From the IMG/VR virus record IMGVR_UViG_3300032954_000005, positions 13,249 to 77,248 of that record: a stretch of DNA of 64,000 nucleotides, one strand, 5' to 3'. Under the pieces are notes generated by a model. That model saw only the letters and a program-made list of their open reading frames with translations, was not told the DNA's origin and made no database searches. Of the stretch, positions 1 through 64,000 are shown piece by piece. The position numbers were made by a program, and so were the translations under genes. The stretch is from a virus. Numbering within the stretch: position 1 is the first letter of the stretch; each line of letters opens with the position of its first letter.

Positions 1-2168
1 ATGGGCACCGCCGTTCCATAGGAGACATTGAACCATGTCGTGCCGCCACTCTTCGCCGTCCACGCGGAGGCGTTCGTGCCGTCCTTGAAGGTCGAGCCCG
101 CAACCACGGCGTTCGACGGAAACATGGCCGTGGTCAAAGCTAGAGCGTTTTGCGTCAGGCCATCAATCAAGATCGTCGAGCCAGAACCTGCATAGACCGG
201 GCCGACGTAGTTAGTGGTCGTGCCACCCGTAATTGAAACCGTTCCACCCTTGATGTTAAGAACGCTGCCAGTCGTGCCGGACAGGTTATAGCCGTAGACC
301 ATCTGCGTCGTGCTCAGATCATCATGGATGTCATTGTTCTCCATGTACTGAGTCAGCGCGTTGCTGGGGTTGTATTCGTAGATACCCGCACGGTACGCCG
401 AGGTCACGGTTGCAGACTTGGCGGAGCCGCAATTAAACAAATGGTTGTTCTTGATGACTGCGTTTGGGGTCGTTGCGGCGTTCCAGAAACATGCGCCCGT
501 TGGGTTTATCGCCGTATTGCCATCGAACACGAAGTGAGTAACGGTAGTGCCGTTCACATCCATCAGTCCGAACGCCTGGCCTCCAGTAACATAGGTGGTC
601 TCGCTTCCCGACTGCGCATCGTAGCCGTCGTACTCCACGAGGTTGCCTGTCCACGACATGCTCTCGATGGGCAGGTTCGTAGAGCCGTCCGTATAGATGC
701 CGCGTGGGTAGCCAGTCAGCGCTCCGCCGTTGCTTGGCTTAGTTGTCCACGAGGCGTTGGCGATCTTGATGTTGTTATTCGCTGCTATGACGTTGTGCAG
801 TCCGTATCCAGAATTATGAGAGCTGTACGTTTCAGAAATGAGACGGATGCCGTTGTAGAGGTCTTTGCCGACATTGTTCGAGACGTTGATGAGCACACTG
901 TCGGTAATAGCTACGCCCGTCACGTTCATAAACTGATAGAAGCCCACTGCGTGGTTTCCCTGAATGACTGTGTTGCCACTGTGAGTCTCAATCGCCGCCA
1001 CACATCCGGCCTTGTTTATCGCGCAGAGAAAGTGATTGTTCGTAATAGAAACATCGTCATTCGTGGTGTAGACGATGGAAGAGTCGAACCAATACGTGCT
1101 CCCCGAAGTGTTGACCGAGAAAATGTTGTTATCTATGACGGTGTGATCGGTGTGGAGCGAGAAGGCATTGGCTGTAGCTAGGTCTATCAACTGCGAGTTC
1201 AGCACGCGGTTGTTGCTTCCCGAGGAGGCATAGAAAATCGTGCGCCGATAAGTCCCGGTGTTCGATGTAGTAGGGTTCCCGGTTGTGTTCGCATTCACGA
1301 TCAGGTTACTGAACGTGACGTTGGAATACGCTCCGCCGTTGGTGCCAAAGATGGATTGATAATCGCCTGTAGAGTCGGCAACCTTAACCCCACCTATACC
1401 TTGCCCCTCGAATGTCACACTTCCTCCCGACATAGCAATTAGATGGTCAGAAAGGTTTGAGGCTTGGGTGATGGTCACAACACATGGGAATAAGACTGTA
1501 CCGGACGCGGCAATTGCGGCACTCGTGGCGGATTGCACCGCTGCCGTGCTATCCCCACTGCCGCATGTTGCGCCATAGCCAACGACATTGAAAGTGCTTC
1601 CGGCTCCTCCTGCTGTGGCCTGACCCCACGTACCTGTTCCTGCCGTGATGTTCTGGCACGTCCACAACTGCCCTGTGGAGTTGACGAGGTTCCCCGGCGC
1701 TCCCTGTGGGCAACTCCCCGAGGGCGCGGCCGCCACAGTAATCACCGCGCTAGGCGGAAAATTCGGGTTCGGGCCGGGAAGCGCCTTCGCCGCGGCGCTC
1801 AGCACGGCGGAAAGGTCCTGCGTCGCGCCGTTTATCGTCGCGACGACCGACGCGCAGTACTGCCCGGTGCTGTCGCAGAAAGCGATGGTCCACGTGGTGT
1901 TCGCGGGCGTGATCCCCGCCGCCGACCAAAGGCGCTGCGTAAAGCTCCCGCCGCCGCTCAGGATGCCGCTGTAGTACTGCGGGGTCACCGCGCCGTCGCC
2001 CACGAACGTCGCGCGATCGACGCCCGTGTTGAGCGTGGCGGTCCACGTCCCGCCCGCGTACGCCTTCCCGTTCGGGTCGACGATCGTCGCACTGACCGTG
2101 GTGTACTGCTGCGCCCGCGCGGCCAAGGAAAGTAAAAACAGCGCGAGGAGCAAAAGCCTAGATCGCAC
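1..2168 (-). CDS. Signal-peptide-bearing pectin-lyase-like (beta-helix) tailspike/depolymerase, 3' end outside the window
   Basis: Not in the ORF track because no stop is in the window; translated by hand. GTG at 2168 after GAGGAGG RBS. Starts MRSRLLLLALFLLSLAARAQQY; FNVVGYGATCGSGDSTAAVQSA resembles a pectate_lyase_3 N-terminal motif; Asn/Gly/Ile-rich beta-helix-like repeats follow. Confidence 0.8.
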   Translation of the reverse strand, partial: MRSRLLLLALFLLSLAARAQQYTTVSATIVDPNGKAYAGGTWTATLNTGVDRATFVGDGAVTPQYYSGILSGGGSFTQRLWSAAGITPANTTWTIAFCDSTGQYCASVVATINGATQDLSAVLSAAAKALPGPNPNFPPSAVITVAAAPSGSCPQGAPGNLVNSTGQLWTCQNITAGTGTWGQATAGGAGSTFNVVGYGATCGSGDSTAAVQSATSAAIAASGTVLFPCVVTITQASNLSDHLIAMSGGSVTFEGQGIGGVKVADSTGDYQSIFGTNGGAYSNVTFSNLIVNANTTGNPTTSNTGTYRRTIFYASSGSNNRVLNSQLIDLATANAFSLHTDHTVIDNNIFSVNTSGSTYWFDSSIVYTTNDDVSITNNHFLCAINKAGCVAAIETHSGNTVIQGNHAVGFYQFMNVTGVAITDSVLINVSNNVGKDLYNGIRLISETYSSHNSGYGLHNVIAANNNIKIANASWTTKPSNGGALTGYPRGIYTDGSTNLPIESMSWTGNLVEYDGYDAQSGSETTYVTGGQAFGLMDVNGTTVTHFVFDGNTAINPTGACFWNAATTPNAVIKNNHLFNCGSAKSATVTSAYRAGIYEYNPSNALTQYMENNDIHDDLSTTQMVYGYNLSGTTGSVLNIKGGTVSITGGTTTNYVGPVYAGSGSTILIDGLTQNALALTTAMFPSNAVVAGSTFKDGTNASAWTAKSGGTTWFNVSYGTAVP

Positions 2169-2460
2169 GCCTTACCGCCTCCTCGTTGGCGCCCAGCCTC
2201 TCCATGAACCTCGCAAACTCAGTTTGGGCGCGGGCGCTCCTCGACCTGCGCTTTACGTTCGATGTCTTCGCCCCCTCCGCGTCGAGCGTCTTCGCGTTCG
2301 CGGGCGGAACGACGGGGGCGACGATCTCCAACCGAAGCGCGATCACCCCGTCGCTGGGGGTCACCTCCCGCTGCAGGCGCTTGAAGCGCGCGGAGTCGAC
2401 GCCGAACGCCCGCACCATCTCATCGAGGTAGGCCAGGAGAAGCTTTTCGTCCTTCGTCAT
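2158..2460 (-). CDS. Hypothetical protein (100 aa, MTKDEKLLLAY...)
   Basis: ATG overlaps the terminase stop (ATGA); C-terminal part of the 2158..2961 ORF. Confidence 0.6.
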   Translation of the reverse strand: MTKDEKLLLAYLDEMVRAFGVDSARFKRLQREVTPSDGVIALRLEIVAPVVPPANAKTLDAEGAKTSNVKRRSRSARAQTEFARFMERLGANEEAVRRAI

Positions 2461-3842
2461 GCCTGCTGTAGCCTCCACGGCGCCAGCTTCGTGTGTACGC
2501 CGTACCGAAGGCAATCCTCCGGGTCGTCGTCCTTCTTCAGCGGCTGCTCCACCCCGCGCGCCGCGGCCTTTTCGTCCCACTGGTAGTTCGGCAGGTGCGC
2601 GACCAGGACGGGACAGTTGTCCTTGTGAATCCTGATCAGGCGCCGCGTGAGCGCTGACGACACGGTGCGGATTCCGTCCATCACGTCGTTGTTCGCAATA
2701 CAGTACCAGATTCCACGCTGAACGAGCTCCGCCTCGAACGACGCGCACTCCGGGGGAAGAATCACCTGCGCGTCGGGCGCGACGTTCTTGTTGCCCGGCT
2801 CCCAGCGGCCCGTCGCGTGGTTGAAGCGCGCGTGAAGAAACTCCTCCAGGTCGTCGGCGTACTGGGCATCGGTTTTTTGGCGCACGGTCTGCTGCGTGTG
2901 CGAGTCGCGCGGAACCCAGCGCGCGTCGTCGTGGTCGAAGGTCGACGCGTGCGAGTCCCACACGTACTCACGCTCCACCCAAAGCGTCTTCCCGTCGTCG
3001 AAGATGTCGAAGTACACCTGCGGGTGGTCGGTCCCGTAGTCCACGGGCACGTACCGTTCAGCGTAGCCCCCCGCGACGAGGAGCCCCTTCGGGCGCGTCG
3101 CGTCGTCGTACAGCAAATCGTCCGACCACGAGTCGCGATAGATCGCACCCGACGCCACGACCCACCGGCCGAGGACGAAGCGCTCACGAAACACGCCCGC
3201 GTACAGCGAGTTGAGGTACGCCTTGTACGCCTCCGACACGTGCGGGTTGTCGGCGAGCGTAAAGTGCATGCTGAACAGCGTCCCAGCGTCGATCAGCTTA
3301 CGGTTGTCGAGAAGCTCCTTCTTCACGTAGTGCTGCGGATTGTCGGGGTTCGTCGTGAAGTAGGCGCGCGCGTTGTCGGGCGACATGCGGTTGAGGAGCA
3401 TCATCACGAACGACTTCGGCATCAACGTCAGCTCGTCGCCGATCACGCGCCCCACGGTCGCGCCGCGCACGTACTTCTCCGACCCCTCGTCCTTCGCGCC
3501 CATCACGAGCCACCGCGAGCCGAACAGCGTAAGCTCTCCCGACTGTCGGTTATAGGTGTAGTTCTCCGGCCCGATCAGCGTGAACAGGTCGTTCAGCACG
3601 TTCGTGTAGATCGTCTGCTTCGACACGCCGGTGAAGAGGCCGACGCCCCCCACGTCGTAGCGCGTGAGCGCCAATGCCTTCGGGTGAAGCGCCCAGGTCT
3701 TCGCCGAGCGCACCGCGCCGTGAAGGACGTTGATGCGCGCGTCGTACTCAGGCGGGCGCAGCGCGAAGCGCGCCACGCGCGGCGTGAACGGCTTCAGCGC
3801 AGACATAAGAAGCAGCGCGTAAAGAAAAGGTAAGGCGCGCAC
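2457..3842 (-). CDS. terL: Terminase large subunit
   Basis: Walker A-like HGAVRSAKT, Walker B IGDE, TTNP coupling motif, nuclease DYG and DDDPED-LRY motifs. True start may be the downstream MSALKPF. Confidence 0.92.
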   Translation of the reverse strand: MRALPFLYALLLMSALKPFTPRVARFALRPPEYDARINVLHGAVRSAKTWALHPKALALTRYDVGGVGLFTGVSKQTIYTNVLNDLFTLIGPENYTYNRQSGELTLFGSRWLVMGAKDEGSEKYVRGATVGRVIGDELTLMPKSFVMMLLNRMSPDNARAYFTTNPDNPQHYVKKELLDNRKLIDAGTLFSMHFTLADNPHVSEAYKAYLNSLYAGVFRERFVLGRWVVASGAIYRDSWSDDLLYDDATRPKGLLVAGGYAERYVPVDYGTDHPQVYFDIFDDGKTLWVEREYVWDSHASTFDHDDARWVPRDSHTQQTVRQKTDAQYADDLEEFLHARFNHATGRWEPGNKNVAPDAQVILPPECASFEAELVQRGIWYCIANNDVMDGIRTVSSALTRRLIRIHKDNCPVLVAHLPNYQWDEKAAARGVEQPLKKDDDPEDCLRYGVHTKLAPWRLQQA

Positions 3843-3863
3843 ATTTAGCCTTCGAGCGTGATC

Positions 3864-4133
3864 CTACCTAGCCGACCAGCTCCTCGAGCTCCCGCCAAAA
3901 GCTTCTGCGCAACCACGAGGTTCGACTGCGCGGAGGAGTGAAAGGCGACGATCCCCACCGGCTGCGTAGCTTCCTTCGGCTCCCCCGACGAGCCCCTGCC
4001 CGCGGCAGCGGTCGAGCAGGCTTCGAAGGCGCACTGAGACGTTCGCCGAAAGTTCGTCGAGCTCGCGCGCCACGCCATGAAGCGACGCGTCGTTAGGTAT
4101 CTTGGTGGGGATTGAATCGTTTAGAACGAGCAT
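3864..4133 (-). CDS. Hypothetical protein, possibly frameshifted
   Basis: AAGGAG RBS before ATG 4133; the C-terminus reads more naturally in alternative frames. Confidence 0.4.
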   Translation of the reverse strand: MLVLNDSIPTKIPNDASLHGVARELDELSANVSVRLRSLLDRCRGQGLVGGAEGSYAAGGDRRLSLLRAVEPRGCAEAFGGSSRSWSAR

Positions 4134-4155
4134 ATTGATTCTCCTTCTTTGTTTG

Positions 4156-4485
4156 TCATTGAACCTTCGGTCCTTCCCCCGTGGAAGACGGCACATCATC
4201 GGTGGCGGGGACCGCGATCTCGCCGAACTGCCGCTCGTACTCACGCAGCTGATTCACGAGCGCCGCGCAGAACGCCTTCGCGTGCGCGGGGGTCATCACG
4301 ACGTTCGCGCGCAGCGCGTGGCGCATCGCGGGCTTCGGGAACCTGACGGTCACGACCTCGCTGAGCAAAAACCGAAAGTCCCAGGCCGTGGTCTGCACCT
4401 GCGCGAAGTTACAGTACGCCGCCGCGGCGATCGCATCCCCCTCGAGGGGTGTCATTACGAACAGGTCGTCAGGCTTCGTCGTCAC
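4156..4485 (-). CDS. DUF3467-like protein
   Basis: YCNFAQV...DFRF...VVMTPAHAKAF..AL...LREYERQFGEI matches the DUF3467 pattern as I recall it. Confidence 0.75.
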   Translation of the reverse strand: MTTKPDDLFVMTPLEGDAIAAAAYCNFAQVQTTAWDFRFLLSEVVTVRFPKPAMRHALRANVVMTPAHAKAFCAALVNQLREYERQFGEIAVPATDDVPSSTGEGPKVQ

Positions 4486-5014
4486 CAGGTTTCTCCTTCG
4501 TCAGTATAGCGTACTGCTTCCTAAACTCCGCGAGGAGGTCGTCCAAGGCGCCGCGGTCCTTAAGCTCGCCCTCGAACAGCTTGAGGTACTTCCCGAGCAT
4601 CTCGAGCGCGGGCACGCGGTTCGCCAGCTTATACTTAACGATCGCCCCGTCCGAGGACACGTCGATCGCGGCGAGGGCATAGGCCGTCGTCTGGTCGAGC
4701 TCGTTGACGCGCTTGAGGGAACCGTCGAAGGCGTACACGTTGCGTGGGTCGTAGAACGCGATCCTCGCGAGGTGCCGCAGCACGTTCTCCGGCGTAACGT
4801 CGAGCGCGACGGGCTCCGCCACGCGCTCACGGCGTTCGCAGAGGGCGCGGCGCGCCTCCTTATCCTCGTCCCATCGGGTCGCGGCATGCGTTTCCGGGGG
4901 AGGATCTGGCCCGGCGCCGCGACGCCACAAAGATGGTGCAGCACCACGCCCTCTGCGCGCGTCGCCAGCGGTCGTAGGCGGAGCGTCCTTATTCTTTTCA
5001 CGTTTACGGGCCAC
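4469..5014 (-). CDS. terS: Terminase small subunit
   Basis: VTPENVLRHLARIAFYDPR...YKLANRVPALEMLGKYLKLF is typical of Terminase_2-type TerS; upstream of terL. Confidence 0.8.
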   Translation of the reverse strand: MARKREKNKDAPPTTAGDARRGRGAAPSLWRRGAGPDPPPETHAATRWDEDKEARRALCERRERVAEPVALDVTPENVLRHLARIAFYDPRNVYAFDGSLKRVNELDQTTAYALAAIDVSSDGAIVKYKLANRVPALEMLGKYLKLFEGELKDRGALDDLLAEFRKQYAILTKEKPGDDEA

Positions 5015-5021
5015 ACCGTCT

Positions 5022-5297
5022 CTAGCGCGTCCTCATCTGCCACACGATGACCCCGGCCGAGGGGCGTTGGTGCCACGCGCTGCGAAATTCGCCGTTGTGC
5101 CAAGCGAGCTCGTCGAGGGGCTTAGGAGGAGGAAGAAGCTGGAGGGCGACGATCGTCGAGTCGTCGTCGGTAGCGGTAAAAATGCGGTACCGGCCCTGAC
5201 GCGCGCGAACCGCGGCGTCGGCGCGCGTAACGTAAAAGAGCGCGGGATCAACCCGCGGGTTCACGTCGCTCGCGAAGACAGCGATGGTCTTGGCCAT
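5022..5297 (-). CDS. Hypothetical protein, first gene of the leftward operon
   Basis: 91-aa ORF just downstream of the leftward promoter. Confidence 0.5.
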   Translation of the reverse strand: MAKTIAVFASDVNPRVDPALFYVTRADAAVRARQGRYRIFTATDDDSTIVALQLLPPPKPLDELAWHNGEFRSAWHQRPSAGVIVWQMRTR

Positions 5298-5382
5298 TTT
5301 TTAGCAGGACCGCCGTCGGTCGGGCGGGGCGACGAAGCAGCAACGCGCTGCGCTCATTTTAGCTTTGGAACGGCGAAGGTCA

Positions 5383-5411
5383 AATGTAGCACAGGGGTGG
5401 AAAATTGTAAA
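5383..5411 (-). promoter_or_regulatory. Sigma70-type promoter for the terminase operon
   Basis: Minus strand reads TTTACA-17 nt-TACATT with an extended -10 TG. Confidence 0.65.
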
Positions 5412-5445
5412 CAACAAAATGCGAAGCGCGCGGCGCGGGGCTCTT

Positions 5446-5980
5446 GTTATCACGTTATCACGTTATCAATAAAAATATAGGTTAAGGTAGGATATAGGGG
5501 TAGATTAACAGTTAATGTTTGTGTTAACTGTTTGGAGCGTAATAATATACCGGTAGGTAGGCTACAGGCCTTAAAAAGTTGATAACGTGATAACGTGATA
5601 AAAATCACTATTTTGTGACTCATCGTAGGCCATATGTGATAACGTGATAATGACAAAAGCCGCGCCCCTGCGGGCTGCGCGCTCAGAATTTATCACGTTA
5701 TCACTTAAAACTGAGTTTTAAGGCGCCTGGGCTCCCCTAAAAACGATCGTGATAATAAGTGCACAAACGCGCACGATTCTTTACGTCGCGGGCCGGGACT
5801 TTTCGTTTTTCGGCCAATTTTTAGGCCCCCAAAATTGAAATTTTCGTTATCACGTTATCACCTTAGTGTTAAGCTCCGACCAGGCCTAGCCTTTTCGCCC
5901 GTTCTATTGATAAAATGTGATAAAACTATTTTCGCGAACCGGCCCCGTCGATTTATAAATTAAGGTGATAACGTGATAAA
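5446..5980. repeat. Array of about 17 GTGATAAC-type 8-mers, tandem and inverted; putative replication origin
   Basis: Inverted pairs 5447-5469/5579-5601, 5636-5650/5690-5704, 5847-5865/5961-5979. AT-rich, non-coding, between divergent operons and near the primase gene. Confidence 0.85.
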
Positions 5981-5990
5981 AACTTTGTGG

Positions 5991-6020
5991 TTTACAACGA
6001 GTCCGCCGCAGGTTTATTAT
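5991..6020 (+). promoter_or_regulatory. Putative sigma70 promoter for the replication operon
   Basis: TTTACA-18 nt-TATTAT. Confidence 0.5.
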
Positions 6021-6306
6021 TTAATTTCTTTAATAAAGTCCTCTCGCGAAAGGAAAAACGCGTGGCCGTTAACGTTCGCTCGCTTCTTGCGTCGCTCGAT
6101 CGCCGCCCCGCCTCTGAGCTTTTTCCACCCGTGACGTTCGGCGTCCAAAGGTACGGGCGCCCGCACCAGGCGCTCGGCTACAAGACGGGCGAGGCGCTCG
6201 CGCGCCACGTTCGCGCCGCTCACCCCGACCTCGCGGCGCCTGACCCGGCGTGCGCAGCCTGCCGCGAGATCCAACAACGCTCCGACGCTCTAAAAAAGGA
6301 TAAAAG

Positions 6307-6672
6307 ATGCCCGTCGTCAACTGGATCAACCTCCCCCTGAACGTCGAGCTGTCGTCGGCGCTCGACGAGCTGGTGTATGAGTACAATAAGATCTACCTCG
6401 AGCGCGCCCGTCGCGCGATCGCTGCTAACACCCCCGCCGAGCTTGAGGAGGCGAAGCTGCGCCTTCGCCGCCCGACGCGCCTCTCGGTCGCGCTTGGGCT
6501 CCTCGCCCACGCCCTTCGGCGCGATGGGCTCACACCCGCGCGGATGGCTGAGCTCCTGGCCGACGCCCCGCCCCCCGCGCGCCCTGACCTTAAGCGACGA
6601 GCGGAGTTTCACGCTACGACCGCCGTCATGTGTAAACCCCGCCGCGCGCGCCGTCCACGCGCCGCCGCGTAG
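6307..6672 (+). CDS. Hypothetical, possibly DNA-binding protein
   Basis: AAGGA RBS; 121-aa basic helical ORF directly before the primase gene. Confidence 0.6.
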   Translation: MPVVNWINLPLNVELSSALDELVYEYNKIYLERARRAIAANTPAELEEAKLRLRRPTRLSVALGLLAHALRRDGLTPARMAELLADAPPPARPDLKRRAEFHATTAVMCKPRRARRPRAAA

Positions 6673-6678
6673 GCGCCC

Positions 6679-8784
6679 GTGGCCAGGCGGTCCCCAGCAC
6701 CGAACGCTGCTCCCGACGTGCACGCGCTCGCGCGGAAAAAGCTCGCCGCCTCGGGGCTTGACGCGCGCGACGCGCGCCTCCTCAGGGTCGAGGCGTGCTC
6801 CGCTGATGTGCTCGACAGGCGCCTGAACGCCGCGCACGGGCGCGCCGGGCTCTGGCTTCCTTACTTCGAGCTCGACGGGAAGGTGAACTGCTTCGGGCGC
6901 GCGCGCTTTCTCGAGCCCCCGCCTGGGTTCGCGGGGCTCGTCGAGAAGCCCCAGAAGTACGCGCAGCGCGCGGGAACGACCAACCACTTCTACCTTCCGC
7001 CCTTCGCCGACTGGCGAAAGATCGCGAAGGACGTCGAGACCCCCGTCATCTTTACCGAGGGGGAGCTAAAGGCCGCCGCCGCGTCGAAGGCGCAGCTCCC
7101 GGCGATCGGGCTCGGGGGCGTGTACAGCTTTTTGTCGAAGGGCAGGCTTCTCGACGACTTCAAGTGGTTCGAGTGGCGGGGGCGCGCCGCCTACGTCGTG
7201 TTCGACTCCGACGCTGCGCTGAAACCCCAGGTGCTCCAGGCGGAGAACGCCCTCGCCGAGAAGCTTCTCGAGCTCGAGGCGCGCCCCTACGTCCTGCGCC
7301 TGCCGGGCGACCCTGACAACGAACAGGAAAAGGTCGGGCTCGACGACTACCTCGTCGTTCACGGGGCGGACCGTTTCTTCAAGCTCCTGACAGAGTCGTC
7401 GATCCTCTACGAGGGGGCGCGTGAGCTTTTTCAGCTGAACGCCGAGGTGCTGGTGATTCGCAACCCGGCCTGCGTCCTCGAGCTCGTGACCGACCACCGG
7501 CTCTCGGTGTACGAGTTTACGCGCCTGAACTACGCCAACCGGCGGTACCTGAAGCCCACGGGAAACGCGAAGAAGGGTGCGGCCCAGTACCAGGAGGTGT
7601 CCGCCCCCGACGCGTGGCTCCAGTGGCCGGGGCGCAGCGAGGTGCGAAACTGCGTGTACAAGCCCGGGGAGCAGCGCATCATCGGGCGATCGTTAAACCT
7701 GTGGCGCGGGTACGGGGTTGAGCCAAAGAAGGGAGATGTCGGGCCCTGGCGCGAGCTCCTCGACGTCCTGTTTTGCCCGGACGAGGCGGCGTCGCGCGAG
7801 TACTTCGAGCGGTGGCTCGCGTATCCGCTCCAGCACCCGGGGACGAAGCTGACGGTCGCCGTCATGGTCTGGGGCGCCGACACCGGGACGGGGAAGTCGA
7901 TGGTCGGCGAGACGATGAAGCGGATCTACGGTGCGAACTACGCGATGATCGGCTCCCAGCAGCTTCACTCCTCGTTCAACGAGTGGGCGGAGGCGAAGCA
8001 GTTCATCATGGTCGAGGAGCTCGAATCGTCGGAGAACAAGCGCTCGGTCGCCGACCGGTTTAAGACCATGATCACGCAGCGCGAGGTGCGGATCGAGCGC
8101 AAGTATATCTCGTCGTACGTCCTGCCCGACTACACCAACTACTACTTTACGTCGAACCACGCCGACAGCCTGTTCATCGAGGATAAGGACCGTCGTTACT
8201 TTATCCACGAGGCCTCGCAGCCGCCCGCCCCCGCGAAGTTTTATGACGCGTACGTGCGCTGGCTCGACGAGGAGGGCGCTGCCGCGCTCTTCGACTACCT
8301 TCTTCGGCTCGACCTGAAGGGGTTTAACCCGTTTGGGCACGCCCCCGAGACGCGCGCGAAGCTTGACATGCGCGACATCGGGCGCTCGGACCTCGCCGCC
8401 TGGGTCGCGACGCTGCGTGAGGCCCCGGAGACGGTGCTCACCGCGGCGGGTAAGCCCGCCGACTTTGACCTCTGGACGATCGAGGAGCTCCTGCAGGCGT
8501 ACGACCCGCTTGGCGCGTCGCGCGTGACCGTGAACGGGCTCGCCCGCGCGCTGCGCAAGGGCGGCTTTCGCAAGGTGTACGGCGGGAACATCCTGCCCGG
8601 CCTCGGGCGCCGGGTCTGGGCCATCCGCCACGAGGAGAAGTATGCGGCTCACGCCGGGTACCAGGAGCTGTACCGGGCGTACTGCGCGCCGCGCGGGATC
8701 CAGCCCGTGAACTTCAACACCGCGCGCGCGGCGCTGGCCGAGCAGCGGCGGCGTAAGCATGAGAGCGCGAGGGGAGAAAAGTGA
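6679..8784 (+). CDS. Primase-helicase (DUF3854-like Toprim domain plus D5/DUF5906-like P-loop)
   Basis: TEGELKA, GLGGV, FDSD and KVGLDDYL Toprim motifs; GADTGTGKS Walker A; FTSNH and DRRYF helicase motifs. Confidence 0.9.
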   Translation: MARRSPAPNAAPDVHALARKKLAASGLDARDARLLRVEACSADVLDRRLNAAHGRAGLWLPYFELDGKVNCFGRARFLEPPPGFAGLVEKPQKYAQRAGTTNHFYLPPFADWRKIAKDVETPVIFTEGELKAAAASKAQLPAIGLGGVYSFLSKGRLLDDFKWFEWRGRAAYVVFDSDAALKPQVLQAENALAEKLLELEARPYVLRLPGDPDNEQEKVGLDDYLVVHGADRFFKLLTESSILYEGARELFQLNAEVLVIRNPACVLELVTDHRLSVYEFTRLNYANRRYLKPTGNAKKGAAQYQEVSAPDAWLQWPGRSEVRNCVYKPGEQRIIGRSLNLWRGYGVEPKKGDVGPWRELLDVLFCPDEAASREYFERWLAYPLQHPGTKLTVAVMVWGADTGTGKSMVGETMKRIYGANYAMIGSQQLHSSFNEWAEAKQFIMVEELESSENKRSVADRFKTMITQREVRIERKYISSYVLPDYTNYYFTSNHADSLFIEDKDRRYFIHEASQPPAPAKFYDAYVRWLDEEGAAALFDYLLRLDLKGFNPFGHAPETRAKLDMRDIGRSDLAAWVATLREAPETVLTAAGKPADFDLWTIEELLQAYDPLGASRVTVNGLARALRKGGFRKVYGGNILPGLGRRVWAIRHEEKYAAHAGYQELYRAYCAPRGIQPVNFNTARAALAEQRRRKHESARGEK

Positions 8785-9201
8785 TGGACGATATCAGGGT
8801 AAACGTGGAAACGCGCGTAAGCCCTCTACCGGGGTGGGTGAATAAGCGGGTGCGGGTCGAGGGGCACTGGTTGGGTGACTTTGAGGGAACGCTCGCCGAG
8901 GCGGGGCGCGCGCTCGCGATCGTTCGCAACGGCGAGGGCGTGGCGCGTGAGGTGTGCTACCTTCGCGGGGTCACGTTCACCTTTCTCGAAAGGAGCATGC
9001 TATGATCAACGCCCTGGGCTACGTCATCAAGTGTCAGAACCGGATCGAGCTCGGGAACGGCGCGACGACGACCTGCACCCTCGACGAGGGGCACGCCGGC
9101 GCGTGCGCGCCCCCGCGCCCGCCCTGCGACCTCTGCCTCAGGCTCGTCGAGTACTGGCGGGAGCACGACGCGCGTGAGAAGAAGAAAATGGAGGCGCAAC
9201 C

Positions 9202-9747
9202 GTGAGGCCGCTTTTCGTATTGTTGCTGCTGGTGGGCTGCGCGACGGCCCAGGACGACGCTCCGCCGATGACCCGCCTAACGCTCTTTCCCAACGTTTTA
9301 CGTTCCCAGGGCACGAAGGAGCTGTACGTCAACGACGTTGACTGCTCAAAGGATTGGGCGTACTGCGAGGAGCAGCTAAAGAGCCTCATGGCTGCGCCTA
9401 CGCCCGCGGCGTCGCAGTGTTCCGCCGATATGCCTCATTGCGTGATTGGCGACCCGGCACCGTGGCTCTATGTGCCGCAGCAGTGGGATACCCCGTTCAC
9501 TTGTACCTATGTGCTCCAAACCCATACGTTTCAAGCCGACCTGAAGGCTCCCGCGCCTGAGCCGTTCGACGTGCCGGCGGTTGGACATCCTGACCCATGT
9601 GGGCCTAACCCCGCTCACAGGAACACAACTGCGGACTTTTGTAATTCAAGAACGCCGCTGTGGACTTGTGCCGACCCGCTCCGCATCCTGTTAACGAGCG
9701 AAGATGGCAAGCATCACTGCTATGCCTTTTGGATGGTGAAACCATGA
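9202..9747 (+). CDS. Cys-rich exported protein or lipoprotein
   Basis: MRPLFVLLLLVGC lipobox-like N-terminus; many cysteines. Confidence 0.6.
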   Translation: MRPLFVLLLLVGCATAQDDAPPMTRLTLFPNVLRSQGTKELYVNDVDCSKDWAYCEEQLKSLMAAPTPAASQCSADMPHCVIGDPAPWLYVPQQWDTPFTCTYVLQTHTFQADLKAPAPEPFDVPAVGHPDPCGPNPAHRNTTADFCNSRTPLWTCADPLRILLTSEDGKHHCYAFWMVKP

Positions 9748-10253
9748 AAACCGCTGTCTATGTTTTGGGGTTGTTACTTGCCTACCTGTATGTCATCAAC
9801 GGGCAAGCCTACATTGCGTACCTCTGGCCTTCTCGCTCAGGAGAATGGGACGCAGGAGTTACTTACAAAGTAGTCATAACTTACGTCGAGGGCGGTGAGC
9901 ATACTTTTGCCGCTACCAAGATTCGTCCGCCTTTTCGATTCGTGCCGAGGATGAAACCATGAGCGCCCTATTATGGCTTCTCTTCGGAATAGGATCAGGC
10001 CCGATGCCGCCTCCACCACAGGGACAACACCAAATCTTACTGATAGACAAAACTTTATTTTTTACTGCAGATGGGACATTAGTATCTCCGCTGCACAATG
10101 CTGCTTGCATGATGCGGCATATTACGCTTCCATCCACGTATCCCCAAACTCCACCAGTATCTTACATAGTGCTGACATGCAAAACAGCCAAAGCCGTTTG
10201 CCAAACACTATTAGGGCAGCCTTGCAGGTGGACTTATTATGCGGAGGTTCGCA

Positions 10254-10406
10254 ATGAGCGATAGCCCCGCACTCATCTGCTTAACCTGTAAAGAGCACAA
10301 GCCACGATTGCTGTTATGCCAACAATGCAGCAAGGGCTTGTGCGAGAACTGCTATTACAGGCACAGCGCCTGTGAAGTTACTGGCGAAAGGAAGAGATGC
10401 AAATGA
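10254..10406 (+). CDS. 50-aa zinc-finger-like protein
   Basis: Hand translation MSDSPALICLTCKEHKPRLLLCQQCSKGLCENCYYRHSAC...; GGAGG RBS. Confidence 0.55.
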   Translation: MSDSPALICLTCKEHKPRLLLCQQCSKGLCENCYYRHSACEVTGERKRCK

Positions 10407-13385
10407 GCGATAAGCACCAACTTGCAGTGAAATATGCCGAGTCTATAGCTGGTAAAATCACTACCCTTGACGTACTCACAGACCTATTTGAGCGAGCCAT
10501 CGACGAGGCGGAGGGCACAATGAGCGATAGCCTATGGGAACTAGCGGCTTGCGGCAGACATGCTGATCGTTATGGAGAAGAAAATTGGGGGTGGGATATA
10601 ACGTGTCGGCACTGCCAACGTAACTATACTAACCTATCTGAACACGCCGCCGCCGAGGTCTCACGCGCAACCGAAGGGCTGCAAGCGGAAATACTCAAGC
10701 GTGGGAATCAGTGCGCCGTTTCAATCACAGGCTTTCCCGAAGATGCCAACATAGCAGACATTAAGACGGCTCTTGCCGCAATAGACGCTGCTTTGCAGCT
10801 TGGCATAGAACGTAACAACGAACGAAACCAGTTGCAAGCGGAGTGCGAGAGGCTGCGGGAGAAGCTACAGTTTCTCAGCCTTCACGCAAGGATGTTATTG
10901 AATAAGTTAGAGGAGCACAAAGACCATCGGCACCTAGAAGAAGGTGCGTTATGGCAAGCTGTGAAAATGATTGACGCTGCGCTCTCGGAGCCAGCCCCGG
11001 CCAAACCTCCCTGCTGGTTTATGAACCATGAGGAGAGTCTGAAGCCCGAGATACAGGTATGCCCATTTTGCAACAAGCCACGGTCGGAGTGGGAGCCAGC
11101 CCCAAAGGAGAAACCATGAGTGACGGTATGAGCGACAACTGTGGGATGAGGTCAGAAGCATCTGCCAACAACTACGCTGACCCTACACCCCAGCAGCAGA
11201 TGGAAGCGAGAGCGCGGGACTGCCTTACTAAATTGCAGCAGCAGTTTGGTTCCTCAACCGCTCCACGTGGGCTAGTCGTTAGGGCGGAGAATGTAGTAAC
11301 AGCAATGTGTACCTTCGCCCTGCGCGAGATCGAGGCACAGAACAGGCAGGAAGCAACCCGATGTGACCGCCATTGGCTTTCTGGTCTCCGGTATGGTTGG
11401 AATATGGGCCAACTCAACGACCGGGCCGCATACATTGAAGCGCAGGAGTGTAGAGAGCGTGAAATCAGGGCATCGCATCCTAACCCCAGCCCCCCAGGGA
11501 GGGAAAATGAAAGTGATAGTTGAATTTAATGTACCAAATGGTGTTCCGTTTCGCAGTGAAGATGCCGAGGATGAGTTTTTGGAGCACGTGGCCGAAGCAT
11601 CAGAGGGCTGCTTTATGGAATACGAGACGGGAGTTCCACACTTGGTCGAAGCCCAAATATTATCTATCAAGTGTGAACCAAAAGCTAACCTGCGTCTGGA
11701 TGAGCAACGCTTGTTAATGGAAGCTCAAGCATCCGTGCGCGACAAGAGCAAGTCTGTAAATCCATACGATGTTATTGACGTGCTCTCTCGTCTCTCAGAG
11801 TTGCGGGAACGCGACAAGGATAAGCGCGAGTTCGCAGCGGAGCAACTGAAGGAGTTGGCGGCTGACGCCACACGCGACTATGCTAGGGTTCTCCGCGCCC
11901 GCGCCGAGGAACTACTGAAGTGACGCGCGCACCTGCGCACGGAAGGGGGTGAACAAACTGAAGATGGAAACTCCAGATATACGCGCAATACGTGTAAGTC
12001 GAGCGTCCCAGTACCCGGCCCCATGATCGGCGGCGTCGTGGGCAGCGGGAGACAAGAGCCGCCAAACTGAAAGGAGCCATACATTTTCTCCCCCGCACAG
12101 ATGCCAGGCCGGCCTAGTTCCAACTCGAACCTGTATCGTGAGATCGTGGCGATCGTAAAAGCCACGGGATCTCACAAGATGCGCTTTCTCACACCTGAGG
12201 AGCGCATGAGATTCCATTGGAATTTCGCGCGGGTGGCCCGCGAAAACGGACTGAAGGCATTCTGGCGGGGGCTATGGTTGACGGTGTACGAGAGAAAGTC
12301 GAAGGGGATGCCATGACAATTCTACTCTGGCTGTTATTCGGAATCGGCGCGGGCCCGACGTTACCGATGCCGAAGATTGAAGCGCCTGGGCCTCCGGTCA
12401 CGGCTGCGCTCTATGCTTCATTCATTCGCGCTCGGGCGACAGCTATTCAGGACGGTTGGCCTGTTGTTTCATGGGAAGCCAGTGCAGACGGGAAACATTG
12501 GGAAACAATCAGGAACTTGCCGCCGCCAGTATGGCTGAAATCGGCAGCACTGGCTGAGGCCATGCGGAAAGGGAAGAAATGAGCTTGGCGGAAGAAGTTG
12601 CAAAGCTGGCATTCCAGCAAGGCGATACTTGGCGGCAAATGGTCATGTGGGCAGTTGACGAGACTCTGGAACGCGCTGCGCAGGAGTGGCGACAAGTTCG
12701 CAACCGAACCGCATGAGACGGCGATGCAGATCGGCGGTGACGTTTGTGCTCAACGTGTTCGCGCACTGAAGAGCCGCGCAAACGAAAGAGCTAACCAAGA
12801 GATTCGCGCCCTGAAGAGCAAGCCATGAGCGCACACATGGACATGTTATGAACGCTGAAGAATGCCGGGATGAACGAGATTCTTTTGACTATCTCCGTAA
12901 AGAGGCAGTTGAACCTATTGAACTGCTGATGAAGCTGCGCGCGGAGGCGACGAAATGAGAATGAAGCGGTACTGGCCCGAGCCGCTTCTCCACGAGGAGT
13001 GGGAGGACGACGTGGCGTATTATTGGAACAACTACTGGTGCTGGTGAGGGGAGAAAAAAATGGACACGAATCAATGGTACTTGGCGAACGAGGCGCGGTT
13101 CAGCGTCTACGACGCCGAGGGGAACTTCAAGAGCTTCGACGCGCAGGCGATGCTTCAGGCCTTCGCCGACGCGCTGCGCGCCGAGAAAAAACTAGCAACC
13201 TATCAAGTGCTGACCCACGAGTCGGCGGGGCGCCTGGAGCTGATGGTTAACGCCCACGCCGCTGATGGCTGGCGCCTCGTTAAGGGGGGAACGTACGGCC
13301 TCCAGTGCCTCAGGTCAAACGCGTTCGACCCGAAGCTCGTGACCCAGGTGATCGAGCACGTGGCGTGGCTGGAGCGGGAGGTTGA

Positions 13386-13700
13386 GTGACCCTCTATGCG
13401 ATCCTTGAGCTTCCCCCGGGGGCGACGCGCGAGGAGCTCCACGCGCGGTGGAAAAGCCTAAGCGGCCTTTGGCACCCCGACCGCGCCGACGGAGGGGACG
13501 TCGAGCGGTACAAGGAGCTCCAGGAGGCGTACGCCGTCCTAAAAAACGACGAGGCGCGCGCGGTGTACGATCGCCGCCTGCGGATGGACGGCGCGAACTG
13601 CCCGGCGTGCGCGGGTGCGGGCCGCGTCCAGCGGACGCTGTCCTTCACCCGCGTGGAGAACGTCGCTTGTGCTGCGTGCGCGGGCACCGGACGAAGATGA
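13386..13700 (+). CDS. Mini DnaJ-like protein (J domain plus two CxxCxGxG motifs)
   Basis: LYAILEL...WHPDR...ELQEAYAVL...RAVYD; CPACAGAG and CAACAGTG. Confidence 0.85.
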   Translation: MTLYAILELPPGATREELHARWKSLSGLWHPDRADGGDVERYKELQEAYAVLKNDEARAVYDRRLRMDGANCPACAGAGRVQRTLSFTRVENVACAACAGTGRR

Positions 13701-14128
13701 ACGCGCGCATTCTCGCGATCGCGCACTGCGTGGAGATGATGACGTGGGCGATCGAAATGCAGAACGAGCACCGCGCGCTCATCGCCGTCGTGGGAGAGCT
13801 CGACTGGTACTTTGAGCTTCATGACTTGCTGTACGAGGAGGTAAAAATTATGCCGCAGCAAACTGAAGACTTTATCTGCGCGTACTGCGCCGCTGCGTGC
13901 CGCGTTACGCGCCTGCTCTCGCTCGAGCTGTACCTCGAGCACCTTGACGTGGCGCACCCGGAAGAAGCGCAGCTGCCCACTTCCCTGCTGGTGCTCTTCG
14001 AGCGCGACGCCAGTTGGCACGAGCGCTGGCGCCGTCACCGCGAGCGCCACCACTACGTTCACCACACGTTCCCCGCGCGGTTAGCTATCGCGTGGGGGAA
14101 ACCGCAACCTTTAACCCGTACCTCCTAG
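13697..14128 (+). CDS. Hypothetical protein with an internal in-frame start and C2H2-like motif
   Basis: ATGA overlap with the J-domain gene; GAGGAGG before MPQQTEDFICAYC...HLDVAH. Confidence 0.45.
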   Translation: MNARILAIAHCVEMMTWAIEMQNEHRALIAVVGELDWYFELHDLLYEEVKIMPQQTEDFICAYCAAACRVTRLLSLELYLEHLDVAHPEEAQLPTSLLVLFERDASWHERWRRHRERHHYVHHTFPARLAIAWGKPQPLTRTS

Positions 14129-14138
14129 GAGAAGTAAA

Positions 14139-14468
14139 ATGTTTAACCTGAACCTTGGGTTCACCGTCGCGGCCACGGACAACGTGGTCGATAAGAACAA
14201 CAACCTCGTCCTGAACGCGACGCAGACCGGGCAGGCGTGGTCGGTCGCCGACCCGTCGATCGCGACCGTCGTCACCAACCCCGACGGAAGCGCGACCTTC
14301 ACCCCCGTGGCGGTGGGCTCCACCACCGCGTCGGTTACCGCGACCGTCACCGCCCCGGGCTTCGGGCCCACGCAGCTGTCGGGGTCTGACACGCTGAACG
14401 TCGTCGACACCCCCGCGGGCCTCCAGATCGTGTGGGGCGCGCAAACGCAGACGGCGAAGAAGGCCTAG
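14139..14468 (+). CDS. Ig-like (Big_2-like) domain protein
   Basis: AWSVADPSIATV...ATFTPVAVGSTTASVTAT; AGGAG RBS. Confidence 0.7.
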   Translation: MFNLNLGFTVAATDNVVDKNNNLVLNATQTGQAWSVADPSIATVVTNPDGSATFTPVAVGSTTASVTATVTAPGFGPTQLSGSDTLNVVDTPAGLQIVWGAQTQTAKKA

Positions 14469-14488
14469 CTTTTTCTACCTTTAACCTA

Positions 14489-14518
14489 GCGCGGAGCCTT
14501 CAAAAAGAGGTTCCGCGC
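14489..14518 (+). terminator. Hairpin, possible terminator
   Basis: GCGCGGAGCCT...AGGTTCCGCGC stem after the Ig-like gene; no immediate U-tract. Confidence 0.4.
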
Positions 14519-14535
14519 GACAAATTAAATTTTTA

Positions 14536-14564
14536 TTTACAAAGTTATTCGGCCGAATTATAAT
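14536..14564 (+). promoter_or_regulatory. Strong sigma70-type promoter
   Basis: TTTACA-17 nt-TATAAT with AT-rich upstream sequence. Confidence 0.85.
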
Positions 14565-14608
14565 TGACGTCGAAGCTTAAACTAAAGAAAACGAGGACAA
14601 ACCTACCT

Positions 14609-14938
14609 TTGAAGCTCAAGCCCCACGCCTTCGTGGCGGCTCTCTTCCGCGGGGGCTGCGACCGCTGCGGGCGCCCGCCTGACGACCTCGCGCACGCCGG
14701 CGAGCTGCGCGTGATCGCGCCCGTGTATGCCCTCGAGACCGTGCGCTACGGGACGGCGAAGGCGCCCGGGAACGTCGCGTGGGTAGAGGGCACGGAGCTT
14801 ACGCTGGTGGTGGGAATGAATGGCACCAAGTACGTGTACCTGGGGCGCGTGACGGAGAAGCAGATCCGCCGAAGCAATCACCTGCGCTACACCTACCACC
14901 CCACGCAGGCGATCGAGCTTGACGGAGACTTGATATGA
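14609..14938 (+). CDS. Hypothetical protein
   Basis: GAGGA RBS then TTG; first gene after the promoter. Confidence 0.5.
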   Translation: MKLKPHAFVAALFRGGCDRCGRPPDDLAHAGELRVIAPVYALETVRYGTAKAPGNVAWVEGTELTLVVGMNGTKYVYLGRVTEKQIRRSNHLRYTYHPTQAIELDGDLI

Positions 14939-15126
14939 TCATCGTGTTCATCGCGTTTATGGAAAAGATCAGCGGCCGCGAGATGCTTATCGAACTAGGA
15001 AGCATTGAAAGTGTATTTCAAGACGTGACCTGCGTTCTCATAAAGACGAAGTCCGGTCAAAGCTTTCAGGTCACGAACCCTTACGCTCAGATACTGGAGC
15101 GCCTAACCCGAAAAATACCAACGTAG
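14935..15126 (+). CDS. Small FlbD-like domain protein
   Basis: GREMLIELGSIESV...IKTKSGQSFQVTNPYAQIL resembles the FlbD/SwrD pattern. Confidence 0.4.
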   Translation: MIIVFIAFMEKISGREMLIELGSIESVFQDVTCVLIKTKSGQSFQVTNPYAQILERLTRKIPT

Positions 15127-15147
15127 TTCTTAAAAGGAGAACATCGT

Positions 15148-15642
15148 ATGAAGAAGCTACTATCGATAATCGCGGTTACGCTAGCCGTCGCCCTGACGCT
15201 CGCCACGTGGACGGCGTGCACGGGGCTCAACGCGAGCAACGCCAAGATCTGGCTCACGGCGGCGACCAACGCCTTCGTTGCCGGGATGTCACTGTACAAC
15301 CCGGGCTGGAGCGGGACGGCGATCGTCACCGACGTCAACAACGCCATCGCCGCGTGGGAGGTCGGCGCGGGCTGGCAGAACAACGTGATCGTGGAGCTGA
15401 ACCAGGCGCAGAAGGACGTTCTCACCATCCAGGGCTGCAACAGCAAGTGCCAGGGGCTCACCACCATCTTCCTGGGGTTCATCGAGACGGGGATTCAGCT
15501 GGCGCAGCAGTCCTCGAAGTCACCCGTGCCCGCCTCGGCGTCGCGCGTCGCTCTCCCGGCGGGCACGCACGCCTACGCGAGCTACGATGACTACAAGCGG
15601 GAGTGGAACGCTCAGGCGCCGCCCGTGGCGAGGCTGAAGTAA
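15148..15642 (+). CDS. Putative lipoprotein
   Basis: MKKLLSIIAVTLAVALTLATWTAC signal peptide ending in a lipobox-like Cys; AAGGAG RBS. Confidence 0.7.
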   Translation: MKKLLSIIAVTLAVALTLATWTACTGLNASNAKIWLTAATNAFVAGMSLYNPGWSGTAIVTDVNNAIAAWEVGAGWQNNVIVELNQAQKDVLTIQGCNSKCQGLTTIFLGFIETGIQLAQQSSKSPVPASASRVALPAGTHAYASYDDYKREWNAQAPPVARLK

Positions 15643-15645
15643 GCC

Positions 15646-16632
15646 ATGAAACCAGGCGCGATCGTTCAGCTCAGGTCGGGAGGGCCGCCGATGACGGTCC
15701 TCCGCGTTTATAGCAACAACGTCGTTCAATGCCGGTGGTTTAGCGGCAACGACATGCGCGTAGACATGCTTCCCCTGGCGACGTTAAAGGAGATGGTGAC
15801 ATCCTCGCCGCTCCTCGCTGCCCCGTACGGCGCGGCCTCGGGCGCCCGCCGGTACGGCGCGCGCAAGGACGCGGCGGACGTGCGCGACCTCAGGCTCAGC
15901 CTGAGCGCGCTGTCGCCGCTGCCTACGCCGCCGTCGCATGACGAGTCGCGGTGGCTGGGCCCGGTGCGCGATCAGGGGGCGGAGTCGTCGTGCGTCGGCC
16001 ACGCCTGGGCCGCGCACGCCAGTTGGCTGTTTAACAAGTTTGGCGATAAGGGGTCGCTCGACTTCAGCCCTCAGTTTCTTTATTACCTCGCGCGCCAGCT
16101 CGAGGGGACGCTTCCCGCTGACGGCGGGTGCCAGGTGCGGTCGGGCGCGAAGGCGCTTAATCAGTACGGGGCGGCGCTGGAGACGGACGACCCCTACGAG
16201 GCGTCGACCCTGAACCAGGCGCCGACGATCGCGGCCGTCAAGGACGCGCTCAATTTCAAGGGCGGCGCGTACCATCGCCTCACGAGCGTTCTCGACATGA
16301 AGGCGTGCCTCGCCTCGGGCTACGCGTTCGTAGACGGGATCGAGGTCTACGCCAGCTTCGAGTCGGCGGCGGTCGCGCGATCGGGCGAGGTGCCGCTGCC
16401 TAACGCCGCGGCGGGTGAGTTCTACTTAGGCGGCCACTGCGTGCTGACGTTCGGGTACGACGACAACCACGTGAACCTGGACTCGACACGCGGCGCGTTC
16501 CACAAGCGCAACTCGTGGGGCGCGGCGTGGGGAGAGGGCGGGGACTTCTGGCTTCCGTACGCTTACATGCAGAAGTACCTGATGGACGCCTGGGTCCTGC
16601 ACCTCGGGCCGGCGTGGGTAAAAAAGCCGTGA
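15646..16632 (+). CDS. Papain-like C1 cysteine peptidase with N-terminal YodC/DUF2158-like domain
   Basis: VQLRSGGPPMTV...CRWF (DUF2158-like); DQGAESSC, GGHCV and RNSWG catalytic motifs. Confidence 0.88.
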   Translation: MKPGAIVQLRSGGPPMTVLRVYSNNVVQCRWFSGNDMRVDMLPLATLKEMVTSSPLLAAPYGAASGARRYGARKDAADVRDLRLSLSALSPLPTPPSHDESRWLGPVRDQGAESSCVGHAWAAHASWLFNKFGDKGSLDFSPQFLYYLARQLEGTLPADGGCQVRSGAKALNQYGAALETDDPYEASTLNQAPTIAAVKDALNFKGGAYHRLTSVLDMKACLASGYAFVDGIEVYASFESAAVARSGEVPLPNAAAGEFYLGGHCVLTFGYDDNHVNLDSTRGAFHKRNSWGAAWGEGGDFWLPYAYMQKYLMDAWVLHLGPAWVKKP

Positions 16633-16753
16633 GCGGCTCCGACCTTAGCACCGCGGAGGCCGTCGCCTTTTTAACGATGGTGACGGTGACGGCCGCAGTG
16701 GTGGCCGTGGCGGCGGCGCTCGTGGTAGGCGCCGTCGTCTTAAGGATAATCAG

Positions 16754-17038
16754 GTGAGCGAACTTTGCCACAACCCGCCGCGCGTTGACTGCGCGGCGTG
16801 CTGCGCGCTGGTCAACCAAAGAAACGCCGCGCAGCGCGCGTGCCCGCACTGCCTGAGCGGACACGGCACGCTCGTCTGCGACTGCGGGTGCCCGCACGCC
16901 GACCACGTGCGCGGCGGCGGGTGTCGTAGGCATAACGACTGCGACGCGTACAGCCAGCGGCTCCTGAACAGGCGCGCGGGTGTAGACAAGAGCGCGCCGC
17001 TGGCCGCACGGCGCAGCGCTGCCTTGGAGGACGTATGA
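16754..17038 (+). CDS. Cys/His-rich hypothetical protein
   Basis: 94 aa with several CxxC motifs. Confidence 0.5.
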   Translation: MSELCHNPPRVDCAACCALVNQRNAAQRACPHCLSGHGTLVCDCGCPHADHVRGGGCRRHNDCDAYSQRLLNRRAGVDKSAPLAARRSAALEDV

Positions 17039-17228
17039 GTTTGAATCAAAACGAAGAGCTTCAGGGTGTTGGATGCTACTGCTGCGGTGCGCCGTTTGAG
17101 AACGGTAATAAGACCTGCGACTGCACGCTCGCGATGTGCCAAGATACGTCGGGATTGCGTTGCTGCAACTGCTGCGAGCACGGGCACCCGGAGCTAGTAA
17201 CGAATCTATCTTAAGAAAGCGAGGACAA

Positions 17229-17660
17229 GTGAAGAAGGTTGAGGAGTTCAAGGTTCCCAAGCAGCTGCCGAAGTCGCTGGCGCAGTGCGCCGACCTCCTG
17301 TACCTGGCGCGGCAGCAGCGGCTCGAGGTGCAGAAGCGGGTGGACGCGATCCAGGAGCTTGAGGTGAGGCTCAAGGACAGGATCATCGCGGAGCTCCCGA
17401 AGTCCGAGGCCTCGGGGATCAGTGGGCGCGTGGCGCGGGCGCAGCTCGACCGCAAGTCCGTTCCCCAGGTGTCGGAGGAGGCGGGCGGGTGGCCCGCTTT
17501 CTACGCGTTCGTCGCGCGGGAGAAGGCGTTTGACCTCCTGCAGCGCCGCTTGAACGAGGCGGCGGTGAAGGAGCGGTGGGAGAACAAGAAGCGAGTGCCG
17601 GGCGTGACGGCGTTTCACGTCGTCACCGTCAGCTGCACGAAGCTGGGAGGGAAGAAATGA
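17229..17660 (+). CDS. Conserved phage replication-module protein
   Basis: GAGGA RBS then GTG; coiled coil followed by W-AFY-FV...FDLLQRRL...VPGV, a pattern common upstream of phage SSB/polA genes. Confidence 0.65.
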   Translation: MKKVEEFKVPKQLPKSLAQCADLLYLARQQRLEVQKRVDAIQELEVRLKDRIIAELPKSEASGISGRVARAQLDRKSVPQVSEEAGGWPAFYAFVAREKAFDLLQRRLNEAAVKERWENKKRVPGVTAFHVVTVSCTKLGGKK

Positions 17661-17859
17661 ATTCGGACCTTAAAAGCTTAGAAATTCTACGCGTGCTTGA
17701 GGGGCGCGCGCGCCTAAAGGGCGCAGAGAGCTTCGTGAAGCGCTTAAGCGAAACCGGCTGTTGGTTTCAGGCCGATTATCTCTACCAAGCAAGGAAGCGC
17801 GTGCTGCGCCGGCGGCGGTTCGTCGCCACGCGGCGATACCGGTACCCGCGGGGGTCTCG

Positions 17860-18894
17860 GTGAGCAACGTGGAGAAGCTCGTGGCGACGCTTCAGAAGGA
17901 CAAGGAGCTTGAGCGCCGCCTGCTTAGGCTATCGCCTAACGACCATGCCGCGATCGCACGGGCGCTTCAGCAGAACCCGGTCACGGCGGCGCAGCTGAGG
18001 CTCCTTTACGACCGCGTCGCCGTGGCGAAAACCTCCGACGAGGTGATCAACCTTCTCGGCGCGGCGCTTCAGTTCGGGGTCACGCTAGGGTACCTGATCG
18101 GGAAACCGGAGGAGCTGTATGCCGTCTGACGTGAACGCGGCGATCGAGCGTGAGCGGCTCGTACGTCTGCAGGAGCTTTATGAGGCGCGGCGCGCCCAGT
18201 GGCGGCGCGAGGCCGCGGCGCACGTCTGGCGGTGCGACCTTTCGCGGGAGCGTCCAGGCTTTTGGAGGCGTTTAATTCAACGATGGAGGACGAAGTGAAA
18301 ACGGAAATCTACCGGGAGGGTGACCTCCTGATTATTCAGCGGCAGGCTGAGCCGTTTAGCGGCGCGCTGCTGGTGCTTCCCGCGCAGCGGGTGCACCTCG
18401 ACGACGGGAAGCTTAGCTACCAGGGAAACGCGGTACGACTTTACGAAAGGAGGAAAGATGGCGCAGCGCGCTAAGACGAAGCTTCCGCCCAAGACGATGA
18501 AGTTCGAGGTGTGGGTCGACGACAAGCCCGCGGACGGCGAAGACTACCTGGCGACCGCCGACATCGCTGACCGCTTAAAGAACGTGGACCTAGGCGTGGC
18601 CGGGGTCAGCGTGGGGCGCGCGCTGTTTCAGAACAACGTCACGCGTAACGGCGACGCCACGCCGGAGCCTGAGCGATGAATAGTGAAGAACGTTTACGGC
18701 GCATCGCCTTTTACGCGAATAAGGTGCTAGAGATTTCACTCCTTAATACGCGTGTGAGCTACCTAGCTGACAATATTCGCATGTTGGCGGTCGCGTCTGA
18801 CCAAGTTCTTTTCGCTAATTTAACAAATTTCGCAGACTCAGATTTGAATAAGGAGAACGCAGATGCCGACAAAGCAAAAACCAGTAACAAGTAA
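17860..18894 (+). other. Run of small hypothetical genes
   Basis: Coupled ORFs ending at 18129, 18474, 18679 and 18894. Confidence 0.5.
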
Positions 18895-19669
18895 CTCCCT
18901 AACCAAGTGGGACCAGCGCCTCGCTGACCTCGCCAAGAAAAAGGTGCAGACGGTCGCCGACATCGGGGGCGGCGCGTTCATCTCGATCAAGGCGGGCGTG
19001 ATGACGTGGAACGGCGCCGAGATCCCCGGAAACAAGGCGAACGTCGTGATCCTGTGCGACACGAAGGAGAACGACTACTACACGGGCGGGTTCGACCCGG
19101 ACAACATCGCCGTCCCGGACTGCTTCGCGTTCGGGCAGACGCTCGCCGAGATGCGCCCACACGAGCTGGCGACGAACCCCCAGGGCGGCGAGTCGGGCGG
19201 CTGCCGTGACTGCCCGCAGAACGAGTTCGGCACCTCGGATCGCGGGAAGGGGAAGGCGTGCCAAAATCGTATCCGCATGGCGCTGATCACGGAGGGCGAC
19301 CTGAAGAAGGACATCGCTACCGCCGAAGTGGCGTACCTAAAGATCCCGCCGACGTCCCTCAAGGGGTACGCGGGATACGTGCGCGATTTAGAAGCCACGT
19401 ATCAGCGCCCGACGTTCGCCGTTGTGACTGAGGTGGCGGTCGTTCCCGACGCGAAGACGCAGCTCAAGGTAACGTTCAAGCTCGTGTCGACGATCGACGA
19501 CGCCGACGTGCTTGAGCAGCTCTTCAACCGAAGCGAGCGGGTGGCGAAGGAGATTGACTTCCCCTACCAGCCCATCGCGGAGGACGCCGCCCCCGCGCCG
19601 CGGAAGCCGCTCAAGGGGCAGCGCGCGCCCGCTCAGCCGGCGCAGCCCGCGCGCGGCGCGCGGCGGTAA
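18863..19669 (+). CDS. Putative ssDNA-binding/annealing protein
   Basis: PDC...CRDCPQN.FGT...GKGKAC Zn motif and IPPTSLK; position upstream of the polymerase gene. Confidence 0.65.
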   Translation: MPTKQKPVTSNSLTKWDQRLADLAKKKVQTVADIGGGAFISIKAGVMTWNGAEIPGNKANVVILCDTKENDYYTGGFDPDNIAVPDCFAFGQTLAEMRPHELATNPQGGESGGCRDCPQNEFGTSDRGKGKACQNRIRMALITEGDLKKDIATAEVAYLKIPPTSLKGYAGYVRDLEATYQRPTFAVVTEVAVVPDAKTQLKVTFKLVSTIDDADVLEQLFNRSERVAKEIDFPYQPIAEDAAPAPRKPLKGQRAPAQPAQPARGARR

Positions 19670-19819
19670 AGGTGTCCAGCTGTTGGGACAGCAAAGGCTG
19701 TTTGTAGCGCGATTAGATCGTGTGCAACCAGTACAACTGCCAACGAATACGCAATGGCAGCTTAAAGTGACGGCAGGGGCGCGGACTAATACGCGCCCTG
19801 GTCGTTCGGAGGTTTTAAT

Positions 19820-20560
19820 GTGAAAGAAGAGGCTTGTCCGCACTACAGCACCGTTACAGCGCGTACGTGCCGCGTTATGTTCTTTGAGTGCCGCGGCGCC
19901 GGGTGCTACTACCGCGGGTGCGAGCCGTGCATCGAGGAGCACGAACGAACGTGCCCAGAGGTGCTATTAACGCGAAAGCGCGAGGCGCCCGCGAAGGATG
20001 ACGTATGAACGCGCCGAAGCGAACCCGCTTTCTTCATTCGCCCACGCCCGGCACGCTCCTGTTTGAGCCGGGGCTGACGGTGAACCTGACGCTCTTACCG
20101 CATCCACGCCCGGTGCTTGGGCTGCTGTTCTGCCGGCACCGCGACCGCGGGCACTTTACCTGGGTCAACGCGACAGCGCACTGGGCGGTGACGGGCGACT
20201 ACTGCCGCGCGTGCTTCCGCGTGCTGCGGTGGGAAAGGATCTACTGATGAGCGACGACCGCTACGTGTGGATGAATGCGCGCTACCGCGGCCGGTGCCAC
20301 GAGTGCAGGCGCGCGATCGCCACGGGCGAGCGCATGCTGTACGACGCCCTTGACCGCGTGGCGTACTGCGAGGAGCACGGCGAGGAGATCCAGCCAGGAG
20401 TGGTGAAATGACAGAAAAGCAATGGGCCTTACTTTGTAGGTTTATGCTCACCGCGCTGCGCTTAATCGCATTGACCGCGGCTAAGCTTGAGGTCGAGATC
20501 GCCCAAGACGTCAGAGGTGATTTTTACCGGCTAAAGGAAGACCTAACAAGCGAGCTGAGA
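19820..20560 (+). other. Small Cys-rich hypothetical genes
   Basis: ORFs 19820-20008, 20005-20247 and one ending at 20411. Confidence 0.45.
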
Positions 20561-22464
20561 TGAGCGCGCCCAAGGTCACGATCGTCGACTTCGAGACGGA
20601 GCGGATTCAGCCGCGGCCGCACTATCCTCCTAAGCCCGTGGGCGTGGCGCTGCGCTACCCCGGGCGGCGGGCGAAGTACCTGGCGTGGGGGCACTCGTCG
20701 GGGAACAACACGACGCGCGACGCGGCCGTGCGCGAGCTGCGCGACGTGTGGCACGGCGATCTTCTTTTTCAGCACGCGAAGTTCGACCTCGACGTGGCGG
20801 AGACCCACCTCGGGCTGCGCCCGCCGCCCTGGGACCGCGTTCACGATACGAAGTACCTTATCTTCTTCCGCGACCCGTACGCGCCGTCACTGTCGCTGAA
20901 GCCGAGCGCTGAGCGCCTCCTGGGCATCAAGCCCGAGGAGCGCGATCGCCTGCGGGAGTGGGTGCTCGGGCATGTGCCCGAGGCGCGCCGGAAGCCAACA
21001 GAGTGGGGCGCGTACATCGCGCGCGCCCCGGGGAACATCGTGGCGCCTTACGCGTGCCAGGATGTTGACGATACTGCAGCGCTGTTCGACCACCTGTGGC
21101 GTGAGGTGGTCGAGGGCTGGTCGATGCGTGAGGCGTACGACCGCGAGCGCCGGCTCATGCCGATCCTCCTTGAAAATGAGCGCGCGGGTGTGCGCGTCGA
21201 CCTCGACGCGATGCGGCGCGACCTCGTCGTTTATAAGAAGGCGCTCGAGACGGCGGACGCGTGGCTACGTAAACGCTTAGGCCTACCAAGGGACGCAAAC
21301 ATCGACAGCGACCCGCTGATGGCGCAGGCGTTCGTCAACGCGCGGGTCGTTACCGGCCTCAAGCGCACCGCGCCTACGAAGAAGTTTCCCGACGGGCAGC
21401 CGTCGGTGTCGGGAAAGAACCTCACGCCCGACATGTTCCTCGACCCGCAGGTGGCGTCGGCGTACGCATATCGCAATAAGCTGTCGACGTGCCTGGGGAC
21501 GTTTCTTGAGCCCTGGATCGAGCTGGCGCAGGAGTCGGCTGGCGACCCGCGCATACATACCTCGTGGAACCAGGTACGCGCGTCGGAGTCGGGTGGAAAG
21601 TCGTCGGAGGGCGCGCGCTCGGGCCGCATGTCGAACCAGCCCTCGCTGTCGAACGTTCCCGTGGACTGGTCGAAGGCGAAGGGAGAGGGGTACGTCCACC
21701 CTGGGTTCCTCAAGGTTCCAAAGCTTCCGCTCATGCGCGTCTACTTCCTGCCCGACCCCGGGGAGCGGTGGGGAAAGCGCGACTACAACGGGCAGGAGCT
21801 GCGCATCCTCGCCCACTACGAGGACGGGCCGCTCCTCGCGCGTTATCAGGCGAACCCGCTCGTCGACATCCACCAGGAGGTGCGGGAGGGGTTCATTCAG
21901 TACGCGAACGTCGACCGCCCCAGAAAGTCGGTAAAAAACGCGAACTTCGCCGACATCTACGGCGAGGGCATCGGCCAGCAGGCCACGACCCTGGGAATCA
22001 GCGTGGCGCAGATGCGTCTGCTGCGCCACATCAAGGACACGCAGCTCCTGCCCGGCGTGGCGTCGCTGCGCCACGAGCTGATGCGGATCTGGAAAACGGG
22101 CGGCGCGATTAGGACGCTGGGCGGGCGGGAGTACTACTGCGAGCCCGCGCGGTTCGTTAAAAAGCAGAACCGGGTGATGGACTTCGCGTACAAGGCGCTG
22201 AACTACCTCATCCAGCCCTCGGGGGCCGACATGATCAAGCAGTCGATCATCGACTATCATGAGCACCCGAAGAGAGAAGCGCGGTGGCTGCTCTCGGTCC
22301 ACGACGAGAACGACGCGTCGATGCCGCGGTCGAAGGCTGGGCACCGGGAGCAGCAGCGCGTCCTTGCCGAGGCGATGGAGGGCGCGTTTAAGCTCGACCT
22401 GAAGATTATTACGGACGGCGAGAGCGGGCCCAACTGGGCCAAGCTCGAAAAGTGGGAGGACTAG
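20560..22464 (+). CDS. polA: DNA polymerase family A with 3'-5' exonuclease
   Basis: Exo DFETE, HAKFD and YACQD; motif A DYNGQELRILAH, motif B RKSVKNANFADIYG, motif C VHDE. Confidence 0.95.
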   Translation: MSAPKVTIVDFETERIQPRPHYPPKPVGVALRYPGRRAKYLAWGHSSGNNTTRDAAVRELRDVWHGDLLFQHAKFDLDVAETHLGLRPPPWDRVHDTKYLIFFRDPYAPSLSLKPSAERLLGIKPEERDRLREWVLGHVPEARRKPTEWGAYIARAPGNIVAPYACQDVDDTAALFDHLWREVVEGWSMREAYDRERRLMPILLENERAGVRVDLDAMRRDLVVYKKALETADAWLRKRLGLPRDANIDSDPLMAQAFVNARVVTGLKRTAPTKKFPDGQPSVSGKNLTPDMFLDPQVASAYAYRNKLSTCLGTFLEPWIELAQESAGDPRIHTSWNQVRASESGGKSSEGARSGRMSNQPSLSNVPVDWSKAKGEGYVHPGFLKVPKLPLMRVYFLPDPGERWGKRDYNGQELRILAHYEDGPLLARYQANPLVDIHQEVREGFIQYANVDRPRKSVKNANFADIYGEGIGQQATTLGISVAQMRLLRHIKDTQLLPGVASLRHELMRIWKTGGAIRTLGGREYYCEPARFVKKQNRVMDFAYKALNYLIQPSGADMIKQSIIDYHEHPKREARWLLSVHDENDASMPRSKAGHREQQRVLAEAMEGAFKLDLKIITDGESGPNWAKLEKWED

Positions 22465-22674
22465 AGTGAAGCACAAGGGCTGCGGCGGCGAGGTGATTTT
22501 CGATGCTGATGAGGTATTTTTCAAAGGATACCGCTTTACTGGAGAAGAGGCAAAGCAGTTCGGCGCGTTCGTTTCGGCGACTGTTTGCCTGAGATGCAAG
22601 CAAGAGGTTATCGGCGACCGCGATGATTGACCTGGGAGAGAACGAATTTATGTACAATGAGACGAAGGAGAAGA

Positions 22675-23379
22675 ATGCCAACCCCTAAGCTGGTGACGAT
22701 TACGGCGTGGTCGTACTCGCGCTACAACGACTACGTAAAGTGCCCGGCGCTCGCGAAGTACAAGCATGTGCTGCGCATCCCCGAGCCCTCTAACCATGCC
22801 ATGGAGCGTGGCGGCGTGATCGATCAGCTCGCGGCGGACTACGCGCTGAAGAAGTTGCCCGCAGCGCCCGTGCCCGCGGAGCTCGCGCGGTTCGCGGAGG
22901 AGTTCAAGCTGCTGCGCCGGGAGAAGTCGCTCGTGGCGCAGGCGGAGTGGGCGTTCACCGCGACGTTCGACCCCTGCGGGTGGAAGGACTGGGGGCGCGC
23001 CTGGGTCAGGATCAAGACGGACCTCCACTACCTGACGGGCAGGGGGAAGGCGTGCGTCGTCATCGACGTCAAGACTGGGCGCGAGTACCCGGAGCACAAG
23101 AAGCAGCTGTCCCTCTACGCCCTGGGGGCGTTCCTCACGTACCCGAACGTCGAGCGGGTAACGGTGGCCGATTGGTACGTTGACCAGGGAACGATCGGGG
23201 GGCCGGAGGCGTGGGAGTGCAATCAGCTCGACGCGCTGAAGCTGGAGTGGATCAAGGCGACGAAGCGCCTCCTCAGTGACACGGCGTTCGCACCCACGCC
23301 CGGCCCGCAGTGCAAGTGGTGCTTCTTCCGGAGGAGCAACGCGGCGGCGGGCGGCGGGCAGTGCAAGTTTGACGGCTAA
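22675..23379 (+). CDS. Cas4-like PD-(D/E)xK exonuclease
   Basis: WSYS...CP, KTD...IDVKTG, QLSLY and C-terminal CKWC...C cluster. Confidence 0.85.
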   Translation: MPTPKLVTITAWSYSRYNDYVKCPALAKYKHVLRIPEPSNHAMERGGVIDQLAADYALKKLPAAPVPAELARFAEEFKLLRREKSLVAQAEWAFTATFDPCGWKDWGRAWVRIKTDLHYLTGRGKACVVIDVKTGREYPEHKKQLSLYALGAFLTYPNVERVTVADWYVDQGTIGGPEAWECNQLDALKLEWIKATKRLLSDTAFAPTPGPQCKWCFFRRSNAAAGGGQCKFDG

Positions 23380-23386
23380 GGAGGGT

Positions 23387-23716
23387 ATGACGATGCGTTG
23401 CTTCTACTGTGGCACCGTGCTGACGACGGCCCCCGCGGCGCGCAGTCCGCGCCGGGCAAGTGTAGATCACCTTACGCCGTTGAGCCGGGGCGGGCGCGAT
23501 AAGCGCAACAACAAGGTGCGGGCGTGCCAGGCGTGCAACCGCGACAAGGGTCCGCTGACGCTCGAGGAGTACCGCGTAATTAAGTTGTTTCGCGCGGGCA
23601 AGCTTAACACTAATAGCTTGGACAGTCTTCAACTTGTAGATCGCCCCTGTTATGAGTTTTGGGGCGAGCGGCAGCTTCGTGAGCGGAAGGAAAAAAACGC
23701 TGAATGCGATTCATAA
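23387..23716 (+). CDS. HNH endonuclease
   Basis: CFYCG...VDHLTPLSRGG...N...ACQACNRDKG. Confidence 0.9.
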   Translation: MTMRCFYCGTVLTTAPAARSPRRASVDHLTPLSRGGRDKRNNKVRACQACNRDKGPLTLEEYRVIKLFRAGKLNTNSLDSLQLVDRPCYEFWGERQLRERKEKNAECDS

Positions 23717-24030
23717 TGAAGCGAGAGTCGGCGATCGAGCAGAACATCGTCAGCTACTCCCTGGAGAGGTACCGCGTGGGGTCGATCAAGCTCAACGTGA
23801 TGTCGAACGCTGGTTACCCCGACCGCCTCTTCCTGTTCCCCAGGCGCCCGACGTGGCTGGAGATCAAGAAGCCCGGGGAGGAGCCGACGCCCCTCCAGTA
23901 CACGCGCCTCCAGGAGCTTGAACAGCTGGGCTACACGGCGGCGTGGGTCGACAACGAGGCGGATGGGCGCGCGTTCGTCGATCGCTGCGCGACGTTGGCG
24001 TTACGCAAGAGGAAAGATGCTAAACGATAA
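23704..24030 (+). CDS. VRR-NUC nuclease
   Basis: ESAIE...GYPDRL...WLEIKKPG..PTPLQ. Confidence 0.88.
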   Translation: MRFIMKRESAIEQNIVSYSLERYRVGSIKLNVMSNAGYPDRLFLFPRRPTWLEIKKPGEEPTPLQYTRLQELEQLGYTAAWVDNEADGRAFVDRCATLALRKRKDAKR

Positions 24031-25507
24031 CGGAGCAATTACGCCGCAGGAGTGGAGGCCGGAGCCCTACCAGGTGCACGGCGTGGAGTTCTTGGTCGGG
24101 CAGGGCGCCGCGGGCCTCTTCTTCCCGCCCGGCATGCGAAAGACGTCGGTCGTGCTCAAGGCCCTGAAGACGCTGCGCGACGCCGAGCAGGTCGGGTCGG
24201 CGCTGGTGGTCGCGCCGCGCCGCCCCTGCCACCTCGTGTGGCCGCGTGAGATCCAGAAGTGGCGTGAGTTCAACGACCTCACGTACGTCGTCCTTCATGG
24301 CCTGACCGAGAAGCAGCGCGGGCGCGCGCTCGAGGAGAAGGAGAGAAAAGATTTATACATCATCAATCCGGACGGGCTCCCCTGGCTCCTCAAGGACAAG
24401 CTGCGGCTCCGCCGGCTGGGGATCGACGTGCTAATTGTGGATGAAAGTAGTAAGTTTAAGCACGCGAACACGCAGCGCTTCAAGCTGGTGAAGCCGTTCC
24501 TTCCGCAGTTCAAGCGGCGCTACATCATGACGGGAACGCCCAACCCGAACGGGTACCTCGACCTTTTCGGGCAGATCTACCTCCTCGACCTGGGGGCGGC
24601 GCTGAGCCCGTACTACTCGCACTACCGCAACACCTACTTCTACTCGGTCGACAAGTTCGGCTGGAAGTGGAACCTGATGCCCGGCGCTGACCAGCTGATC
24701 CAGAGGCAGATCAAGCCGCTGATCCTCTGCCTCGACGACAAGGACTACATCAAGCTTCCGCGGTTCGTCGGGACGGCGGGCGACGCGACGGAGCACCAGA
24801 TTCGGGTGGAGCTCCCGCCCGACGCGCGTAGAATCTACGACCAGCTCGAGGAAGACATGATCGCGCGCGTGGGGGGCGAGACCGTGCTGGCGGTGAACGC
24901 GGGTGTCGTCACCCAGAAGTGCGCGCAGGTGGCGAATGGTGGCATCTACTACGATGAGGCGCCGGGGGCGGACCTGCGCGAGCGCGCGCCGCGCCGGACG
25001 GTGCAGCTGCACGACGCGAAGACCGAGGCGCTTCAGGAGCTGATCGACGAGCTGAACGGCGCGAGTCTTCTCGTGCTGTACGACTATCATCACGACCTGG
25101 AGCGGCTAGCAGCCGCGTTCTTTCCCAGGGTACCATTGAAGGACGTTCCCTACATCGGCGGGCAGGTGACTGACCGGCGCACCGCCGAGCTGTGCGACCG
25201 CTGGAACGCGAACCAGCTCCCGCTTCTTCTCGGTCACCCCGCGGCGATGGGGCACGGGCTGAATCTCCAGGACGGCGGGCAGCACATCTGCTGGTACTCG
25301 ATCCCGTGGGACCTCGAGCTGTACGATCAGACGAACCGCCGCGTCAGGCGTAGCGGGTCACGCCACGCGCGGGTGTTCGTTCACCACCTGGTGGCGGAGG
25401 CGACGGTGGACGTGGCGAAGATGGCGGCGCTGCGCCGCAAGGATAAGACCCAGCGCGGGCTCCTTGACGCGCTGCGGGAGTACATTGGCAAGAAGAAAGG
25501 ACGATGA
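24017..25507 (+). CDS. SNF2-family helicase
   Basis: PGMRKT, IVDESS, MTGTP, GHGLNLQ and QTNRRVRR motifs. Confidence 0.92.
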   Translation: MLNDNGAITPQEWRPEPYQVHGVEFLVGQGAAGLFFPPGMRKTSVVLKALKTLRDAEQVGSALVVAPRRPCHLVWPREIQKWREFNDLTYVVLHGLTEKQRGRALEEKERKDLYIINPDGLPWLLKDKLRLRRLGIDVLIVDESSKFKHANTQRFKLVKPFLPQFKRRYIMTGTPNPNGYLDLFGQIYLLDLGAALSPYYSHYRNTYFYSVDKFGWKWNLMPGADQLIQRQIKPLILCLDDKDYIKLPRFVGTAGDATEHQIRVELPPDARRIYDQLEEDMIARVGGETVLAVNAGVVTQKCAQVANGGIYYDEAPGADLRERAPRRTVQLHDAKTEALQELIDELNGASLLVLYDYHHDLERLAAAFFPRVPLKDVPYIGGQVTDRRTAELCDRWNANQLPLLLGHPAAMGHGLNLQDGGQHICWYSIPWDLELYDQTNRRVRRSGSRHARVFVHHLVAEATVDVAKMAALRRKDKTQRGLLDALREYIGKKKGR

Positions 25508-25863
25508 CGATGTCGGGTTTCGTGGTAGTAAAACTGCGGTGGCCCAGGTCGGTGCCGCTTGACCAGATTAGCGAGAAGTTCCTGCAGGGCATGCTCGACC
25601 GCATGGCGATGGGGTTCCACACCTATGGTCATGTTATGCGTGACGAGAATGTGCCCGACGCACTGGCGTCCCTCGACGTGCGGCTGAAGAAGTACCGCGT
25701 CACCGGGAACACTGAGTTCCTGATGGACTGCGCGAACTTCTGCATGATGGAGTTTATGCGCCCGTCGGTCGAGGACGCGTACTTCGAGCCGACAACGAAG
25801 CGGGAGAGTCCGGGCGCGGTTCTCCTCGACAAGCGGCGGGTGAAAGGCAAGGAGGACTACTAA
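25504..25863 (+). CDS. Hypothetical helical protein at the start of the modification cluster
   Basis: 119 aa, TGNTEFLMDCANFCMMEF; coupled to the helicase stop. Confidence 0.6.
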   Translation: MTMSGFVVVKLRWPRSVPLDQISEKFLQGMLDRMAMGFHTYGHVMRDENVPDALASLDVRLKKYRVTGNTEFLMDCANFCMMEFMRPSVEDAYFEPTTKRESPGAVLLDKRRVKGKEDY

Positions 25864-25996
25864 TGAAGATCGTACGGCCGTACATGCGAATGCTGACGAC
25901 GGGCGACGTCTTATTCGTCAGGCACCGTCTTGCGTCGTACACCCAGGAGGACATCGAACCTGAGGGGCGCCAGATCGACAACCTAAGGAGGGCGCG

Positions 25997-26761
25997 ATGA
26001 GGATTGGAATTATCGGAAACGGGGTTCTCGGGTCCACGCTTCACAGGTGGTTCCGTGAAAAATTTGTTGACGTTGCAGTCTACGACGCGAACCCTGAGCG
26101 GTCGCTGAATACGTTCGACGAGGTGGCGGCGGCCGACTGGGCGTTTATCTGCATCAACATCCTCGACAACTGCGCTTCGTTGGAGTCACGTTGGTCGCTG
26201 CTTAACTTGACGCGTGAGCTTTCGAGGGTGAAGACGATCGTTGTGCGCACGACGGTCGTTCCGGGAACAACCGACTTTCTTCGCACGCGGACGGGGTTGA
26301 CGATCCTGTTTTGGCCCGAGTTCCTGGTCGAGCGCGCGCCGTGGCGGTCGTTCTCCGAGCCTGCGCTTCAGGTCGTCGGCGCGGCGCGGGAGGACCTTGC
26401 AGTCGCCTATACGCTGCAGCGGATGGCGCCCGCCGCGAGCTGCTGCGCGCGCGTCGTTACGCCGCGCCAGGCGGAGATTCTAAAGCACGCGCTCAACGCG
26501 TGGCTCGCGACAAAGGTGAGCTTCTTTAACCAGCTCTACGACTACTTCGGCGACGACCTTGGGCCGGTGGTCGAGGCTCTGCGGCATGAGCCGCGCGTGG
26601 GCGCGACGCACATGGACCAATATCAGGACGGCTACCGCGGCTGGGGCGGCAAGTGCTTCACGAAGGACGTTCCTGCGCTCGCCGCGCTCACAAAGGGAAC
26701 GATCCTCGATGCGGTCGTAAAGTATAACGACGCGCTGATAAGGAAGGGAGAGAAGGGATGA
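25997..26761 (+). CDS. UDP-glucose/GDP-mannose dehydrogenase family protein lacking the C-terminal domain
   Basis: GNGVLG Rossmann motif, RTTVVPGTT, PEFL, AEILK...N.WLATKVSFFN and GWGGKCF.KD catalytic Cys. Confidence 0.9.
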   Translation: MRIGIIGNGVLGSTLHRWFREKFVDVAVYDANPERSLNTFDEVAAADWAFICINILDNCASLESRWSLLNLTRELSRVKTIVVRTTVVPGTTDFLRTRTGLTILFWPEFLVERAPWRSFSEPALQVVGAAREDLAVAYTLQRMAPAASCCARVVTPRQAEILKHALNAWLATKVSFFNQLYDYFGDDLGPVVEALRHEPRVGATHMDQYQDGYRGWGGKCFTKDVPALAALTKGTILDAVVKYNDALIRKGEKG

Positions 26762-27792
26762 GGATACTCCTAACGGGCTTCAACGCCCGCTCGACGGGCT
26801 CCAAGCTTCTGCGGATGACGTACGTATCGACCTCGGGCGCGCTCCTCCGCGGCCTCAGCGACCTCGGGCACGAGGTCGACATGCGCCCTCCCGTGTTCGG
26901 GGAAGACCTGTCGGCGTACGACCTCGCGCTCATCGCGCTCGCCCTCCTGGGGGCGCGCGGGACGTACCACCACGAGAAGTGCGCATGGGTCTTAAAGGCG
27001 ATGGCGGACCGCTGCGTCCTCTACTTCGACGACTGGTCGACGTACCTCCTCGCCTACGACATGGACTACCGCCTCAACGTGATCCGCGACAAGTACCTCA
27101 GGTGGCGCGGCTGGGAGAACCTCCCGAGGAACGTGCGCACGACGCTCGTCGAGGAGATGAACCGTATCATCTCTCCCTCCTGCCCGTGGCCGCTCCTTCT
27201 TCCGACGTTCGCGTGGGGCGACCACTCCCTGATCACAACAGCGCGCCCCGGGTTCGCGCTTCACCCGTCGCGGGTGTACACGCTCGACCCGACCTACCTC
27301 GCAGAGCTTCCCCCGGTTCCCGTTCCCGCTCCCGCGGCGCGGCGCGAGCACGCGTGGGTGCACGCGACCCTCCAGGACAACGACCGCTGGCTCGAACGCC
27401 AACAGTGCGGGTGGCCCGTGAAGCGCTTCGGGAACGTTCGCCTCGGTGACCCGTGCGTGGACGAAGAGATGGTCGTCAACGAGTACGCGCGCGCGTGGGG
27501 CATAACCTGCCCAGAGTATAAGATCTCCGGCTCCGGCTGGTGGCGCATGCGTTACCACTACGCGGCCGCACTGGGGTGTGTGATGCTGACGACGGGGGCC
27601 GACGCTCGAGCGCTGGGCGAGGCGTTTCAGTTCACCGCGCGTGACTACGAGGCGATGGCTCTGAAAAGGCTGCGGGAGGTCGCGCAAGCGCAGGGCGATC
27701 GCGTACGCGAAACGATGGACACGCGCAGGCAGGCGCTCGCGAAGCTCGCGCGCATGGTCGACGATAACGCACGGAAAAGGAGATCACGTTGA
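26758..27792 (+). CDS. GT-B glycosyltransferase, T4 beta-glucosyltransferase-like
   Basis: MRILLTG...LSDLGHEV...YDL N-terminus; WWRMRYHYAAALGCVML parallels the C-terminal motif of T4 BGT as I recall it; gene context. Confidence 0.65.
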   Translation: MRILLTGFNARSTGSKLLRMTYVSTSGALLRGLSDLGHEVDMRPPVFGEDLSAYDLALIALALLGARGTYHHEKCAWVLKAMADRCVLYFDDWSTYLLAYDMDYRLNVIRDKYLRWRGWENLPRNVRTTLVEEMNRIISPSCPWPLLLPTFAWGDHSLITTARPGFALHPSRVYTLDPTYLAELPPVPVPAPAARREHAWVHATLQDNDRWLERQQCGWPVKRFGNVRLGDPCVDEEMVVNEYARAWGITCPEYKISGSGWWRMRYHYAAALGCVMLTTGADARALGEAFQFTARDYEAMALKRLREVAQAQGDRVRETMDTRRQALAKLARMVDDNARKRRSR

Positions 27793-28892
27793 AGCCCGTA
27801 CTTTTAATCAACAGCTACGCCGGGTCGCTGAACATTGCGGCCCACGCCGTCGGGGCGAAGATCGTCGGCTCCTACGAGGACTGCGGGTTCGGGCTCAGCG
27901 CGCAACAGCTCAACTATCCGGGCCTCGACTACCGCGCGACGACCGCCGACTGGCCGCGGCGTCCTGACCTCGCGGGTTGCGTTGTGATCGCGCACCCGCC
28001 CTGCGCAGCGTTCTCCGTAATAAATAGTTCATACGGTAAAGATATTCGTGGAGTTAAAGCTAATAGCTTTCAGCCGCACAAGGTCGTGATGCGGTACGCG
28101 CTCGGCGCGGGTTGTGATGGGCTGGCGATCGAGTCGGTGCCGGGTGTGCTGCGCGCCGCGTCCGTGTACCTCGATTACGCGCGCCGCTACCGGTACAATG
28201 CGTTCTTCGTGAAGCTGAACTCCGTGACGTTCGGTTGTCCTCAGTGGCGCCCGCGTGTCTGGATTCTCTTCAGCCGCGAGCCCGCGCTCGCCGTGGAGTA
28301 CACGCCGAACGTTCAGCCGCTGTCAACCGTCATGCGCGTGAAGGGGACGCCCGACTTTAACACGATCTTTTACCAGAAGACGATCGCCGCCTTGGCGAAG
28401 ATCACGCGCGTGTCGGAGAACGAGGCCTACGAGACGCTCTACTCGGGCGAGCGCATCGCTACCGTTCGCAAAATTGTTCAAGATACATACGGAGAAAAAA
28501 TACATGAGCGTTGGCTTCAAGCGTGCGGAAGTTTTTTCGACATGCATTATCCGCGCGTTGTAAGCTCAGAACGTTGGGCGACGACGATCCTGCACAGCAC
28601 GTTCTTCGTCTGTCACGGGCGCCCGCTCTTCGTCGAGGAGTACGAGGGAATCATGGGGTTCCCGCGCGATTGGCGGTGGCCCGACAAGCTGCGGCGCAGC
28701 TACAAGCTTTACCTCTCAAAGGGCGTCTGCCCGCCCGTCGCGGCGTGGGTGCTGCGCGCTTTGGGCGAGGAACCCGCGCACCCGAACCTGCAGCTGCTTC
28801 CACGGCAGCTGTGCGACATCACCGTTACCCAGAAAGAGGCCGTCGAGCTTCTTACGCAGCAGCGAAGGAGAAAAAATGCGGGCGTTAAATAG
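27789..28892 (+). CDS. C5 cytosine DNA methyltransferase-like protein
   Basis: HPPCAAFS (motif IV), IESVPG (VI), PQWRPRVW (VIII), IMGFPRDW (IX), KGV.PPVA (X); motif I atypical (SYAGSL). Confidence 0.82.
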   Translation: MKPVLLINSYAGSLNIAAHAVGAKIVGSYEDCGFGLSAQQLNYPGLDYRATTADWPRRPDLAGCVVIAHPPCAAFSVINSSYGKDIRGVKANSFQPHKVVMRYALGAGCDGLAIESVPGVLRAASVYLDYARRYRYNAFFVKLNSVTFGCPQWRPRVWILFSREPALAVEYTPNVQPLSTVMRVKGTPDFNTIFYQKTIAALAKITRVSENEAYETLYSGERIATVRKIVQDTYGEKIHERWLQACGSFFDMHYPRVVSSERWATTILHSTFFVCHGRPLFVEEYEGIMGFPRDWRWPDKLRRSYKLYLSKGVCPPVAAWVLRALGEEPAHPNLQLLPRQLCDITVTQKEAVELLTQQRRRKNAGVK

Positions 28893-29805
28893 GGTCGTCA
28901 TCGTTGAGGGGCCAGACGGCGCGGGCAAGACCACGCTGTGCCGTGAGCTGAAGGAGCGCTACCGCGAGTGGGGAGCGTCCGTCGCCCCGATCATGGAGCA
29001 CGAGGGCGTGCCCGCGGCGGGCGTCGACCCGTTCACCAGCTATACGGAGAAGCTCCTGCGCTACCTGACGGCGCGCGTCCCGCGCGTCCTCGACCGCTTC
29101 CACCTCGGGGAAACGGTCTACGGCCCGATCTGCCGCGGCGAATCGAAGCTGGGCGCCTACGGCGTGCGCCTTCTCGACCGCCTCTGCGCGGCGTACGGCG
29201 TCGCGATCATCGTCGCGCTTCCCGCGCGCGCGACGTGCGTCGCGAACTGGCGCCTGAAGGATGACTACGTCAAGACGGAGGCGACGTTCAGTGCGGTCTA
29301 TGACGCCTACGTGTCCTTAAAATTTCGCTACCTAGCCTACGACTACGAACGCGAGGGTAGCCTGACGGATCTCTTCGAGTATCTAAATAAGCCGCGGCCG
29401 ACGCTTCCGCTGGGGGCGGCGGGGAGCCCCGCCGCGCGCGTCCTCCTCGTGGGCGAGCGCCCGAATGGGGCGCTTGACCTGCCGTTCCACGCGCTCACGA
29501 ACAGCTCACGCTATCTAAACGACGCCCTCGAGCGGGCGGGGCTCCCTGAGTACGCGCTCGCCCTGGCCAACGCGCGCCGCTGGGACAACCAGCCGTTCGA
29601 CCTGCACGCGTTGGCCGCGCAGCTACCGAACCTGCGGCTCGTCGTTCCACTGGGAAACGTCGCGGCGCGCGCCGTTCACGCGCTGGCGCACAACGGGGTC
29701 GACGTTCTCCCGCTTCCCCACCCGCAGCACTGGAAGCGGTTTCACGCGCGGGAGGCTGAGGCCTATGTTCAAATGCTCAAGGAGGTGAAGCGTGTCGCGC
29801 TTTAA
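28876..29805 (+). CDS. dNMP kinase fused to a uracil-DNA-glycosylase-like domain
   Basis: VEGPDGAGKTT P-loop and DRFHLGE.VYG; C-terminal half LLVGERPN...LGNVA...LPHPQHW. Confidence 0.8.
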   Translation: MRALNRVVIVEGPDGAGKTTLCRELKERYREWGASVAPIMEHEGVPAAGVDPFTSYTEKLLRYLTARVPRVLDRFHLGETVYGPICRGESKLGAYGVRLLDRLCAAYGVAIIVALPARATCVANWRLKDDYVKTEATFSAVYDAYVSLKFRYLAYDYEREGSLTDLFEYLNKPRPTLPLGAAGSPAARVLLVGERPNGALDLPFHALTNSSRYLNDALERAGLPEYALALANARRWDNQPFDLHALAAQLPNLRLVVPLGNVAARAVHALAHNGVDVLPLPHPQHWKRFHAREAEAYVQMLKEVKRVAL

Positions 29806-30646
29806 CCAGGTCAGTGAAACGTTTGGGCAGGCGTGGTACAACCTCGTTGACCACATCGTCTACGAGGGGAAGGTCACGTGCCCCCGCGGGCTCGAGACGC
29901 GTGAGACGACGGCCGTGTCCCTGACCGTGACAAACGCCCTTCAAAACGTGCTCGTCGACCCGACGCGCAACCTGAACTACAGGTTCATGGTCGCCGAGTG
30001 GCTGTGGATCACCGCGGGGCGCGCAGACGTCGCCTCGATCGCCGCGTTCAACAAGGAGGTCGCGAAGTTCTCGGATGACGGCATAACGTTCGCGGGAGCC
30101 TACGGGCCGCGGCTCCTTCCTCAGTGGCCGTGGCTCCTGTCGCTTCTTCGGCGCGAGCCCGACACGCGCCAGGCGGTGGCGACGATCTTCACGCCCACGC
30201 CCGCGTCGTCGCGCGACGTCCCCTGTACGCTCTCCCTCCAGCTCTTGCGGCGCGACGCGCGCCTCCACGCGATCGTCACGATGCGCAGCAGTGACGTGTG
30301 GCTGGGGCTCCCCTACGACTTCTTTAACTTTTCGATGCTCCTCGCGTCGTGCGCCGCGGCGCTCGAAATCGACGTGGGCGCGTTGACCTTTAACCTCGGG
30401 TCGTCGCACCTGTACGCGGCGAACCTCGACGCGGCGCGCGAGGTGCTGCGGAGGCAGGAGACGACGACCCTCCCGTCGCCGCGGCTTCCGCGGTACGTGA
30501 CGGCGACCGCGGCGGAGGTGACCCTCCTGGACGTGGACCTCGTCAACGGCCTGAGCGCGGAGCGCCTGCCCGTTTATTACGACGCGCTCCACGTCGCGAA
30601 AACCCGCCGGGAGGCGCTGGAGGTGCTGCGTGCCGCGCGAAAGTAA
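29792..30646 (+). CDS. Thymidylate-synthase homolog, likely dCMP (hydroxy)methylase
   Basis: YGPR, DTRQAV, DVPCT catalytic Cys, MRSSDVWLGLPYD with Asp at the TS Asn specificity position, SSHLY. Confidence 0.85.
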   Translation: MSRFNQVSETFGQAWYNLVDHIVYEGKVTCPRGLETRETTAVSLTVTNALQNVLVDPTRNLNYRFMVAEWLWITAGRADVASIAAFNKEVAKFSDDGITFAGAYGPRLLPQWPWLLSLLRREPDTRQAVATIFTPTPASSRDVPCTLSLQLLRRDARLHAIVTMRSSDVWLGLPYDFFNFSMLLASCAAALEIDVGALTFNLGSSHLYAANLDAAREVLRRQETTTLPSPRLPRYVTATAAEVTLLDVDLVNGLSAERLPVYYDALHVAKTRREALEVLRAARK

Positions 30647-31094
30647 AAACGCGTACTACCTCGCGATGCTCGCGCTCGTCGCGACGCGCGGCACGTGCCC
30701 GCGGCGGCGGGTGGCGGCGATCCTCACCGACGCGGAGGGGCGCGTCCTCGCAACCGGGTACAACGGGCCCCCGCCCGGATACCCGCACTGTATCGACGAC
30801 CCGTGCCCGGGGGCAAGGGACGCGGCGGGGGACACGTCGCGCTGCGTCGCCATCCACGCCGAGCAGAACGCGATCGTCCAGGCGGGGCTGGGCGGAAACC
30901 TGGCGCGGGCGCGGCACCTGTACACGTCGGCGTCGCCGTGCTTCTCGTGCTGTAAGCTGCTGTGCGCGCTTCCCGCGCTGTGGGAGATCTACGCGCTCGA
31001 CCTGTACCCCGACGCCGCGGGCCTCGACCTGCTGCGGCGCAGGAGAATTAAGCTTTTCGTTAAGACCAACGACGGCCTAAAGGAGATCTTATGA
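30630..31094 (+). CDS. dCMP deaminase family protein
   Basis: TC.RR.V, GYNG, HAEQNA and SPCFSC. Confidence 0.92.
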   Translation: MPRESKNAYYLAMLALVATRGTCPRRRVAAILTDAEGRVLATGYNGPPPGYPHCIDDPCPGARDAAGDTSRCVAIHAEQNAIVQAGLGGNLARARHLYTSASPCFSCCKLLCALPALWEIYALDLYPDAAGLDLLRRRRIKLFVKTNDGLKEIL

Positions 31095-31678
31095 ACGACG
31101 ACTACACCGCGTGGGAGCTGGTACGCGCGTTCCACCTGCGGTACGGCCACGCTGCGCCCGACGCGCTGACCGCTCTTTCGCCCGAGGTGCGGCTTCTTCG
31201 GCAGCGCCTAATTTTGGAAGAGCTCGGCGAGCTCGCGGTCGCCGTTCACCAGCGCGACCTCATCAAGATCGCCGACGCGGGGTGTGACCTCGCGTACGTC
31301 CTTCACGGGACGGCGGTCGCCGCGGGCAAGCTCTCGCGCTCGATGTGGACGTATGACCCGGTAAAGAGCGCGATCGAGCGGCCGTCGCTCACGCGGGTCG
31401 CGCTGAGCGCCGCGACGTGCTGCGCGAAGCTCGACACCGACGGCGTCGCGTACTACGTGGAGGCGGCCGTCCTCGACGTGGGGCTGCTGCTGCGGAGTCT
31501 TCGGATTCCGTTCGAGGCGTGTTTTCGCGAAGTGCACGCGTCGAACATGACGAAGGCCGTTCCCAGCGCGACGAAGCCCGGTGAGAAGTACGGCGACGGC
31601 GAGAAGACTGGGAAGGGCGCGACGTTCGTCCCGCCTGACCTGCGCGCGATTCTTCGCGACGCGGGACTTACAGTTTAG
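31091..31678 (+). CDS. MazG-like (PRA-PH type) NTP pyrophosphohydrolase
   Basis: LILEELGEL...DAGCDLAYV..G...FREVHASNMTK...PPDL. Confidence 0.85.
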   Translation: MNDDYTAWELVRAFHLRYGHAAPDALTALSPEVRLLRQRLILEELGELAVAVHQRDLIKIADAGCDLAYVLHGTAVAAGKLSRSMWTYDPVKSAIERPSLTRVALSAATCCAKLDTDGVAYYVEAAVLDVGLLLRSLRIPFEACFREVHASNMTKAVPSATKPGEKYGDGEKTGKGATFVPPDLRAILRDAGLTV

Positions 31679-31790
31679 AAACTCCTTAACCAACATCGGC
31701 GGGCATCGAGCGACGCCCGCCGATATTGCCCCGCCTGATTCGCAGCCCGTAACCCGTTGAAAATAAAGAAAATAAATCTTTAATTATTTT

Positions 31791-31819
31791 GTGTACAACG
31801 CTGAGAAAGGGTTTAGAAT
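31791..31819 (+). promoter_or_regulatory. Putative early promoter with UP element
   Basis: A/T tract about 31757-31790, then TGTACA-16 nt-TAGAAT. Confidence 0.6.
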
Positions 31820-32189
31820 TATCTTTCCTTACGGAATGGTTGTTCGGTTCGTTGAAAACAAAGGCAGGCGCGTAGGGCCCGAGAGAATCGGAGCCGCTCA
31901 GGGTGGTGCCTATCGTCGCGACGACGAGGGATGCAAGCGGGGCAGGCGCGGCCGGAATACGAAGCTGAAAAGCAAGACGCGGAGAATACGACGACGCGGG
32001 CGGCGCGAAAAACGGATGCTGTGAGCGAACGCGGGAGGCGAGGTCACGAAGGTCGACCTCAACGGCGGGAGCGGGCAATATGGTTCGGTCGCGGGGTGGG
32101 CGTACGGGTTGCGGACGTTGGCTGCTTTCAGTCGCACGAACTTTTCAAAACGTGTGAAGCCCCGCACCGGCATCGGGCGGGCAAATTTT

Positions 32190-32294
32190 GCAGAGGACGA
32201 CCGCGGCGCAGACCGCGGCGGAATGCGCGGCCCAGGTTCCAAGCCCTGGGCGACATTTAACCCCAAGCGACGCGGCGCACGTACCGCGAAGGAG
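32190..32294 (+). ncRNA. Structured intergenic element copy 1 (modules A, B, C and RBS)
   Basis: GCAGAGGAC-stem-GGAATGCG; stem-GGTTCCAAGCCC-stem; GCGGCGCACGTACCGC; GAAGGAG. Confidence 0.7.
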
Positions 32295-32300
32295 AACAGT

Positions 32301-32567
32301 ATGATGAATCAATACAAGTGCAGCAACTGTCACAGCTCCAACCTTCACCAAAGCAAGAGCAGCGAGCACGACGTTGTCTGTAACGACTGCCACATGACGA
32401 CGGACAAGGTCACTGCCCTGAAGGCGCCCTGGGCGTACTGCGGTTTCGACGAGGTTCACGTGCCGCAGCACGACGGGGCAGAGCGCATCATCACCCGAAA
32501 GCAGGCGAAGGCGGAGGGAATCAAGCTCGCGCCTTACAAGTATTTTTACACAGCTTTGAAGTTCTAA
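32301..32567 (+). CDS. 88-aa zinc-ribbon protein
   Basis: CSNC...CNDC; AAGGAG RBS. Confidence 0.65.
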   Translation: MMNQYKCSNCHSSNLHQSKSSEHDVVCNDCHMTTDKVTALKAPWAYCGFDEVHVPQHDGAERIITRKQAKAEGIKLAPYKYFYTALKF

Positions 32568-32568
32568 G

Positions 32569-32676
32569 CGCAGAGGACGACGATCGCCACGCGATCGTCG
32601 TAATGCGGCGCGCCGGTTCCAAGCCCGGCGGGTTCGTATAATAACGATGCGACGCGGCGCACGTACCGCAGAGGAG
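32569..32676 (+). ncRNA. Structured intergenic element copy 2
   Basis: CGCAGAGGA CGACGATCGC cac GCGATCGTCG TAATGCG; CGCCGG TTCCAAGC CCGGCG; module C present. Confidence 0.75.
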
Positions 32677-32682
32677 AGCAAG

Positions 32683-34200
32683 ATGAACACAACGCAGTTC
32701 AGTCCGCTTCAGCAGCGCATCTTCAAGTTCGTCGCGGAGGAAACCGGGAACGCATCGATCGAGGCGGTCGCCGGGTCAGGCAAGACGACCACGATCGTGG
32801 CCGCCGCGTCGTACCTTCCGCCAACGTCGCGCAACCTCTTTCTGGCGTTCAACAAGTCGATCGCCGAGGAGCTCGCGACACGCCTTCCCGCGCACGTCAC
32901 GGCGAAGACGTTGAACAGCCTTGGGCACGGCGCGTGGGCCGCAAAGCTCCGCCCAGCCCGCCTAAAGCTCGACGCCAACAAGACGCGCGCCATCCTCGAT
33001 AAGCGCGTCGTCGAGGCAGACAGAAAGCTGTACGGCTCCCTGGTGACGCGCCTCGTTGCGCTGGCGAAGTCCGCGGGCCTCGCACCCGCGGGTGCCCCAA
33101 ACGCATATCCCCTGGTGGACGACACCCTCGATGCGTGGCTCGACATGATCGAGTACCACGACCTGGAGGTGCCCGAGGAGGGAAACGTCAACCGCGCGAT
33201 CGACCTGGCGCGCAAGGTGCTCAGCGAGTCGATTCGGCAGGCGTTTCTTGGCTGCATCGACTTTGACGATCAGATCTACATGACGGTGGTCTACCGCGCT
33301 CCGATGAGCAGGTTTGACTTCGTGTTTGTCGATGAGGCGCAGGACCTTAACTGCATCCAGCACCAGCTGATTGCGATGGCAATCAAGTCGGGCGGTCGGC
33401 TCATCGCGGTGGGGGACCCCCGCCAGGCAATCTACGGCTTTCGTGGGGCGGATGCGTCGAGCATGGAAAACCTGCAGCGGCGCTTTCGCACAGTAACGCT
33501 TCCGCTGTCGATCAGCTACCGCTGCCCACAGGCCGTGGTCCGCGAGGCGCAGAAGCTGGTTTCGCACATTCAGTCAAGCGAGACGGCGCCCGTCGGGGTT
33601 GTTGAAACGCTTGACGCGTACAACGCCGATACGTTTAACGACAGCGACGCAATCGTGTGCCGCAACGCGCGACCCCTGGTCGCGCTCGCCTTCCAGCTGA
33701 TTCGCGCCGGGCGTGGCTGCCGCGTCCTTGGGCGGGACATTGGCCAGGGCCTTCAGGCGCTCATAAAGAAGATGAACGCGGCCGACGTTGACGCGCTCGA
33801 GACCAAGCTTGACGCCTACCTCGACCGTGAAACGCGCCGCCTGCTCGCGAAGAACCAGGACGCGAAGGTCGCGGCGCTCGAGGACAAGGTCGACACCATC
33901 CGCCTGTTTATCGACCAGCTGGGCGAGGACGAGCGGACGATCGACGCGCTGTTTGGGAAGATCGACGCACTGTTCACCGACAACGGCCACGGAAAGCTTA
34001 CGCTGTGCACCGTCCACAAGGCGAAGGGCCTCGAGTGGGAGCGCGTGTTCATCCTCGACGCGCACCTCATGCCGTCGAAGTACGCGCGACAGGATTGGCA
34101 GCTGGCGCAGGAGACGAACATCCACTACGTGGCGATCACTCGCGCGAAGCGCGAGCTGCGCTACATCGACAGCGAAGGATTCAAAGCTAAGAAGCAGTAA
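32683..34200 (+). CDS. UvrD/Rep-like SF1 helicase
   Basis: AVAGSGKTTT, VDEAQD, VGDPRQAIYGFRGA, SYRCP, TVHKAKGLE and YVAITRA. Confidence 0.95.
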   Translation: MNTTQFSPLQQRIFKFVAEETGNASIEAVAGSGKTTTIVAAASYLPPTSRNLFLAFNKSIAEELATRLPAHVTAKTLNSLGHGAWAAKLRPARLKLDANKTRAILDKRVVEADRKLYGSLVTRLVALAKSAGLAPAGAPNAYPLVDDTLDAWLDMIEYHDLEVPEEGNVNRAIDLARKVLSESIRQAFLGCIDFDDQIYMTVVYRAPMSRFDFVFVDEAQDLNCIQHQLIAMAIKSGGRLIAVGDPRQAIYGFRGADASSMENLQRRFRTVTLPLSISYRCPQAVVREAQKLVSHIQSSETAPVGVVETLDAYNADTFNDSDAIVCRNARPLVALAFQLIRAGRGCRVLGRDIGQGLQALIKKMNAADVDALETKLDAYLDRETRRLLAKNQDAKVAALEDKVDTIRLFIDQLGEDERTIDALFGKIDALFTDNGHGKLTLCTVHKAKGLEWERVFILDAHLMPSKYARQDWQLAQETNIHYVAITRAKRELRYIDSEGFKAKKQ

Positions 34201-34205
34201 AGGGA

Positions 34206-34307
34206 CGCAGAGGACGCCGGCGATCGCCGGCGTAATGCGGCAGGCTGGGTTCCAAGCCCCCGGCGCGCAGAACACCAAGCGAGGCGGCGCGTGTACCGCC
34301 GAAGGAG
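34206..34307 (+). ncRNA. Structured intergenic element copy 3
   Basis: CGCAGAGGA CGCCGGCG at CGCCGGCG TAATGCG; GGTTCCAAGCCC hairpin; GGCGGCGCGTGTACCGCC; GAAGGAG. Confidence 0.75.
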
Positions 34308-34313
34308 AATGAA

Positions 34314-34493
34314 GTGACTAGCAAGCAAAAGAGCCAAAACTTCAAGCTGCGTACAGCCTTGAAGCTGATCAAGCTGCACATCACGGAGGAGGCGAACGAT
34401 CAAAACCGCCACCTTCACAACGCCGTTCAGCTCATCGTAGACGTGGCGAGGGAGCATAACCTTTTAATTGAGGAGGTGCGCCGTGCAGGTTGA
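34314..34493 (+). CDS. 59-aa hypothetical protein
   Basis: Hand translation MTSKQKSQNFKLRTALKL... from GTG after the element RBS. Confidence 0.55.
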   Translation: MTSKQKSQNFKLRTALKLIKLHITEEANDQNRHLHNAVQLIVDVAREHNLLIEEVRRAG

Positions 34494-34974
34494 GATCGGG
34501 CAGGGCGGCAGGCTTACCACCGCCGCGGACGCGCTGAACTTCATCCTGGCCGGGAACGCCGTGTTCACGCTGGTGTCCCGGGCGACGAGCGCGCGGTACA
34601 CCTACAAGGTGTCGCGCGCGGTCGACCGCGTGGGCAGGCCCAGCGCGACGCTGTTCAAGGAAGACACCGCCGGCCCGGTCTACTTCGTTTCGCTCCTGGC
34701 CGGGCCGGACAACACGGCGGACTACGTCTACCTTGGAATCATCCGGGACGGCGCGTTCCGTCTGACGCAGAAGAGCAAGCTGACAACCGCGTCGAAGCCC
34801 GTCCAGGCGTTCACGTGGACGCTCACGCGTCTGCTCCTCAGCCACCTTCCCCTGAACGTCGAGGTGTGGCACACGGGCAGGTGCGGGCGCTGCGCGCGGC
34901 TCCTCACCGTACCCGAAAGCGTGGCGCGCGGCATCGGCCCAGAGTGCGCGGCGCGAATGGATGGCGCCGCGTGA
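34483..34974 (+). CDS. DUF6011-like protein
   Basis: GRCGRCARLLTVPESVARGIGPEC; GAGGAGG RBS. Confidence 0.8.
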   Translation: MQVEIGQGGRLTTAADALNFILAGNAVFTLVSRATSARYTYKVSRAVDRVGRPSATLFKEDTAGPVYFVSLLAGPDNTADYVYLGIIRDGAFRLTQKSKLTTASKPVQAFTWTLTRLLLSHLPLNVEVWHTGRCGRCARLLTVPESVARGIGPECAARMDGAA

Positions 34975-35282
34975 GCGGGCTGTATTTGCTCCACTTCGAG
35001 CCGCGGTATAGGCACGCCGGGCACTACCTTGGTTACGCAAAAAACATCTCCCAACGTGTTGCAGAGCATCGTGCGGGAAGAGCGCGAACGCCGCTGACTA
35101 CGGCCGCGGCGCGCGCCGGGTGCTGGATGTTCCTGGTGCGCACGTGGGAGGGCGGGACACGCGACGACGAGCGCAGGCTCAAGGGCACGTCGCGCCCAAC
35201 TACGGGAAGAACGGGCAGCCTCGCACGCCTCTGCCCGGCGTGCGCGGCGCTCAAACAGAAAGGAGAACGAAGTGGAAGTTGA
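34971..35282 (+). CDS. GIY-YIG-like small nuclease
   Basis: GLYLLHF...HYLGYA.NI..R...H..G...E. Confidence 0.7.
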   Translation: MSGLYLLHFEPRYRHAGHYLGYAKNISQRVAEHRAGRARTPLTTAAARAGCWMFLVRTWEGGTRDDERRLKGTSRPTTGRTGSLARLCPACAALKQKGERSGS

Positions 35283-35695
35283 GCAGCTGATCGAATTTTT
35301 ATCGACCGTAACAGACAAGGAGGTGCGCATGGCGCAGCAGACGTTGTGCAGGGGGCCTGCGGGTATTCACCGCATCACGCGGGAGGGCGTCGCGCCCGGC
35401 TACCGCTGGCGCTGCGTGGACTGCAACGGGCAGTTCAAGATCGCGCCATCAGCCTACAACCTAGACCTGGCGCGCGAGCGTCAGCTTAACCAAACAACGA
35501 AAGCGAGGTAGCATGAACGTCTCAATCAAGAACGGTGTTCTCACGATCACCATCCCCGTCAACAAGGACCCGCTCCCGGAGTCGAAGTCGAAGAAATCGC
35601 TCGTCGTCGCCTCCACCAACGGAAACGTCGTGACCAAGGAGCTTGTCAACGGCAAGCCCCTGGTCATCGGCCTCAACGCCTACGTGAAGGTGTAA
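35272..35695 (+). other. Two small hypothetical genes (35272-35511, 35513-35695)
   Basis: RBS-preceded ORFs; the second contains SKSKKSLVVAST.GN. Confidence 0.6.
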
Positions 35696-35698
35696 CTT

Positions 35699-35742
35699 CG
35701 CAGAGGACGGCGCGCGCAGTACGGCGCGCCGTAATGCGGCGG
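35699..35742 (+). repeat. Element copy 4 (module A only), identical to 35939-35982
   Basis: 44-bp exact direct repeat CGCAGAGGACGGCGCGCGCAGTACGGCGCGCCGTAATGCGGCGG. Confidence 0.9.
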
Positions 35743-35776
35743 AAAATAAGGCGAAGCTTAAGCTAAAGGAGGCAGT

Positions 35777-35938
35777 GTGATTACAGAGCTGAAAGCCGTG
35801 GAAACTGCTATGCGCAGCTTTATCAGCAATTGGAGCCAAGGGCTAAAAGATGATGGGCTTTTCGACAAAGCTCGTGCGATCGCTGACAGCCTTTCAAATC
35901 TAGCTGCTGCGATTGAATCCAGCGAGGACAACGTATAA
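35777..35938 (+). CDS. 53-aa lower-GC cassette gene
   Basis: AAGGAGG RBS; MITELKAVETAMRSFISNWSQG...; stop abuts copy 5. Confidence 0.6.
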   Translation: MITELKAVETAMRSFISNWSQGLKDDGLFDKARAIADSLSNLAAAIESSEDNV

Positions 35939-36024
35939 CGCAGAGGACGGCGCGCGCAGTACGGCGCGCCGTAATGCGGCGGTCGCGGTTCCAAGCCCGC
36001 GCACGCAGAGCCTAGAAAAGGAGG
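35939..36024 (+). ncRNA. Structured intergenic element copy 5 (modules A and B)
   Basis: Module A plus CGCGG TTCCAAGC CCGCG; AAGGAGG RBS. Confidence 0.75.
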
Positions 36025-36031
36025 TAGTACA

Positions 36032-37042
36032 ATGTACCAGCGAATCATAAGGCAGACCCTGGGCTGTAACGCGCTGATGGCGGCGCTCGTCGAGGGCGTC
36101 ATCCGCCAGGAGGCCCCCAACCACAACCTGGACGCGCTGTCGCGCGTCGAACTCGAGGACGCGATCGTGACGGCGTACCGCGTCGTCGAGTACGGCTACA
36201 ACGTCGTCATCGGGGAGGCGTAACGTGGCGACGAACAAGGTGCACCAGAAGGACGTGCGCGTCGGCGCGGTCTACGCCGTGAAGGTCAGCGGCGCGATCG
36301 CGCCCGTGCGCATCGACGCACGGGACGAGTACTTCATTCGCGGTAAAAAGCTCGTGCGCTGGAATGGTACGAGCCTACGCACGAACCTGAAGGTCTACGT
36401 GCGCAGCGCCGCGAAGCTGCGCTACGAGCTTATTAGATGCGAGGGCGGGTGCGGGCGCTGGATTGAAAAGCTCACCACGCCCTCACGGTGCAGGGCCTGC
36501 AAGGGCCGCGCGCTCATCAACGAGGAAAATAATGCGGCGCCCTCGTAGAAAGCGCCGCCACCTGACCCTTGAGGGAGTAGTCGCGCGCGCCCTGCGCGAC
36601 TACCTCCTGGGCGTCCGCCGCGGCGACGCGTCGCGGACGCCGCGCGCCCGCGCGCGAACCCTCGAGCGGCGCGGCCCGCGCTACGGCTACCGCCGCCGCG
36701 TCAACAACCCCCTGAGCTGGTTTTGAAAAAGGAGAACGCATGAACCTGTCGGCGCTACTACGCAACGCGGCGCAGAAGCTGTTTTACCGCACAAGGCACG
36801 AGGCCCAGTTCAGCGACCAGCAGCGCGCCGCGCAGGCCGTTGCCCAGGAGAAGGCGGCGGAGGCTGAGCAACACGAAACGTTTAAGGACGCGCGCCCACT
36901 CCACCACGGCAACAAGCGGACGCGAGGAGGCGGCACGGCGCGCTGCCGCTGCGCATCGAAGGCGCTCATTCCCGTGTGGTGCCCGCGGCACCGGGCCTAC
37001 GTGCTGAACGGCGCCGCCGACCGCGAGCTGACTCACAAATAA
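36032..37042 (+). other. Small hypothetical early genes
   Basis: ORFs 36032-36223, 36225-36548 and 36740-37042 with RBSs. Confidence 0.55.
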
Positions 37043-37045
37043 TTA

Positions 37046-37074
37046 TTTCAATTTTACGCGGCCTGTGGTACAAT
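37046..37074 (+). promoter_or_regulatory. Extended -10 promoter
   Basis: TTTCAA-17 nt-TACAAT with TG extension. Confidence 0.65.
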
Positions 37075-37137
37075 GGTCGTCGTTGAACAAACCATCCGGC
37101 GCCGACCGCGCCGCTCAAAATCAAAAGGAGAACCACC

Positions 37138-37440
37138 ATGCCAACCGAAACCGCCACCCCGCGCGCGAAGTTCACGTCCGTCGCGCCCACGAAGAAGACG
37201 AAGAAGAGCGCGAAGGCCGTGAAGAAAAGCGCGTCGACCGGCGCGCGCAGCACGTACGCCACGGACCAGCGGAAGATCAAGGTACTGGCGAAGGAAAACC
37301 CCAAGCGGAAAGGGTCAGCAGCCTACCAGCGCTTCGAGCTGTACAGGAAGTCGACGACCGTCGCCGACTTCATCGCGAAGGGCGGGCGCACGATCGACCT
37401 CGCGTATGATCAGTCTCATGGGTTCATCAAGCTGGATTAG
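37138..37440 (+). CDS. Lys-rich putative DNA-binding protein
   Basis: Histone-tail-like KKTKKSAKAVKK followed by an ENPKRKGSAAYQRFELY...DLAYD..HGFI domain. Confidence 0.7.
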   Translation: MPTETATPRAKFTSVAPTKKTKKSAKAVKKSASTGARSTYATDQRKIKVLAKENPKRKGSAAYQRFELYRKSTTVADFIAKGGRTIDLAYDQSHGFIKLD

Positions 37441-37520
37441 GTAAACCACGTCGGGTCTCTAAAACGCGCCCCTGGGTCACCGGAGCGCACTAGCGACAGG
37501 CCTTACGCGCCCGTCGCCGC

Positions 37521-37550
37521 GGCCCTGGCCAACGCGGCCAGGGCCTTTTT
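37521..37550 (+). terminator. Rho-independent terminator
   Basis: GGCCCTGGCC-aacgc-GGCCAGGGCC-TTTTT at the convergence of the two arms. Confidence 0.85.
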
Positions 37551-37702
37551 AAGGCCCAATATATGACCTAAAGTCAACTATGATGGCCCAGGCGCGTCCC
37601 GATTTGAGAGGCTTAGGAAAACCGCACGTCGTCCCGGGCGGGGCGTTGAGGAGTGAGCCGGCCGGCACAGGCCGTGACGTCTGCGCGTCGCGGCGATCGC
37701 GC

Positions 37703-38038
37703 CTACTGCTGTACCAGGTTGGTCGGCGTCAGCGGAATGTTCTTCACGTCCACCTGGTTCGACGGCAGCGACTCAAGCTGCGTGGCGTTGTCCACCGCTG
37801 TCACCTGATAGCAATATCGCCCCACAGCGAGACCCACGTCCACGTAAGTCTTGGGAACGATCCCCTCTTTTACGGCCGCGAACTGCGGGTTCTGCGCGCA
37901 CGCCTGTGGCGCACGGTAAAGCGTGTAGGTCACCGAGTTCGGCGGGTTCTGCGTATCCTGCCACGCCAAGGTGACCGACGCCGCAAACACGTTGCCGCCG
38001 TAGAGCAAGGAAGCGAACAGCATAAGTTTCACAAGCAT
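37703..38038 (-). CDS. Exported single FN3-like domain protein
   Basis: GGAGG RBS; MLVKLMLFASLLYGGNVFA|ASVTLAW...YTLYR...YCYQVTAVD...ESLPSN. Confidence 0.75.
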   Translation of the reverse strand: MLVKLMLFASLLYGGNVFAASVTLAWQDTQNPPNSVTYTLYRAPQACAQNPQFAAVKEGIVPKTYVDVGLAVGRYCYQVTAVDNATQLESLPSNQVDVKNIPLTPTNLVQQ

Positions 38039-38072
38039 TTCATCGAACCTCCAAGCGGTGCGTTTAGTCCTG

Positions 38073-39659
38073 TCATGGCTGAGTGCATCCTGTCCCATAA
38101 ATATAGTCGAGACAGACGGCTCCGTAATACCAGTCGGCACCAGTACTCCAAGTGTCGTTGCCCCCATTGCCAAGGTGTATTTGATCTGCGGGGCCACCGC
38201 CAGAAATGGTACAGCTAGAAGTAATGTGCAAAAGCAATGGTGGACTAGCGCCGCATCCTGTATAAATATAGATTTCGTGCTGCCCCGCTTGGTGGTATTT
38301 ATTAACAACAAAATACTTAGAGTTTGCCGCCCATAAATTTGTGCCAGTGTACGTAGGAGTACCACCGCACTTGGGTTCCATTTGCCACGGATGTGCTGCG
38401 CCTGCGCCCCAAGCCAGATTGACATAATCAGCGTTCCCTGTGTTATCACCGCCGAAAATAACAAACGAATCTAACCCGCAACTACCACCCGGACAGGCAC
38501 TGGATACTCCGGGTGATGCCGTAGTTTGGATACACGTACTCGCTGTCGTGTCTCCATTTGTAGTATCAAAGTAAAGAGCTAACCCGCCTGCTGTACCACT
38601 AGCATGATCTAGGCCAAGAGTATTGCTTCCAGCGCCGGTTCCAGAATAAAACGGGCAACTACGGGTGGTCGCCAGCGGCTGATATGCAGAAGTATTACAA
38701 GACAATCCAGTGCCAGAACCTGAGAAAACTATTCCCGGAGGATGAGCCAGCTTATCTGCATTGGGCTGGGCCTGATCTCCATAAGTTGATGCTTGCACTG
38801 TTCCTGTAGTAAACGAGGAGCCACACCCGTTCCAGTCAATAATGGCTGAGGCTCCGCAAGTTCCAGCATGGTTCTGCCCATAAGCTGCCATGCCGATGCC
38901 ATAGCTTACCGATGAAGCATCAGTGTATGGGCCAGTCGTAGCTGTTTTTGTGGTCTGAACCCAGTGCTCCGAGTATAGGTTATTGGTGTTGGCGTCTAAA
39001 GTAAAATTTGTTCCTGCTGTGTTTGTGCCGCTCTGAATCTGCCCCGCCGAAATCACAATTTCATTGTTCGCAAATGGAGTATAGCTATTGCCGTTAGCAG
39101 GGTTAGTGGATGTATTGGTTCTCGATTGCATGACGCTGGAATCCAGCGCATAGGTTGATGGCGTTCCCCTGAGTTCTTCGCAATAGATTCCACCATTGGT
39201 TTCGGCAGGTGAGTAGGTCAGCGTAATGGTGGTATCCGAGGCGGCAACATTTTCTTTGTAGTAGGAGCCATAAACATAAGAGTGATCTTGACGGCGCAAG
39301 CGGCTGATTTCTGGCAAATACACGCCGCTATTTACGTTGTCGGCAACCGAAGTAAAGGTTGCGCTGTTGCTGTATTTAATGTCGCAACGGATAACGCTTC
39401 CGGCATTTGGAGTACCAATATCAACCACAACGGTTGTAGAGCTTGACGAGGCATTATCTGTGAAATTGTTAACCCCAACGGTGATCGCGGGATAGCCGGA
39501 TATCGGCAGGGTAGGAGCAGGAAATGAAATTCCAAGCTGCGGGTCTATGCCAACCCTTACCCATTCGTCCGAAATAGGGTCATAGTAAGTCCACGGCTCG
39601 GCACTCGCCGCGGCACAAAGAAGTATCAGTATGATAACAAATAGTACAGCCCGTCTCAT
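38073..39659 (-). CDS. Exported Cys-rich beta-sandwich/lectin-like fibre-locus protein, lower GC
   Basis: MRRAVLFVIILILLCAAASA|EP signal; Thr/Ser/Gly-rich; 14 Cys in the predicted mature part. Confidence 0.7.
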   Translation of the reverse strand: MRRAVLFVIILILLCAAASAEPWTYYDPISDEWVRVGIDPQLGISFPAPTLPISGYPAITVGVNNFTDNASSSSTTVVVDIGTPNAGSVIRCDIKYSNSATFTSVADNVNSGVYLPEISRLRRQDHSYVYGSYYKENVAASDTTITLTYSPAETNGGIYCEELRGTPSTYALDSSVMQSRTNTSTNPANGNSYTPFANNEIVISAGQIQSGTNTAGTNFTLDANTNNLYSEHWVQTTKTATTGPYTDASSVSYGIGMAAYGQNHAGTCGASAIIDWNGCGSSFTTGTVQASTYGDQAQPNADKLAHPPGIVFSGSGTGLSCNTSAYQPLATTRSCPFYSGTGAGSNTLGLDHASGTAGGLALYFDTTNGDTTASTCIQTTASPGVSSACPGGSCGLDSFVIFGGDNTGNADYVNLAWGAGAAHPWQMEPKCGGTPTYTGTNLWAANSKYFVVNKYHQAGQHEIYIYTGCGASPPLLLHITSSCTISGGGPADQIHLGNGGNDTWSTGADWYYGAVCLDYIYGTGCTQP

Positions 39660-41809
39660 CGGAGCACCGCCCAATTCACCACCATAGATGAAGGAGTAAT
39701 AGGCCCACTAGTACTGTTGCACACCTTGAAATTCACGTGGTCAGCAGTTGGATAGGCATAGAGATTGAGTAGCGCTCCGGTTGCGCTCACTCCCCAGCCT
39801 GTGTAGCCTGTTGGGTCGGCGTTCGGCGTGTACTCAATCCTGTCTGTCGTTAGGACTCCCGTAGCCGTTCCACCATCAATGGCACTCGTACAGGTATTGT
39901 TGGTCACCGCGCCCGGGTTGATCGTGGCCGTTCCGCTGGCTATACGTACAGGAGCCGCAACGCATGACCACGTGTGAGTCGAAGTGTTGTAGAGGTCGGC
40001 CCCGCTGGTGCAGATCGGCATGGATACCGCTGTCGGAGCCGCACTGCCTCCAGTTGCGTTTATTACTACCGTGTCAGCAGCTTGGGCGGCTATGTCGGTC
40101 AAGGCAACGGTTGCGCAAGTCGGACGCCCGGAACTGTCAATCGAGCGAGTAAATTGGTTGGTGCAGGTTCCGCCTGGAGTGTTGCCGTTGACCTTTACGA
40201 CTGAAACCGCGTTGCTACCGCTGGTCGTCGCGTCACCGCTTAACTCTGCCCCAGTGAAGGGCGAAGCCCCGCGCAGGATGCCAGTTGGAGCACTCGACGG
40301 AATCTGCGCCTCTTGTGCCGTCGTAGTGATCGTTGAAGCTGCGTCCTGCACCGCAACGTGACGATTCGTAGTGAGTGCGGAGACCGTAAAATCGAAAGAC
40401 TGATTCGCCGCATTTCCAAGGAACAAGTCGCCAAAAGGCAGGGGGGCCGTGCCAAGATTCTTGGCTGCGGCCACCGCCGGGGTTATACTTTCCGTTGCTG
40501 TGATAGTTGTGCCGTTATCGTTGAGGTGGGCTGCACCGAATCCGCCAGAGCCGTCATTGTCCTGCAGGTCGCCAGAACTGCCGCCAGGAGAGCCGCCACC
40601 ACCCCCTGCGTCGCAGCCCGTGCCCCCGCTACCACCGTATAGGTATCCCTTGGAGCCGCATGAAAATAATGCAGTAACGTCAGTGGCCGTAGCGGCAGAC
40701 AGTACTCCCGTCGTGGTGGTGTTTTTAAGTAGGCCCGTGGCCAGCGCGCCTAGGAATTGCGCACCCGATAAGCCGGCGTCTGACGTTCCCTGAACGATGA
40801 AGGCGTTGGCGAAGGGGACGTTCGCAGAGCCGTCCACGCTGTTCCCCGCCAGGCTCCTCGCCGTCGCCCACTTCGCTGCGCTACCCGTCGTATCTTGGTT
40901 CAGCGTGGGAAAGTCGCCGGCGACGGCGATCGAAAGAACGCCTGTCGTCGTTGTGTTCTTCAGAATACCGGTTGAGAGCGCGCCAAGAAACTGAGCGCCG
41001 GATAAGCCAGCATCAACTGTACCCTGAACAACGAACTTATTAGAGAACGCGACGTTCGCAGAGCCGTCCACGCTGTTCCCCGCCAGGCTCCTCGCCGTCG
41101 CCCACTTTGCCGCGGACGTTGCGTTGATCGCGCCCGTTCCGGTCGCGTCTAAGGTTGAGCCGTTGCCAACGTGGAGCGTCTGACCCGCGTTCGTTCCCGA
41201 CGTCACTGTGTTCCACGCGGCCGAACCCGCCGCTCCCGGCCCAACTAAGAGCGGTACGCCACTGTTACAAGAATACAGGTCCCCTGTGGTTGAGTCCGTA
41301 ATCAGCTGGCTACCAAAGCACGACGGCGGTACGCCGGGATATGACAGCGAGCCGCCGGAGCCCTGCGCTAGGGTCTCAGTGGTGGTGACCGTCACCGTGG
41401 GAGCGGTGCCCCCGGAGAACGTAGGCACCAGCTTGAAGTAGTCGTAGACGTTAGAAAACGTCACGGCCTGGTTCCCCGTCGAGGTCGACGTGTAGGTCGC
41501 AGCCACGCTGTCGCACGCGCCGCCCGCGAGGCAGCCCTGGATTGGGATCGACATCGCGGCGGGGGAGCCCGTGATGCTGATCCCGAAGTTTACCACGAGC
41601 GCTCGGATGTTGTTGTTTACGGTGATCGCCGTCCCGCTGACGGTCACCTTCTGCGCTGGGTTAACGCAGCTCGACGGCGTCGCCACGTACGACCCGCCTG
41701 GCGACCCGACTACGTTCAGCACGCAGTCCGTCGGCGCCTGCGCGTAACCATAAGCGCCGAGCCCGCTTAGCAGACCCAACAGCAGTAGGCCCAGCGTTCT
41801 AATTTTCAT
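39656..41809 (-). CDS. Tail-fibre-like protein with signal peptide
   Basis: MKIRTLGLLLLGLLSGLGAYGYA|Q; two SAAKWATARSLAGNSVDGSANV fibre-type repeats; 14 Cys. Confidence 0.78.
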   Translation of the reverse strand: MKIRTLGLLLLGLLSGLGAYGYAQAPTDCVLNVVGSPGGSYVATPSSCVNPAQKVTVSGTAITVNNNIRALVVNFGISITGSPAAMSIPIQGCLAGGACDSVAATYTSTSTGNQAVTFSNVYDYFKLVPTFSGGTAPTVTVTTTETLAQGSGGSLSYPGVPPSCFGSQLITDSTTGDLYSCNSGVPLLVGPGAAGSAAWNTVTSGTNAGQTLHVGNGSTLDATGTGAINATSAAKWATARSLAGNSVDGSANVAFSNKFVVQGTVDAGLSGAQFLGALSTGILKNTTTTGVLSIAVAGDFPTLNQDTTGSAAKWATARSLAGNSVDGSANVPFANAFIVQGTSDAGLSGAQFLGALATGLLKNTTTTGVLSAATATDVTALFSCGSKGYLYGGSGGTGCDAGGGGGSPGGSSGDLQDNDGSGGFGAAHLNDNGTTITATESITPAVAAAKNLGTAPLPFGDLFLGNAANQSFDFTVSALTTNRHVAVQDAASTITTTAQEAQIPSSAPTGILRGASPFTGAELSGDATTSGSNAVSVVKVNGNTPGGTCTNQFTRSIDSSGRPTCATVALTDIAAQAADTVVINATGGSAAPTAVSMPICTSGADLYNTSTHTWSCVAAPVRIASGTATINPGAVTNNTCTSAIDGGTATGVLTTDRIEYTPNADPTGYTGWGVSATGALLNLYAYPTADHVNFKVCNSTSGPITPSSMVVNWAVLR

Positions 41810-42432
41810 CGCGTTTCCTTTCCTGCCGGGACTCCCGGCAACTTAAATTTCGTCGCTTCGCCAACAATTGAGCCAAAGGCGTGCGCTGCCCCCGCCTGGT
41901 AGTACACCGTGATCGAGACGTAGTCGAGGCCCGCCGTCTCCGAGGCGTCGCTGTTCTGGTTGTGCACCGCGATCGTTAGGCCGAACGAGCTGTCGTCGAC
42001 CGTCGCCCCCATCGGCGAGCTGACGCCCCAGACGTCGGTCGGCGAGCCGTAGGTGGCGGTCGACGGCCCGGGCAGCCAAAGTCCCAGCGCCGCCTTGTTG
42101 TTTCCGATGGCGACGCCCCCGGACTGAAGCTGAACAGTGTAGTCGCTCAGGTCCCCGAAGCCCGTAAGGTCCGAGCGGTAAACCGTCACCACAATTCCCT
42201 GGATTAGAGCCCCCGCGGGGACGGTAAACCCGAAGCCCTTCGTGACGTTGTTCGCCGAGTTCGAGCTGGGCAGGATCGACTTCGATGCATACTGGCCGTC
42301 CCGCACGAAGATGTACGTCGGGTTCGCCCACCCGCCCGCGGTCACCGTCGGCCCATTCGGGCCCTGGGAGAGTTGCCCCAGAGCCGCTGCGGCGCTAATC
42401 GTTAGAAAAAGTAACGCGCGTATCAGCTTCAT
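41806..42432 (-). CDS. Exported beta-sandwich fibre-locus protein
   Basis: MKLIRALLFLTISAAAALG|Q; FGFTVPAGALIQGIVV...YGSPTDVWG...DYVSITVYY. Confidence 0.7.
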   Translation of the reverse strand: MKLIRALLFLTISAAAALGQLSQGPNGPTVTAGGWANPTYIFVRDGQYASKSILPSSNSANNVTKGFGFTVPAGALIQGIVVTVYRSDLTGFGDLSDYTVQLQSGGVAIGNNKAALGLWLPGPSTATYGSPTDVWGVSSPMGATVDDSSFGLTIAVHNQNSDASETAGLDYVSITVYYQAGAAHAFGSIVGEATKFKLPGVPAGKETR

Positions 42433-43118
42433 GGAACCGAGCACCTCAGGGCCATCGTGGCGTGCTGTAACGTGGTCGCGGAGAGGACATAAAACGAGAT
42501 CAGCGTGTTCTGAGCGACGCTCGTCGACCAGCCCTCCGCCGCGATATTAAAGTCCTGCGACTTGTAGGCCGATGAGATCACGGGATAGTGCCCGTTTACG
42601 ATGCTCCCCGACGTGGGAAACAACGAGTAGCTGGTCGCCTGTACGTCCAGCGCGATCGAACCCGAAAGGTCGATCGAAAGAAGCGTCCAGCCCTGAAGGG
42701 TACAGGCGAAGGGCACCTCGAGCGTTCCCTTCCAGCCCGTAGTGATTGGTGACCCCCCGCCGTCGAGCACCATCGTTATGTCCTTGTACGTCGTGATGGG
42801 AACGATCTGCGCGCTCCCGTTCGTGCCCAGCTGAACGGAGCTCACGCCCGCGCCCGAGGAAATCAGCACGGGCGAGGTCACGGACGTGGCGGCGGAGACC
42901 GTCCCGGCGCTCAACGCGGTGATCGTCGCGGCGGGGGTCGTAACCGACGTGTTCGCGCTGAGCGTCGTCACCGTCGCCGCCGCGGGGGTGGTGCCCCCGA
43001 TCACGGTGCTGTCGATCAGCGAGTTAAAGAGGTGCACGGCGTTCATGTTTGAGTAGCTGAGCGCTGCCACGCCGATCGCGCAAAGTAGCGCCAGGGCTAA
43101 CCAGTAATATCTTTTCAT
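42429..43118 (-). CDS. Exported fibre-like protein
   Basis: MKRYYWLALALLCAIGVAALS signal; IDSTVIGGTTPAAATVTTL fibre-like repeat; C-terminal beta domain. Confidence 0.7.
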   Translation of the reverse strand: MKRYYWLALALLCAIGVAALSYSNMNAVHLFNSLIDSTVIGGTTPAAATVTTLSANTSVTTPAATITALSAGTVSAATSVTSPVLISSGAGVSSVQLGTNGSAQIVPITTYKDITMVLDGGGSPITTGWKGTLEVPFACTLQGWTLLSIDLSGSIALDVQATSYSLFPTSGSIVNGHYPVISSAYKSQDFNIAAEGWSTSVAQNTLISFYVLSATTLQHATMALRCSVP

Positions 43119-43120
43119 TA

Positions 43121-43696
43121 TTAAGCTCCCATCATTGGGCCCACCGCGCGGAGGTTGTTGTCTGGGCAAACCCTGAACCTTTGGATTCCGTACTGGTTCG
43201 CCGTGGGCCAAACTGAGCCCCCGCCCAGCACGTTCGCGGGCCACGCGACCGTGCGCCCGCCCACGCCGTCCTGCTGAAATTGAAACTCGATCGGGAGTCC
43301 AGGGGTCGCGTGGATCACCGTGGGTGCGGTGACGTTCCCCGTCAGCAGCATGTAGAAGTTCCAGCCCAGCGAGCAGTCGAACACCGGGTTGGCGCTGTAG
43401 GGGACGACGATGATCCCCGTGATCAACGGAAGCGTCGAGTCCAGCAGCACCTGAAGGGTCGCCGCCAGGGTCGCGGTGCTGGCGTCAGAGGTAGAGTAGC
43501 CGTTGATCGCGAGCATCTGCCCCAGCGCCGCGCACATCACCGACCACTGGCGAAACATTTTGTTCATGCGCGCGGAGGGCATAATGTCGTCCACGGCGAT
43601 CCCGTTTAGGCGCTGGGTGTCAGTAAGGTACGTCGAGTCGGACTCCTGGTTCGCCTCAGTCGGGTTCCACTCCAAAAAGTTTGTGCTTGACGGCAT
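43121..43696 (-). CDS. Short tail-fibre anchor/adaptor without signal peptide
   Basis: SARMNKMFRQWSVMCAALGQ resembles the baseplate-attachment domain of myophage fibres; only 191 aa; directly after the wedge gene. Confidence 0.7.
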   Translation of the reverse strand: MPSSTNFLEWNPTEANQESDSTYLTDTQRLNGIAVDDIMPSARMNKMFRQWSVMCAALGQMLAINGYSTSDASTATLAATLQVLLDSTLPLITGIIVVPYSANPVFDCSLGWNFYMLLTGNVTAPTVIHATPGLPIEFQFQQDGVGGRTVAWPANVLGGGSVWPTANQYGIQRFRVCPDNNLRAVGPMMGA

Positions 43697-43708
43697 TTAG
43701 TTCGTCCT

Positions 43709-44347
43709 TTAGGCCGCGTGCCCCAGGTCGGCGCCCGCGATAAACGAGTTGCTTAGGTCCGCGCCAAAGATCGGCGTCTCACTGAAGATATAGTTGATCA
43801 GCACCCCCTCGGGGCGCGGCACGATCAGGTCGTGAGTGATTATCTCCTCGATGATCGACGTGAACGAGCCGGTGAGGATGACGTTGAACGTCATGTCCTG
43901 GTTGTCCTGCACCACCAGCCGCCCGTTAGGAAATAGGCCCAGCCAGAGTTGCTGTAGGCCGTCGATCGTGCCGTTCCACGTGTTCCGCCCGATCTGCGCC
44001 TGGAGCAGGATCCGGTAGGTCGCGTCGTCGAGGATCGGGGACCCCGACGTCGGCTGAAACGGAAGCGTTCGGCTTACCCCCACGATCTCGCCGAGAACGT
44101 CGAGCTGCGCCCCCACCGCAGTCGCCAGGTCAAACGCGTTGAAAAAGCTGTACAGGCAGTTGGTGATGTCGTCCAAAAACTGAAGCGCCGCCGCGGCCCA
44201 CGCTAAGAGCTTCTGGGACTGCTGGTACTGCGACGTAAAACGCGCCAGGTAGTACGAGACAGGCTCGGAAAAGGTCGGTTCCCCCCCGCCCCCGTACGGC
44301 CCCACGCCGTAGCCCCCCGCACCGTAGCCGATGAAGGTTGGTGGCAT
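43709..44347 (-). CDS. Baseplate wedge protein (DUF2612-like)
   Basis: FDLATAVGAQLDVLGEIVG...LDDATYR...WNGT...QDNQDMT...PRPEGV. Confidence 0.88.
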   Translation of the reverse strand: MPPTFIGYGAGGYGVGPYGGGGEPTFSEPVSYYLARFTSQYQQSQKLLAWAAAALQFLDDITNCLYSFFNAFDLATAVGAQLDVLGEIVGVSRTLPFQPTSGSPILDDATYRILLQAQIGRNTWNGTIDGLQQLWLGLFPNGRLVVQDNQDMTFNVILTGSFTSIIEEIITHDLIVPRPEGVLINYIFSETPIFGADLSNSFIAGADLGHAA

Positions 44348-45771
44348 TAGACCAGATTCACCGTAACGTTTCCCGTCACGCCCTGTGTTACCTCGTTAAA
44401 GTTCACCCCGACGTCCAACGTCTGCGCCGCACCGCTCGCCGTGATGTTTACGGTGGCGCCCGTTCCCACTCCCGCCCCGGTTTCAAGAAGCGCCACACCC
44501 GTCGCCGTCACGTAGTCCGTACCCGTTTGGATCAGTGAGATGCCCGTGATGTTTCCGCTTCCCCCCACCGAGGTCACCTTGACCTGGGCCGCGTTGCTGG
44601 AGTTATTTTGGTTAACGATCAGGACGTCGTTGACCGCGTAGCCCGTGCCCGCCGCGTTGATCGTCGCCGTCTGCAGGAGCCCGGAGTGTGCCAACGTCAG
44701 CGAACGAATGGAGAAGGTAGGTGCCTCAAGGCTCCCAGCCTGCGCCATCACGTAGGCGCTCAGCGCGCTCAGCGTCAGCGGCTCCCCGATCTGTAGCGAG
44801 TTAAGGTAGCCGACGATCGCCGCCTGAACCGCCGCCTGGGTGGCGCTGTTGTTGCCGCTGATGATGTGGACTTGCGCCACGACCACGATCGCAACATACG
44901 TCGGGCGGTCGAAGCGGATGGTCGTCACGAAGCCCGTGTATGGGTCGGTGATCGCCACCGAGGAGGCGCCGTTGGTGTAGCACCCGGGGGTCTTATTGTT
45001 GTAGATCGTCTGCGCGACGTTCTGGTCGGTGTCCCCTTCGACCACCGCGGTTATGGAGTGGGGCGGATTCCCGTAGATGTCGGTGGCGCCCGTCGGGTTC
45101 TCCGCCACCGTCGCGCGCGTCACGTTAGGCAGCGCCTTAAGCCCGGCCAACGTCCCGTCCACGCGCGTCTGCGAGGGAAGCGCCACGCTCAGGTAAAACC
45201 GCGCCCGGAGCTGCGCGTCCGTCTCGATGGGTTGCCCAATCGCCGCCGCGCCCGCGTTGTTGACCGTGCTCCAGCCCGCGGTGGGATTGTTGATGATACT
45301 GATGGTGCTCGGCGCAGCGGAGACCGCGCCCAACGTCTCGCACGTCGCGGTCACGTCGATCGTGCCGCTCATGGGGATGGTCACCGTTGAGGGAAGGTCC
45401 CAGAGAAACCCGTTCACGTCGCGCGCCACGCCGTTCGCAATCACGGTATTCGCCGTCCCGGTGATGGTCAAGGTCACGGAGCTCGCGGTCGCCTGCTTGC
45501 GCGCGATCCCAGACAGCTTCACGATCCCGTCGAGCCCCGCTCCCACCGCGGTCGCCGGGCTGCGGTTGAGGTAGACCAGCTGAAGCCCCTGAAGCGTGTC
45601 ATTGATCTTCAGGCAGACGGTGGAGATCCACTGGTACTCTGCCGCGTCGTTCCCCACGTACGCACCCGGTCCGTAGATGCTCTGAAACGAGTTCAAAAGA
45701 GAGTTGAGAATGTCGAGGTACTGCGAGATCGTGAGTCCCGCGGCGCCGATCGTCGGCGGCGTGTACGCCAT
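44347..45771 (-). CDS. Baseplate J-like protein
   Basis: SPATAVGAGLD...ETDAQLRAR...PPHSI..VVEG. Confidence 0.92.
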   Translation of the reverse strand: MAYTPPTIGAAGLTISQYLDILNSLLNSFQSIYGPGAYVGNDAAEYQWISTVCLKINDTLQGLQLVYLNRSPATAVGAGLDGIVKLSGIARKQATASSVTLTITGTANTVIANGVARDVNGFLWDLPSTVTIPMSGTIDVTATCETLGAVSAAPSTISIINNPTAGWSTVNNAGAAAIGQPIETDAQLRARFYLSVALPSQTRVDGTLAGLKALPNVTRATVAENPTGATDIYGNPPHSITAVVEGDTDQNVAQTIYNNKTPGCYTNGASSVAITDPYTGFVTTIRFDRPTYVAIVVVAQVHIISGNNSATQAAVQAAIVGYLNSLQIGEPLTLSALSAYVMAQAGSLEAPTFSIRSLTLAHSGLLQTATINAAGTGYAVNDVLIVNQNNSSNAAQVKVTSVGGSGNITGISLIQTGTDYVTATGVALLETGAGVGTGATVNITASGAAQTLDVGVNFNEVTQGVTGNVTVNLV

Positions 45772-46172
45772 TAAAAGCTCCCCGCGCTGGGCGGCTGCGG
45801 CATGTTGGTCACGACCACCGCGCCGAACTGCGTTTGAACCACGGCATAAAAGTCGAAGGTAAGTGTCGCACGGTTAAAGCTCGCGTAGAGGGACTGAATC
45901 CCGTTAGGAAGCACGTAGGGCGTACCCAGGATGCGCTGCTGGATCAGCAGCGTAATCTTCTGCTGGTTCGCCGGGCTCGCGCTCGCGCCTAAAATCTGCT
46001 GCCACAGCGGAAGCCCGTCGAGCGTGTTCTCCCACCACTCCCCCACGAAGAGCAGCAGCCGCGTCTGAATTGCCTGCGCCACCGCGTCCACGTCCGTCAG
46101 GTAGTTCGCCCGCCCCTGCCCGTAGATGGGGTCGTGGTTCGCGTCCAGCTTCCGATAAAGGATGGTCGCCAT
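45771..46172 (-). CDS. Baseplate gp25-like/sheath initiator
   Basis: YRKLD...AVAQAIQTRL.LFVGEWW...G. Confidence 0.8.
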   Translation of the reverse strand: MATILYRKLDANHDPIYGQGRANYLTDVDAVAQAIQTRLLLFVGEWWENTLDGLPLWQQILGASASPANQQKITLLIQQRILGTPYVLPNGIQSLYASFNRATLTFDFYAVVQTQFGAVVVTNMPQPPSAGSF

Positions 46173-46874
46173 TTAGACCACGCCTCCCGTGTCGCCGCTT
46201 CCCGGCTGGACGCCGCTGTGCTTGTGGCTCAAAAAAACCTTGCCGTCGATCGTCGTGTTGTCGCCGATGGAAACGGCGGAGTTCCCGATGGTCACCTGAT
46301 CGCTTCCCGTGATGTTAACGGTCTGCGCCGTGACGTTGATCGTTCCCGTCTCGACCTCCAGGTTGAGCTCCTGGTCAGCGTAGTCGAGCGTGATGACCAC
46401 CTTCCCGTCGTCGCTGCGCAGCTGACAGTTGTCTGGATCATAGTTCTGAATTACATTGGGCTTTGACCAGCAGCCTAGGATCGCAAAGGGGTCCGACAGG
46501 CTGTGCCGGCGTGGCACCAGCGGGTCCTGAACTTCCCCGGACTGCCACCACGTGTCGATGCACGCGTCGGCGAAGACCAGCAGGCACTCGTCCCCCGGCT
46601 GGACCGGGATGGTCAGCGAAAATCCACCGCCGCGCGGGAGCACCACGGGGACGTCGGCCAGGTCGGGTATCTCCTCCGTCACCAGCTCCTGGTTTTGAAT
46701 CGTCACCTCGCGCAGCGCCACGCTCACCACGGCCAGCTGCGTGTCAGCGTCAAAGCTCCGAACGATGCCCGGCACCGCCACGCGCAGCGCGCAGCTAAGC
46801 TGCCAGAGCGGCAGCCGGTACTTGTTGACGTCGATTCCCAGCCGGGTCGGAAAGTTTACCTGCGGCGTCGACAT
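46173..46874 (-). CDS. Baseplate central spike (Gp138-like)
   Basis: PGIVRSFD...DVPV..PRGGG...GDECLLVFAD..ID.WW...R.HSLSD; C-terminal HKHSGV metal-binding tip. Confidence 0.88.
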   Translation of the reverse strand: MSTPQVNFPTRLGIDVNKYRLPLWQLSCALRVAVPGIVRSFDADTQLAVVSVALREVTIQNQELVTEEIPDLADVPVVLPRGGGFSLTIPVQPGDECLLVFADACIDTWWQSGEVQDPLVPRRHSLSDPFAILGCWSKPNVIQNYDPDNCQLRSDDGKVVITLDYADQELNLEVETGTINVTAQTVNITGSDQVTIGNSAVSIGDNTTIDGKVFLSHKHSGVQPGSGDTGGVV

Positions 46875-47854
46875 TACTGCCCCCAGCCTAAGAGCAGCAG
46901 CGCTGCGTTCGTCACCCCGTGCACCTCGCTGTACCACTGCGGGCCGCGGGTGTCCCCCACGTGGCGCACCGCCGCTACCTTGTAGATGCCGTCCTGGTCG
47001 AGGATGCTGACCCTCTGCCCGATTTGCGCTTTGATAAATCTGATCACGCTGTTGTCAATCTTCGCCTGCTGCGGTGGGTACTGCACTTTAAGCCTAGGAT
47101 CTAAAAGCACGCGAAAGCTAAGGCCGTCCTGCGTCTGCTGAGGGACGCCGACGATCGACCCGGGGGCCGACGCCACCTGCCCGCTTAGGCTGGGCGGGGA
47201 GTACGTAAAAATTTCCCCGCTCGTCGCGCTGTCGCTCAGGTCGCTCAGGACGAGGCCGTCGTCATCCACGTAGTAGGCGTACTGGTTGTCGGCCGCGACC
47301 CACGCCAGGAACTCGTCGGGAGTCCCAAAGATGGTCTGCGCCCGTGGAAACTGCGTCGGCTTAATTCCCTTGGGAATCGTCACGTTGCCCAGCGGGTTAA
47401 GCGCCTCCTCCACGATGCGCCTCACCAGCTGCGCCTGCGTCGCGTAGGCCGACTGCGCGAAGCTGACGAAGTTGTTGCCCAGCTTGTCGGGACCAATGAC
47501 GCAGTGAAGGGTCATCTTAAAGTCCACCACGTTGTCCCGTTCCCAGAACGGCTGAAACAGCTTGCCCTTGAAGATCTGTCCGTAGTTGCCGTTTTCGTAC
47601 CCCGCGCTGACGGTCACCGTCATGCCCTTTTGTAGCAGCGTTTCAGTGGTCTTCGTGTTCAGGTTGTAGAGCACGATGTCCCCGTACCAGAACTGCACGT
47701 AGCCGGGCTGCAGGATGTCGAACGTCGCGCGCAGGTTCGACGTTTCGTTGATGGGCGGGTCAAAGATCGCATTCCCGTCCGCGTCGAGCACCTGGATCTC
47801 CCACCGGCGCAGGTACCCTGTGGCGCCCGTCGGCTGCTGCGCGGTCGCGCTCAC
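46874..47854 (-). CDS. Baseplate hub protein
   Basis: LYNL...AGY...G.IF.G...DGIYKV..V.H.GDTRG..WY. Confidence 0.82.
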   Translation of the reverse strand: MSATAQQPTGATGYLRRWEIQVLDADGNAIFDPPINETSNLRATFDILQPGYVQFWYGDIVLYNLNTKTTETLLQKGMTVTVSAGYENGNYGQIFKGKLFQPFWERDNVVDFKMTLHCVIGPDKLGNNFVSFAQSAYATQAQLVRRIVEEALNPLGNVTIPKGIKPTQFPRAQTIFGTPDEFLAWVAADNQYAYYVDDDGLVLSDLSDSATSGEIFTYSPPSLSGQVASAPGSIVGVPQQTQDGLSFRVLLDPRLKVQYPPQQAKIDNSVIRFIKAQIGQRVSILDQDGIYKVAAVRHVGDTRGPQWYSEVHGVTNAALLLLGWGQ

Positions 47855-48204
47855 GGCGTGGGCTGGTCCCCCCACACCAGCACGTAGCCGTCGCCCAGGT
47901 TGGTGTTGTCAGGAGAGTCGAACGCCGAGGAGGTGTCGTTCCCCGTGTTGATCACGTACGCGCTCCCGATGCCTAGGTAGCCGTACTGCCCCAGGATGTT
48001 TGCCGCCGGCCACACGCCCGTCAGCAGCGGCACGCTGTCCAGCAGCAGATTACCACTCGCGTCGCTGATCGACAGCACCCAGTAGTCAGCCATCTCGCTG
48101 TAGCGCAGCGCGCAGTTCAGCGTTACGGTTTTCCCGTTGACGTCGACCGTCACCCGAAAGTTCTGGTTCGGCGCGTTGGTCAGCGGCACAACCTGGTTGC
48201 TCAC
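47851..48204 (-). CDS. Baseplate/virion structural protein
   Basis: PNQ.F...L.Y...W.L.I.D..G..L...PL; synteny. Confidence 0.75.
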   Translation of the reverse strand: MSNQVVPLTNAPNQNFRVTVDVNGKTVTLNCALRYSEMADYWVLSISDASGNLLLDSVPLLTGVWPAANILGQYGYLGIGSAYVINTGNDTSSAFDSPDNTNLGDGYVLVWGDQPTP

Positions 48205-48953
48205 CGCGCAAGCCCCGTAAGCTGCGTGGCGAGCGACGACCACGTTCCCGCGCCCGGAATATTGGTTGCTTTCTCAACAATGTGCGTAAGTAACGAATCC
48301 TTAGGAAGCAGCGGCTGAAGCGACCCGTCGTGCGTTGCCTGAGACGTCTGGTCCCGCTGGCTCTGGGCCGGCAAAGGCTGCGTCGCCACGTTGACGATCG
48401 CCGGAATGATCTGCTGCAGGCTGATCACCGCCCGCAGGCCGCTGATCGTCTTATGGTCGTCGATCACGATAATGTTCTCGATGATCATGTTCGTGTAGGT
48501 GCGCAGCCGCGTGGTCAACGTCAGCGGCTGGCGCGACGCCTGAACGCTTAAAAACGTGTTGTAGGCCGACACCGACTTCGGCCCGCTGGCGTACGCCTTT
48601 GCATCGTAGCTGTCCATCGCATCCGACATGCCCACGCTCAGCTCCACACGCGCCGGAAGCAGGTACATGTGATCGGTGATCGGCGCCCCCGACTGCGTCG
48701 GATGCTGCGTCGCCACAGCCGGCTGCTGATGCAGGAGACGCAGTACGGCGTCGAAGTAGTAGTTCGTGGTGCCGCTTCCCGTCGTGGTCGTCATCACCGC
48801 GAGGCTCGTCTGCGGGGGCGCGTTCGTCCACTGCGGCGGGCGCCACGGCCCGCGCTGCGTGCTGGGCGCAGGCGGGGGCGCGATCGAAAAACGCAGCACC
48901 GTCCACGGCGCTTCTAAATTTCCCAGGATCGACTGTGAGCCAAAGTTTCCCAC
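48201..48953 (-). CDS. Dit-like/tail tube initiator protein
   Basis: FDAV...T.HP.QSGA.ITDH....P...TRLRTYTNM. Confidence 0.8.
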   Translation of the reverse strand: MGNFGSQSILGNLEAPWTVLRFSIAPPPAPSTQRGPWRPPQWTNAPPQTSLAVMTTTTGSGTTNYYFDAVLRLLHQQPAVATQHPTQSGAPITDHMYLLPARVELSVGMSDAMDSYDAKAYASGPKSVSAYNTFLSVQASRQPLTLTTRLRTYTNMIIENIIVIDDHKTISGLRAVISLQQIIPAIVNVATQPLPAQSQRDQTSQATHDGSLQPLLPKDSLLTHIVEKATNIPGAGTWSSLATQLTGLAR

Positions 48954-50612
48954 CTAGCGATAAACCCCCGTGGCCTGTGACAGCGTGCGCTGCGTCTTCT
49001 TTACCAGAGCGTCCTCGATCGCGTGAAGGACGACCGTCTCGATCTCCTCCTTTGACGCCCCGGGCTGCGTGATGTTAATGGTCACCCCTCCCACGTTAAG
49101 TTCCCGCTCCTCCACGTCGCGGGCATACTTTTGAACGCTCGCCGGGATCGCGCCGCCCGTGGCCAGCGCCCGCGCCAGCTTGTCGGGACCCCAGTTGTAA
49201 GCCTCCAGGGCGAGGGTCTCGTCCTTAAACTGCCTAAGCAGCTGCTGGTAGTAGCGAAGCCCGCCCGCGATGTTCTGCTCGTAGTTGAACGGGTCCTTCA
49301 CCCCCTCGCGAAGCGCAGTGTCGGGCATCAGCTGCATCACGCCCTTCTCGCCTGATGTGCCCACAGCGTTGGGGTTAAAGTCTGATTCCTGCTTCGCGAT
49401 GCCCAGGGCCAACCCAGGAGAGATCCCCAGGTTCTGCGCCGTGCTAATGATCGCCCTCACCACGCGGTCGCGCGTCTCCGCCAAGCTTTGTGCCATCGCG
49501 CCCGCGGGAACCCCTGGCGCGGGCGGCGCGGGCGGAAGCGTCGGGGGCCCGCCGATCGTCTCCTGCGGCATGGGCGTTTCGCCGTAACGGTTAAACAGGA
49601 ACCACTTGGCCCAGTCAACGATCTGCTTATCCTCGCGGGTAACCCCCAGCGCCCCCGTCGCCCCCGGCGCGGGCGACCTAACGCCGGCGAGCTGGTCCAC
49701 GCCTTGCCGAAACAGATCACCCGCCTTCTTAAACTCGCCGTGCCGCGCGGCGTCGAGCGCGTCGCCAAACTTGTCGAGCCCCTGAAACAGCAGCTTGATA
49801 TCGGCCCACGTCGTCTTGATTGCCGCGTCCACGTCGTCGATCGCCTTTAGGAGCTTCTCAAAGGTAAGCGGCCCCGCGAGCGCCTTGTCGCCCGTCAGCT
49901 CGCTCACCATGTGAACGAGCCCGGTCGCGACCTCCCGCGCCGCGGCGCCCAGGTCCTTCGCGATCTGCCACGCCTCCTTGAGCGCCGGCACCAGGTCCGT
50001 CGCGATCCCCCGGGAGATCTCCGGGATGCGCGCGATAAAGTTGTTAAGGTACTCGTCGAGCCGTTTCACGCCCTCCTGGCTGTCGAGCCCGAAGGCCCGC
50101 GCCAGGCTTACCACCACGCTCTGCCCCAAGTACTGAAACGCCACGCCCAGCTTCGTAAACTCAAAACGGATGTCGCGCAGATTGCGCATCTGCCGCTGGT
50201 AATCGCCGCCCAGCTGCTTTTGAAGTAAAGCCTGCTCCTGGATCAGCTCACGAAAGCGCTCACGCAGCTCAGGGTTCCACGCGATCTGGTCGAGGGAGTA
50301 GCCCAGCGCCTCGGACGCGATCTTCATCTTTTTCGCCGCGTCCACCGACATGTACATCTGCATCGCGTAGAGCTGAAAGTCAAGCTCCCCCTGGGACACG
50401 CTGTTTGCGAGCCCTACGGTCGCCGTGGCGATCGCCGCATACGCTCCGACGATCGAACCCGTCAGCTTTACGAACATGTTGCCCAATCCGACGGTATGGT
50501 GCTCCACCTCCCGCTGTACCTTCGCCAGCGTCTGCTCGAACTGCGCCATCTGGTTGGTATCAATCTGCCAGCCCAGCGCGACGAGATAACTTTTGATGAC
50601 GTCGGTGTCCAT
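48954..50612 (-). CDS. Tape measure protein with lytic transglycosylase (SLT) domain
   Basis: IKSYLVALG start and long helical region; QESDFNPNA...GVMQLMP...AYNWG. Confidence 0.9.
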   Translation of the reverse strand: MDTDVIKSYLVALGWQIDTNQMAQFEQTLAKVQREVEHHTVGLGNMFVKLTGSIVGAYAAIATATVGLANSVSQGELDFQLYAMQMYMSVDAAKKMKIASEALGYSLDQIAWNPELRERFRELIQEQALLQKQLGGDYQRQMRNLRDIRFEFTKLGVAFQYLGQSVVVSLARAFGLDSQEGVKRLDEYLNNFIARIPEISRGIATDLVPALKEAWQIAKDLGAAAREVATGLVHMVSELTGDKALAGPLTFEKLLKAIDDVDAAIKTTWADIKLLFQGLDKFGDALDAARHGEFKKAGDLFRQGVDQLAGVRSPAPGATGALGVTREDKQIVDWAKWFLFNRYGETPMPQETIGGPPTLPPAPPAPGVPAGAMAQSLAETRDRVVRAIISTAQNLGISPGLALGIAKQESDFNPNAVGTSGEKGVMQLMPDTALREGVKDPFNYEQNIAGGLRYYQQLLRQFKDETLALEAYNWGPDKLARALATGGAIPASVQKYARDVEERELNVGGVTINITQPGASKEEIETVVLHAIEDALVKKTQRTLSQATGVYR

Positions 50613-51237
50613 CAGCGGTTCCTTATTTCGTCCAGGTATGCGGCCTCGTTCAGCTTATTTTCCTCGATAACGTCAAGAAGCAGGTTGATCTCGATGAGGT
50701 CATCGACCGTGTAGGTGCCGTCCCACGTCTCGTGCTGCCGCCACAGTCCCGCCGCCACGGGCCGAAGCAGAAAAGCATCTAGGCCCCGGCCGTCGGCAGG
50801 CTTAAAGCCGAGAACGACTTCTCGATCTCCTTTTGGACGGATGGGTCGAAAAAACCCGCAACGTTAAACACCAGCGCGTGCACGGTCAGGATAAGTATCG
50901 TTACCGCGTCCGTCTCCAGGTCAGGAAAATTAAACCTCCCCGACGCGTGCACGATGGGCTGCGCTACCTCCTCCCCGTTCGCCCCCACGGGCTCCAGGCG
51001 ATGACAGGAGGCGAGGCAATGATTTTGTAAGTTGCGAAAATCAGCTTCGCTTATGTGAGCGCTGCGCTTAGCCCCCTCGGGAAGCGCTACGCCCTCGCGG
51101 GCGATCGAGGCCTCCACGGCGGAGGGCAGAAGGTAGCTGGCAAGCTGCACCGCCAGCCAGCTTCCCGTGCGAGGGTCCATCTTCATAATTTGGTAACGGT
51201 GCTTATTAAGCTCAAGCGTCTTAGAAGTTTCGCGCAT
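50612..51237 (-). CDS. Tail assembly chaperone G (50779-51237) and frameshifted GT product (stop at 50612-50614)
   Basis: In-frame G GGT TTT TTC at 50857-50848; -1 frame open through RPVAAGLW...GTYTVDDL to TGA. Confidence 0.8.
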
Positions 51238-51260
51238 AGTTTTATGTCTCCCAGCTTTGC

Positions 51261-51713
51261 CTAGCTAGTCACCAGCTGAATGCTGTTCGCCGCCATCAGG
51301 TGCCACACGAGCTTTTCTCCCTGCGCCGCGTAGACCTTGTTAGGCAGCTTCGTCGGGCTCATGCCCGACAGGTAGTGCGACGTTCCGTCCACCAGGTTGC
51401 GCGTGCTGGCCGTCATCGCGGCCCAGGTGGACACGTCGCCCAGGTCAGCCGGCACCTTCACCGCGTTAAACCAGGTCACGAGAAAGTCGTGAAGGTCCGA
51501 GGTCTGTTGCACCTCGATGTCCATGGTGCCGTTGTCGCCGGCGATGTATGAAACCATCACCGAGCCGTCCGCCGAAACGTCGTGCACCGTGCGCTCCGTC
51601 GTCATCTCAATGGTGATGCGGCCGAGGCCGATGTTTCCCCCGTTGAGCGCGAACCCTCCCACCAGGGGGTGAAACAGGGCGCCGGCCAGGTCCTTAAACG
51701 AGTACGTTGTCAT
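51261..51713 (-). CDS. Tail tube protein (DUF3277-like)
   Basis: TYSFKD...ADG.VM.S...G...I...QTS; follows the sheath gene. Confidence 0.85.
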   Translation of the reverse strand: MTTYSFKDLAGALFHPLVGGFALNGGNIGLGRITIEMTTERTVHDVSADGSVMVSYIAGDNGTMDIEVQQTSDLHDFLVTWFNAVKVPADLGDVSTWAAMTASTRNLVDGTSHYLSGMSPTKLPNKVYAAQGEKLVWHLMAANSIQLVTS

Positions 51714-51722
51714 ATGTCTCCT

Positions 51723-53138
51723 TTACTGTTGAACCAGCACGTTGATGACCACGAAGTGCACCGCCCCCGCCTCGATGATCGCGGCGTAGATCGGCTGCGC
51801 CTTGCGCGCTGCGCGGTCACCCGGCGAAAGCTGGCTCATCGGTAGCGCCAGCGTAAGGTACCCCAGCGGCAAAGGCGTCCCGGGCAGCAGCTTGTTCAGG
51901 ATCGCCACACCATTCCAAACTCCCGGAGCGATGTACCCAATCGAGACCGAGTTGTCGAGCGCCAGGTTGACCGCATGGATCAGCTGCTGCTCGCCCGCGT
52001 CGGTCTGCGGAATCGCCGGGTTCGCCACCAGCAGGTTCATTACATTGTACTGGATGTTCGCCGCCAGCACGTCGCGGTTGATCGTCTGGTAGAAGAACGT
52101 TCCCCCGGGCGTGATTCCCTCCTGGAGAATCGTGTACACGTTCGCGTAGCTCGCATAGATGTTGCCGTTCTTCCCACCCACGCCCTGCTGGCCGCAGACG
52201 TAGCCCACCTGGGTCGCCGTCAGCGGCTCGTACGCCACGCCCTTGATCGACTTGAACTTCGCCGTGTAGAAGCTCCCCGCGAGTCCAGTGTTCAGGGCCA
52301 GGAGGCAGCCCATCACCGCCGCTCCGCCGTAAGCGTTATTAGGGTATGTCCCGCCCTGGGTGGTCGTGTAGATGCCCAGGCTGCGCGACGACCCTGTGTT
52401 CTTCAGATAAGTGAAGATGTCGGTCGTCGCCTGGGTCGGAACGTCCGAGTCAGCCGTGTTGAAAAAGTAAAACGCCAGCGGTTGCACCGCCTGAACGTAC
52501 GCCGCGATCGCCTCGTGATCGGCCTTCACCGCGCCGCAGCAGTATACCCCGTACCAGATAAACGACGCCGCGCGGCAGTACTGGGTCGCCTGAAGAAGCG
52601 TCTCGCTCGCCACGGCGACGATGTCCACCTCACAGCCCGTGCCCGCGCCACCCGTGGTGCCGATGGCCGTCCCGGTGGAGTATCCCGTGCCGTCCTGAAC
52701 GATGGTGATACCGGTAACCGCGCCGTTCGCGCCGAGGCTTGTGACCTGGACGGTTCCCGCCACGCCGCCGTCCACGCCCAGCACGTCGCCCACGAGGTAG
52801 CCCGTGCCCCCCGACCCGCTGTGCACGATGACGTTCGACAGGCTGGACGCCGTCGCGTCCTGCCGGCCGATCCACACGTACGTCGGCGCCGGCGTCTGAG
52901 AGAAGTAAAGCTCAGCGGCGATATACTCCGGGTCGGTCGGCTGAAAGCCGTCTCCCGCCATGCCCACCAAGCTGGTGTACTGCCGAATCCGCGAGTTCGC
53001 GCCCCAGCTGGGAATGTGAGTCGAGGAACCGATGATCAGGCCCTGGTTAAAGGCCGGGGGCGATGCCGCGTTGGCCGAAACCTCGACGATTACATCAACG
53101 ATCGTCTGAAGCGAAAGTGTATTTGGAACTGAAGCCAT
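51723..53138 (-). CDS. Tail sheath protein (DUF3383-like)
   Basis: PEYIAAELYFSQTP.P...IGR; IPQTDAG; R.ARKA..I....AGAVH.V. Confidence 0.92.
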   Translation of the reverse strand: MASVPNTLSLQTIVDVIVEVSANAASPPAFNQGLIIGSSTHIPSWGANSRIRQYTSLVGMAGDGFQPTDPEYIAAELYFSQTPAPTYVWIGRQDATASSLSNVIVHSGSGGTGYLVGDVLGVDGGVAGTVQVTSLGANGAVTGITIVQDGTGYSTGTAIGTTGGAGTGCEVDIVAVASETLLQATQYCRAASFIWYGVYCCGAVKADHEAIAAYVQAVQPLAFYFFNTADSDVPTQATTDIFTYLKNTGSSRSLGIYTTTQGGTYPNNAYGGAAVMGCLLALNTGLAGSFYTAKFKSIKGVAYEPLTATQVGYVCGQQGVGGKNGNIYASYANVYTILQEGITPGGTFFYQTINRDVLAANIQYNVMNLLVANPAIPQTDAGEQQLIHAVNLALDNSVSIGYIAPGVWNGVAILNKLLPGTPLPLGYLTLALPMSQLSPGDRAARKAQPIYAAIIEAGAVHFVVINVLVQQ

Positions 53139-53150
53139 TTTAATTCCTTT

Positions 53151-53732
53151 CTAGTCGTTAACGCTAACCGTAAAGTCAGCCACCACGCCGGCCGCCGTGT
53201 TCAGCAGCACCTCGACCGACGCCACGCTCGGCACTGTCGCGTACTCCGTCACCGCCTCGTTGAAGCGCGCGCTGAAGTCCACGCGCTCCCACCACTGCCC
53301 GTCCTGCACCTCGGGCAGGCGCCGCGGCTCCGCCAGCTCGCTCACGAGGTAAAGGTTCAACGCCGCCAGCGCGTCGTGCGTCGTTGGGTAAAACAAGCCG
53401 CTGCGCACGCGCCGCGCCCAGTCGAAGCTGTTGGGCCCATATAAATTCCAAAAAAATTCCCAAATTCTCGTGTACGTAACAGTAATCTGAAGCGCGGTGG
53501 GTGACGTGTTCGCGAGCGCGAAGTCGCGCACGCGGTTGTAGTCATCGTCCACCGTTAGGCCGCGCACGTAGCAGACGTCCGTCGTCGGAGGTGCGAACGG
53601 CTGCCCCAGCGGCTGCCACCCCACGCGCACCTGGTCGAACGCCGTCGCCGGCAAGCTAAGCATGGTGAGCGTCACCGCCTGCATAACTGTTTCTGCTTGA
53701 ATAGGTGTTAACGCGATGTCAGTTGGCATCAT
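53151..53732 (-). CDS. Tail terminator/neck protein
   Basis: VRVGWQ..GQP...YGPNS...WWERVD; synteny. Confidence 0.75.
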   Translation of the reverse strand: MMPTDIALTPIQAETVMQAVTLTMLSLPATAFDQVRVGWQPLGQPFAPPTTDVCYVRGLTVDDDYNRVRDFALANTSPTALQITVTYTRIWEFFWNLYGPNSFDWARRVRSGLFYPTTHDALAALNLYLVSELAEPRRLPEVQDGQWWERVDFSARFNEAVTEYATVPSVASVEVLLNTAAGVVADFTVSVND

Positions 53733-54441
53733 AAAACCCACATTCTGTAAGCAATTTAATGCGCCAAGACTGACTACGGTTATGCCGAGCATTTATTAAG
53801 GCAGCTTTATGAGAAGCAGTAAAGGGTTTTCCTGCTAAACTTTTTGAAACTCTACGTACGTGCTCAGCGCTTAGTTTTCTACCTTTTAACCCTGCTGATA
53901 TGCTTTCTCTGTGACTTAAAGTGAGATGGCTACCGCGCGGAACAACGTTGTAACGATTTTTACGTATCTTAGCTCGGGTAGCTTTTGAAGCACGTTTGCC
54001 TCGTCGAATATCTCCATGAGCTTTTCGTTTTTCATGAGTCCAAGCCGCGCGTATAGCTGCTGCGATTCTTCTACAAACTTCTCGAGGCACCTTCTTACCT
54101 AGACGTAGTTTCTTACCTTTATTTGCAATGGACAACTTCAATCTGGTTTCAATTGAAGCGCCTGTAATACCATCGCCACCGTCTGTCAAGTTATAGCCGT
54201 TTGGAGATTTGCAATTCCAACGTCGAATCCATAACACTTCCTTTTTCTTTAACTCATCTAACGTTCGCGCAATTGCTAGCACTTTCCAACTAAAGTTTTG
54301 AAAACCGTACTTCTTTATAGCATGTTGAATCGGAGTCGCATTTCTTTGAAAGTGTACCTTAATTCTATTCTCAGCAAGACCTTTAGTCATGCCTACATAA
54401 CGCTTGCCATTCAACTTATTTATCAATCCGTAGATCTGCAT
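53719..54441 (-). mobile_element. Free-standing GIY-YIG homing endonuclease with NUMOD3-like repeats
   Basis: IYGLINKLNGKRYVG...AIKKYG..NF...GYNLTDGGDG...ETRLKLS; sharply lower GC. Confidence 0.9.
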
Positions 54442-54821
54442 TAGGCGCCAATCATACGAGCAGCTATGGCTTTAAAATATCCACGATTTTGATAATTCCT
54501 AACAATCAGCACGCGGAAGCTCACCCCGTTCCAGATCAGTATGTCGCTCGTCATGCCGGGCTGCGGGTTCAGCTGCGTGGTGTACAGCGGCTGCGTGGAG
54601 TGGAACGTGCGCAGCTCGTGGGCGCGGTCCGCCTCGGGAATCATCTCGAGCTCCTTCCCGCTGGGCGTCGATACCACGCCGTAGCCGTCAAGCTGCACGC
54701 GCTGCTCCTGCCACCCGCCCGCGACAAACTGCCCATCATAGGAACGGCTGATTACGTAGGGATACGACTCATCGAGCCCCGCGCCGTCGATCACGTCCGA
54801 AAGGTCGATCTCATTGCTCAC
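54441..54821 (-). CDS. Head closure/head-tail joining protein
   Basis: ELEMIPEADR...SDILIWNG..FRV; synteny. Confidence 0.75.
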   Translation of the reverse strand: MSNEIDLSDVIDGAGLDESYPYVISRSYDGQFVAGGWQEQRVQLDGYGVVSTPSGKELEMIPEADRAHELRTFHSTQPLYTTQLNPQPGMTSDILIWNGVSFRVLIVRNYQNRGYFKAIAARMIGA

Positions 54822-55399
54822 TTTGCTGTCCCGATCACGTAGACGATCGCGCGCCGCAGCTCACCCTTATCGATGAGCGGGCGGTCGCTGCCTTTTTGAG
54901 CTATTGTACTTGGAGCGTTGGGCGCCCATTTATTTGGTCCCGTGAACCAAGCGCGCACCGCGTTCTGCGCCTCCTGTCCCGCGCGGCGAATGTAGAAGAT
55001 CATCCCCCGCTTGTCTCCCTCTAAGGCCGCCGCCCCCGCATCCTTGAGCTCGTTCTCAATGTTTACCTTATCAGCCTCAATCGCGGGCTCGATGATGGGC
55101 CGCGGCGGAATGCGCCACAGCGGCGACCCGTGCGTATGGACGTACAGCGACAGCGCCGCTCCGTACGTCGCGCCGCGCTTCAGCGCAGGCGCCATCGCCG
55201 CGCGCATCGCCGTTGCGCGCACGCCCTGCGTGTGCAGGTACGCCAGCTGGGCGTTCGTGATCCCGCCTGACTGGCGCGCCGCCTTGTCCTCGGGAACCCC
55301 TACGAACACACGCACGTTTCCCAGCTCAGCGAGGGACGCCGCGCGCTCCTTCGCGGATATTTTTTCCACGCCCGTCAATGTCACCGTCGGTCTAATCAT
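54818..55399 (-). CDS. Neck/tail completion protein
   Basis: VGVP...NA.LA...IPPRP...PNAPSTI..KGSDRPLID.G.LRRAI.Y. Confidence 0.85.
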   Translation of the reverse strand: MIRPTVTLTGVEKISAKERAASLAELGNVRVFVGVPEDKAARQSGGITNAQLAYLHTQGVRATAMRAAMAPALKRGATYGAALSLYVHTHGSPLWRIPPRPIIEPAIEADKVNIENELKDAGAAALEGDKRGMIFYIRRAGQEAQNAVRAWFTGPNKWAPNAPSTIAQKGSDRPLIDKGELRRAIVYVIGTAK

Positions 55400-55513
55400 A
55401 GAAATTGCGCCGGGGCGGGCCGAGCGGGAGAACGCCCCTGCCTGTCAGGGCAAGCGCGACTATGCGCTAGCGCCCGGCCCGCTCCCGGCACCTCAACGCG
55501 CCCACGTGCAGCG

Positions 55514-55798
55514 CTAGCTTTTTGAAACGTCAGGAACAAGCTTCATCCTATTATTGAAGTTAGGATGCGTCGAAGCCAAAGCGCCGGTCTCAGCAGGAAA
55601 CAACGCTAGCACGTCATCAACGTGCAAGCAGTCCTTAAGGTCCGGACACGGATCCTGCGGGCTGATAATCGCAAGCTTTCCATTACAGTCGTTGTTTCCC
55701 GCGGTTGCGTCGTACAAAATACCGACGACGGGCCCGCCGTAGCCAAACTTTACAACCTTGTCGCCGTTCTTCGCTGGCCTTCCATTTGCGTAATGCAT
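55514..55798 (-). CDS. Hypothetical protein (MHYANGRPAKNGDKVV)
   Basis: AAAGGA RBS; moron-like insertion in the neck module. Confidence 0.65.
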   Translation of the reverse strand: MHYANGRPAKNGDKVVKFGYGGPVVGILYDATAGNNDCNGKLAIISPQDPCPDLKDCLHVDDVLALFPAETGALASTHPNFNNRMKLVPDVSKS

Positions 55799-55814
55799 CT
55801 AACGTCCTTTCTTT

Positions 55815-56012
55815 TTAGTCATGCCTTGGGCACCCTGCCTCGGGCACGAAGCCGTACGGCGCGACCCACTCGCAGCAGTAAGTGTCGCGATGAACCCGCG
55901 GATCAAGCAGGTTCATCAGCGCGCAAAACTCATCGCTGTACCAATGCGCGCGTATCGGCACCTTGTTCATCAACACGCAGAAGCCATGTGGGTACCGAGC
56001 TACGCCGTTCAC
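55815..56012 (-). CDS. 65-aa Cys-containing hypothetical protein
   Basis: GTGA overlap with the upstream stop; CCEWVAPYGFVPEAGCPRHD. Confidence 0.45.
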   Translation of the reverse strand: MNGVARYPHGFCVLMNKVPIRAHWYSDEFCALMNLLDPRVHRDTYCCEWVAPYGFVPEAGCPRHD

Positions 56013-56959
56013 CACAGCAACACCATGCCCATGCCCGCGATCTTCGCCAGCGTCGCGAACTGCGTCCCATAACGCGTCTCCGTCCACGCGGCCCAGTCCT
56101 CCAGCCCGCTCACCAGCTGCGACGAGGCGCTGACGTCTCCCGCGCTGCGCGACAGCATGATCCCGTGTTCCAGGCCCGACGCCGCGACCTGCCCCGCCGT
56201 AACTCCGGGGTTTCCCTCCGCCTGGAGGTACAGTGTACAGAAGTGCGCGACGAACAGCTCCATCCCCAGGTACCACTGCTCCATCCAGCGCCCGTACGCG
56301 AGGGACGCCTGCGCCAGGTTAATGTACGCCACCAGCGCCGGGAGCGGCACCACGGGAAGGTTGTAGATCGTAAGTGCATCTCCCGCGGCGTTCAGCTGCG
56401 CCGGGTTGCTCATGACCAGGCTCAGCGGCGACAGGCTCCCGATCGAGGCGATCGTCGACCCGGGCGCCAACGCCTTCGCCGCGTCGAACACCGCCTCAGA
56501 AACCGACAGCCCCGCGATGGAGCTTACGATCACCACGTCGCTCCCCTCGGTGGTCTGAAGCGTGGGCGACAGCACGCCGCCTGTCGCATTCAGCAGCACG
56601 TCGTTCACCGCCGTCGCCACCGCGGGCGCGCTCAACGTCAGCGCGTAGGTCCCTACCGCCAGGAGGCTCGTCGCGGGCGGGATTCCTCGCGCCGCGTCGC
56701 TCACCCACAGCCCGGGAAGCAGGCTGGTGGCGACGTTGACCGCAACTACGCTGCTCCCCAGGGTCAGGGTCGCCTCGGGCGGCGGGCTCAGCGCCGCGCC
56801 TCCGAACTTCGAGCGCACCGCCAGGAACTCATTCACCCCCCAGGGAGGGTTCCCGCCCGGCGCGACGTAGTTCAGCGCAGCAACGATATTCTGCGTCTGC
56901 TCGTAGTACCCGCCCCACCACTGTGAGAGAAGCTGGTTAACATCAGGCATCGTGCCCAT
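56009..56959 (-). CDS. Head-tail adaptor (DUF4054-like) with inserted domains
   Basis: LFVAHFCTL...SRSAGDVS.S...W..TRYG.QF...G.G. Confidence 0.82.
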   Translation of the reverse strand: MGTMPDVNQLLSQWWGGYYEQTQNIVAALNYVAPGGNPPWGVNEFLAVRSKFGGAALSPPPEATLTLGSSVVAVNVATSLLPGLWVSDAARGIPPATSLLAVGTYALTLSAPAVATAVNDVLLNATGGVLSPTLQTTEGSDVVIVSSIAGLSVSEAVFDAAKALAPGSTIASIGSLSPLSLVMSNPAQLNAAGDALTIYNLPVVPLPALVAYINLAQASLAYGRWMEQWYLGMELFVAHFCTLYLQAEGNPGVTAGQVAASGLEHGIMLSRSAGDVSASSQLVSGLEDWAAWTETRYGTQFATLAKIAGMGMVLLW

Positions 56960-57196
56960 CTAGCTTTTCTCCGGGGGCTTCGTAAACCAGCCGCGAATGA
57001 CAGCGTACTCCGCCGTCCCAAACGCGATCCAAAATCGATGCCACCCTGCCTGCGTAAACAGGCTCCCGTCGGCGACGTAGCTATACCCCTGGGTGGAGAT
57101 AAACGACGCCGCCCCCACCTCCACGGTAAGAAGAAACGCCCTTACCGTGGGGTGCGCTGCGAGGTAGGCCTTCACCCAGTTCAGCAGCTTGCTCAT
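56960..57196 (-). CDS. Small membrane protein, holin-like candidate
   Basis: 78 aa with two moderately hydrophobic segments and a charged C-terminus; GGAGG RBS. Confidence 0.4.
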   Translation of the reverse strand: MSKLLNWVKAYLAAHPTVRAFLLTVEVGAASFISTQGYSYVADGSLFTQAGWHRFWIAFGTAEYAVIRGWFTKPPEKS

Positions 57197-57264
57197 CTTA
57201 AAACCCTCCTAGAGAATAAACCGGGTAACCTTGAGGGTAGCCCGCCGCTACCCGGTTTTGTTCC

Positions 57265-57660
57265 CTATTTCGTCTTCGCGGCCTTCTGCTGCTGTGCAGT
57301 GTCCAGCGCCGCCTTGTCAGCCGCGGCCTTCTCCGCCGCAGCCTTCTCGGCAGCTTCCTTTTCCGCCGCGGCCTTCTCCGCCGCGGCTGTGTCAACGGCG
57401 GGCACCGCTACCGCGGGCGCCGCCTGAACCACGATCGCGTCTCCGTCATTTAGCGCCATCTTAAAGATGGGCTCGTCGGCGACCCAGTCAGGAACGTCCT
57501 GAAACTTATCGACTTCCGTTTCGAAGAACGCCTCGGTAAAGTCGCGTTGGCCCGCGACCAGCTGCACGTTGCCCGTGCCGCCCGTGGGCTTCTCCGGCGC
57601 GGAGAGCAGCGACACTCCCGGCCGGAGAAACCGCAGCTTACACTTCGTATAGATGCGCAT
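57265..57660 (-). CDS. Post-capsid protein with AEKAA repeats
   Basis: DVPDWV...F..A..DG.. followed by a low-complexity AEKAA tail. Confidence 0.7.
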   Translation of the reverse strand: MRIYTKCKLRFLRPGVSLLSAPEKPTGGTGNVQLVAGQRDFTEAFFETEVDKFQDVPDWVADEPIFKMALNDGDAIVVQAAPAVAVPAVDTAAAEKAAAEKEAAEKAAAEKAAADKAALDTAQQQKAAKTK

Positions 57661-57675
57661 AGTTTTATTCTCCCG

Positions 57676-58755
57676 TTAAATTCCGTCCGAGTACTGAACG
57701 GGTTGGAAGTAGAGGAACTTTACGACGCCCACCTGTCCCAGGTAAAGCGTAAGGTACGCGCCGCCCTCGGCCACCGTTGGGGTCGTCATCACGCGGCTGA
57801 TCGGCACCGTGACATCGAGGTACAGTCGGTCGTCGTCATTAACGTAGCCCACCATGCGGTCGCTGCTCGACTGCCCAGCGCCGATGCACCAGCGGGACGG
57901 GAAGATCTGGAGGTTGCGCCCCTGGCTCTTTCCGATGTTGTTCTGCAGGAGATACGTCAGGATGCTGACATTTCCCGCCGAGCTGACGATCTGGCTCGCG
58001 ATCCACGCGAACTGCGTGGGCGGTATCAGAATGTGGTCGGCCATACCGGTGGTGTCGTACTGGCTGGCGGCCCACGTGCTGACCATCAGCGAGTTTACAT
58101 CGTTGAGGATCTCCATCGGCGTCTTGTAGATCCACTGGGTCTTCTGGCTCGCGCCCACCGGCACCGCCACGCGCGCGACCGACGTGTTGTTAACCAGGCC
58201 GTACTGGCCGGAGATGGGCCCCGTGTAGGTGACGGAGTCCAGCGTCTTGTTCCAGTTCAGCTTGATGCCCTTGTCAAGAAGGTCTTCCAGCGAGCGCCCC
58301 ACCTGCTGCATCTTCTGGAGGTCGATGAAGCTGACCTTCAGAATGTTGCCCCAGTTGAACACACGGTAGATGTCCTTATTCAGGTTCGCCTGCATGGTCG
58401 GGATCGTGTTCGTCTGCCCGCCCATCAGGCCAAACATGTTTGGTCCGCTGATCTGATAATCAACGTTGAACACTGAGGTGAAGTCGACCCAGCCGCCGCC
58501 CGACTTTACGGGCACATCGCGCATCCAGGTGACCGAGGTTAAGGGCTCGCGCACCTTCGGGTCAAGCTTTTCAAGCTCAGACTGAAGAAACGCCATGCCG
58601 CCCGCGATGGCCGCGTCCGTCATGCCCAGGCCCAGGAGGGCACCCGAGCCCGCGCCGCCCGAGCTGTCGTGCGTCATGCGCGCCAGCATCAAACGCGCGC
58701 TGGCCGGGTCGATGCCCGGTACGCCGCTTGCGTACTTTGAAAATTGTTCCAACAT
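57676..58755 (-). CDS. Major capsid protein (DUF2184-like)
   Basis: FLQSELEKLDP...PL...TW.RD; YGLVN; SIL.YL..NN; DRMV.Y; Y.DGI C-terminus. Confidence 0.92.
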   Translation of the reverse strand: MLEQFSKYASGVPGIDPASARLMLARMTHDSSGGAGSGALLGLGMTDAAIAGGMAFLQSELEKLDPKVREPLTSVTWMRDVPVKSGGGWVDFTSVFNVDYQISGPNMFGLMGGQTNTIPTMQANLNKDIYRVFNWGNILKVSFIDLQKMQQVGRSLEDLLDKGIKLNWNKTLDSVTYTGPISGQYGLVNNTSVARVAVPVGASQKTQWIYKTPMEILNDVNSLMVSTWAASQYDTTGMADHILIPPTQFAWIASQIVSSAGNVSILTYLLQNNIGKSQGRNLQIFPSRWCIGAGQSSSDRMVGYVNDDDRLYLDVTVPISRVMTTPTVAEGGAYLTLYLGQVGVVKFLYFQPVQYSDGI

Positions 58756-58793
58756 TTTTATTCCTTTCCCTTTGGTTAGCGCGAACAGCCCTC

Positions 58794-59366
58794 TTACGCG
58801 ATGTTGCGCGTAATCAGCGTAATTTCGCAAACGTTGTTGACATCAACGATGCCCGTGGTGATAAGGCAGTTCGTCAGCTGCACGGTGTGCGCGCCATCCG
58901 CGGCCGGCTCAAGGTCTCCCACCGCCGCGCTGGGATAGCTGCCGTTCGTGCTGATGCGCAGGTAAAGCGGGCCCGAGGCCAGCACCGACGACGCCTGCGG
59001 GTTCTTCAGCGTGATCACGACGTTCCCGCGCACGATCACGTCGGCCGGGGCTCCCGGCGCGTAGTAGGCCAGGCTCGAGGCCACGTACGCCTCCGCCGAC
59101 TTCACTTCGCGTATCGCGAACCCCGCGAAGGCGACCGTCCCGTTCGGCGCGAACGAAAACACGCCGCCGTTGTTGATCCAGCCCGCGGCCTGCGAGTAGA
59201 CGCCGCCCGTGGCGTTTTGCACCAGCACCACGGCGTCACCAAAGTTAATGTTCCAGGTATCCGCCACCTCAACCTGACCCGACCGTATTACCAACGACGG
59301 ATCATTTCGGCTGTAGGTGCCTGGAAACCCCTCGTACATCTGAGTGCCAACTACCGTTCCTGGCAT
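58794..59366 (-). CDS. Capsid decoration/minor structural protein
   Basis: G.PGTYSR...I.FG.AV...FAG.A.REVK...RG; between the scaffold and capsid genes. Confidence 0.8.
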   Translation of the reverse strand: MPGTVVGTQMYEGFPGTYSRNDPSLVIRSGQVEVADTWNINFGDAVVLVQNATGGVYSQAAGWINNGGVFSFAPNGTVAFAGFAIREVKSAEAYVASSLAYYAPGAPADVIVRGNVVITLKNPQASSVLASGPLYLRISTNGSYPSAAVGDLEPAADGAHTVQLTNCLITTGIVDVNNVCEITLITRNIA

Positions 59367-59407
59367 AGCTTGTTAAGCTCCCTTCGAAAGGTTAAGGGAG
59401 GCCGCCC

Positions 59408-60826
59408 TTAGTTGACGACCTCGTTAGGGTTCTTGTTGCGGTACTTCTTGCACATGTCCTCGAAGTCCGCTCCCGCCTGGCTGGGCTTCGCGCCCTCGTC
59501 GCCCATCGCGACGCCGCCGTTCAGCTCAGCATTGCGCACCGCGTCCGGCTTCTTGGTGTGAAGCAGGTCGCCGTACCGCGACGCGTCCTTCGTGCTAAGC
59601 CGTCTGCCCTTGGCCATCGCCATGGCGAGGTTGAACGCCACGCGATCATCCTTCGTACCGTGAGCGGCGATCAGCGGACGCAGCTTGCGCAGTGCGTCCA
59701 CGGTCTGGGGCGCCCCCGGGATCGGGTTCTTCGGCCGATCTTCCTTAGGCTGCGTCTCGACGGGCACGAAGTCGTGATCATCTTCTGACTCCTCGTGCTC
59801 CATCCCCTCCTCTTCCTTCTCGCCTGGCTCCGAAGCGCCCGCGCCCTCGAGCTTTGCGATCTTTCCCTCGAGGTCCGTAACCCGCCGGTGCCAGTCGTCA
59901 TCGTCGTCGTCGCGCATCTTACGGCGATCGTCATCGTCGTCATCGTCACGCGCACGCATCCTGCGATCATCATCATCGTCATCGTCGTCGCGCGTCCGCT
60001 TCTTGCGGTCCTCGTTACGCTTCTCCGCGCGCTTCTCACCCTCCTCGGCGGCCTCCTTATTGCGCTCCACCGCCTCAGGCTCCTCGTCCCGCGTTGGCAC
60101 AAACTTCAGGCCCAGCTCGCGGAACAGGCCAAACGTCTGCTTTAGGACGCTGATCGCTCCCACCGGGCTGTCGTTCGCCGTTTGGTTGTTAGTGTTGGTT
60201 TCTGGCAAGTTACCGCCGTCCTTTCCCTCGCCGCCCAGGGCGGCGTCGTTGATTCGCACATCACTTCCCGCGCGGCCCTCTTTTACTACCGCGAAGTGAT
60301 TAATGCGAATGTTCTTTTGCCGATAATCGTTCCCCCTTATCGGCTCGTAGTCGCACGAATACCCCACGCTGATTTGCCGCGTGCCATTCGAGATCTCATT
60401 ACAGAGCTCCACGTCCACCACGTACAGATCAGCGAGAAGAAGACGCTCCCCCTCAGAGTCGGTAAAGTCGCTCTCGCGAACGAACTGCCCGTGCCCCCGC
60501 AGGTAAGCGTTGTAGTTCTCCGGCGACAGGAACACCGGGGGGTGACGAAACGTAACCGGCTTCCCCTCGCCTGAGGCGATCGCCGCCTGCGAAAACACCT
60601 CCCGCGGGTCGCGCCACACGCGCACCTCCTCATCCCCGGGAAGCCCGATCTCGTTCGCCTTGTACAGCTGCCACCCCGTCCGCGCGATGGGAACGTTGCG
60701 GCAGATAAGGAAGCCCTCCGGCGTGCGCGTGATGTTCTCGCTCAGCCGGGAGCCAAAGTACGTCATCGCGGGCGTAAGCGCCGGGGCCCCGATCGCGTCG
60801 AGGGTCGCCACGCCCCTACTCCCCAA
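59408..60826 (-). CDS. DUF2213-type prohead protease/scaffold
   Basis: TPEGFL.C..VPIARTG...GKPVT..HP...SVGY...NHFAVV..GRAG; acidic scaffold-like tail. Confidence 0.9.
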   Translation of the reverse strand: MGSRGVATLDAIGAPALTPAMTYFGSRLSENITRTPEGFLICRNVPIARTGWQLYKANEIGLPGDEEVRVWRDPREVFSQAAIASGEGKPVTFRHPPVFLSPENYNAYLRGHGQFVRESDFTDSEGERLLLADLYVVDVELCNEISNGTRQISVGYSCDYEPIRGNDYRQKNIRINHFAVVKEGRAGSDVRINDAALGGEGKDGGNLPETNTNNQTANDSPVGAISVLKQTFGLFRELGLKFVPTRDEEPEAVERNKEAAEEGEKRAEKRNEDRKKRTRDDDDDDDDRRMRARDDDDDDDRRKMRDDDDDDWHRRVTDLEGKIAKLEGAGASEPGEKEEEGMEHEESEDDHDFVPVETQPKEDRPKNPIPGAPQTVDALRKLRPLIAAHGTKDDRVAFNLAMAMAKGRRLSTKDASRYGDLLHTKKPDAVRNAELNGGVAMGDEGAKPSQAGADFEDMCKKYRNKNPNEVVN

Positions 60827-61145
60827 ACCTCGAGATCGCGTCCAGCCCGCTTACCCCCGAGGGGTAGGAGGGGACAGACGCATTCTCCTGCTCGGTCTTC
60901 ACGTGCTCGCCGCCCGCGTTATTCAGCGTGACGGCGGGCGCGTCCCGCATGGTGAGCGGGGACGCCACCCTAGGCGCGTGCGTGGCCGCGGCGATCGCGT
61001 CCAGCCCGCTCAGGCCCGCGTCCCCCGTGCGCCGCGCCTCGCTCTCCGCGATCGCGATGGCCTGCTTCTGCGGTTTCCCGTGGTGCATCTCCGTTTCGAT
61101 GTTCTTGCTGATGGTTTCCTCGCTTGAGCCTTCCCTCAACGGCAC
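60816..61145 (-). CDS. Small head-associated protein
   Basis: MPL..GSS..TIS.NI.TE...GKP.KQAIAIA phage motif. Confidence 0.75.
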   Translation of the reverse strand: MPLREGSSEETISKNIETEMHHGKPQKQAIAIAESEARRTGDAGLSGLDAIAAATHAPRVASPLTMRDAPAVTLNNAGGEHVKTEQENASVPSYPSGVSGLDAISRFGE

Positions 61146-61156
61146 GTTGCGCCTCC

Positions 61157-61606
61157 TTACTGCTGCACGTAGTCGACGAAGCCGTCCAGGCTCGTCGCGC
61201 CCGAGGCCGTGGTGACACAGAGCTCGCCCCCCGACGCCCCCGCGAACTGAACGTGGGTACCCGCCGTGGTCACCAGCGTGGTGGTGGGGAACAATGGTGA
61301 CCCGGTGATCGACGTGGCGCCGGTGTCACACGCCGTCGAGACCTTCGTTCCGGTCTTGAACGTCGTCGCGCCCGTGCCCACGGCGACCAGCGAGTAAGCG
61401 CACACGTACACGGTCTTCCCAGCGGACGCCGCCACCAGCTCCGTGGTCGTCGCCGTCGTGATGTGCACCGGAACGGAGAGCTTCAGCACCGCTGGATTCT
61501 GGCAGGGATCCGCCCATTGTGGATATTGGAAGGTTTGCGTCTGCGCCGCTCCCAGCGTGGCGAGCGCCACGACCAGGGCCGCGACTAACAAGATTGTACG
61601 TTTCAT
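61157..61606 (-). CDS. Exported beta-sandwich protein in the head module
   Basis: MKRTILLVAALVVALATLGAA|Q signal; 4 Cys; AGGAG RBS. Confidence 0.75.
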   Translation of the reverse strand: MKRTILLVAALVVALATLGAAQTQTFQYPQWADPCQNPAVLKLSVPVHITTATTTELVAASAGKTVYVCAYSLVAVGTGATTFKTGTKVSTACDTGATSITGSPLFPTTTLVTTAGTHVQFAGASGGELCVTTASGATSLDGFVDYVQQ

Positions 61607-62466
61607 ACTGACATGCTCCTTATGGCTGCGTGTTGGTTCACGGCCAGGCCGCGAAACTTTGTTAGCGTCATACGGCGGATCGCGCCGCCGTAGTAGACCC
61701 GCGCCGGCCAGCTCACCTGGTCGTAGCGCAGGAGCGGCTCAGCCGAACACCGGCAGTTGAAGATCTCCCCCGGGGCGTACGCCCCCTCGTCGCGCTCCCC
61801 CGCCAGCACCTCGGGGTGCGGGTCGTCGGCGAACGGGCAAAGGACGCCGTCCATCCAGCGATGGCTCAGGCGCACGCGCTGGTCTTCTGAAGTTCTCCAA
61901 ACGTACCACGAACTTCCAATTTCCTCCGCGCGCGCCCGCGTCAGCGCCGTCGAGGCCTTCGCGGTCTCCGTGCGCGCGATGAGCGCTGCCCGCGCCCGGT
62001 ACGCCCGCGGCCACACGCCGCGCAGCTCCCGCGCGATCGTCTCGCTGCGCGCGCCGGCCTGCGCCAGCCGCGCCACCTTCCGCGTCGCCTGGAGCGCGAG
62101 GTCCTGGGGCAGCGTCGCGATCAGGCCCGCGTTTTCAGTCACCTTCGCCCGCACCGTGCGCCCCACGCGCCCGCGCAGCTCCGCGCTTACCGCCGTGAAG
62201 ATCCGCTGCCCCTCCCCCGCCTCGCGCGCCGCCGCGCGCCACATCTGCGAGTTCTGCTGAAGCACGTTCGTCACCATTCGCCCCGCCGCCGTCTCCGCGT
62301 ACGCGTGAAACACGCGGTCGAGCTCCTGCCACCGCGTGAGGCGCGCGACGAGCTCCCCCAGCGTCGCGTGCGTGGGGAGCGCGAGGTACCTGTCCAGCAG
62401 CTGTAGCAGCTGACGGCGGTACTCTTCCTCAATGCGCTTGAACGGCTGCCAGGCTGACGACTTCAT
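61603..62466 (-). CDS. MuF/SPP1 gp7-like head morphogenesis protein
   Basis: A.LIARTET.KA...Y.WRTS.D.RVR.SH...PG..FNCRC..EP. Confidence 0.92.
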   Translation of the reverse strand: MKSSAWQPFKRIEEEYRRQLLQLLDRYLALPTHATLGELVARLTRWQELDRVFHAYAETAAGRMVTNVLQQNSQMWRAAAREAGEGQRIFTAVSAELRGRVGRTVRAKVTENAGLIATLPQDLALQATRKVARLAQAGARSETIARELRGVWPRAYRARAALIARTETAKASTALTRARAEEIGSSWYVWRTSEDQRVRLSHRWMDGVLCPFADDPHPEVLAGERDEGAYAPGEIFNCRCSAEPLLRYDQVSWPARVYYGGAIRRMTLTKFRGLAVNQHAAIRSMSV

Positions 62467-62813
62467 TTACGCGTCCCGTCGATAGGCAGAAAGTCGCGCG
62501 CGTCCTCCGCCTTCTGCAGACGGCGCTTCAGGGTCAGTAGTGTCAGGCGCTTCTCGAGGGCGTCGACCGTGCGGCGGGCGTCTTTACTAGCCTTACTACG
62601 CGCTTTATTTAGACTTCTCATACGCCCTTCATAAATGCGCTGCGCATAGTATTGATTATTTGGAGCCATATTTCCGCGTAATGGTTTTCCAAAGCTTCCA
62701 CCACCCCGCTTGCGCGTCTCCGCCGCCTTGCGCGCGCCCTCGCTTGTGCCCGCGTCGTTTGTAAGGCGCGCCACGCGCCGCTCCAGGGAATCCAGCACCT
62801 TCGCTACGTTCAT
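62463..62813 (-). CDS. Basic head-associated protein
   Basis: DAGTSEGARKAAETRKRGGG motif; coupled to the portal stop. Confidence 0.65.
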   Translation of the reverse strand: MNVAKVLDSLERRVARLTNDAGTSEGARKAAETRKRGGGSFGKPLRGNMAPNNQYYAQRIYEGRMRSLNKARSKASKDARRTVDALEKRLTLLTLKRRLQKAEDARDFLPIDGTRK

Positions 62814-64000
62814 TCCTCTTCCTCCTTTTCTTCCTTCGCAGGCTCCAGTTCCACGGCCAAGGTCTCGCCCTCGGCGAGAGGCACGATGAGCTTCTCACCC
62901 TCCTCGGCGTCCTTCGTTGCCTGTCCTACGCTGCGACGGAACTCCTCGAGCGGGACGCGCGTGAGACCGTCGAAGTGGTCGCGATCGTCGTAGTTCGCCC
63001 GGAACGCTGCCAAGGCCTCCGCCTCGTCATTGAACCCGAGCATACACTTGTCCTCGTCATACACGCCCGTCTCCGGGTTCTTCGTGTGGATCACGTAGAC
63101 ATAGTCGGCAGACTCGTGCGGCCCGAGGAAGCAGTCCAGCTCGTCGCCGTCCGCCCAGCGCGTCCTGGGAACGTAGCCGTAGTCGTTCCTCAGGCGCACG
63201 CTGAACCCCGGGCCACTGCGCGTCTCTCCCGCCTTCGTCTCGACCTCAACGCGCAGCCCGTTGAAGGTGCGCGGCGTGGTAGGCGACTGCGTGCCGTCTA
63301 CGTAGGAGTCCTTACTTTCACGCCGCTTTAATTCTTCCAATTCTTTTTCTTTACGTAGGGTTTCTTCTTTTTTCGTCTGATGGCGTTGAATAGAACGTTG
63401 CGCTTCTATTAAATCACCATTATAAAGAACGCTAGTAAGTGGCCCTGGTTGTTTTCCCTTTTCAGTGACAGCATAACCCCTTGGTGATTCTGTTATTTGG
63501 AAGTTTTTTGTCTGAAAAAAGGGCTTATTTGTACTGCTACCAGAAGTAAACTCCCCGCCCTCATTGCGCGGGTGCTCCTCTTCCTTAAACTCCGCGTCAC
63601 GGGTCGCGCGGCGCCACAGCGCCTGGAACAAGGGACGCAGGCCGCGCGCCACAGCGCGTCGATCGTCCTGGGTTTTGCGCGCCCTGCGATCCGCGTGGCT
63701 TGCCAACGCCGCGCCCAGCGCCCGCAGGCCCGCGTCCCTTGTCTCGGGCGCCGGGGCGGTCGACGTCCACAGCCGTCTGACCGTCGCGCGCACCGCGTCC
63801 GTCACCGAGCGCTGCTCCTCCGCTTCCGCTTCCACGGGCTCCGCCTCGGGCTCGATGTTTTCCTCCGCGCCCTCGCCGGGCGGGAGCTGAAGCGGCTCCT
63901 CGCTCCCGGCGCCCAGCAGGCCCTCCATCCCGGGCTGCGCGATGTCGTTCGTCGCCTCGGCGATGTCCTCGTCGGTGATGTTCGTGCCGAAGCCCGTCAC
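62810..64000 (-). CDS. C-terminal part of portal (DUF1073-like) fused to an inorganic-pyrophosphatase-like domain; 5' end outside the window
   Basis: TGFGTNITDEDI resembles portal C-termini; F.E.EHPR...G.F motif; DYGYVPRT..ADGDELDCFLGP...DEDKCMLGF InPase-like domain. Confidence 0.75.
   Translation of the reverse strand: MTGFGTNITDEDIAEATNDIAQPGMEGLLGAGSEEPLQLPPGEGAEENIEPEAEPVEAEAEEQRSVTDAVRATVRRLWTSTAPAPETRDAGLRALGAALASHADRRARKTQDDRRAVARGLRPLFQALWRRATRDAEFKEEEHPRNEGGEFTSGSSTNKPFFQTKNFQITESPRGYAVTEKGKQPGPLTSVLYNGDLIEAQRSIQRHQTKKEETLRKEKELEELKRRESKDSYVDGTQSPTTPRTFNGLRVEVETKAGETRSGPGFSVRLRNDYGYVPRTRWADGDELDCFLGPHESADYVYVIHTKNPETGVYDEDKCMLGFNDEAEALAAFRANYDDRDHFDGLTRVPLEEFRRSVGQATKDAEEGEKLIVPLAEGETLAVELEPAKEEKEEEE

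Follow-up and report, generated by a model that had tools for sequence, protein, structure and literature searches.

A phage operon predicted to hypermodify cytosine in two layers, possibly with glucuronic acid as the sugar

In phage T4, the pathway to modified cytosine comprises the dCMP hydroxymethylase gp42, the kinase gp1, the dCTPase gp56, the deaminase cd and β-glucosyltransferase (BGT). Phages RB69, DLP3 and RL38JI carry clusters for glycosylated 5-hydroxycytosine, in which thymidylate synthase (TS) homologs with a D169N substitution make 5-hydroxy-dCMP (PMC13326640). Uronic acids on phage pyrimidines have been reported as well: metagenomic phage MT/TET/GT clusters produced hexuronic-acid-5hmC of 433 u (bioRxiv 10.1101/2023.12.21.572611), and Bacillus phage SP-15 encodes the UDP-glucose dehydrogenase (UGDH) gp146 and carries glucuronolactone on dihydroxypentyl-uracil (PMC5977210). 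A sequence-only reading of the operon described here, which had called such a base unusual, thus overstated its novelty. Finally, DNA of the cultured phage AXL3, which has a core homologous to this operon, resists all 35 tested enzymes with G/C in their sites and is cut by only two enzymes, both with pure A/T sites (AATT and TTAA) (PMC7504290).

Here we describe, in a complete 77-kb phage genome from IMG/VR, an operon that may encode a two-layer cytosine hypermodification pathway whose sugar is possibly glucuronic acid; if true, this would be a variant of the T4-type strategy for hiding DNA from bacterial nucleases. Seven contiguous plus-strand ORFs were confirmed at 25997-31678 of the analyzed stretch (64,000 nucleotides, hereafter the window), each with the domain type that the sequence-only reading had given it (Table 1). 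Successive genes overlap by 4-17 bp and internal promoters or terminators gave no signal above chance within the seven-gene stretch, indicating a single operon. It belongs to the replication module rather than the structural one in a genome with 63% GC; this replication module is built on a PolA that shares 80% identity with its counterpart in relative L090. The rest of the genome encodes no further sugar enzyme or glycosyltransferase (GT), and no TET was found in it.

Table 1. Genes of the operon and the polymerase gene upstream of it, in window coordinates
Feature	Coordinates	Strand	Size (aa)	Evidence
Family-A DNA polymerase (PolA), upstream of operon	20560..22464	+		phrog_17, E 1e-66
Short-form UDP-glucose-dehydrogenase-like NAD enzyme	25997..26761	+	254	PF00984, E 6.7e-12
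GT-B fold glycosyltransferase, predicted DNA (5hmC) glycosyltransferase	26758..27792	+	344	structure model, context
C5-cytosine-methyltransferase-fold protein, rebuilt cofactor half	27789..28892	+	367	PF00145, 33 bits (cut-off 22)
Tmk-like kinase (~1-165) + UDG-superfamily (~175-309) fusion	28876..29805	+		phrog_761 (thymidylate kinase), E 4e-12; PF03167, 33 bits (cut-off 24.3)
TS homolog, predicted dCMP 5-hydroxymethylase	29792..30646	+	284	PF00303, E 1.5e-21
dCMP deaminase	30630..31094	+	154	PF00383, E 4e-16; phrog_174, E 2e-31; HAE + PCxxC zinc motifs
MazG-like all-alpha NTP pyrophosphohydrolase	31091..31678	+	195	PF01503 (MazG/PRA-PH), E 1e-9; phrog_671, E 2e-23

The TS homolog finds its best PDB match in the CMP hydroxymethylase MilA (E 2.5e-23). 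Alignment to T4 gp42 and SPO1 gp29 placed its key residues: Cys145 and, at the ThyA positions L143, D169 and N177, Asp142, Asp168 and Asp176. Asp176 closes a GLPYD motif (residues 172-176) and aligns with Asp179 of T4 gp42, bearing out the earlier view of a dCMP-type enzyme, and SPO1 gp29 has Asn there; an Asp occupies the N177 column in all 15 of the 15 cassette-linked TS homologs. Among TS homologs, Asp at N177 specifies dCMP, Asp at L143 specifies hydroxymethylation, and a retained D169 excludes a 5hoC synthase (PMC13326640). Judged from these residues, the protein carries the full dCMP-hydroxymethylase signature, and a 5-hydroxy-dCMP synthase is ruled out by the retained D169 (Asp168). The signature makes pre-replicative synthesis of 5hm-dCTP, as the sequence-only reading proposed, the best interpretation. 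We consider it highly probable that a C5-modified cytosine is produced via this enzyme, and 5-hydroxymethylcytosine (5hmC) very likely takes the place of cytosine in the phage DNA. It is most improbable that the TS homolog instead uses dUMP from the dCMP deaminase to give a 5hmU derivative of the kind found in SPO1, M6 or ViI: the deaminase gene is adjacent and the protein is ~33% identical overall to the dUMP hydroxymethylase SPO1 gp29, but the specificity position holds the Asp of gp42 rather than the Asn of gp29, and AXL3 DNA is cut by the AATT and TTAA enzymes, not by G/C-site enzymes. T4 encodes a dCMP deaminase too.

The TS homolog is part of a cassette conserved in 17 of 22 evaluable related contigs and made up of the C5-MTase-like protein, a Tmk-like kinase with or without the UDG-like domain, TS with Asp, dCMP deaminase and MazG. 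Its gene order is kept in the IMG/VR phages and also in AXL3, PW916 and MW202621. The C5-MTase-like gene comes first in this order and belongs to the core, not to the accessory genes. Its PF00145 match covers only model positions 64-322, its profile aligns to M.HhaI (E 6e-11), and its invariant segments are NSYAGSL, which replaces FxGxGG, HPPCAAFS (Cys72), ESV (Glu115) and QWRPR. Since the scheme proposed below gives this strictly conserved gene no role, the actual product may be more complex. The kinase-UDG fusion proved to be as first described, with a P-loop (EGPDGxGK) and D73-R74 invariant in the Tmk-like N-terminal half, and G193-E/D194, F204, N232 and H282-P283 in the UDG-like C-terminal half. 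The latter contains zero cysteines and hence no Fe-S cluster of the family-4 UDG kind, and the kinase occurs without it in 7 of 17 related loci. The MazG-like protein weakly matches Deinococcus MazG-like DR2231 (E 4.5e-4).

The dehydrogenase and GT genes form a pair that is accessory to this cassette. Close relative L090 has neither, its slot holding ThyX and a SAM methyltransferase, and relatives carry other putative base-tailoring enzymes there, namely SAM methyltransferases and radical-SAM enzymes. The GT is a member of an unnamed viral family with 553 representative homologs found, and sequence searches gave no Pfam or PDB match to it, including none to BGT. Its model (pLDDT 95.6) adopts a GT-B fold. 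The VIA matches are led by T4 BGT (1c3j; Z 17.4, rmsd 3.6, 288 aligned), level with SenB (Z 17.3), and T4 AGT scores 16.1; the highest Foldseek TM is also that of BGT (0.60), and glycosyltransferases that do not act on DNA match within 1 Z unit of BGT. By protein-language-model features its nearest Atlas clusters are all viral, one of them being 100% PF09198 (T4-Gluco-transf). The likeness to BGT that had been proposed is thus borne out in fold and in protein-language-model features, not in sequence.

Because BGT is tied with non-DNA glycosyltransferases, we infer the DNA acceptor from context only. Members of the GT family adjoin the cassette in L099, L101, L107, L111 and Actinomycetia phage DSL-LC01, the first four without a UGDH, and the modification of cytosine is probably glycosylated. 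The pair could also act off DNA, on a virion protein or a host surface glycan, in which case the base would be 5hmC without a sugar or would come from the MTase-like protein. The many non-DNA transferases at nearly equal Z, the absence of both genes from L090 and the occurrence of short UGDH genes in many phages without known DNA glycosylation would fit such a role, but translational coupling to nucleotide-modification genes in the replication rather than structural module, the recurrence of the GT family beside the same cassette, the base-tailoring enzymes in the slot of relatives and the viral, T4-Gluco-transf-containing neighbours of the GT make it unlikely.

The dehydrogenase, whose stop codon is overlapped by 4 bp by the start of the GT gene, has a Rossmann domain for NAD (partial by Pfam) and a central catalytic domain (UDPG_MGDP_dh), and is missing the C-terminal UDP-binding domain PF03720, which is present in every characterised member of the family, including all characterised UDP-glucose dehydrogenases. 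It matches phrog_9148 (E 1e-28) over profile positions 1-276 of 382, and its model (pLDDT 94.6) superposes on residues 1-292 of the UGDH Cj1441 (Z 22.6, rmsd 2.8, 245 aligned). All UDP-glucose-dehydrogenase catalytic residues are kept and the DPR-IG segment is conserved; invariant in the family are GxGxxG (G7/G9/G12), PEF-E108, K163 and GGKCFTKD with Cys220 and Asp224. The assignment to UDP-sugar dehydrogenases therefore holds for the central domain and catalytic residues, and not for the length of 254 aa without PF03720. Short-form UGDHs are a large phage family, for which no assays were found in the literature searched; their profile reaches E 1e-38 against UGDH structures, with UDP-glucose dehydrogenases closest. 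NDP-sugar SDRs, rather than TS homologs, dominate their neighbourhoods: an NDP-sugar epimerase/dehydratase is adjacent in 41 of 80 loci and a GT1 in 14, while dCMP deaminase is close by in 12 and TS in 4. Nowhere among 25 related cassette loci or the 80 loci of short UGDHs was the operon's GT family paired with a short UGDH, so the pairing is seen only in the window phage.

Conserved catalytic residues and these family neighbourhoods suggest that supplying UDP-glucuronate is the most likely role of the dehydrogenase. A uronic acid on the base, as proposed earlier, is plausible on the same grounds and, given the missing UDP-binding domain, not established. Without that domain, the enzyme may fail to recognise a free UDP-sugar, and the four relatives with GT and cassette but no UGDH indicate a GT independent of it. 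The DNA may then carry a neutral hexose from host UDP-glucose (glucosyl-5hmC, 419 u), and the short UGDH would oxidise the C6-OH of the DNA-bound sugar to a carboxylate or have an unrelated role. We consider this improbable, since the epimerase/dehydratase genes at 41 of 80 loci point to nucleotide-sugar substrates and the enzyme agrees with UGDH in its DPR-IG segment and catalytic set; we know of no dehydrogenase that works on DNA-bound sugar. More remote still is an oxidation of the hydroxymethyl itself, on 5hm-dCMP or on 5hmC in DNA, to 5-formyl- or 5-carboxy-cytosine. The family performs a four-electron oxidation of primary alcohols via a Cys thioester (established for UGDH), this member has lost its UDP-binding domain, and dCMP deaminase lies near 12 of 80 short UGDHs, but the reaction is without known precedent, would leave the GT without a hydroxyl acceptor and fits poorly with neighbourhoods in which NDP-sugar SDRs prevail and TS occurs at just 4 of 80 loci.

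The original interpretation is therefore supported in part, for 5hm-dCTP and a BGT-fold GT, and not established for the uronic sugar. From the domain identities, active-site residues, folds, gene order and conservation, we infer the following enzymatic steps. In a pre-replicative, T4-like core layer, the TS homolog would convert dCMP to 5hm-dCMP, which the Tmk-like kinase domain would raise to the diphosphate and host NDP kinase to 5hm-dCTP. The MazG-like enzyme is predicted to clear competing dCTP and dUTP by hydrolysis, and the dCMP deaminase would turn dCMP into dUMP, feeding host dTMP synthesis. Phage PolA would build the 5hmC DNA. Excision of uracil-type bases (U/5hmU) from this DNA is the most likely task of the UDG-like half of the fusion, in which hallmark residues of glycosylases are retained. 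In a post-replicative tailoring layer, the translationally coupled short UGDH would most likely make UDP-glucuronate out of host UDP-glucose, and the BGT-like GT-B enzyme would move the sugar from the UDP-sugar to the 5-CH2OH. This would yield the base 5-(hexuronosyl-oxymethyl)cytosine, whose nucleoside should have a mass of 433 u.

With T4 the operon shares a common logic: a TS homolog with Asp at N177, a nucleotide kinase, an NTP pyrophosphatase, a dCMP deaminase and a GT-B enzyme that is BGT-like in size and fold. It differs from T4 in its Tmk-like kinase with a fused UDG-like domain, in a GT without sequence similarity to BGT, in additional UGDH-like and C5-MTase-like genes, and in its 77-kb, 63% GC genome with a PolA-based replication module. 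RB69, DLP3 and RL38JI likewise place a Tmk-like kinase, GT and TS homolog side by side with phage-encoded synthesis of a UDP-sugar donor, whereas the window TS keeps D169 (Asp168), predicting hydroxymethyl, and the donor enzyme is UGDH-like rather than an arabinose or galactofuranose enzyme. DSL-LC01, the GT relative, combines its GT with UDP-galactopyranose mutase, the same donor enzyme as in RL38JI.

AXL3 (Stenotrophomonas) and PW916 (Pseudoxanthomonas) have a homologous kinase-UDG fusion (28% identity), a TS with Asp (41%), and the dCMP deaminase and NTP-PPase genes in the same order as the window; in place of the C5-MTase-like, UGDH and GT genes they carry a class I SAM methyltransferase. 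In SP-15, too, a UGDH-family gene goes with a hypermodified pyrimidine that bears a uronic acid; its base, unlike that predicted here, is a uracil derivative with a phosphodiester linkage, and the window dehydrogenase aligns to the SP-15 enzyme only over residues 101-245 (28.5% identity). The MT/TET/GT clusters make 5hmC post-replicatively via a C5-MTase and a TET dioxygenase and obtain the donor from host pools or through an epimerase, whereas the present genome has no TET, encodes a dehydrogenase and is predicted to make 5hmC via its TS homolog; the predicted product, a uronic acid placed on 5hmC by a phage GT (433 u), would be alike in both.

The seven open reading frames (ORFs) at 25997-31678 sit within a + strand replication module of a virus record of 77,248 bp, rated 100% complete and with a GC content of ~63%, of which the window covers bases 13249-77248. 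A DNA search of the phage collection found no near-identical match among GenBank phages. Successive ORFs share 4-17 bp, and promoter or terminator signals between the seven do not exceed shuffled expectation, so that the genes make up a single translationally coupled operon. The contiguous seven-gene cluster put forward by the sequence-only reading was borne out, with Pfam and PHROG searches supporting six of the seven domain assignments: a UDP-glucose dehydrogenase (UGDH) central domain, a C5 DNA methylase, a Tmk-like P-loop and a UDG-superfamily domain in one protein, a thymidylate synthase (TS), a dCMP deaminase with HAE and PCxxC motifs, and a MazG/PRA-PH protein. Elsewhere in the phage genome we found no further copy of the operon's glycosyltransferase (GT) family, no SDR sugar enzyme and no ThyX, and a TET/JBP dioxygenase (PF12851) gave no match at E ≤ 1 across the whole 77 kb.

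Coordinates in the window of the operon and of neighboring replication genes
Feature	Position	Strand	Assigned by
Primase	6679-8784	+	Pfam/PHROG
PolA	20560-22464	+	Pfam/PHROG
SNF2 helicase	23918-25507	+	Pfam/PHROG
Exonuclease	replication module	+	Pfam/PHROG
119-aa ORF	25504-25863		
Short UGDH-like dehydrogenase	25997-26761	+	Pfam/PHROG
GT	26758-27792	+	Model fold
C5-MTase-like protein	27789-28892	+	Pfam/PHROG
Kinase-UDG fusion	28876-29805	+	Pfam/PHROG
TS homolog	29792-30646	+	Pfam/PHROG
dCMP deaminase	30630-31094	+	Pfam/PHROG
MazG-like protein	31091-31678	+	Pfam/PHROG
UvrD-like helicase	32647-34200	+	Pfam/PHROG

The closest solved relative of the TS homolog (PF00303, 77 bits) is MilA, a CMP 5-hydroxymethylase (E 2.5e-23). 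We aligned the protein with T4 gp42 (dCMP hydroxymethylase), SPO1 gp29 (dUMP hydroxymethylase) and five phage relatives, and then widened the alignment by 15 homologs from related contigs. Cys145 falls at the catalytic position (ThyA C146) and is invariant; Asp142, three residues ahead of it at ThyA L143, is shared with MilA, T4 gp42 and SPO1 gp29; Asp168 aligns with ThyA D169; and Asp176 aligns with ThyA N177, a column holding Asp in T4 gp42 and Asn in SPO1 gp29. By experimentally tested rules, N177D confers dCMP specificity, an acidic side chain in position L143 is associated with a hydroxymethyl instead of a methyl product, and D169N identifies 5-hydroxy-dCMP synthases (PMC13326640). The Asn of the latter, as in RB69 gp48, is absent from the window protein, which keeps Asp168. 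Under these rules, the residues at L143, D169 and N177 fit a 5hm-dCMP synthase and not a 5hoC synthase, and the protein is a predicted dCMP hydroxymethylase of the T4 gp42/MilA type. The Asp of its GLPYD motif, read earlier as a mark of dCMP specificity, retains that meaning.

To place the operon among related phages, we used the C5-methyltransferase-like (C5-MTase-like) family, with 188 matches, as an anchor and retrieved 25 IMG/VR loci, 22 of them with enough flank to judge. A Tmk-like kinase and/or a TS homolog lies downstream of the anchor gene in 17/22 loci, usually in the order of the window: MTase-like, kinase, TS, dCMP deaminase and, farther on, MazG. Every TS homolog from the anchored loci (15/15) has Asp at the N177 column, and all 17 loci encode the kinase, fused to a UDG-like C-terminal domain in ten and standing alone in seven. 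The kinase-UDG fusion, TS(Asp), dCMP deaminase and an NTP-PPase also occur in window order, together with a class I methyltransferase, in the cultured phages AXL3 and PW916 and in the metagenomic MW202621. AXL3 DNA withstood each of the 35 restriction enzymes tested that have G/C in their sites; only TasI and Tru1I, both with pure A/T sites, cut it (PMC7504290). This provides independent experimental support for a core module that alters cytosine (or guanine) and not thymine. Gordonia phage GMA2 was discarded as a cassette relative, since its "thymidylate synthase" is unrelated to the window TS homolog. We also observed that the cassette-linked TS homologs of three loci (L091, L114 and L107) keep Asp at N177 with Tyr, Ala or Asn at L143; their C5 product might be other than hydroxymethyl, for instance methyl.

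In the kinase half of the fusion, the P-loop and the Tmk-type Asp-Arg motif are kept in 10/10 aligned homologs, as fits a nucleotide-monophosphate kinase for modified dCMP. The UDG-like half (PF03167, 33 bits) matches its closest PDB family, the family-4/UDGX chains, weakly (E 0.16). With no cysteine in residues 170-309, it lacks the four-Cys Fe-S cluster of family-4 UDG. Conserved across ten homologs are motif A (G193-E/D194), the stacking F204, the base-reading N232 and motif B (H282-P283), hallmark residues from which we infer an active uracil-type glycosylase, predicted to serve in U or 5hmU repair. We considered whether the fusion could instead be an analogue of 5-HMUDK/aGPT-Pplase; the fold of aGPT-Pplases is helix-hairpin-helix, not UDG, and the kinase carries a Tmk-type DR motif and is UDG-free in 7/17 loci, so this reading was rejected.

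The tightest-linked partner of the kinase-TS pair is the C5-MTase fold. The match of the window protein to PF00145 (33 bits) begins only at model position 64, and the catalytic half is intact (Cys72, Glu115, Arg154/156), with a rebuilt cofactor half. The invariants HPPCAAFS, ESV and QWRPR of the family correspond to C5-MTase motifs IV (PC), VI (ENV) and VIII (QxRxR), with ESV keeping the Glu and replacing Asn by Ser. Motif I, the AdoMet-binding loop FxGxGG, is absent, and a fourth family invariant, NSYAGSL, stands in its place, with Asn at F18 and Tyr at G20 in the M.HhaI register (extended from a profile alignment starting at G12/G22). Yet C5 should already be occupied in 5-hydroxymethylcytosine (5hmC) DNA. 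The protein may methylate residual cytosines, or it may process 5hmC itself. Two leads come from C5-MTase enzymology: such enzymes are able to carry out exchange at 5hmC in vitro, and engineered M.HhaI gains a larger pocket when the Gln of motif IV is replaced by Ala. In one reading, the protein would act on 5hmC in DNA and not on unmodified C, with Cys attack at C6 and a rebuilt pocket (NSYAGSL for FxGxGG, PCQ to PCA) that activates or exchanges the 5-hydroxymethyl group. It would then be the cytosine counterpart of aGPT-Pplase2, the amino-acid:DNA transferase step of thymidine hypermodification, its product being tailored by variable neighbors (GT and UGDH in the window; SAM methyltransferases, radical-SAM enzymes or UDP-galactopyranose mutase in relatives). 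We regard this specific scenario as improbable.

The 344-aa GT has no Pfam match, nor do 60 of its relatives; PF09198, the T4 β-glucosyltransferase (BGT) model, is not detected, and the family profile has no sequence match in the PDB. An exhaustive HMMER search recovered 553 representative relatives, a word-based homolog search just one, and single-protein scans of viral contigs with the GT and UGDH-like queries returned no matches. The lack of a Pfam match called for a fold analysis. An AlphaFold2 model built from the HMMER alignment (pLDDT 95.6, pTM 0.92) has the compact two-Rossmann-domain GT-B fold of the ~350-aa class. A structural search of 48,161 chains placed T4 BGT (1c3j) first, with Z 17.4 and rmsd 3.6 over 288/344 residues, tied with the selenosugar synthase SenB (Z 17.3), and T4 α-glucosyltransferase scored Z 16.1; with Foldseek, the highest TM-score was again that of BGT (0.60). 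In protein-language-model space, every one of the nearest clusters is viral, and one consists wholly of PF09198 (T4-Gluco-transf). The description "BGT-like" thus stands for fold and size but not for sequence membership of the BGT family. Genome context, sampled via the MTase-anchored loci and GenBank phages, puts family members beside the core cassette in L099, L101, L107 and L111 and in Actinomycetia phage DSL-LC01, where the next gene encodes a UDP-galactopyranose mutase. This recurrence, together with the coupling of the window gene to modification genes, supports a DNA acceptor, presumably 5hmC in duplex DNA. In three of these loci (L099:14519-15736, L101:12513-13460 and L111:13825-14841), a radical-SAM/SPASM protein comes after the cassette-linked GT, a pair that points to a further kind of tailoring, on either the sugar or the modified cytosine.

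The first protein of the operon, a UGDH-like dehydrogenase of 254 aa (PF00984, 45.8 bits), carries a GxGxxG NAD motif (residues 7-12), a PEF-Glu segment, Lys163, Asn167 and the catalytic motif GGKCFTKD, in which Cys220, Lys223 and Asp224 are invariant in the family. It ends 30 residues past this motif and lacks the C-terminal UDP-binding domain PF03720. Homologs of 250-290 aa likewise lack PF03720, while relatives of >400 aa have it; the short relatives form a family of their own, and the short length is no truncation artefact. The missing domain could also have been hidden in the GT N-terminus or lost by frameshift, explanations that we rejected given the 4-bp gene overlap, the complete GT-B model and a normal family length of ~250-290 aa. 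At least 569 IMG/VR stretches encode short forms, with ORF lengths mostly of 261-300 aa. The family profile matches UDP-glucose dehydrogenases best (E 1e-38), ahead of GDP-mannose dehydrogenase (7e-32) and UDP-ManNAc dehydrogenase (1e-21), and the model (pLDDT 94.6) overlays Campylobacter UGDH Cj1441 along chain residues 1-292 only (Z 22.6, rmsd 2.8). The UDP-sugar dehydrogenase named by the sequence-only reading therefore holds in its NAD domain, catalytic residues and structural match but is without the UDP-binding domain.

The surroundings of the short forms bear on their substrate. Among 80 sampled viral loci (L005-L084), the commonest neighbor is an NAD-dependent sugar (SDR) epimerase/dehydratase directly upstream (41/80), as at L049:9103-10002, where the UGDH-like gene starts at 10001; a group-1 glycosyltransferase is nearby in 14/80. 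Most of these loci lie in T4-like replication modules (primase, UvsX, DnaB-like helicase, family-B polymerase). Such a neighborhood argues that short UGDHs work on nucleotide sugars, putatively converting NDP-hexose to NDP-uronic acid; the literature searched contained no assay of any short UGDH. A further locus of short UGDH-like genes is L115:5327-7227 (Phage C48C1). Outside phages, candidate-phyla-radiation (Patescibacteria) bacteria encode short UGDH-like proteins of ~356 aa with a LexA-type DNA-binding domain, PF01726 (P0049-P0058), an odd fusion for a sugar dehydrogenase.

The pairing of this GT with a short UGDH is so far unique to the window phage: the GT family is found in 0/80 short-UGDH loci, and a short UGDH in 0/25 cassette loci. 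The closest relative, L090, shares 80% amino acid identity in PolA, 79% in SNF2, 72% in TS and 66% in the kinase-UDG fusion. Between a 117-119-aa ORF and the MTase-like gene, it holds ThyX and a class I SAM methyltransferase (L090:8477-10001) where the window holds UGDH and GT, and a second class I methyltransferase lies between dCMP deaminase and MazG (L090:13144-14121). This suggests that L090 derivatizes the same base in another way, perhaps by methylation, and the overall picture is one of a constant core for cytosine replacement next to a slot whose tailoring genes vary. The 119-aa ORF immediately upstream of the operon has no family match; it is kept at the same position in L090 (64% identity) and lies at the boundary of the slot. 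Identity to L090 is much lower for the MTase-like protein (49%, L090:9890-11101) and MazG (48%) than for their operon neighbors (66-80%), and this greater divergence could reflect adaptation to the differing tailoring genes.

These identities, residues, folds and gene order can be assembled into a pathway whose chemistry we infer throughout. The TS homolog would convert dCMP to 5hm-dCMP, which the kinase would bring to the diphosphate and host NDK to the triphosphate. Meanwhile, MazG would clear competing dCTP and dUTP, and dCMP deaminase would feed host dTMP synthesis. PolA would then put 5hmC into DNA, where the GT would link a sugar to the hydroxymethyl group, a hexuronic acid if the short UGDH provides UDP-glucuronate. 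We are highly confident that a C5-modified cytosine is made and consider it probable that this base is glycosylated, while for a uronic acid as the sugar we see the chances as even.

Whether a phage can be attacked by CRISPR nucleases, restriction enzymes or type IV systems depends on its DNA hypermodifications, from which biotechnology also draws DNA-modifying enzymes. If true, the pathway would be the first in which a TS homolog, acting before replication, leads to an acidic sugar on 5hmC and the phage itself encodes an enzyme for making the donor. Two uncharacterised families would also gain a biochemical role: a large viral BGT-like GT-B family without a Pfam model, and the short UGDHs without a UDP-binding domain that occur widely in marine T4-like phages. 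The cytosine-replacement cassette, conserved next to a variable slot, could in addition steer mining for new DNA bases.

Taken together, the TS-based path to what may be a uronic-acid base, the unnamed BGT-like GT family, the short UGDH family and a cassette with an unexplained MTase-fold protein are new here, while individual elements have counterparts in known systems. Phage MT/TET/GT clusters have yielded hexuronic-acid-5hmC when expressed in E. coli (bioRxiv 10.1101/2023.12.21.572611), and the literature searched contained no published glucuronyl-5hmC beyond this 2023 preprint; in that 5hmC pathway TET is encoded with the MTase and GT, whereas the window phage genome has no TET. In SP-15, a UGDH gene has been linked to glucuronolactone on a uracil derivative (PMC5977210). 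In its workings, the operon resembles the T4 pathway and also the RB69, DLP3 and RL38JI clusters, with which it shares a Tmk-like kinase beside the TS homolog; these clusters differ in their base (5hoC, versus the predicted 5hmC), GT family and donor enzyme (PMC13326640). The donor enzyme of RL38JI is a UDP-galactopyranose mutase (PMC13326640), the same enzyme type that lies beside the GT in DSL-LC01.

Follow-up and report, generated by a model that had tools for sequence, protein, structure and literature searches.

Type-P5 twister ribozymes at gene borders in an uncultured wetland phage

Five Type-P5 Twister Copies in a Phage Gene Block

The window analyzed here (a 64-kb stretch of a 77-kb genome) belongs to an uncultured wetland phage known only from metagenome assemblies, and it contains five copies of a repeated element located on the + strand in a block of genes for replication and nucleotide metabolism. 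These five elements are a known self-cutting RNA, the type-P5 twister ribozyme, present as four complete copies and a truncated one. We propose that the twisters are transcribed within the + strand message of the gene block and that, very probably, they process this polycistronic mRNA. The locus is a clear example of a known arrangement and not a new kind of RNA.

A preliminary description of the window divided the element into modules A, B, and C, considered it unrecognised and without a known Rfam family, and recommended a cmscan search against Rfam. This search contradicted the supposed novelty, since modules A and B were identified as the type-P5 twister self-cleaving ribozyme (RF02684). 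Each of the five sites matched the full length of the model, and the curated gathering score of Twister-P5 (37.6 bits) was exceeded by three copies: 2 (55.2 bits), 3 (52.0 bits), and 5 (58.8 bits, the best of the five), with E-values from 1e-9 to 6.5e-8. Copy 1 (35.2 bits) was just under this score, and copy 4 (34.3 bits) was also below it. No further RF02684 matches were found outside the five sites in the 77-kb genome. The sequence GCAGAGGA was present at the five sites and at two unrelated ones, and GGTTCCAAGCCC occurred exactly four times in the 64 kb (at 32235, 32615, 34248, and 35987), a number reached in none of 100 shuffles (mean count, 0.24).

The five copies were located where they had been described, copy 1 beginning according to the covariance model at 32189, one base before the 32190 given initially. 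Copy 1 (32189–32251, + strand) belongs to the leader of the gene that opens the punctuated block and scored 35.6 bits with our own model R1. It contains a bulged P1 (32198–32220), a G at position -1 (32221), and a 7-bp P4 (32230–32251), with the cut predicted between 32221 and 32222; its orthologue in the closest relative of the phage, L064:148, scored 40.7 bits and has a U at -1. Copy 2 (32569–32630, + strand) is located between a gene coding for an 88-aa zinc-ribbon protein (ATG at 32301, stop codon at 32565–32567) and a UvrD-like helicase gene (ATG at 32683, stop codon at 34198–34200); its P1 has 10 bp (dG -15.7 kcal/mol), and the predicted cut is between 32601 and 32602. Copy 3 (34206–34263, + strand) follows the stop codon of the helicase gene, with a predicted cut between 34233 and 34234, and L064:6019 is the orthologue of its 3' half and flank. 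Copy 5 (35939–36001, + strand) is directly 3' of the TAA of a 53-aa ORF, has a P1 of 8 bp (dG -17.6 kcal/mol), and would be cut between 35972 and 35973.

Copy 4 (35699–35742, + strand) is the truncated twister. It contains only a P2 strand, GAGGA, P1, UAAUGCG, and GC, and its 44 nt are identical to 35939–35982, the 5' half of copy 5. The P4 in its RF02684 alignment is spurious, and no GGTTCCAAGCCC was found 3' of this copy. Since P4 and L4 (module B) are missing, neither pseudoknot can be formed in cis, and copy 4 is probably inactive. Between the two identical 44-nt ribozyme halves there is a 196-nt insert (35743–35938, + strand) with a GC content of 0.47, versus 0.62 for the 64-kb window, which contains an SD sequence and the 53-aa ORF (35777–35938). 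This ORF matched no Pfam or PHROG family, and no relative of it was found in IMG/VR.

Anatomy and Covariation of the Twister Copies

Module A consists of the P2 strand CGCA, the L1 strand GAGGA with the active-site G, a loop-closed P1 hairpin, the U^AA cleavage site, and the P2 strand UGCG. Module B had been compared to a tRNA T-loop; it is really the twister P4 stem, with loop UUCCAAGC as the L4 that forms two pseudoknots: in T1, UCC of this loop pairs with GGA of GAGGA, and in T2, GC of the loop pairs with the GC that follows P2. Both pseudoknots (T1 GGA/UCC and T2 GC/GC) were found in all four complete copies, as were stems P1, P2, and P4 (copies 1, 2, 3, and 5). The motifs N^AAUGC and CGCA-G-AGGA, with the conserved A at +1 and the active-site G, occur in 5/5 copies, and the nucleotide at -1 is U except in copy 1, which has a G. 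In all copies P1 is a closed hairpin, and the element runs from the P2 strand to P4, as for permutation type P5. The inner stems of module A folded as had been described (dG -12.5 to -17.6 kcal/mol). For module B, the described stems were recovered in copies 1, 2, and 5, but the stem of copy 3 is weaker (3 bp, a mismatch, and more pairs) and copy 4 has no module B.

In twister ribozymes P1, P2, and P4 are essential, T1 joins L1 to L4, T2 joins the GC of L2 to L4, and the A at +1 is conserved, the nucleotide at -1 being poorly conserved (PMC5408937). Elements of the window share with type-P5 twister RF02684 (clan CL00120; PMC5408937) the loop-closed P1, a 4-bp P2, P4 with an 8-nt L4, the absence of P3, the T1 and T2 pseudoknots, the N^AA cleavage site, and the active-site G after P2. 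They depart from the Rfam consensus in having A-U in T1 (GAGGA/UUCC) instead of G-C, a subtype that was also present in at least 57 other IMG/VR stretches. Two copies differ further from RF02684: copy 1, with its G at -1 and a 3-bp P2, and copy 4, which is a half-ribozyme.

Covariation was analyzed in 62 distinct copies belonging to the present phage and to others in IMG/VR, T1 being left out of the search model. The 20 pairs of P2, P1, P4, T1, and T2 were 98.5% paired, compared with 74.1% in column shuffles (the observed value was reached in 0/500) and 20–40% with slid partners, and double changes were found in 17 of the 20 pairs. Covarying pairs amounted to 7/7 in P1, 3/4 in P2, and 3/4 in P4, with 98–99.6% of the cells paired. 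T1 covaried at 3/3 pairs although it was outside the search model: GAGGA/UUCC in the window is replaced elsewhere by GAGGG/UCCC, GAUGG/UCCA, GAGUG/UCAC, or GAAAG/UCUU. T2 was 95% paired, with one covarying pair. The preliminary description was right in proposing a structured RNA under selection.

Module C Is a Separate Motif

Module C had been regarded as part of the element, forming a hairpin that abuts the SD sequence. It is a separate 21-nt motif of this genome only, and a hairpin candidate. Its first copy (32267–32287, + strand; GCGAC-GCGG-CGCACGTA-CCGC, with an exact 16-mer match) precedes the SD of the zinc-ribbon gene by a few nt, the second (32649–32669, + strand) lies upstream of the helicase SD, and the third (34279–34299, + strand), with loop CGCGTGTA and a basal G-C pair instead of C-G, upstream of the SD of a 59-aa gene (GTG at 34314) located 3' of twister copy 3. 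In the whole 77-kb genome, the core GCGGCGCRYGTACCGC had exact matches only at 32272, 32654, and 34284. The motif does occur next to the SD at twister copies 1–3, where a stem of 4–5 bp with an 8-nt loop is possible; however, alternative folds are predicted, the hairpin is no more stable than shuffled sequences (z -0.56 to +0.45), covariation among the three copies is limited to one base pair, and the motif is missing at copies 4 and 5. It does not belong to the twister element, being absent from the eight copies of the closest relative.

Position of the Ribozymes Relative to Genes

In agreement with the initial observation on the placement of four of the copies, copies 2–5 start 1, 5, 3, and 0 nt after a stop codon, respectively, and 5/5 copies are upstream of an SD sequence and a start codon. 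Copy 1 is preceded by no gene but by a conserved non-coding stretch (31850–32188, + strand), about 76% identical to that of the relative and without any Rfam match, which may be a leader or promoter region; the promoter of the punctuated block was not located. In the window, ribozymes occur only at borders without gene overlap; the five genes that separate copies 3 and 4 overlap or are directly adjacent.

The same arrangement was found in the closest relative (helicase 86% identical), with eight copies above threshold in 6 kb, the window having five in 3.8 kb. Arrays of 3–8 copies were also detected in five other, unrelated IMG/VR phage records, all on the gene strand. Taking the seven phage records together, an ORF precedes 36 copies, of which 31 begin at -1 to +5 nt relative to its stop codon; all copies are on the coding strand, and most end at most about 25 nt from an SD sequence.

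Proposed Processing of the Polycistronic mRNA

According to the proposed mechanism, each complete copy would cut between N(-1) and A(+1). The upstream cistron would keep its stop codon, a 33–34-nt tail, and the P1 hairpin, which is GC-rich and would carry the terminal 2',3'-cyclic phosphate, and the downstream cistron would begin with a 5'-OH, the P4 hairpin, and a 59–81-nt leader. In this way, the transcript would give the genes 3' of the final cut and, before them, three bounded units: the zinc-ribbon gene (32222–32601), the helicase gene (32602–34233), and the five translationally coupled genes together with the inserted ORF (34234–35972). We infer that this cleavage takes place in vivo and that it would serve to provide every unit with a separate stability and translation context; a benefit in stability and insulation is suggested by analogy with engineered systems. 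Two of the options listed in the preliminary description, a small ribozyme and mRNA processing, were right in kind, and no support was found for two others, antitermination and ssDNA recombination sites.

Several coding-strand ribozymes flanking single genes or short variable blocks are also known from the tandem hammerheads of prophage and phage DNA (Perreault et al., 2011; PMC3088659), for which processing of long transcripts was likewise proposed and one example of which, in haloviruses HF1 and HF2, immediately precedes an early helicase gene. The twisters described here belong to another ribozyme class and show a very regular start, 0–5 nt from the stop codon; in addition, cleavage of the hammerheads was shown in vitro, whereas the twister cuts are predicted from sequence. 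The idea of mRNA processing by phage ribozymes dates from 2011. Transcript processing has also been suggested for twisters, and reviews refer to the biological role of bacterial and phage twisters as "largely elusive" (PMC6765202).

The order of ribozyme, candidate hairpin, and SD in copies 1–3 is like that of RiboJ, a synthetic insulator composed of the sTRSV ribozyme and a 23-nt hairpin before the RBS (PMC6206723), and in both cases the cut, predicted in the twisters, would drop the upstream context and leave a hairpin-bearing leader, here of near-fixed length (79–81 nt). In contrast to RiboJ, the twisters are natural elements with a different ribozyme, and the module C hairpin is short (4–5 bp), only a candidate, and present neither at copies 4 and 5 nor in the relative.

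Alternative Explanations and Possible Gene Exchange

A modular look and covarying stems were, before the Rfam search, the sole support for a new RNA class, an antiterminator or terminator, or an attC-like ssDNA recombination site. The full-length RF02684 matches ruled out a new RNA class. The whole group of explanations is extremely improbable, considering also that neither P1 nor P4 is followed by a U-tract, that a search of the + strand gave no site resembling a terminator at the copies, and that the strand-specific G-U pairing in P1 and the covariation of the pseudoknots are in keeping with an RNA fold. It is also very unlikely, though less so, that a host RtcB-type ligase, or the reverse reaction, joins the ends of the ribozyme-bounded units to give circular mRNAs. 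A unit cut on both sides would have a 5'-OH and a 2',3'-cyclic phosphate, end chemistry that fits RtcB substrates, and the 3' half of one ribozyme could reassemble with the 5' half of the following one, P2 (CGCA/UGCG), T1 (GGA/UCC), and T2 (GC/GC) being the same in copies 2, 3, and 5. Nevertheless, nothing in the sequence demands circularisation, and a search that detected the control genomes yielded no RtcB gene for this phage or for any of four other phages rich in twisters. The possibility of circular or spliced products was considered for the tandem phage hammerheads, but none were found when sought (PMC3088659).

A further explanation, compatible with mRNA processing and which we consider possible but not probable, is that the copies are mainly joints for the exchange of gene cassettes. 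The border repeats, near-identical over about 55 nt, would provide homology for recombination, and genes would be gained and lost as units bounded by ribozymes. RNA cleavage might explain why each cassette carries a ribozyme, or it may be secondary. Comparison of the window with its relative favors such exchange: the flanking parts occur in the two phages (a MazG-like gene, the non-coding stretch 5' of copy 1, copy 1 itself, the helicase gene, and three genes downstream), yet no ribozyme-bounded slot gene is common to both (32301–32567 and 34314–35938 in the window; seven slots in the relative). Moreover, the single L064:6019 twister corresponds to both copies 3 and 5, with 1.7 kb of unshared genes between them, and the low-GC insert with its orphan ORF lies between identical ribozyme halves. 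Of the larger slot proteins in five phages, 8/10 had no known function, and the ribozymes do not travel with the helicase family, since no twisters were found in 95 loci around more distant helicase homologues, except for one near-copy of the relative. On the other hand, only two related genomes were compared, with breakpoints that cannot be mapped to the ribozymes with statistics, the arrangement of copies 4 and 5 comes from a single assembly, and the border repeats could be a result of cassette turnover and not its cause. Recombination homology alone would not need a conserved, covarying catalytic core with pseudoknots across unrelated phages.

An analogous role is documented for the PeSLs of T4-type phages, promoter/stem-loop cassettes in which repeated motifs border variable genes: these regulatory motifs lie at orphan-gene borders in hyperplastic regions and are thought to mediate modular shuffling (PMC2839356, PMC4122927). 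PeSLs differ in being no ribozymes but promoter-terminator motifs that act on transcription, and recombination at the twisters is something we infer. Tentatively, the twisters might do both jobs, as RNA-processing signals and as DNA joints where this phage lineage gains and loses small genes. On that reading, the half-ribozyme, low-GC ORF, and full ribozyme at 35699–36001 would be a recent insertion caught in the act, and a dual role, if true, would help to explain the clustering of self-cleaving ribozymes among variable phage genes.

Together with its relative, the locus constitutes a compact natural test case for both mRNA processing and cassette joints, offering four to eight ribozymes per operon that start at stop codons, predicted products that are capped by a 3' hairpin and carry a 5'-OH, and a related genome pair with different genes in ribozyme-bounded slots. 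The natural half-ribozyme, copy 4, can be used as an internal negative control.

Type-P5 Twister Ribozymes in the Window

The source record is a 77,248-bp IMG/VR virus rated complete, of which the window covers bases 13249-77248, and among sequencing runs the phage was found in two wetland DNA runs and in no RNA run, which places it in wetland metagenomes. Scanning of the whole window at Rfam gathering thresholds revealed three matches, all to the type-P5 twister ribozyme RF02684 (gathering score 37.6 bits): copy 2 (32569-32628; 55.2 bits), copy 3 (34206-34261; 52.0 bits), and copy 5 (35939-36000; 58.8 bits). A permissive scan of 31500-37000 added two matches over the full model length, copy 1 (32189-32248; 35.2 bits) and copy 4 (35699-35759; 34.3 bits), and no twister other than these five was detected in the 77,248-bp genome. 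The preliminary description had reported five repeated elements at gene borders, which was confirmed, and had taken them for an unrecognised element outside the known Rfam families, which is refuted by the three copies scoring above the gathering threshold: a strong match to a described Rfam motif is what it had itself named as removing the novelty. A ribozyme and mRNA processing were among its guesses, and its interpretation is partly supported; the element, however, is not new. These results indicated that the elements are a new instance of the type-P5 twister ribozyme in an already known type of arrangement.

Anatomy was established by reading the Rfam alignments against the published twister architecture (PMC5408937). 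What had been described as module A comprises the P2 strand CGCA, the L1 strand GAGGA (its first G being the active-site guanine), a P1 hairpin closed by a loop, the cleavage site U^AA, and the second P2 strand UGCG, after which comes the GC that contributes the L2 side of pseudoknot T2. Module B corresponds to P4 capped by the loop UUCCAAGC; in this L4 loop UCC pairs with the GGA of GAGGA (pseudoknot T1) and GC with the L2 GC (T2). All window copies have an A-U pair in T1 where the RF02684 consensus has G-C. Scissile bonds are predicted at 32221|32222, 32601|32602, 34233|34234, 35732|35733, and 35972|35973, and the folding energies of the P1 hairpins range from -12.5 to -17.6 kcal/mol. Stems P1 and P4 were also considered as terminators, and no terminator-like site was found on the + strand at any copy.

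Copy 1 shows G instead of U at position -1, a P2 of 3 bp, and a bulged P1; its orthologue in a relative of the phage keeps the bulged P1, has U at -1, and scores above threshold. The -1 nucleotide of twisters is non-conserved and makes almost no active-site contacts (PMC5408937). Copy 4 consists of 44 nt that exactly repeat the beginning of copy 5 and stop just past the T2 strand. Since P4 and L4 are missing downstream, neither pseudoknot could form in cis, and copy 4 is predicted from its sequence to be inactive.

Covariation was analysed with a covariance model whose six source copies, each of 55 nt, came from three other phages; its search on the window and 62 loci gave 85 matches, 62 of them distinct. 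The pairs counted were those of P2, P1, and P4, together with T1 and T2 written as pseudoknots. Standard pairs occupied 98.5% of the cells in the 62 distinct copies, versus 74.1% in column shuffles (none of 500 reaching the observed value) and 20-40% when partners were slid by 1-3 columns. Double changes were present in 17 of the 20 pairs, and T1 covaried at all three of its pairs even though it was unpaired in the search model. Given this pairing relative to the shuffles and the covarying pairs, T1 included, the earlier proposal of selection on a folded single strand was correct, the fold being that of twister.

Placement of the Ribozymes and Proposed Role in mRNA Processing

Copies 2-5 begin 1, 5, 3, and 0 nt, respectively, after a stop codon, and each is followed by a Shine-Dalgarno sequence (SD) and a start codon. 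Because cleavage is predicted 33-34 nt downstream of the stop codon, the upstream cistron would retain this codon. Ribozymes were found only at borders without gene overlap; from copy 3 to copy 4, the five genes (34314-35695) either overlap or adjoin one another. The flanking genes code for a MazG-like pyrophosphohydrolase (31091-31678), a protein of 88 aa whose zinc-ribbon matches are weak and sub-threshold, and a UvrD-like helicase (32683-34200; PHROG 1967, E = 3e-108). The third ribozyme-bounded unit includes a small protein (34971-35282) that weakly matches GIY-YIG (E = 0.0015, below the Pfam cutoff) and lies next to a DUF6011 protein; further small flanking proteins are without known family. 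A perfect TATAAT occurs just after copy 2 (32637-32642), within a CGTATAAT-AAC motif that recurs in two units of the relative, at L064:1692 and 2310. An internal promoter at this site is doubtful, because only 14 nt separate TATAAT from the TTCCAA in L4.

The arrangement in the window matches the tandem hammerhead arrays of prophages, in which several ribozymes flank single genes or short blocks of varying identity, implying processing of long transcripts (Perreault et al., PMC3088659); hammerhead cleavage in native fragments of about 2 kb was demonstrated in vitro in that study. A review extends the processing suggestion to twisters, whose role it calls largely elusive (PMC6765202). By analogy, the most likely function of the window copies is the processing of a long phage transcript. 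Owing to the type-P5 permutation, the 3' end of the upstream product would be the P1 hairpin carrying a cyclic phosphate, whereas the product downstream of the cut would start with a 5'-OH and the P4 hairpin; each unit may thereby acquire a defined leader and protected ends of its own. Units of 380, 1632, and 1739 nt would be expected. Circularisation of the units would also be permitted by the same end chemistry and by the P2, T1, and T2 strands, which are identical in neighbouring copies. However, no RtcB is encoded by this phage or by four other twister-rich phages (five records searched), and the hammerhead study sought circular products and found none (PMC3088659).

Twisters in Other Phages

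The relative is a 40.5-kb IMG/VR fragment whose helicase is 86% identical to that of the window, and eight twister-P5 copies score above threshold within 6 kb of it. Seven of them begin 0-5 nt past a stop codon, the remaining one, which is the first, comes after the conserved non-coding stretch, and all eight end 9-21 nt upstream of an SD. The sequence subtype of the window was present in 58 IMG/VR stretches; when 47 of the corresponding records were searched whole, five had at least four matches at E <= 0.001, and stretches from five such records showed 3-8 copies within 2.2-5.1 kb. Among copies with an upstream ORF in seven phage records, 31 of 36 start -1 to +5 nt from the stop codon. As a control, 770 kb surrounding more distant homologues of the helicase (95 loci) contained no twister except in one near-copy of the relative, and a metagenome scan for further relatives, on which breakpoints might be mapped, returned only the same relative, its 3.5-kb near-copy, and twister-less helicases at <=50% identity. 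The ribozymes go with particular phage lineages and regions and not with the helicase gene.

An unrelated 88.6-kb phage (L145; G036:55500-62500) carries eight copies above threshold and a weaker one in about 5 kb; most of these copies have a different P2 (GCC/GGC), and three begin with a base that belongs to the stop codon TAG. A heptamer resembling CCGCAUU, complementary to the first bases of the 3' cleavage product (AAUGCGG), is located 10-11 nt after P4 in other phages: in the relative (L064:1128-1134 and 3971-3977), in four copies of L147, in L025 downstream of 2244-2301, in L050, and in L149 downstream of 673-732. One heptamer copy covaries (AAUGUGG with CCACAUU). Possible roles of the heptamer are capping of the new 5' end or competition with P2 prior to cleavage. 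The window copies lack it, and in them a helix of AAUGCGG with the leader was not convincing.

Module C

The genome has exactly three copies of the 16-mer GCGGCGCRYGTACCGC, each with GCGAS in front of it; they lie behind twister copies 1-3, at 1-3 nt upstream of a purine-rich SD stretch. The 16-mer was not found in the eight units of the relative; in IMG/VR it was present once each in >117 stretches, no occurrence being located in the 200 nt that follow a twister, and these scattered matches fit chance in GC-rich DNA. A possible stem has 4-5 bp and an 8-nt loop, with one compensatory change at the basal pair. Its folding energies, however, equal those of shuffles (z-scores of -0.56 to +0.45), and other folds are predicted. 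Module C is a real, lineage-specific repeated motif that does not belong to the ribozyme. The succession of ribozyme, hairpin, and SD is reminiscent of the synthetic insulator RiboJ (PMC6206723), the module C hairpin being only putative, and a protein-binding translational operator is as possible as a RiboJ-like insulator.

Ribozyme-Bounded Gene Slots

The window and the relative share the MazG-like gene, a 340-nt non-coding stretch, twister 1, the helicase, and three downstream genes. None of the genes in the ribozyme-bounded slots is shared. A single twister of the relative matches copies 3 and 5, which enclose 1.7 kb of unshared genes. In addition, the insert between copies 4 and 5 (35743-35938), of 196 nt and GC 0.47 versus 0.62 for the window, is flanked by identical 44-nt ribozyme halves and carries a 53-aa orphan ORF, relatives of which were not found in IMG/VR. 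The unshared slot contents between shared flanks, the single twister in place of copies 3 and 5, and this low-GC insert all look like gene turnover in ribozyme-bounded units, and the pattern recalls the PeSL motifs of T4-type phages (PMC2839356, PMC4122927); it comes, however, from two genomes and is not a demonstrated mechanism. Both the slot variability between relatives and the insert flanked by a half-ribozyme are modestly interesting extras.

Logan contigs of the two wetland DNA runs were short and of low depth, and none spanned copy 4, the insert, and copy 5. In the second run, short low-depth contigs match 35620-35694, 35971-36003, and 32599-32669 up to ribozyme borders and then diverge, and one otherwise dissimilar 489-nt contig has the 3' half of copy 2, the leader, and module C. 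The divergence at ribozyme borders hints weakly at mosaic joints and could also be an artefact of repeats.

The stretch upstream of twister 1 (31850-32188; about 340 nt) is about 76% identical to the relative and is considered non-coding because of non-triplet indels and similarly weak translated matches in all frames. Tried as a structured RNA, it gave no Rfam match and a fold z of -0.52, with only two sequences of it known. It may be a promoter, a leader, or an RNA released by the first ribozyme.

Follow-up and report, generated by a model that had tools for sequence, protein, structure and literature searches.

Bacteriophage proteins that cross the inner membrane of the host are known from a few different contexts. 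The coat proteins pIII and pVIII of filamentous phages are virion proteins made with Sec or YidC-dependent leaders, which are incorporated after crossing the inner membrane into a virion that is extruded through the envelope. On the other hand, exported accessory proteins such as T5 Llp, phi80/N15 Cor, and lambda Lom and Bor carry signal peptides, are encoded in or beside the tail-fibre region and act at the host envelope, in the case of Llp as an established blocker of the receptor, but they are small lipoproteins or outer-membrane proteins expressed early or from the prophage. In Porphyromonas gingivalis prophages, leader-bearing genes of unknown function follow the Bacteroidetes Q-rule (PMC5837995, PMC10653852), that is, their predicted signal-peptidase I cleavage exposes a Gln, which was read as an adaptation to the host Sec pathway, and the genes themselves as modifiers of the host surface (Matrishin et al. 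2023, PMC10367356). In the cultured Cellulophaga phage phi18:3 (NC_021794.1, Pachyviridae), a podovirus of a marine Bacteroidota host, three consecutive large late proteins open with Sec-type leaders and are recorded as found in virions. No paper was found, however, describing such export signals on the fibres of tailed phages, whose host-recognition proteins are normally encoded next to the tail tip and whose particle is built in the cytoplasm.

Here we describe a complete 77-kb contractile-tailed phage from a wetland that carries secretion signals and paired cysteines on five consecutive fibre- and lectin-type genes behind its baseplate. The analysed window is a stretch of 64,000 nucleotides of this genome. 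The genes are all on the minus strand and follow the baseplate wedge genes that head the same gene string, baseplate J (44347-45771; PF04865, E 1.9e-17) and DUF2612 (43709-44347; PF11041, E 4.9e-31), with a match to phrog_6 baseplate wedge subunit (E 4.1e-51), whereas a wedge subunit, a spike, a hub and a Dit-like protein lie further upstream. After them come a leaderless 191-aa fibre-like protein (43121-43696), P2 (42429-43118, 229 aa), P3 (41806-42432, 208 aa), P4 (39656-41809, 717 aa), P5 (38073-39659, 528 aa) and P6 (37703-38038, 111 aa). The P2/P3, P3/P4 and P4/P5 junctions are ATGA overlaps, P2 starts 2 nt after the stop of the 191-aa gene, and P6 starts 34 nt after P5. A G+C-rich hairpin at 37521-37545, with a 10-bp stem of 9 G-C pairs followed by a T run on the plus strand, lies between the convergent late and early operons and is the likely end of the late transcript. 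No comparable terminator lies between the baseplate genes and P6.

The preliminary description of this locus, made from the sequence alone, was correct in its observation, including the gene order, the N-termini, the repeated motif and the even numbers of mature cysteines. Each of the five proteins shows a basic n-region, an uncharged hydrophobic core and a small-x-small site, and all of them pass a heuristic for Sec leaders, whereas the 191-aa protein does not. This heuristic is permissive (20 of 105 ORFs pass its loosest form), and the prediction with SignalP that had been proposed as a check was not made. The run of five is nevertheless more than chance, since only about 12 of roughly 105 genes in the genome have a strong leader, and nine of these are large fibre-like proteins grouped in two clusters. 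The mature cysteine counts of P2 to P6 are 2, 0, 14, 14 and 2, and those of P4 fall in local pairs (29/48, 93/99, 164/181, 384/399, 549/565, 600/616 and 640/697).

The 191-aa protein had been regarded as a short anchor holding the normal fibre position, but it is not merely a stub. It is 86% identical in L020, a close relative with 83% identical baseplate proteins, and a protein language-model search of the ESM Atlas placed it nearest to widespread viral proteins of about 180-200 aa with Mtd_N and phiTE_241_C type domains (score 0.96, 213 shared features, TM 0.59, clusters of about 198 aa in which 38-54% of members carry PF26209 Phage_phiTE_241_C), so that it may be a complete short fibre or an adaptor. 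However, it has no Pfam hit at E<=0.1 and our AF2 model of it was unusable (pLDDT 36), so its membership of this short fibre family is left undecided by these data. It is the only leaderless fibre-like gene in the complete genome.

The first leader-bearing protein, P2, whose ATG at 43118 is preceded by GGGAG, has an N-terminal leader or signal-anchor, a threonine/alanine-rich shaft-like repeat region and a C-terminal domain that matches phrog_35197 (E 2.5e-12), phrog_10330 'virion structural protein' (E 4.4e-10) and the leaderless protein YP_007672917 of the cyanophage S-CAM1, which lies next to tail-fibre genes. The cysteine-free P3 is probably a beta-sandwich, and its only Pfam hit is a weak DUF5620 match (E 0.023). 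Its leader ends in ..ALG before a mature N-terminus QLSQGPNGP, which is conserved in L020 while the leader differs. In the case of P5, which has a G+C content of 49.7% against about 62% for its neighbours, the Atlas gives only weak leads to viral Laminin_G_3 clusters (score 0.80), and a ConA/LamG-like lectin domain is possible. Finally, P6, whose ATG at 38038 is preceded by GGAGG, consists of a leader and one Ig/FN3-like domain, matching phrog_1696 (E 1.5e-4) in an Ig-like decoration region and, weakly, the Kre9_KNH Ig-like domain.

The 717-aa P4 is built like a receptor-binding fibre and has 2822 relatives in the representative library searched. An AF2 model shows a helix at residues 2-19, in support of the leader, a beta-sandwich at 29-144 (pLDDT of only 55-66), a low-confidence shaft and a confident C-terminal beta-sandwich. 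A 21-residue motif occurs at residues 233 and 311, inside a duplicated shaft unit of about 78 aa (40634-41146, minus strand, residues 222-392), which is nearly invariant across leader-bearing and leaderless relatives, is covered by no Pfam family and matches an annotated 'tail fiber protein' of MW202697.1. The C-terminal domain (39659-39955, minus strand, residues 619-717, pLDDT of about 90) is predicted to be a lectin-like beta-sandwich of the tailspike type: VIA-align gave KP32gp38 with Z 7.3 (rmsd 2.5 A, 81 aligned), Discoidin I with Z 6.4, phi297 gp61 with Z 6.2, LKA1 gp49 with Z 5.7 and the R2 pyocin fibre with Z 5.0, and a Foldseek search of BFVD gave 20 hits at E<=1e-3 in Caudovirales spike and fibre proteins.

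Leader-bearing genes are not restricted to this position. A second cluster of four giant leader-bearing, cysteine-paired proteins of 1037, 536, 1365 and 1049 aa, hereafter cluster B, lies between the terminase and the head genes at genome coordinates 2665-15416 (locus L019), and only the N-terminal 722 aa of its first protein, that of 1037 aa, fall in the window (1-2168, minus strand). All four leaders end in A-x-A followed by Q, the total Cys counts are 17, 15, 28 and 21, mostly in short loops, and the 1365-aa protein has weak tail-fibre and K1-lyase C-terminal hits. Moreover, a 149-aa leader-bearing protein with 4 Cys, which matches no family, is encoded inside the head-gene block (61157-61606, minus strand), with a leader ending in ..GAA before QTQ.

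Conservation of the leaders in homologous phages had been put forward in advance as a test of export, and homologues starting downstream of the hydrophobic segments as its refutation, and the survey came out in favour of the leaders. The relative L020 has core proteins 82-86% identical, but P2 (57.5%), P3 and the N-terminal part of P4 are only 57-63% identical, and yet each keeps a leader, with the hydrophobic N-terminus of P2 retained and the mature N-termini conserved. Leaders are also kept in L002 and 9 other viral loci. Among 149 representatives of the P4 family, 56 leader-bearing members have a median of 14.3 Cys per 1000 aa and even:odd counts of 42:11, whereas 82 leaderless members have 2.4 per 1000 and 34:33 (Mann-Whitney p 1.8e-10), and within this phage leader-bearing proteins have 20 Cys per 1000 aa against 6.2 for leaderless structural proteins. 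A small-x-small site followed by Gln comes after the hydrophobic core in 46 of the 56 leader-bearing relatives (5.4 expected from control windows) and in 7 of 10 leader-bearing proteins of this phage. Furthermore, in viral contigs the same-strand neighbours of leader-bearing fibre homologues carry leaders in 15 of 39 cases, against 0 of 18 for leaderless homologues (Fisher p 0.0013). Altogether, export and oxidative folding in the periplasm are strongly supported, indirectly but by several independent signatures, although translocation and cleavage were not assayed.

The preliminary interpretation, by which exported and oxidised fibres dock on the 191-aa anchor at or after lysis, is thus only partly supported, since nothing that we could compute shows the docking. 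Our leading reading, to which we give a probability of about 0.45, is that the locus is the distal end of the late baseplate operon and encodes a modular, partly dispensable cassette of two fibres, a small beta-sandwich protein, a lectin-like protein and an Ig-like protein, which would be made with cleavable Sec signal peptides, cross the inner membrane unfolded, and fold and form disulfides in the periplasm. The export part of this pathway rests on the signatures above, whereas what follows is inferred: when the holin opens the inner membrane at lysis, the pre-folded, oxidised proteins would meet the cytoplasm-built particles, and at least P2 and P4 would attach as accessory or side fibres, probably through the 191-aa protein or the wedge. 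This would give the virion disulfide-stabilised host-recognition gear that the reducing cytoplasm cannot make. A virion destination is favoured by the translational coupling of the cassette to the baseplate gene string, by the lack of any other leaderless fibre-like gene, by two further viral loci (L018 and L005) where leader-bearing fibre homologues directly follow the tail-tip genes, where receptor-binding proteins are normally encoded, and by the record of phi18:3. However, presence on the particle was not examined, and no attachment domain or interface to the virion was found: none of the five proteins has a known attachment domain, and the mature N-termini share no common adaptor domain with each other or with leaderless fibres, which, given the poorly modelled N-terminal sandwich of P4, leaves the question of a docking domain undecided. 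The argument from the fibre position is also weaker than first thought, as leader-bearing fibre-like genes sit away from the tail module both in cluster B and in the viral loci L002 and L015, resembling mobile late-operon cargo, and L020 has P4 cut to 142 aa (leader plus N-domain) and lacks P5 and P6, so the distal part of the cassette is not essential.

A serious rival, also raised in the preliminary description and held here only somewhat more tentatively, is that the proteins are exported but never join the virion, acting as free periplasmic or lysis-released lectins, glycan-binding fibres or depolymerase-like factors, which could mask or destroy receptors on the dying cell and its debris, loosen capsule or matrix around the burst site, or block superinfection. 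The cassette would then be late-expressed accessory cargo derived from receptor-binding proteins. All the evidence for export applies equally here, together with the absence of the distal cassette in L020, the foreign G+C of P5, the similar genes between the terminase and head genes here and next to the terminase in L002 and L015, the reading of the P. gingivalis phage genes as host-surface modifiers, and the wide occurrence in bacterial MAG contigs of leader-bearing proteins with the same repeat, some of them 1-4 thousand residues long, like cell-surface proteins. On the other hand, about 23% of the genome would be spent on non-virion proteins, expression is coupled to the baseplate genes instead of being early or autonomous, P4 and P2 keep full fibre architecture, several phages have no other receptor-binding candidate at the tail tip, and leader-bearing proteins of phi18:3 are recorded as found in virions. 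In addition, a Sec leader alone reaches only the periplasm, and no outer-membrane export signal was found: none of the five proteins, the four cluster-B proteins or 52 leader-bearing relatives has a Pfam hit to the type IX C-terminal sorting domain (Por_Secre_tail, PF18962).

It is unlikely, but possible for P2 above all, that some of the hydrophobic N-termini are uncleaved signal-anchors holding the proteins on the periplasmic face of the inner membrane, for example as assembly platforms, lysis-associated factors or injection blockers. The hydrophobic stretch of P2 is long (about 17 residues), partly conserved in L020, including a Cys, and lacks a clean A-x-A site followed by Q, and a 126-aa transmembrane protein with a glutamine-rich segment after the membrane span sits inside cluster B. 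However, P3, P4, P5 and P6 have short hydrophobic cores followed by canonical small-x-small sites, in P3 and P4 the leader diverges while the residues just after the site are conserved, as expected for cleavage, and 46 of the 56 leader-bearing family members have a site with Gln at +1. The last possibility, that the leaders are artefacts of start-codon choice or chance hydrophobic N-termini of ordinary cytoplasmic fibres, is close to refuted, because the starts are fixed by ATGA overlaps or Shine-Dalgarno-like motifs, no in-frame downstream start would keep the conserved mature N-termini, leaders are kept in the relative and in distant phages, and the differences in cysteine density, parity and Gln at +1 between leader-bearing and leaderless relatives cannot arise from mis-called starts.

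With regard to the described systems, phi18:3 is only an analogue, whose gp085, gp086 and gp087 (547, 785 and 559 aa), beside the lysis and terminase genes, have leaders ending in a small residue followed by Gln or Val and are called virion, structural and tail proteins 'based on experimental MS/MS proteomics analysis'. Nevertheless, they show no sequence similarity to the proteins described here and are cysteine-poor (0, 1 and 3 Cys), the record does not remark on the leaders, and co-purification in a proteome does not prove attachment. The leaderless tail fibres with the same shaft repeat, such as those of MW202697.1, the ORFs in the loci L003, L006 and L008, and the 82 of 149 representatives, share a repeat up to 85% identical and the same modular build, but have about six times fewer cysteines, no bias towards even Cys counts and no leader-bearing neighbours. 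The C-terminal domain of P4 is predicted to take the same beta-sandwich fold, at the same C-terminal position, as the lectin-like domains of KP32gp38 (9qrm), phi297 gp61 (4ru5), LKA1 gp49 (4ru4), AP22 gp54 (4y9v), Pam1 (7eea) and the R2 pyocin fibre (6cl6), and of H-type lectins such as Helix pomatia agglutinin and Discoidin I, although the Z values (5.0-7.3) are middling, the sequence identity is 4-22%, and those proteins are cytoplasmic and leaderless.

As with the P. gingivalis prophage genes, which were not interpreted as fibres, a Gln follows the predicted site in P3 and P4, whereas P5 and P6 have Glu and Ala and P2 is unclear (3 of the 5 proteins were counted in the comparison with those genes). 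A host in Bacteroidota would fit the MAG hits, which are mostly from this phylum, but the 62% G+C of the genome and the Shine-Dalgarno-like motifs preceding 36 of 62 genes argue against a typical one, and the Bacteroidota O-glycosylation sequon is not enriched, observations that leave the host undecided. Unlike Llp, Cor, Lom and Bor, the five proteins have no lipobox, range from 111 to 717 aa, include fibre-like and cysteine-paired members, and are tied by ATGA coupling to the late baseplate string, with no internal promoter or terminator signal above chance. Finally, pIII and pVIII are likewise made with leaders, but the phage described here is a tailed phage with terminase, portal, sheath and baseplate, whose particle is packaged in the cytoplasm.

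The virus record comprises 77,248 bp, of which the window covers bases 13249-77248, and is rated complete, and its first 380 bases or so (1-380) recur at 76684-77063 (63436-63815 of the window) with 3 mismatches, after which the two ends diverge, indicating a closed or terminally redundant genome of about 76.7 kb, in which a minor-head/InPase ORF of about 866 aa spans the junction. On the minus strand, a late gene string runs from the head genes through sheath, tube and tape measure, and continues with a Dit-like protein, hub, spike, wedge (phrog_120), baseplate J and DUF2612. Six further genes follow, which encode a leaderless 191-aa protein (43121-43696), P2 (42429-43118, 229 aa), P3 (41806-42432, 208 aa), P4 (39656-41809, 717 aa), P5 (38073-39659, 528 aa) and P6 (37703-38038, 111 aa). 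The P2/P3, P3/P4 and P4/P5 pairs overlap as ATGA, whereas P2 starts 2 nt after the preceding stop and P6 follows a 34-nt gap with GGAGG. The only convincing terminator hairpin lies at 37521-37545, between this string and the convergent early genes.

The observation made in the preliminary description, a run of five consecutive genes with secretion leaders and even numbers of mature cysteines, holds. Each of the five proteins starts with one to three basic residues, followed by an uncharged hydrophobic core and a small-x-small site, which is not the case of the 191-aa protein. Mature cysteine counts are 2, 0, 14, 14 and 2, and those of P4 form seven local pairs. The 21-residue fibre-type motif described in P4 occurs at residues 233 and 311, inside a duplicated unit of about 78 aa. 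Leaders were scored without SignalP, and signatures that do not depend on a predictor were therefore sought.

Conservation of the signal peptides in homologous phages, which had been proposed in advance as a check, was found in a close relative (IMGVR_UViG_3300031251_000054, loci L020 and L021). Its wedge, J, DUF2612 and 191-aa proteins show 82-86% identity, whereas P2, P3 and the N-domain of P4 are only 57-63% identical, but all three still start with a basic-hydrophobic leader whose sequence has drifted, and conservation resumes right after the predicted site (for example, QLSQGPNGP in P3). An exhaustive profile-free search with P4 found 2822 relatives, which share the central repeat, and among 149 representatives, 56 carry a strong leader and 82 start with Met without one. 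The leader-bearing set shows a median of 14.3 Cys per 1000 residues and even:odd counts of 42:11, as compared to 2.4 per 1000 and 34:33 for the leaderless set (p 1.8e-10), which is the expected mark of an oxidising compartment and cannot be produced by mis-called starts. Column-by-column conservation of the P4 cysteines across 104 relatives was uninformative, because the multi-domain alignment is poor outside the repeat. Moreover, 46 of the 56 have a small-x-small|Gln site just after the hydrophobic core, against 5.4 expected from control windows, as do 7 of the 10 leader-bearing proteins of this phage, and Gln at +1 is the published Q-rule of signal peptidase I substrates (PMC5837995, PMC10653852). 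Genomic contexts were read in IMG/VR and metagenome-assembled genome (MAG) loci, and not for the representatives themselves. In 15 IMG/VR loci with a P4-repeat protein, the nearest same-strand neighbours of leader-bearing homologues also carry leaders in 15 of 39 cases, against 0 of 18 for leaderless homologues (Fisher p 0.0013) and a background of 20 of 213, and whole modules are therefore either cytoplasmic or exported. Inside this phage, leader-bearing proteins have 20 Cys per 1000 residues, as compared to 6.2 for leaderless structural proteins.

No Pfam family covers P4 or its repeat. The repeat unit of about 78 aa (40634-41146, P4 residues 222-392), with a consensus near PTLNQNTTGSAAKWTTAR.LAGNSVDGSANVAF, is 70-85% identical across phages of 36-66% G+C and occurs in 2822 proteins, which makes it a candidate for a new domain family. 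It matches an annotated tail fiber protein and many leaderless fibres. An AF2 model of P4 built on 104 relatives gives a helix for residues 2-19 and a moderate beta-sandwich for residues 29-144, whereas the shaft is unresolved, as expected for a trimeric fibre folded as a monomer, and residues 620-717 form a confident beta-sandwich. This last predicted domain aligns with the C-terminal lectin-like domains of phage tailspikes and fibres, such as KP32gp38 (Z 7.3), phi297 gp61 (Z 6.2), LKA1 gp49 (Z 5.7), AP22 gp54, Pam1 and the R2 pyocin fibre, as well as with H-type lectins, and twenty predicted Caudovirales spike or fibre proteins match at E<=1e-3; the Z values are middling, but the list is coherent. 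A short Cys-loop module (GGTCTNQF.RSI......TCA.V) at P4 residues 546-570 recurs twice in the leader-bearing fibre of another IMG/VR locus, L018 (8321-10720), and appears to be a disulfide-stapled shaft element specific to exported fibres. P2 shows shaft-like Thr/Ala repeats and a C-terminal domain that matches phrog_10330 'virion structural protein' and a leaderless S-CAM1 protein encoded beside tail-fibre genes. P5 gives only weak leads to ConA/LamG-type lectins, and its 49.7% G+C in a genome of about 62%, together with its absence from the close relative, makes it look like a recent horizontal acquisition at the end of the late operon. P6 is a leader plus one Ig/FN3-like domain. PDB sequence searches with P4, P5 and the 191-aa protein found nothing, and viral-contig scans with P3, P5 and the P2 alignment found nothing beyond the one close relative. 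As for the 191-aa protein, an AF2 model from a two-row alignment (pLDDT 36) was unusable, but protein-language-model features and the Atlas structure place it closest to a large family of viral proteins of about 180-200 aa with Mtd_N and phiTE_241_C domains, and it may therefore be a complete short fibre and not the bare anchor previously suggested.

The same genome contains a second cluster between the large terminase and the head genes (window 1-2168, minus strand, continuing outside the window; genome 2665-15416, locus L019), with four giant leader-bearing, cysteine-paired proteins of 1037, 536, 1365 and 1049 aa, all with A-x-A|Q sites. Their total Cys counts are 17, 15, 28 and 21, mostly in short loops. 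The 1365-aa protein has weak tail-fibre and K1-lyase C-terminal hits, and a 126-aa transmembrane protein with a glutamine-rich segment after the membrane span lies between the second and third. A 149-aa protein with a Sec-type leader (..GAA|QTQ) and 4 Cys sits inside the head-gene block (61157-61606, minus strand); it matches no family and could be an exported decoration protein or cargo. Together, these ten leader-bearing proteins take about 23% of the genome. A prophage-flank or host-gene origin was rejected, since the record is a complete virus genome that closes on itself and both clusters lie between phage genes. On the plus strand, a 181-aa predicted lipoprotein (leader ending ..LLVGC) that matches no family lies among the early/middle genes (9202-9747), and at 15148-16632 a lipoprotein gene is directly followed by a DUF2158 plus papain-family (Peptidase_C1) protein. 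The peptidase is 35% identical (E 4e-50) to one in the unrelated 46% G+C phage of locus L002 (7302-8698), where it also follows a lipoprotein gene and sits just upstream of the leader-bearing fibre cluster, and it may be part of lysis or of fibre processing.

Leader-bearing P4 relatives also occur in 10 of 17 IMG/VR loci spanning 36-61% G+C and in 27 of 44 scorable MAG loci, mostly Bacteroidota, where some of these proteins are several thousand residues long. The MAG hits and the Gln at +1 in 7 of 10 leaders, which is the Bacteroidetes Q-rule, point towards a Bacteroidota host. On the other hand, the 62% G+C, the Shine-Dalgarno-like motifs preceding 36 of 62 genes (10 of 62 in controls) and the lack of enrichment of the Bacteroidota O-glycosylation sequon D[ST][AILVMT] (29 observed against 23.6 expected) do not. 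The host is unknown, and the Q-rule may reach beyond Bacteroidota, or the host may be an atypical member. Among the sequencing runs, no RNA dataset was listed and reads were not mapped; the two DNA datasets with this sequence are wetland metagenomes.

The interpretation offered in the preliminary description, in which the fibres are exported, oxidised in the periplasm and docked on the short protein at or after lysis, is supported only in part. Export and periplasmic oxidation are well supported by the signatures described (a probability near 0.9), whereas the destination of the proteins is a matter of inference, and attachment to the particle at lysis is tentatively favoured (about 0.45). P4 and P2 show full fibre architecture, the cassette is translationally coupled to the baseplate genes, and no other long fibre exists in a complete genome. 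In L018, the gene order is tape measure, tail protein, a 193-aa leaderless fibre-like protein and then leader-bearing fibre homologues, and in L005, another IMG/VR locus, leader-bearing homologues likewise follow the tail-tip genes. However, the relative L020 keeps only the leader and N-domain of P4, as an intact 142-aa ORF (10812-11240) with the four conserved Cys that stops where the shaft begins, and two reverse-strand genes replace the rest of P4, P5 and P6. Leader-bearing fibre genes also sit far from tail genes, and no docking domain was found. BLAST of mature N-termini of leader-bearing relatives against N-termini of leaderless ones found only the shared repeat, with no evidence that a leader was grafted onto a canonical attachment domain, and all-against-all BLAST of the leader-bearing proteins of this phage found no shared adaptor domain. 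Modelling of a complex with the 191-aa protein had also been named beforehand as a test, but with P2 residues 21-229 it returned no answer (score 0.00), which is not evidence either way. The main rival, only somewhat less favoured, is that the proteins are exported but free, acting on receptors, capsule or matrix. Uncleaved signal-anchors, mainly for P2, are unlikely, and start-codon artefacts can be practically dismissed.

In its boldest form, which is possible but put at somewhat less than even odds, this model implies a tailed phage that builds its particle in two compartments. Capsid, tail, baseplate and a short leaderless fibre would be built in the cytoplasm, whereas a set of Sec-exported, disulfide-bonded fibres and lectins would fold in the periplasm and snap onto the particle only when the holin breaches the inner membrane. 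This would be a widespread but undescribed assembly route, which may also extend to the four giant proteins of the second cluster and the head-module protein. If host-recognition proteins are routinely exported and oxidised, many real receptor-binding proteins are being mis-filed as host or moron genes, recombinant expression of such fibres and depolymerases will need periplasmic or oxidising conditions, lysis timing becomes part of virion maturation, and host Sec and Dsb functions become phage dependency factors. In the case that they do not join the virion, a phage that spends about a quarter of its genome on secreted fibre-like proteins points to an unstudied extracellular side of infection.

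Textbook assembly of tailed phages takes place entirely in the reducing cytoplasm, and annotation pipelines treat a signal peptide as evidence against a virion role. Among the papers that could be searched, none describes exported tail fibres of tailed phages: signal peptides are taken as a mark of non-phage proteins (PMC6199706), and where leader-bearing phage genes are noted, they are read as host-surface modifiers (PMC10367356). The present case adds a contractile-tailed phage with a J/DUF2612 baseplate, family-wide statistics on cysteine density, parity and Gln at +1, and a natural deletion variant. Attachment is also favoured by the cultured Cellulophaga phage phi18:3, an analogue without sequence similarity to these proteins, whose gp085-087 have clear Sec-type leaders and are labelled in its GenBank record as virion proteins from MS/MS, while its other virion proteins have none.
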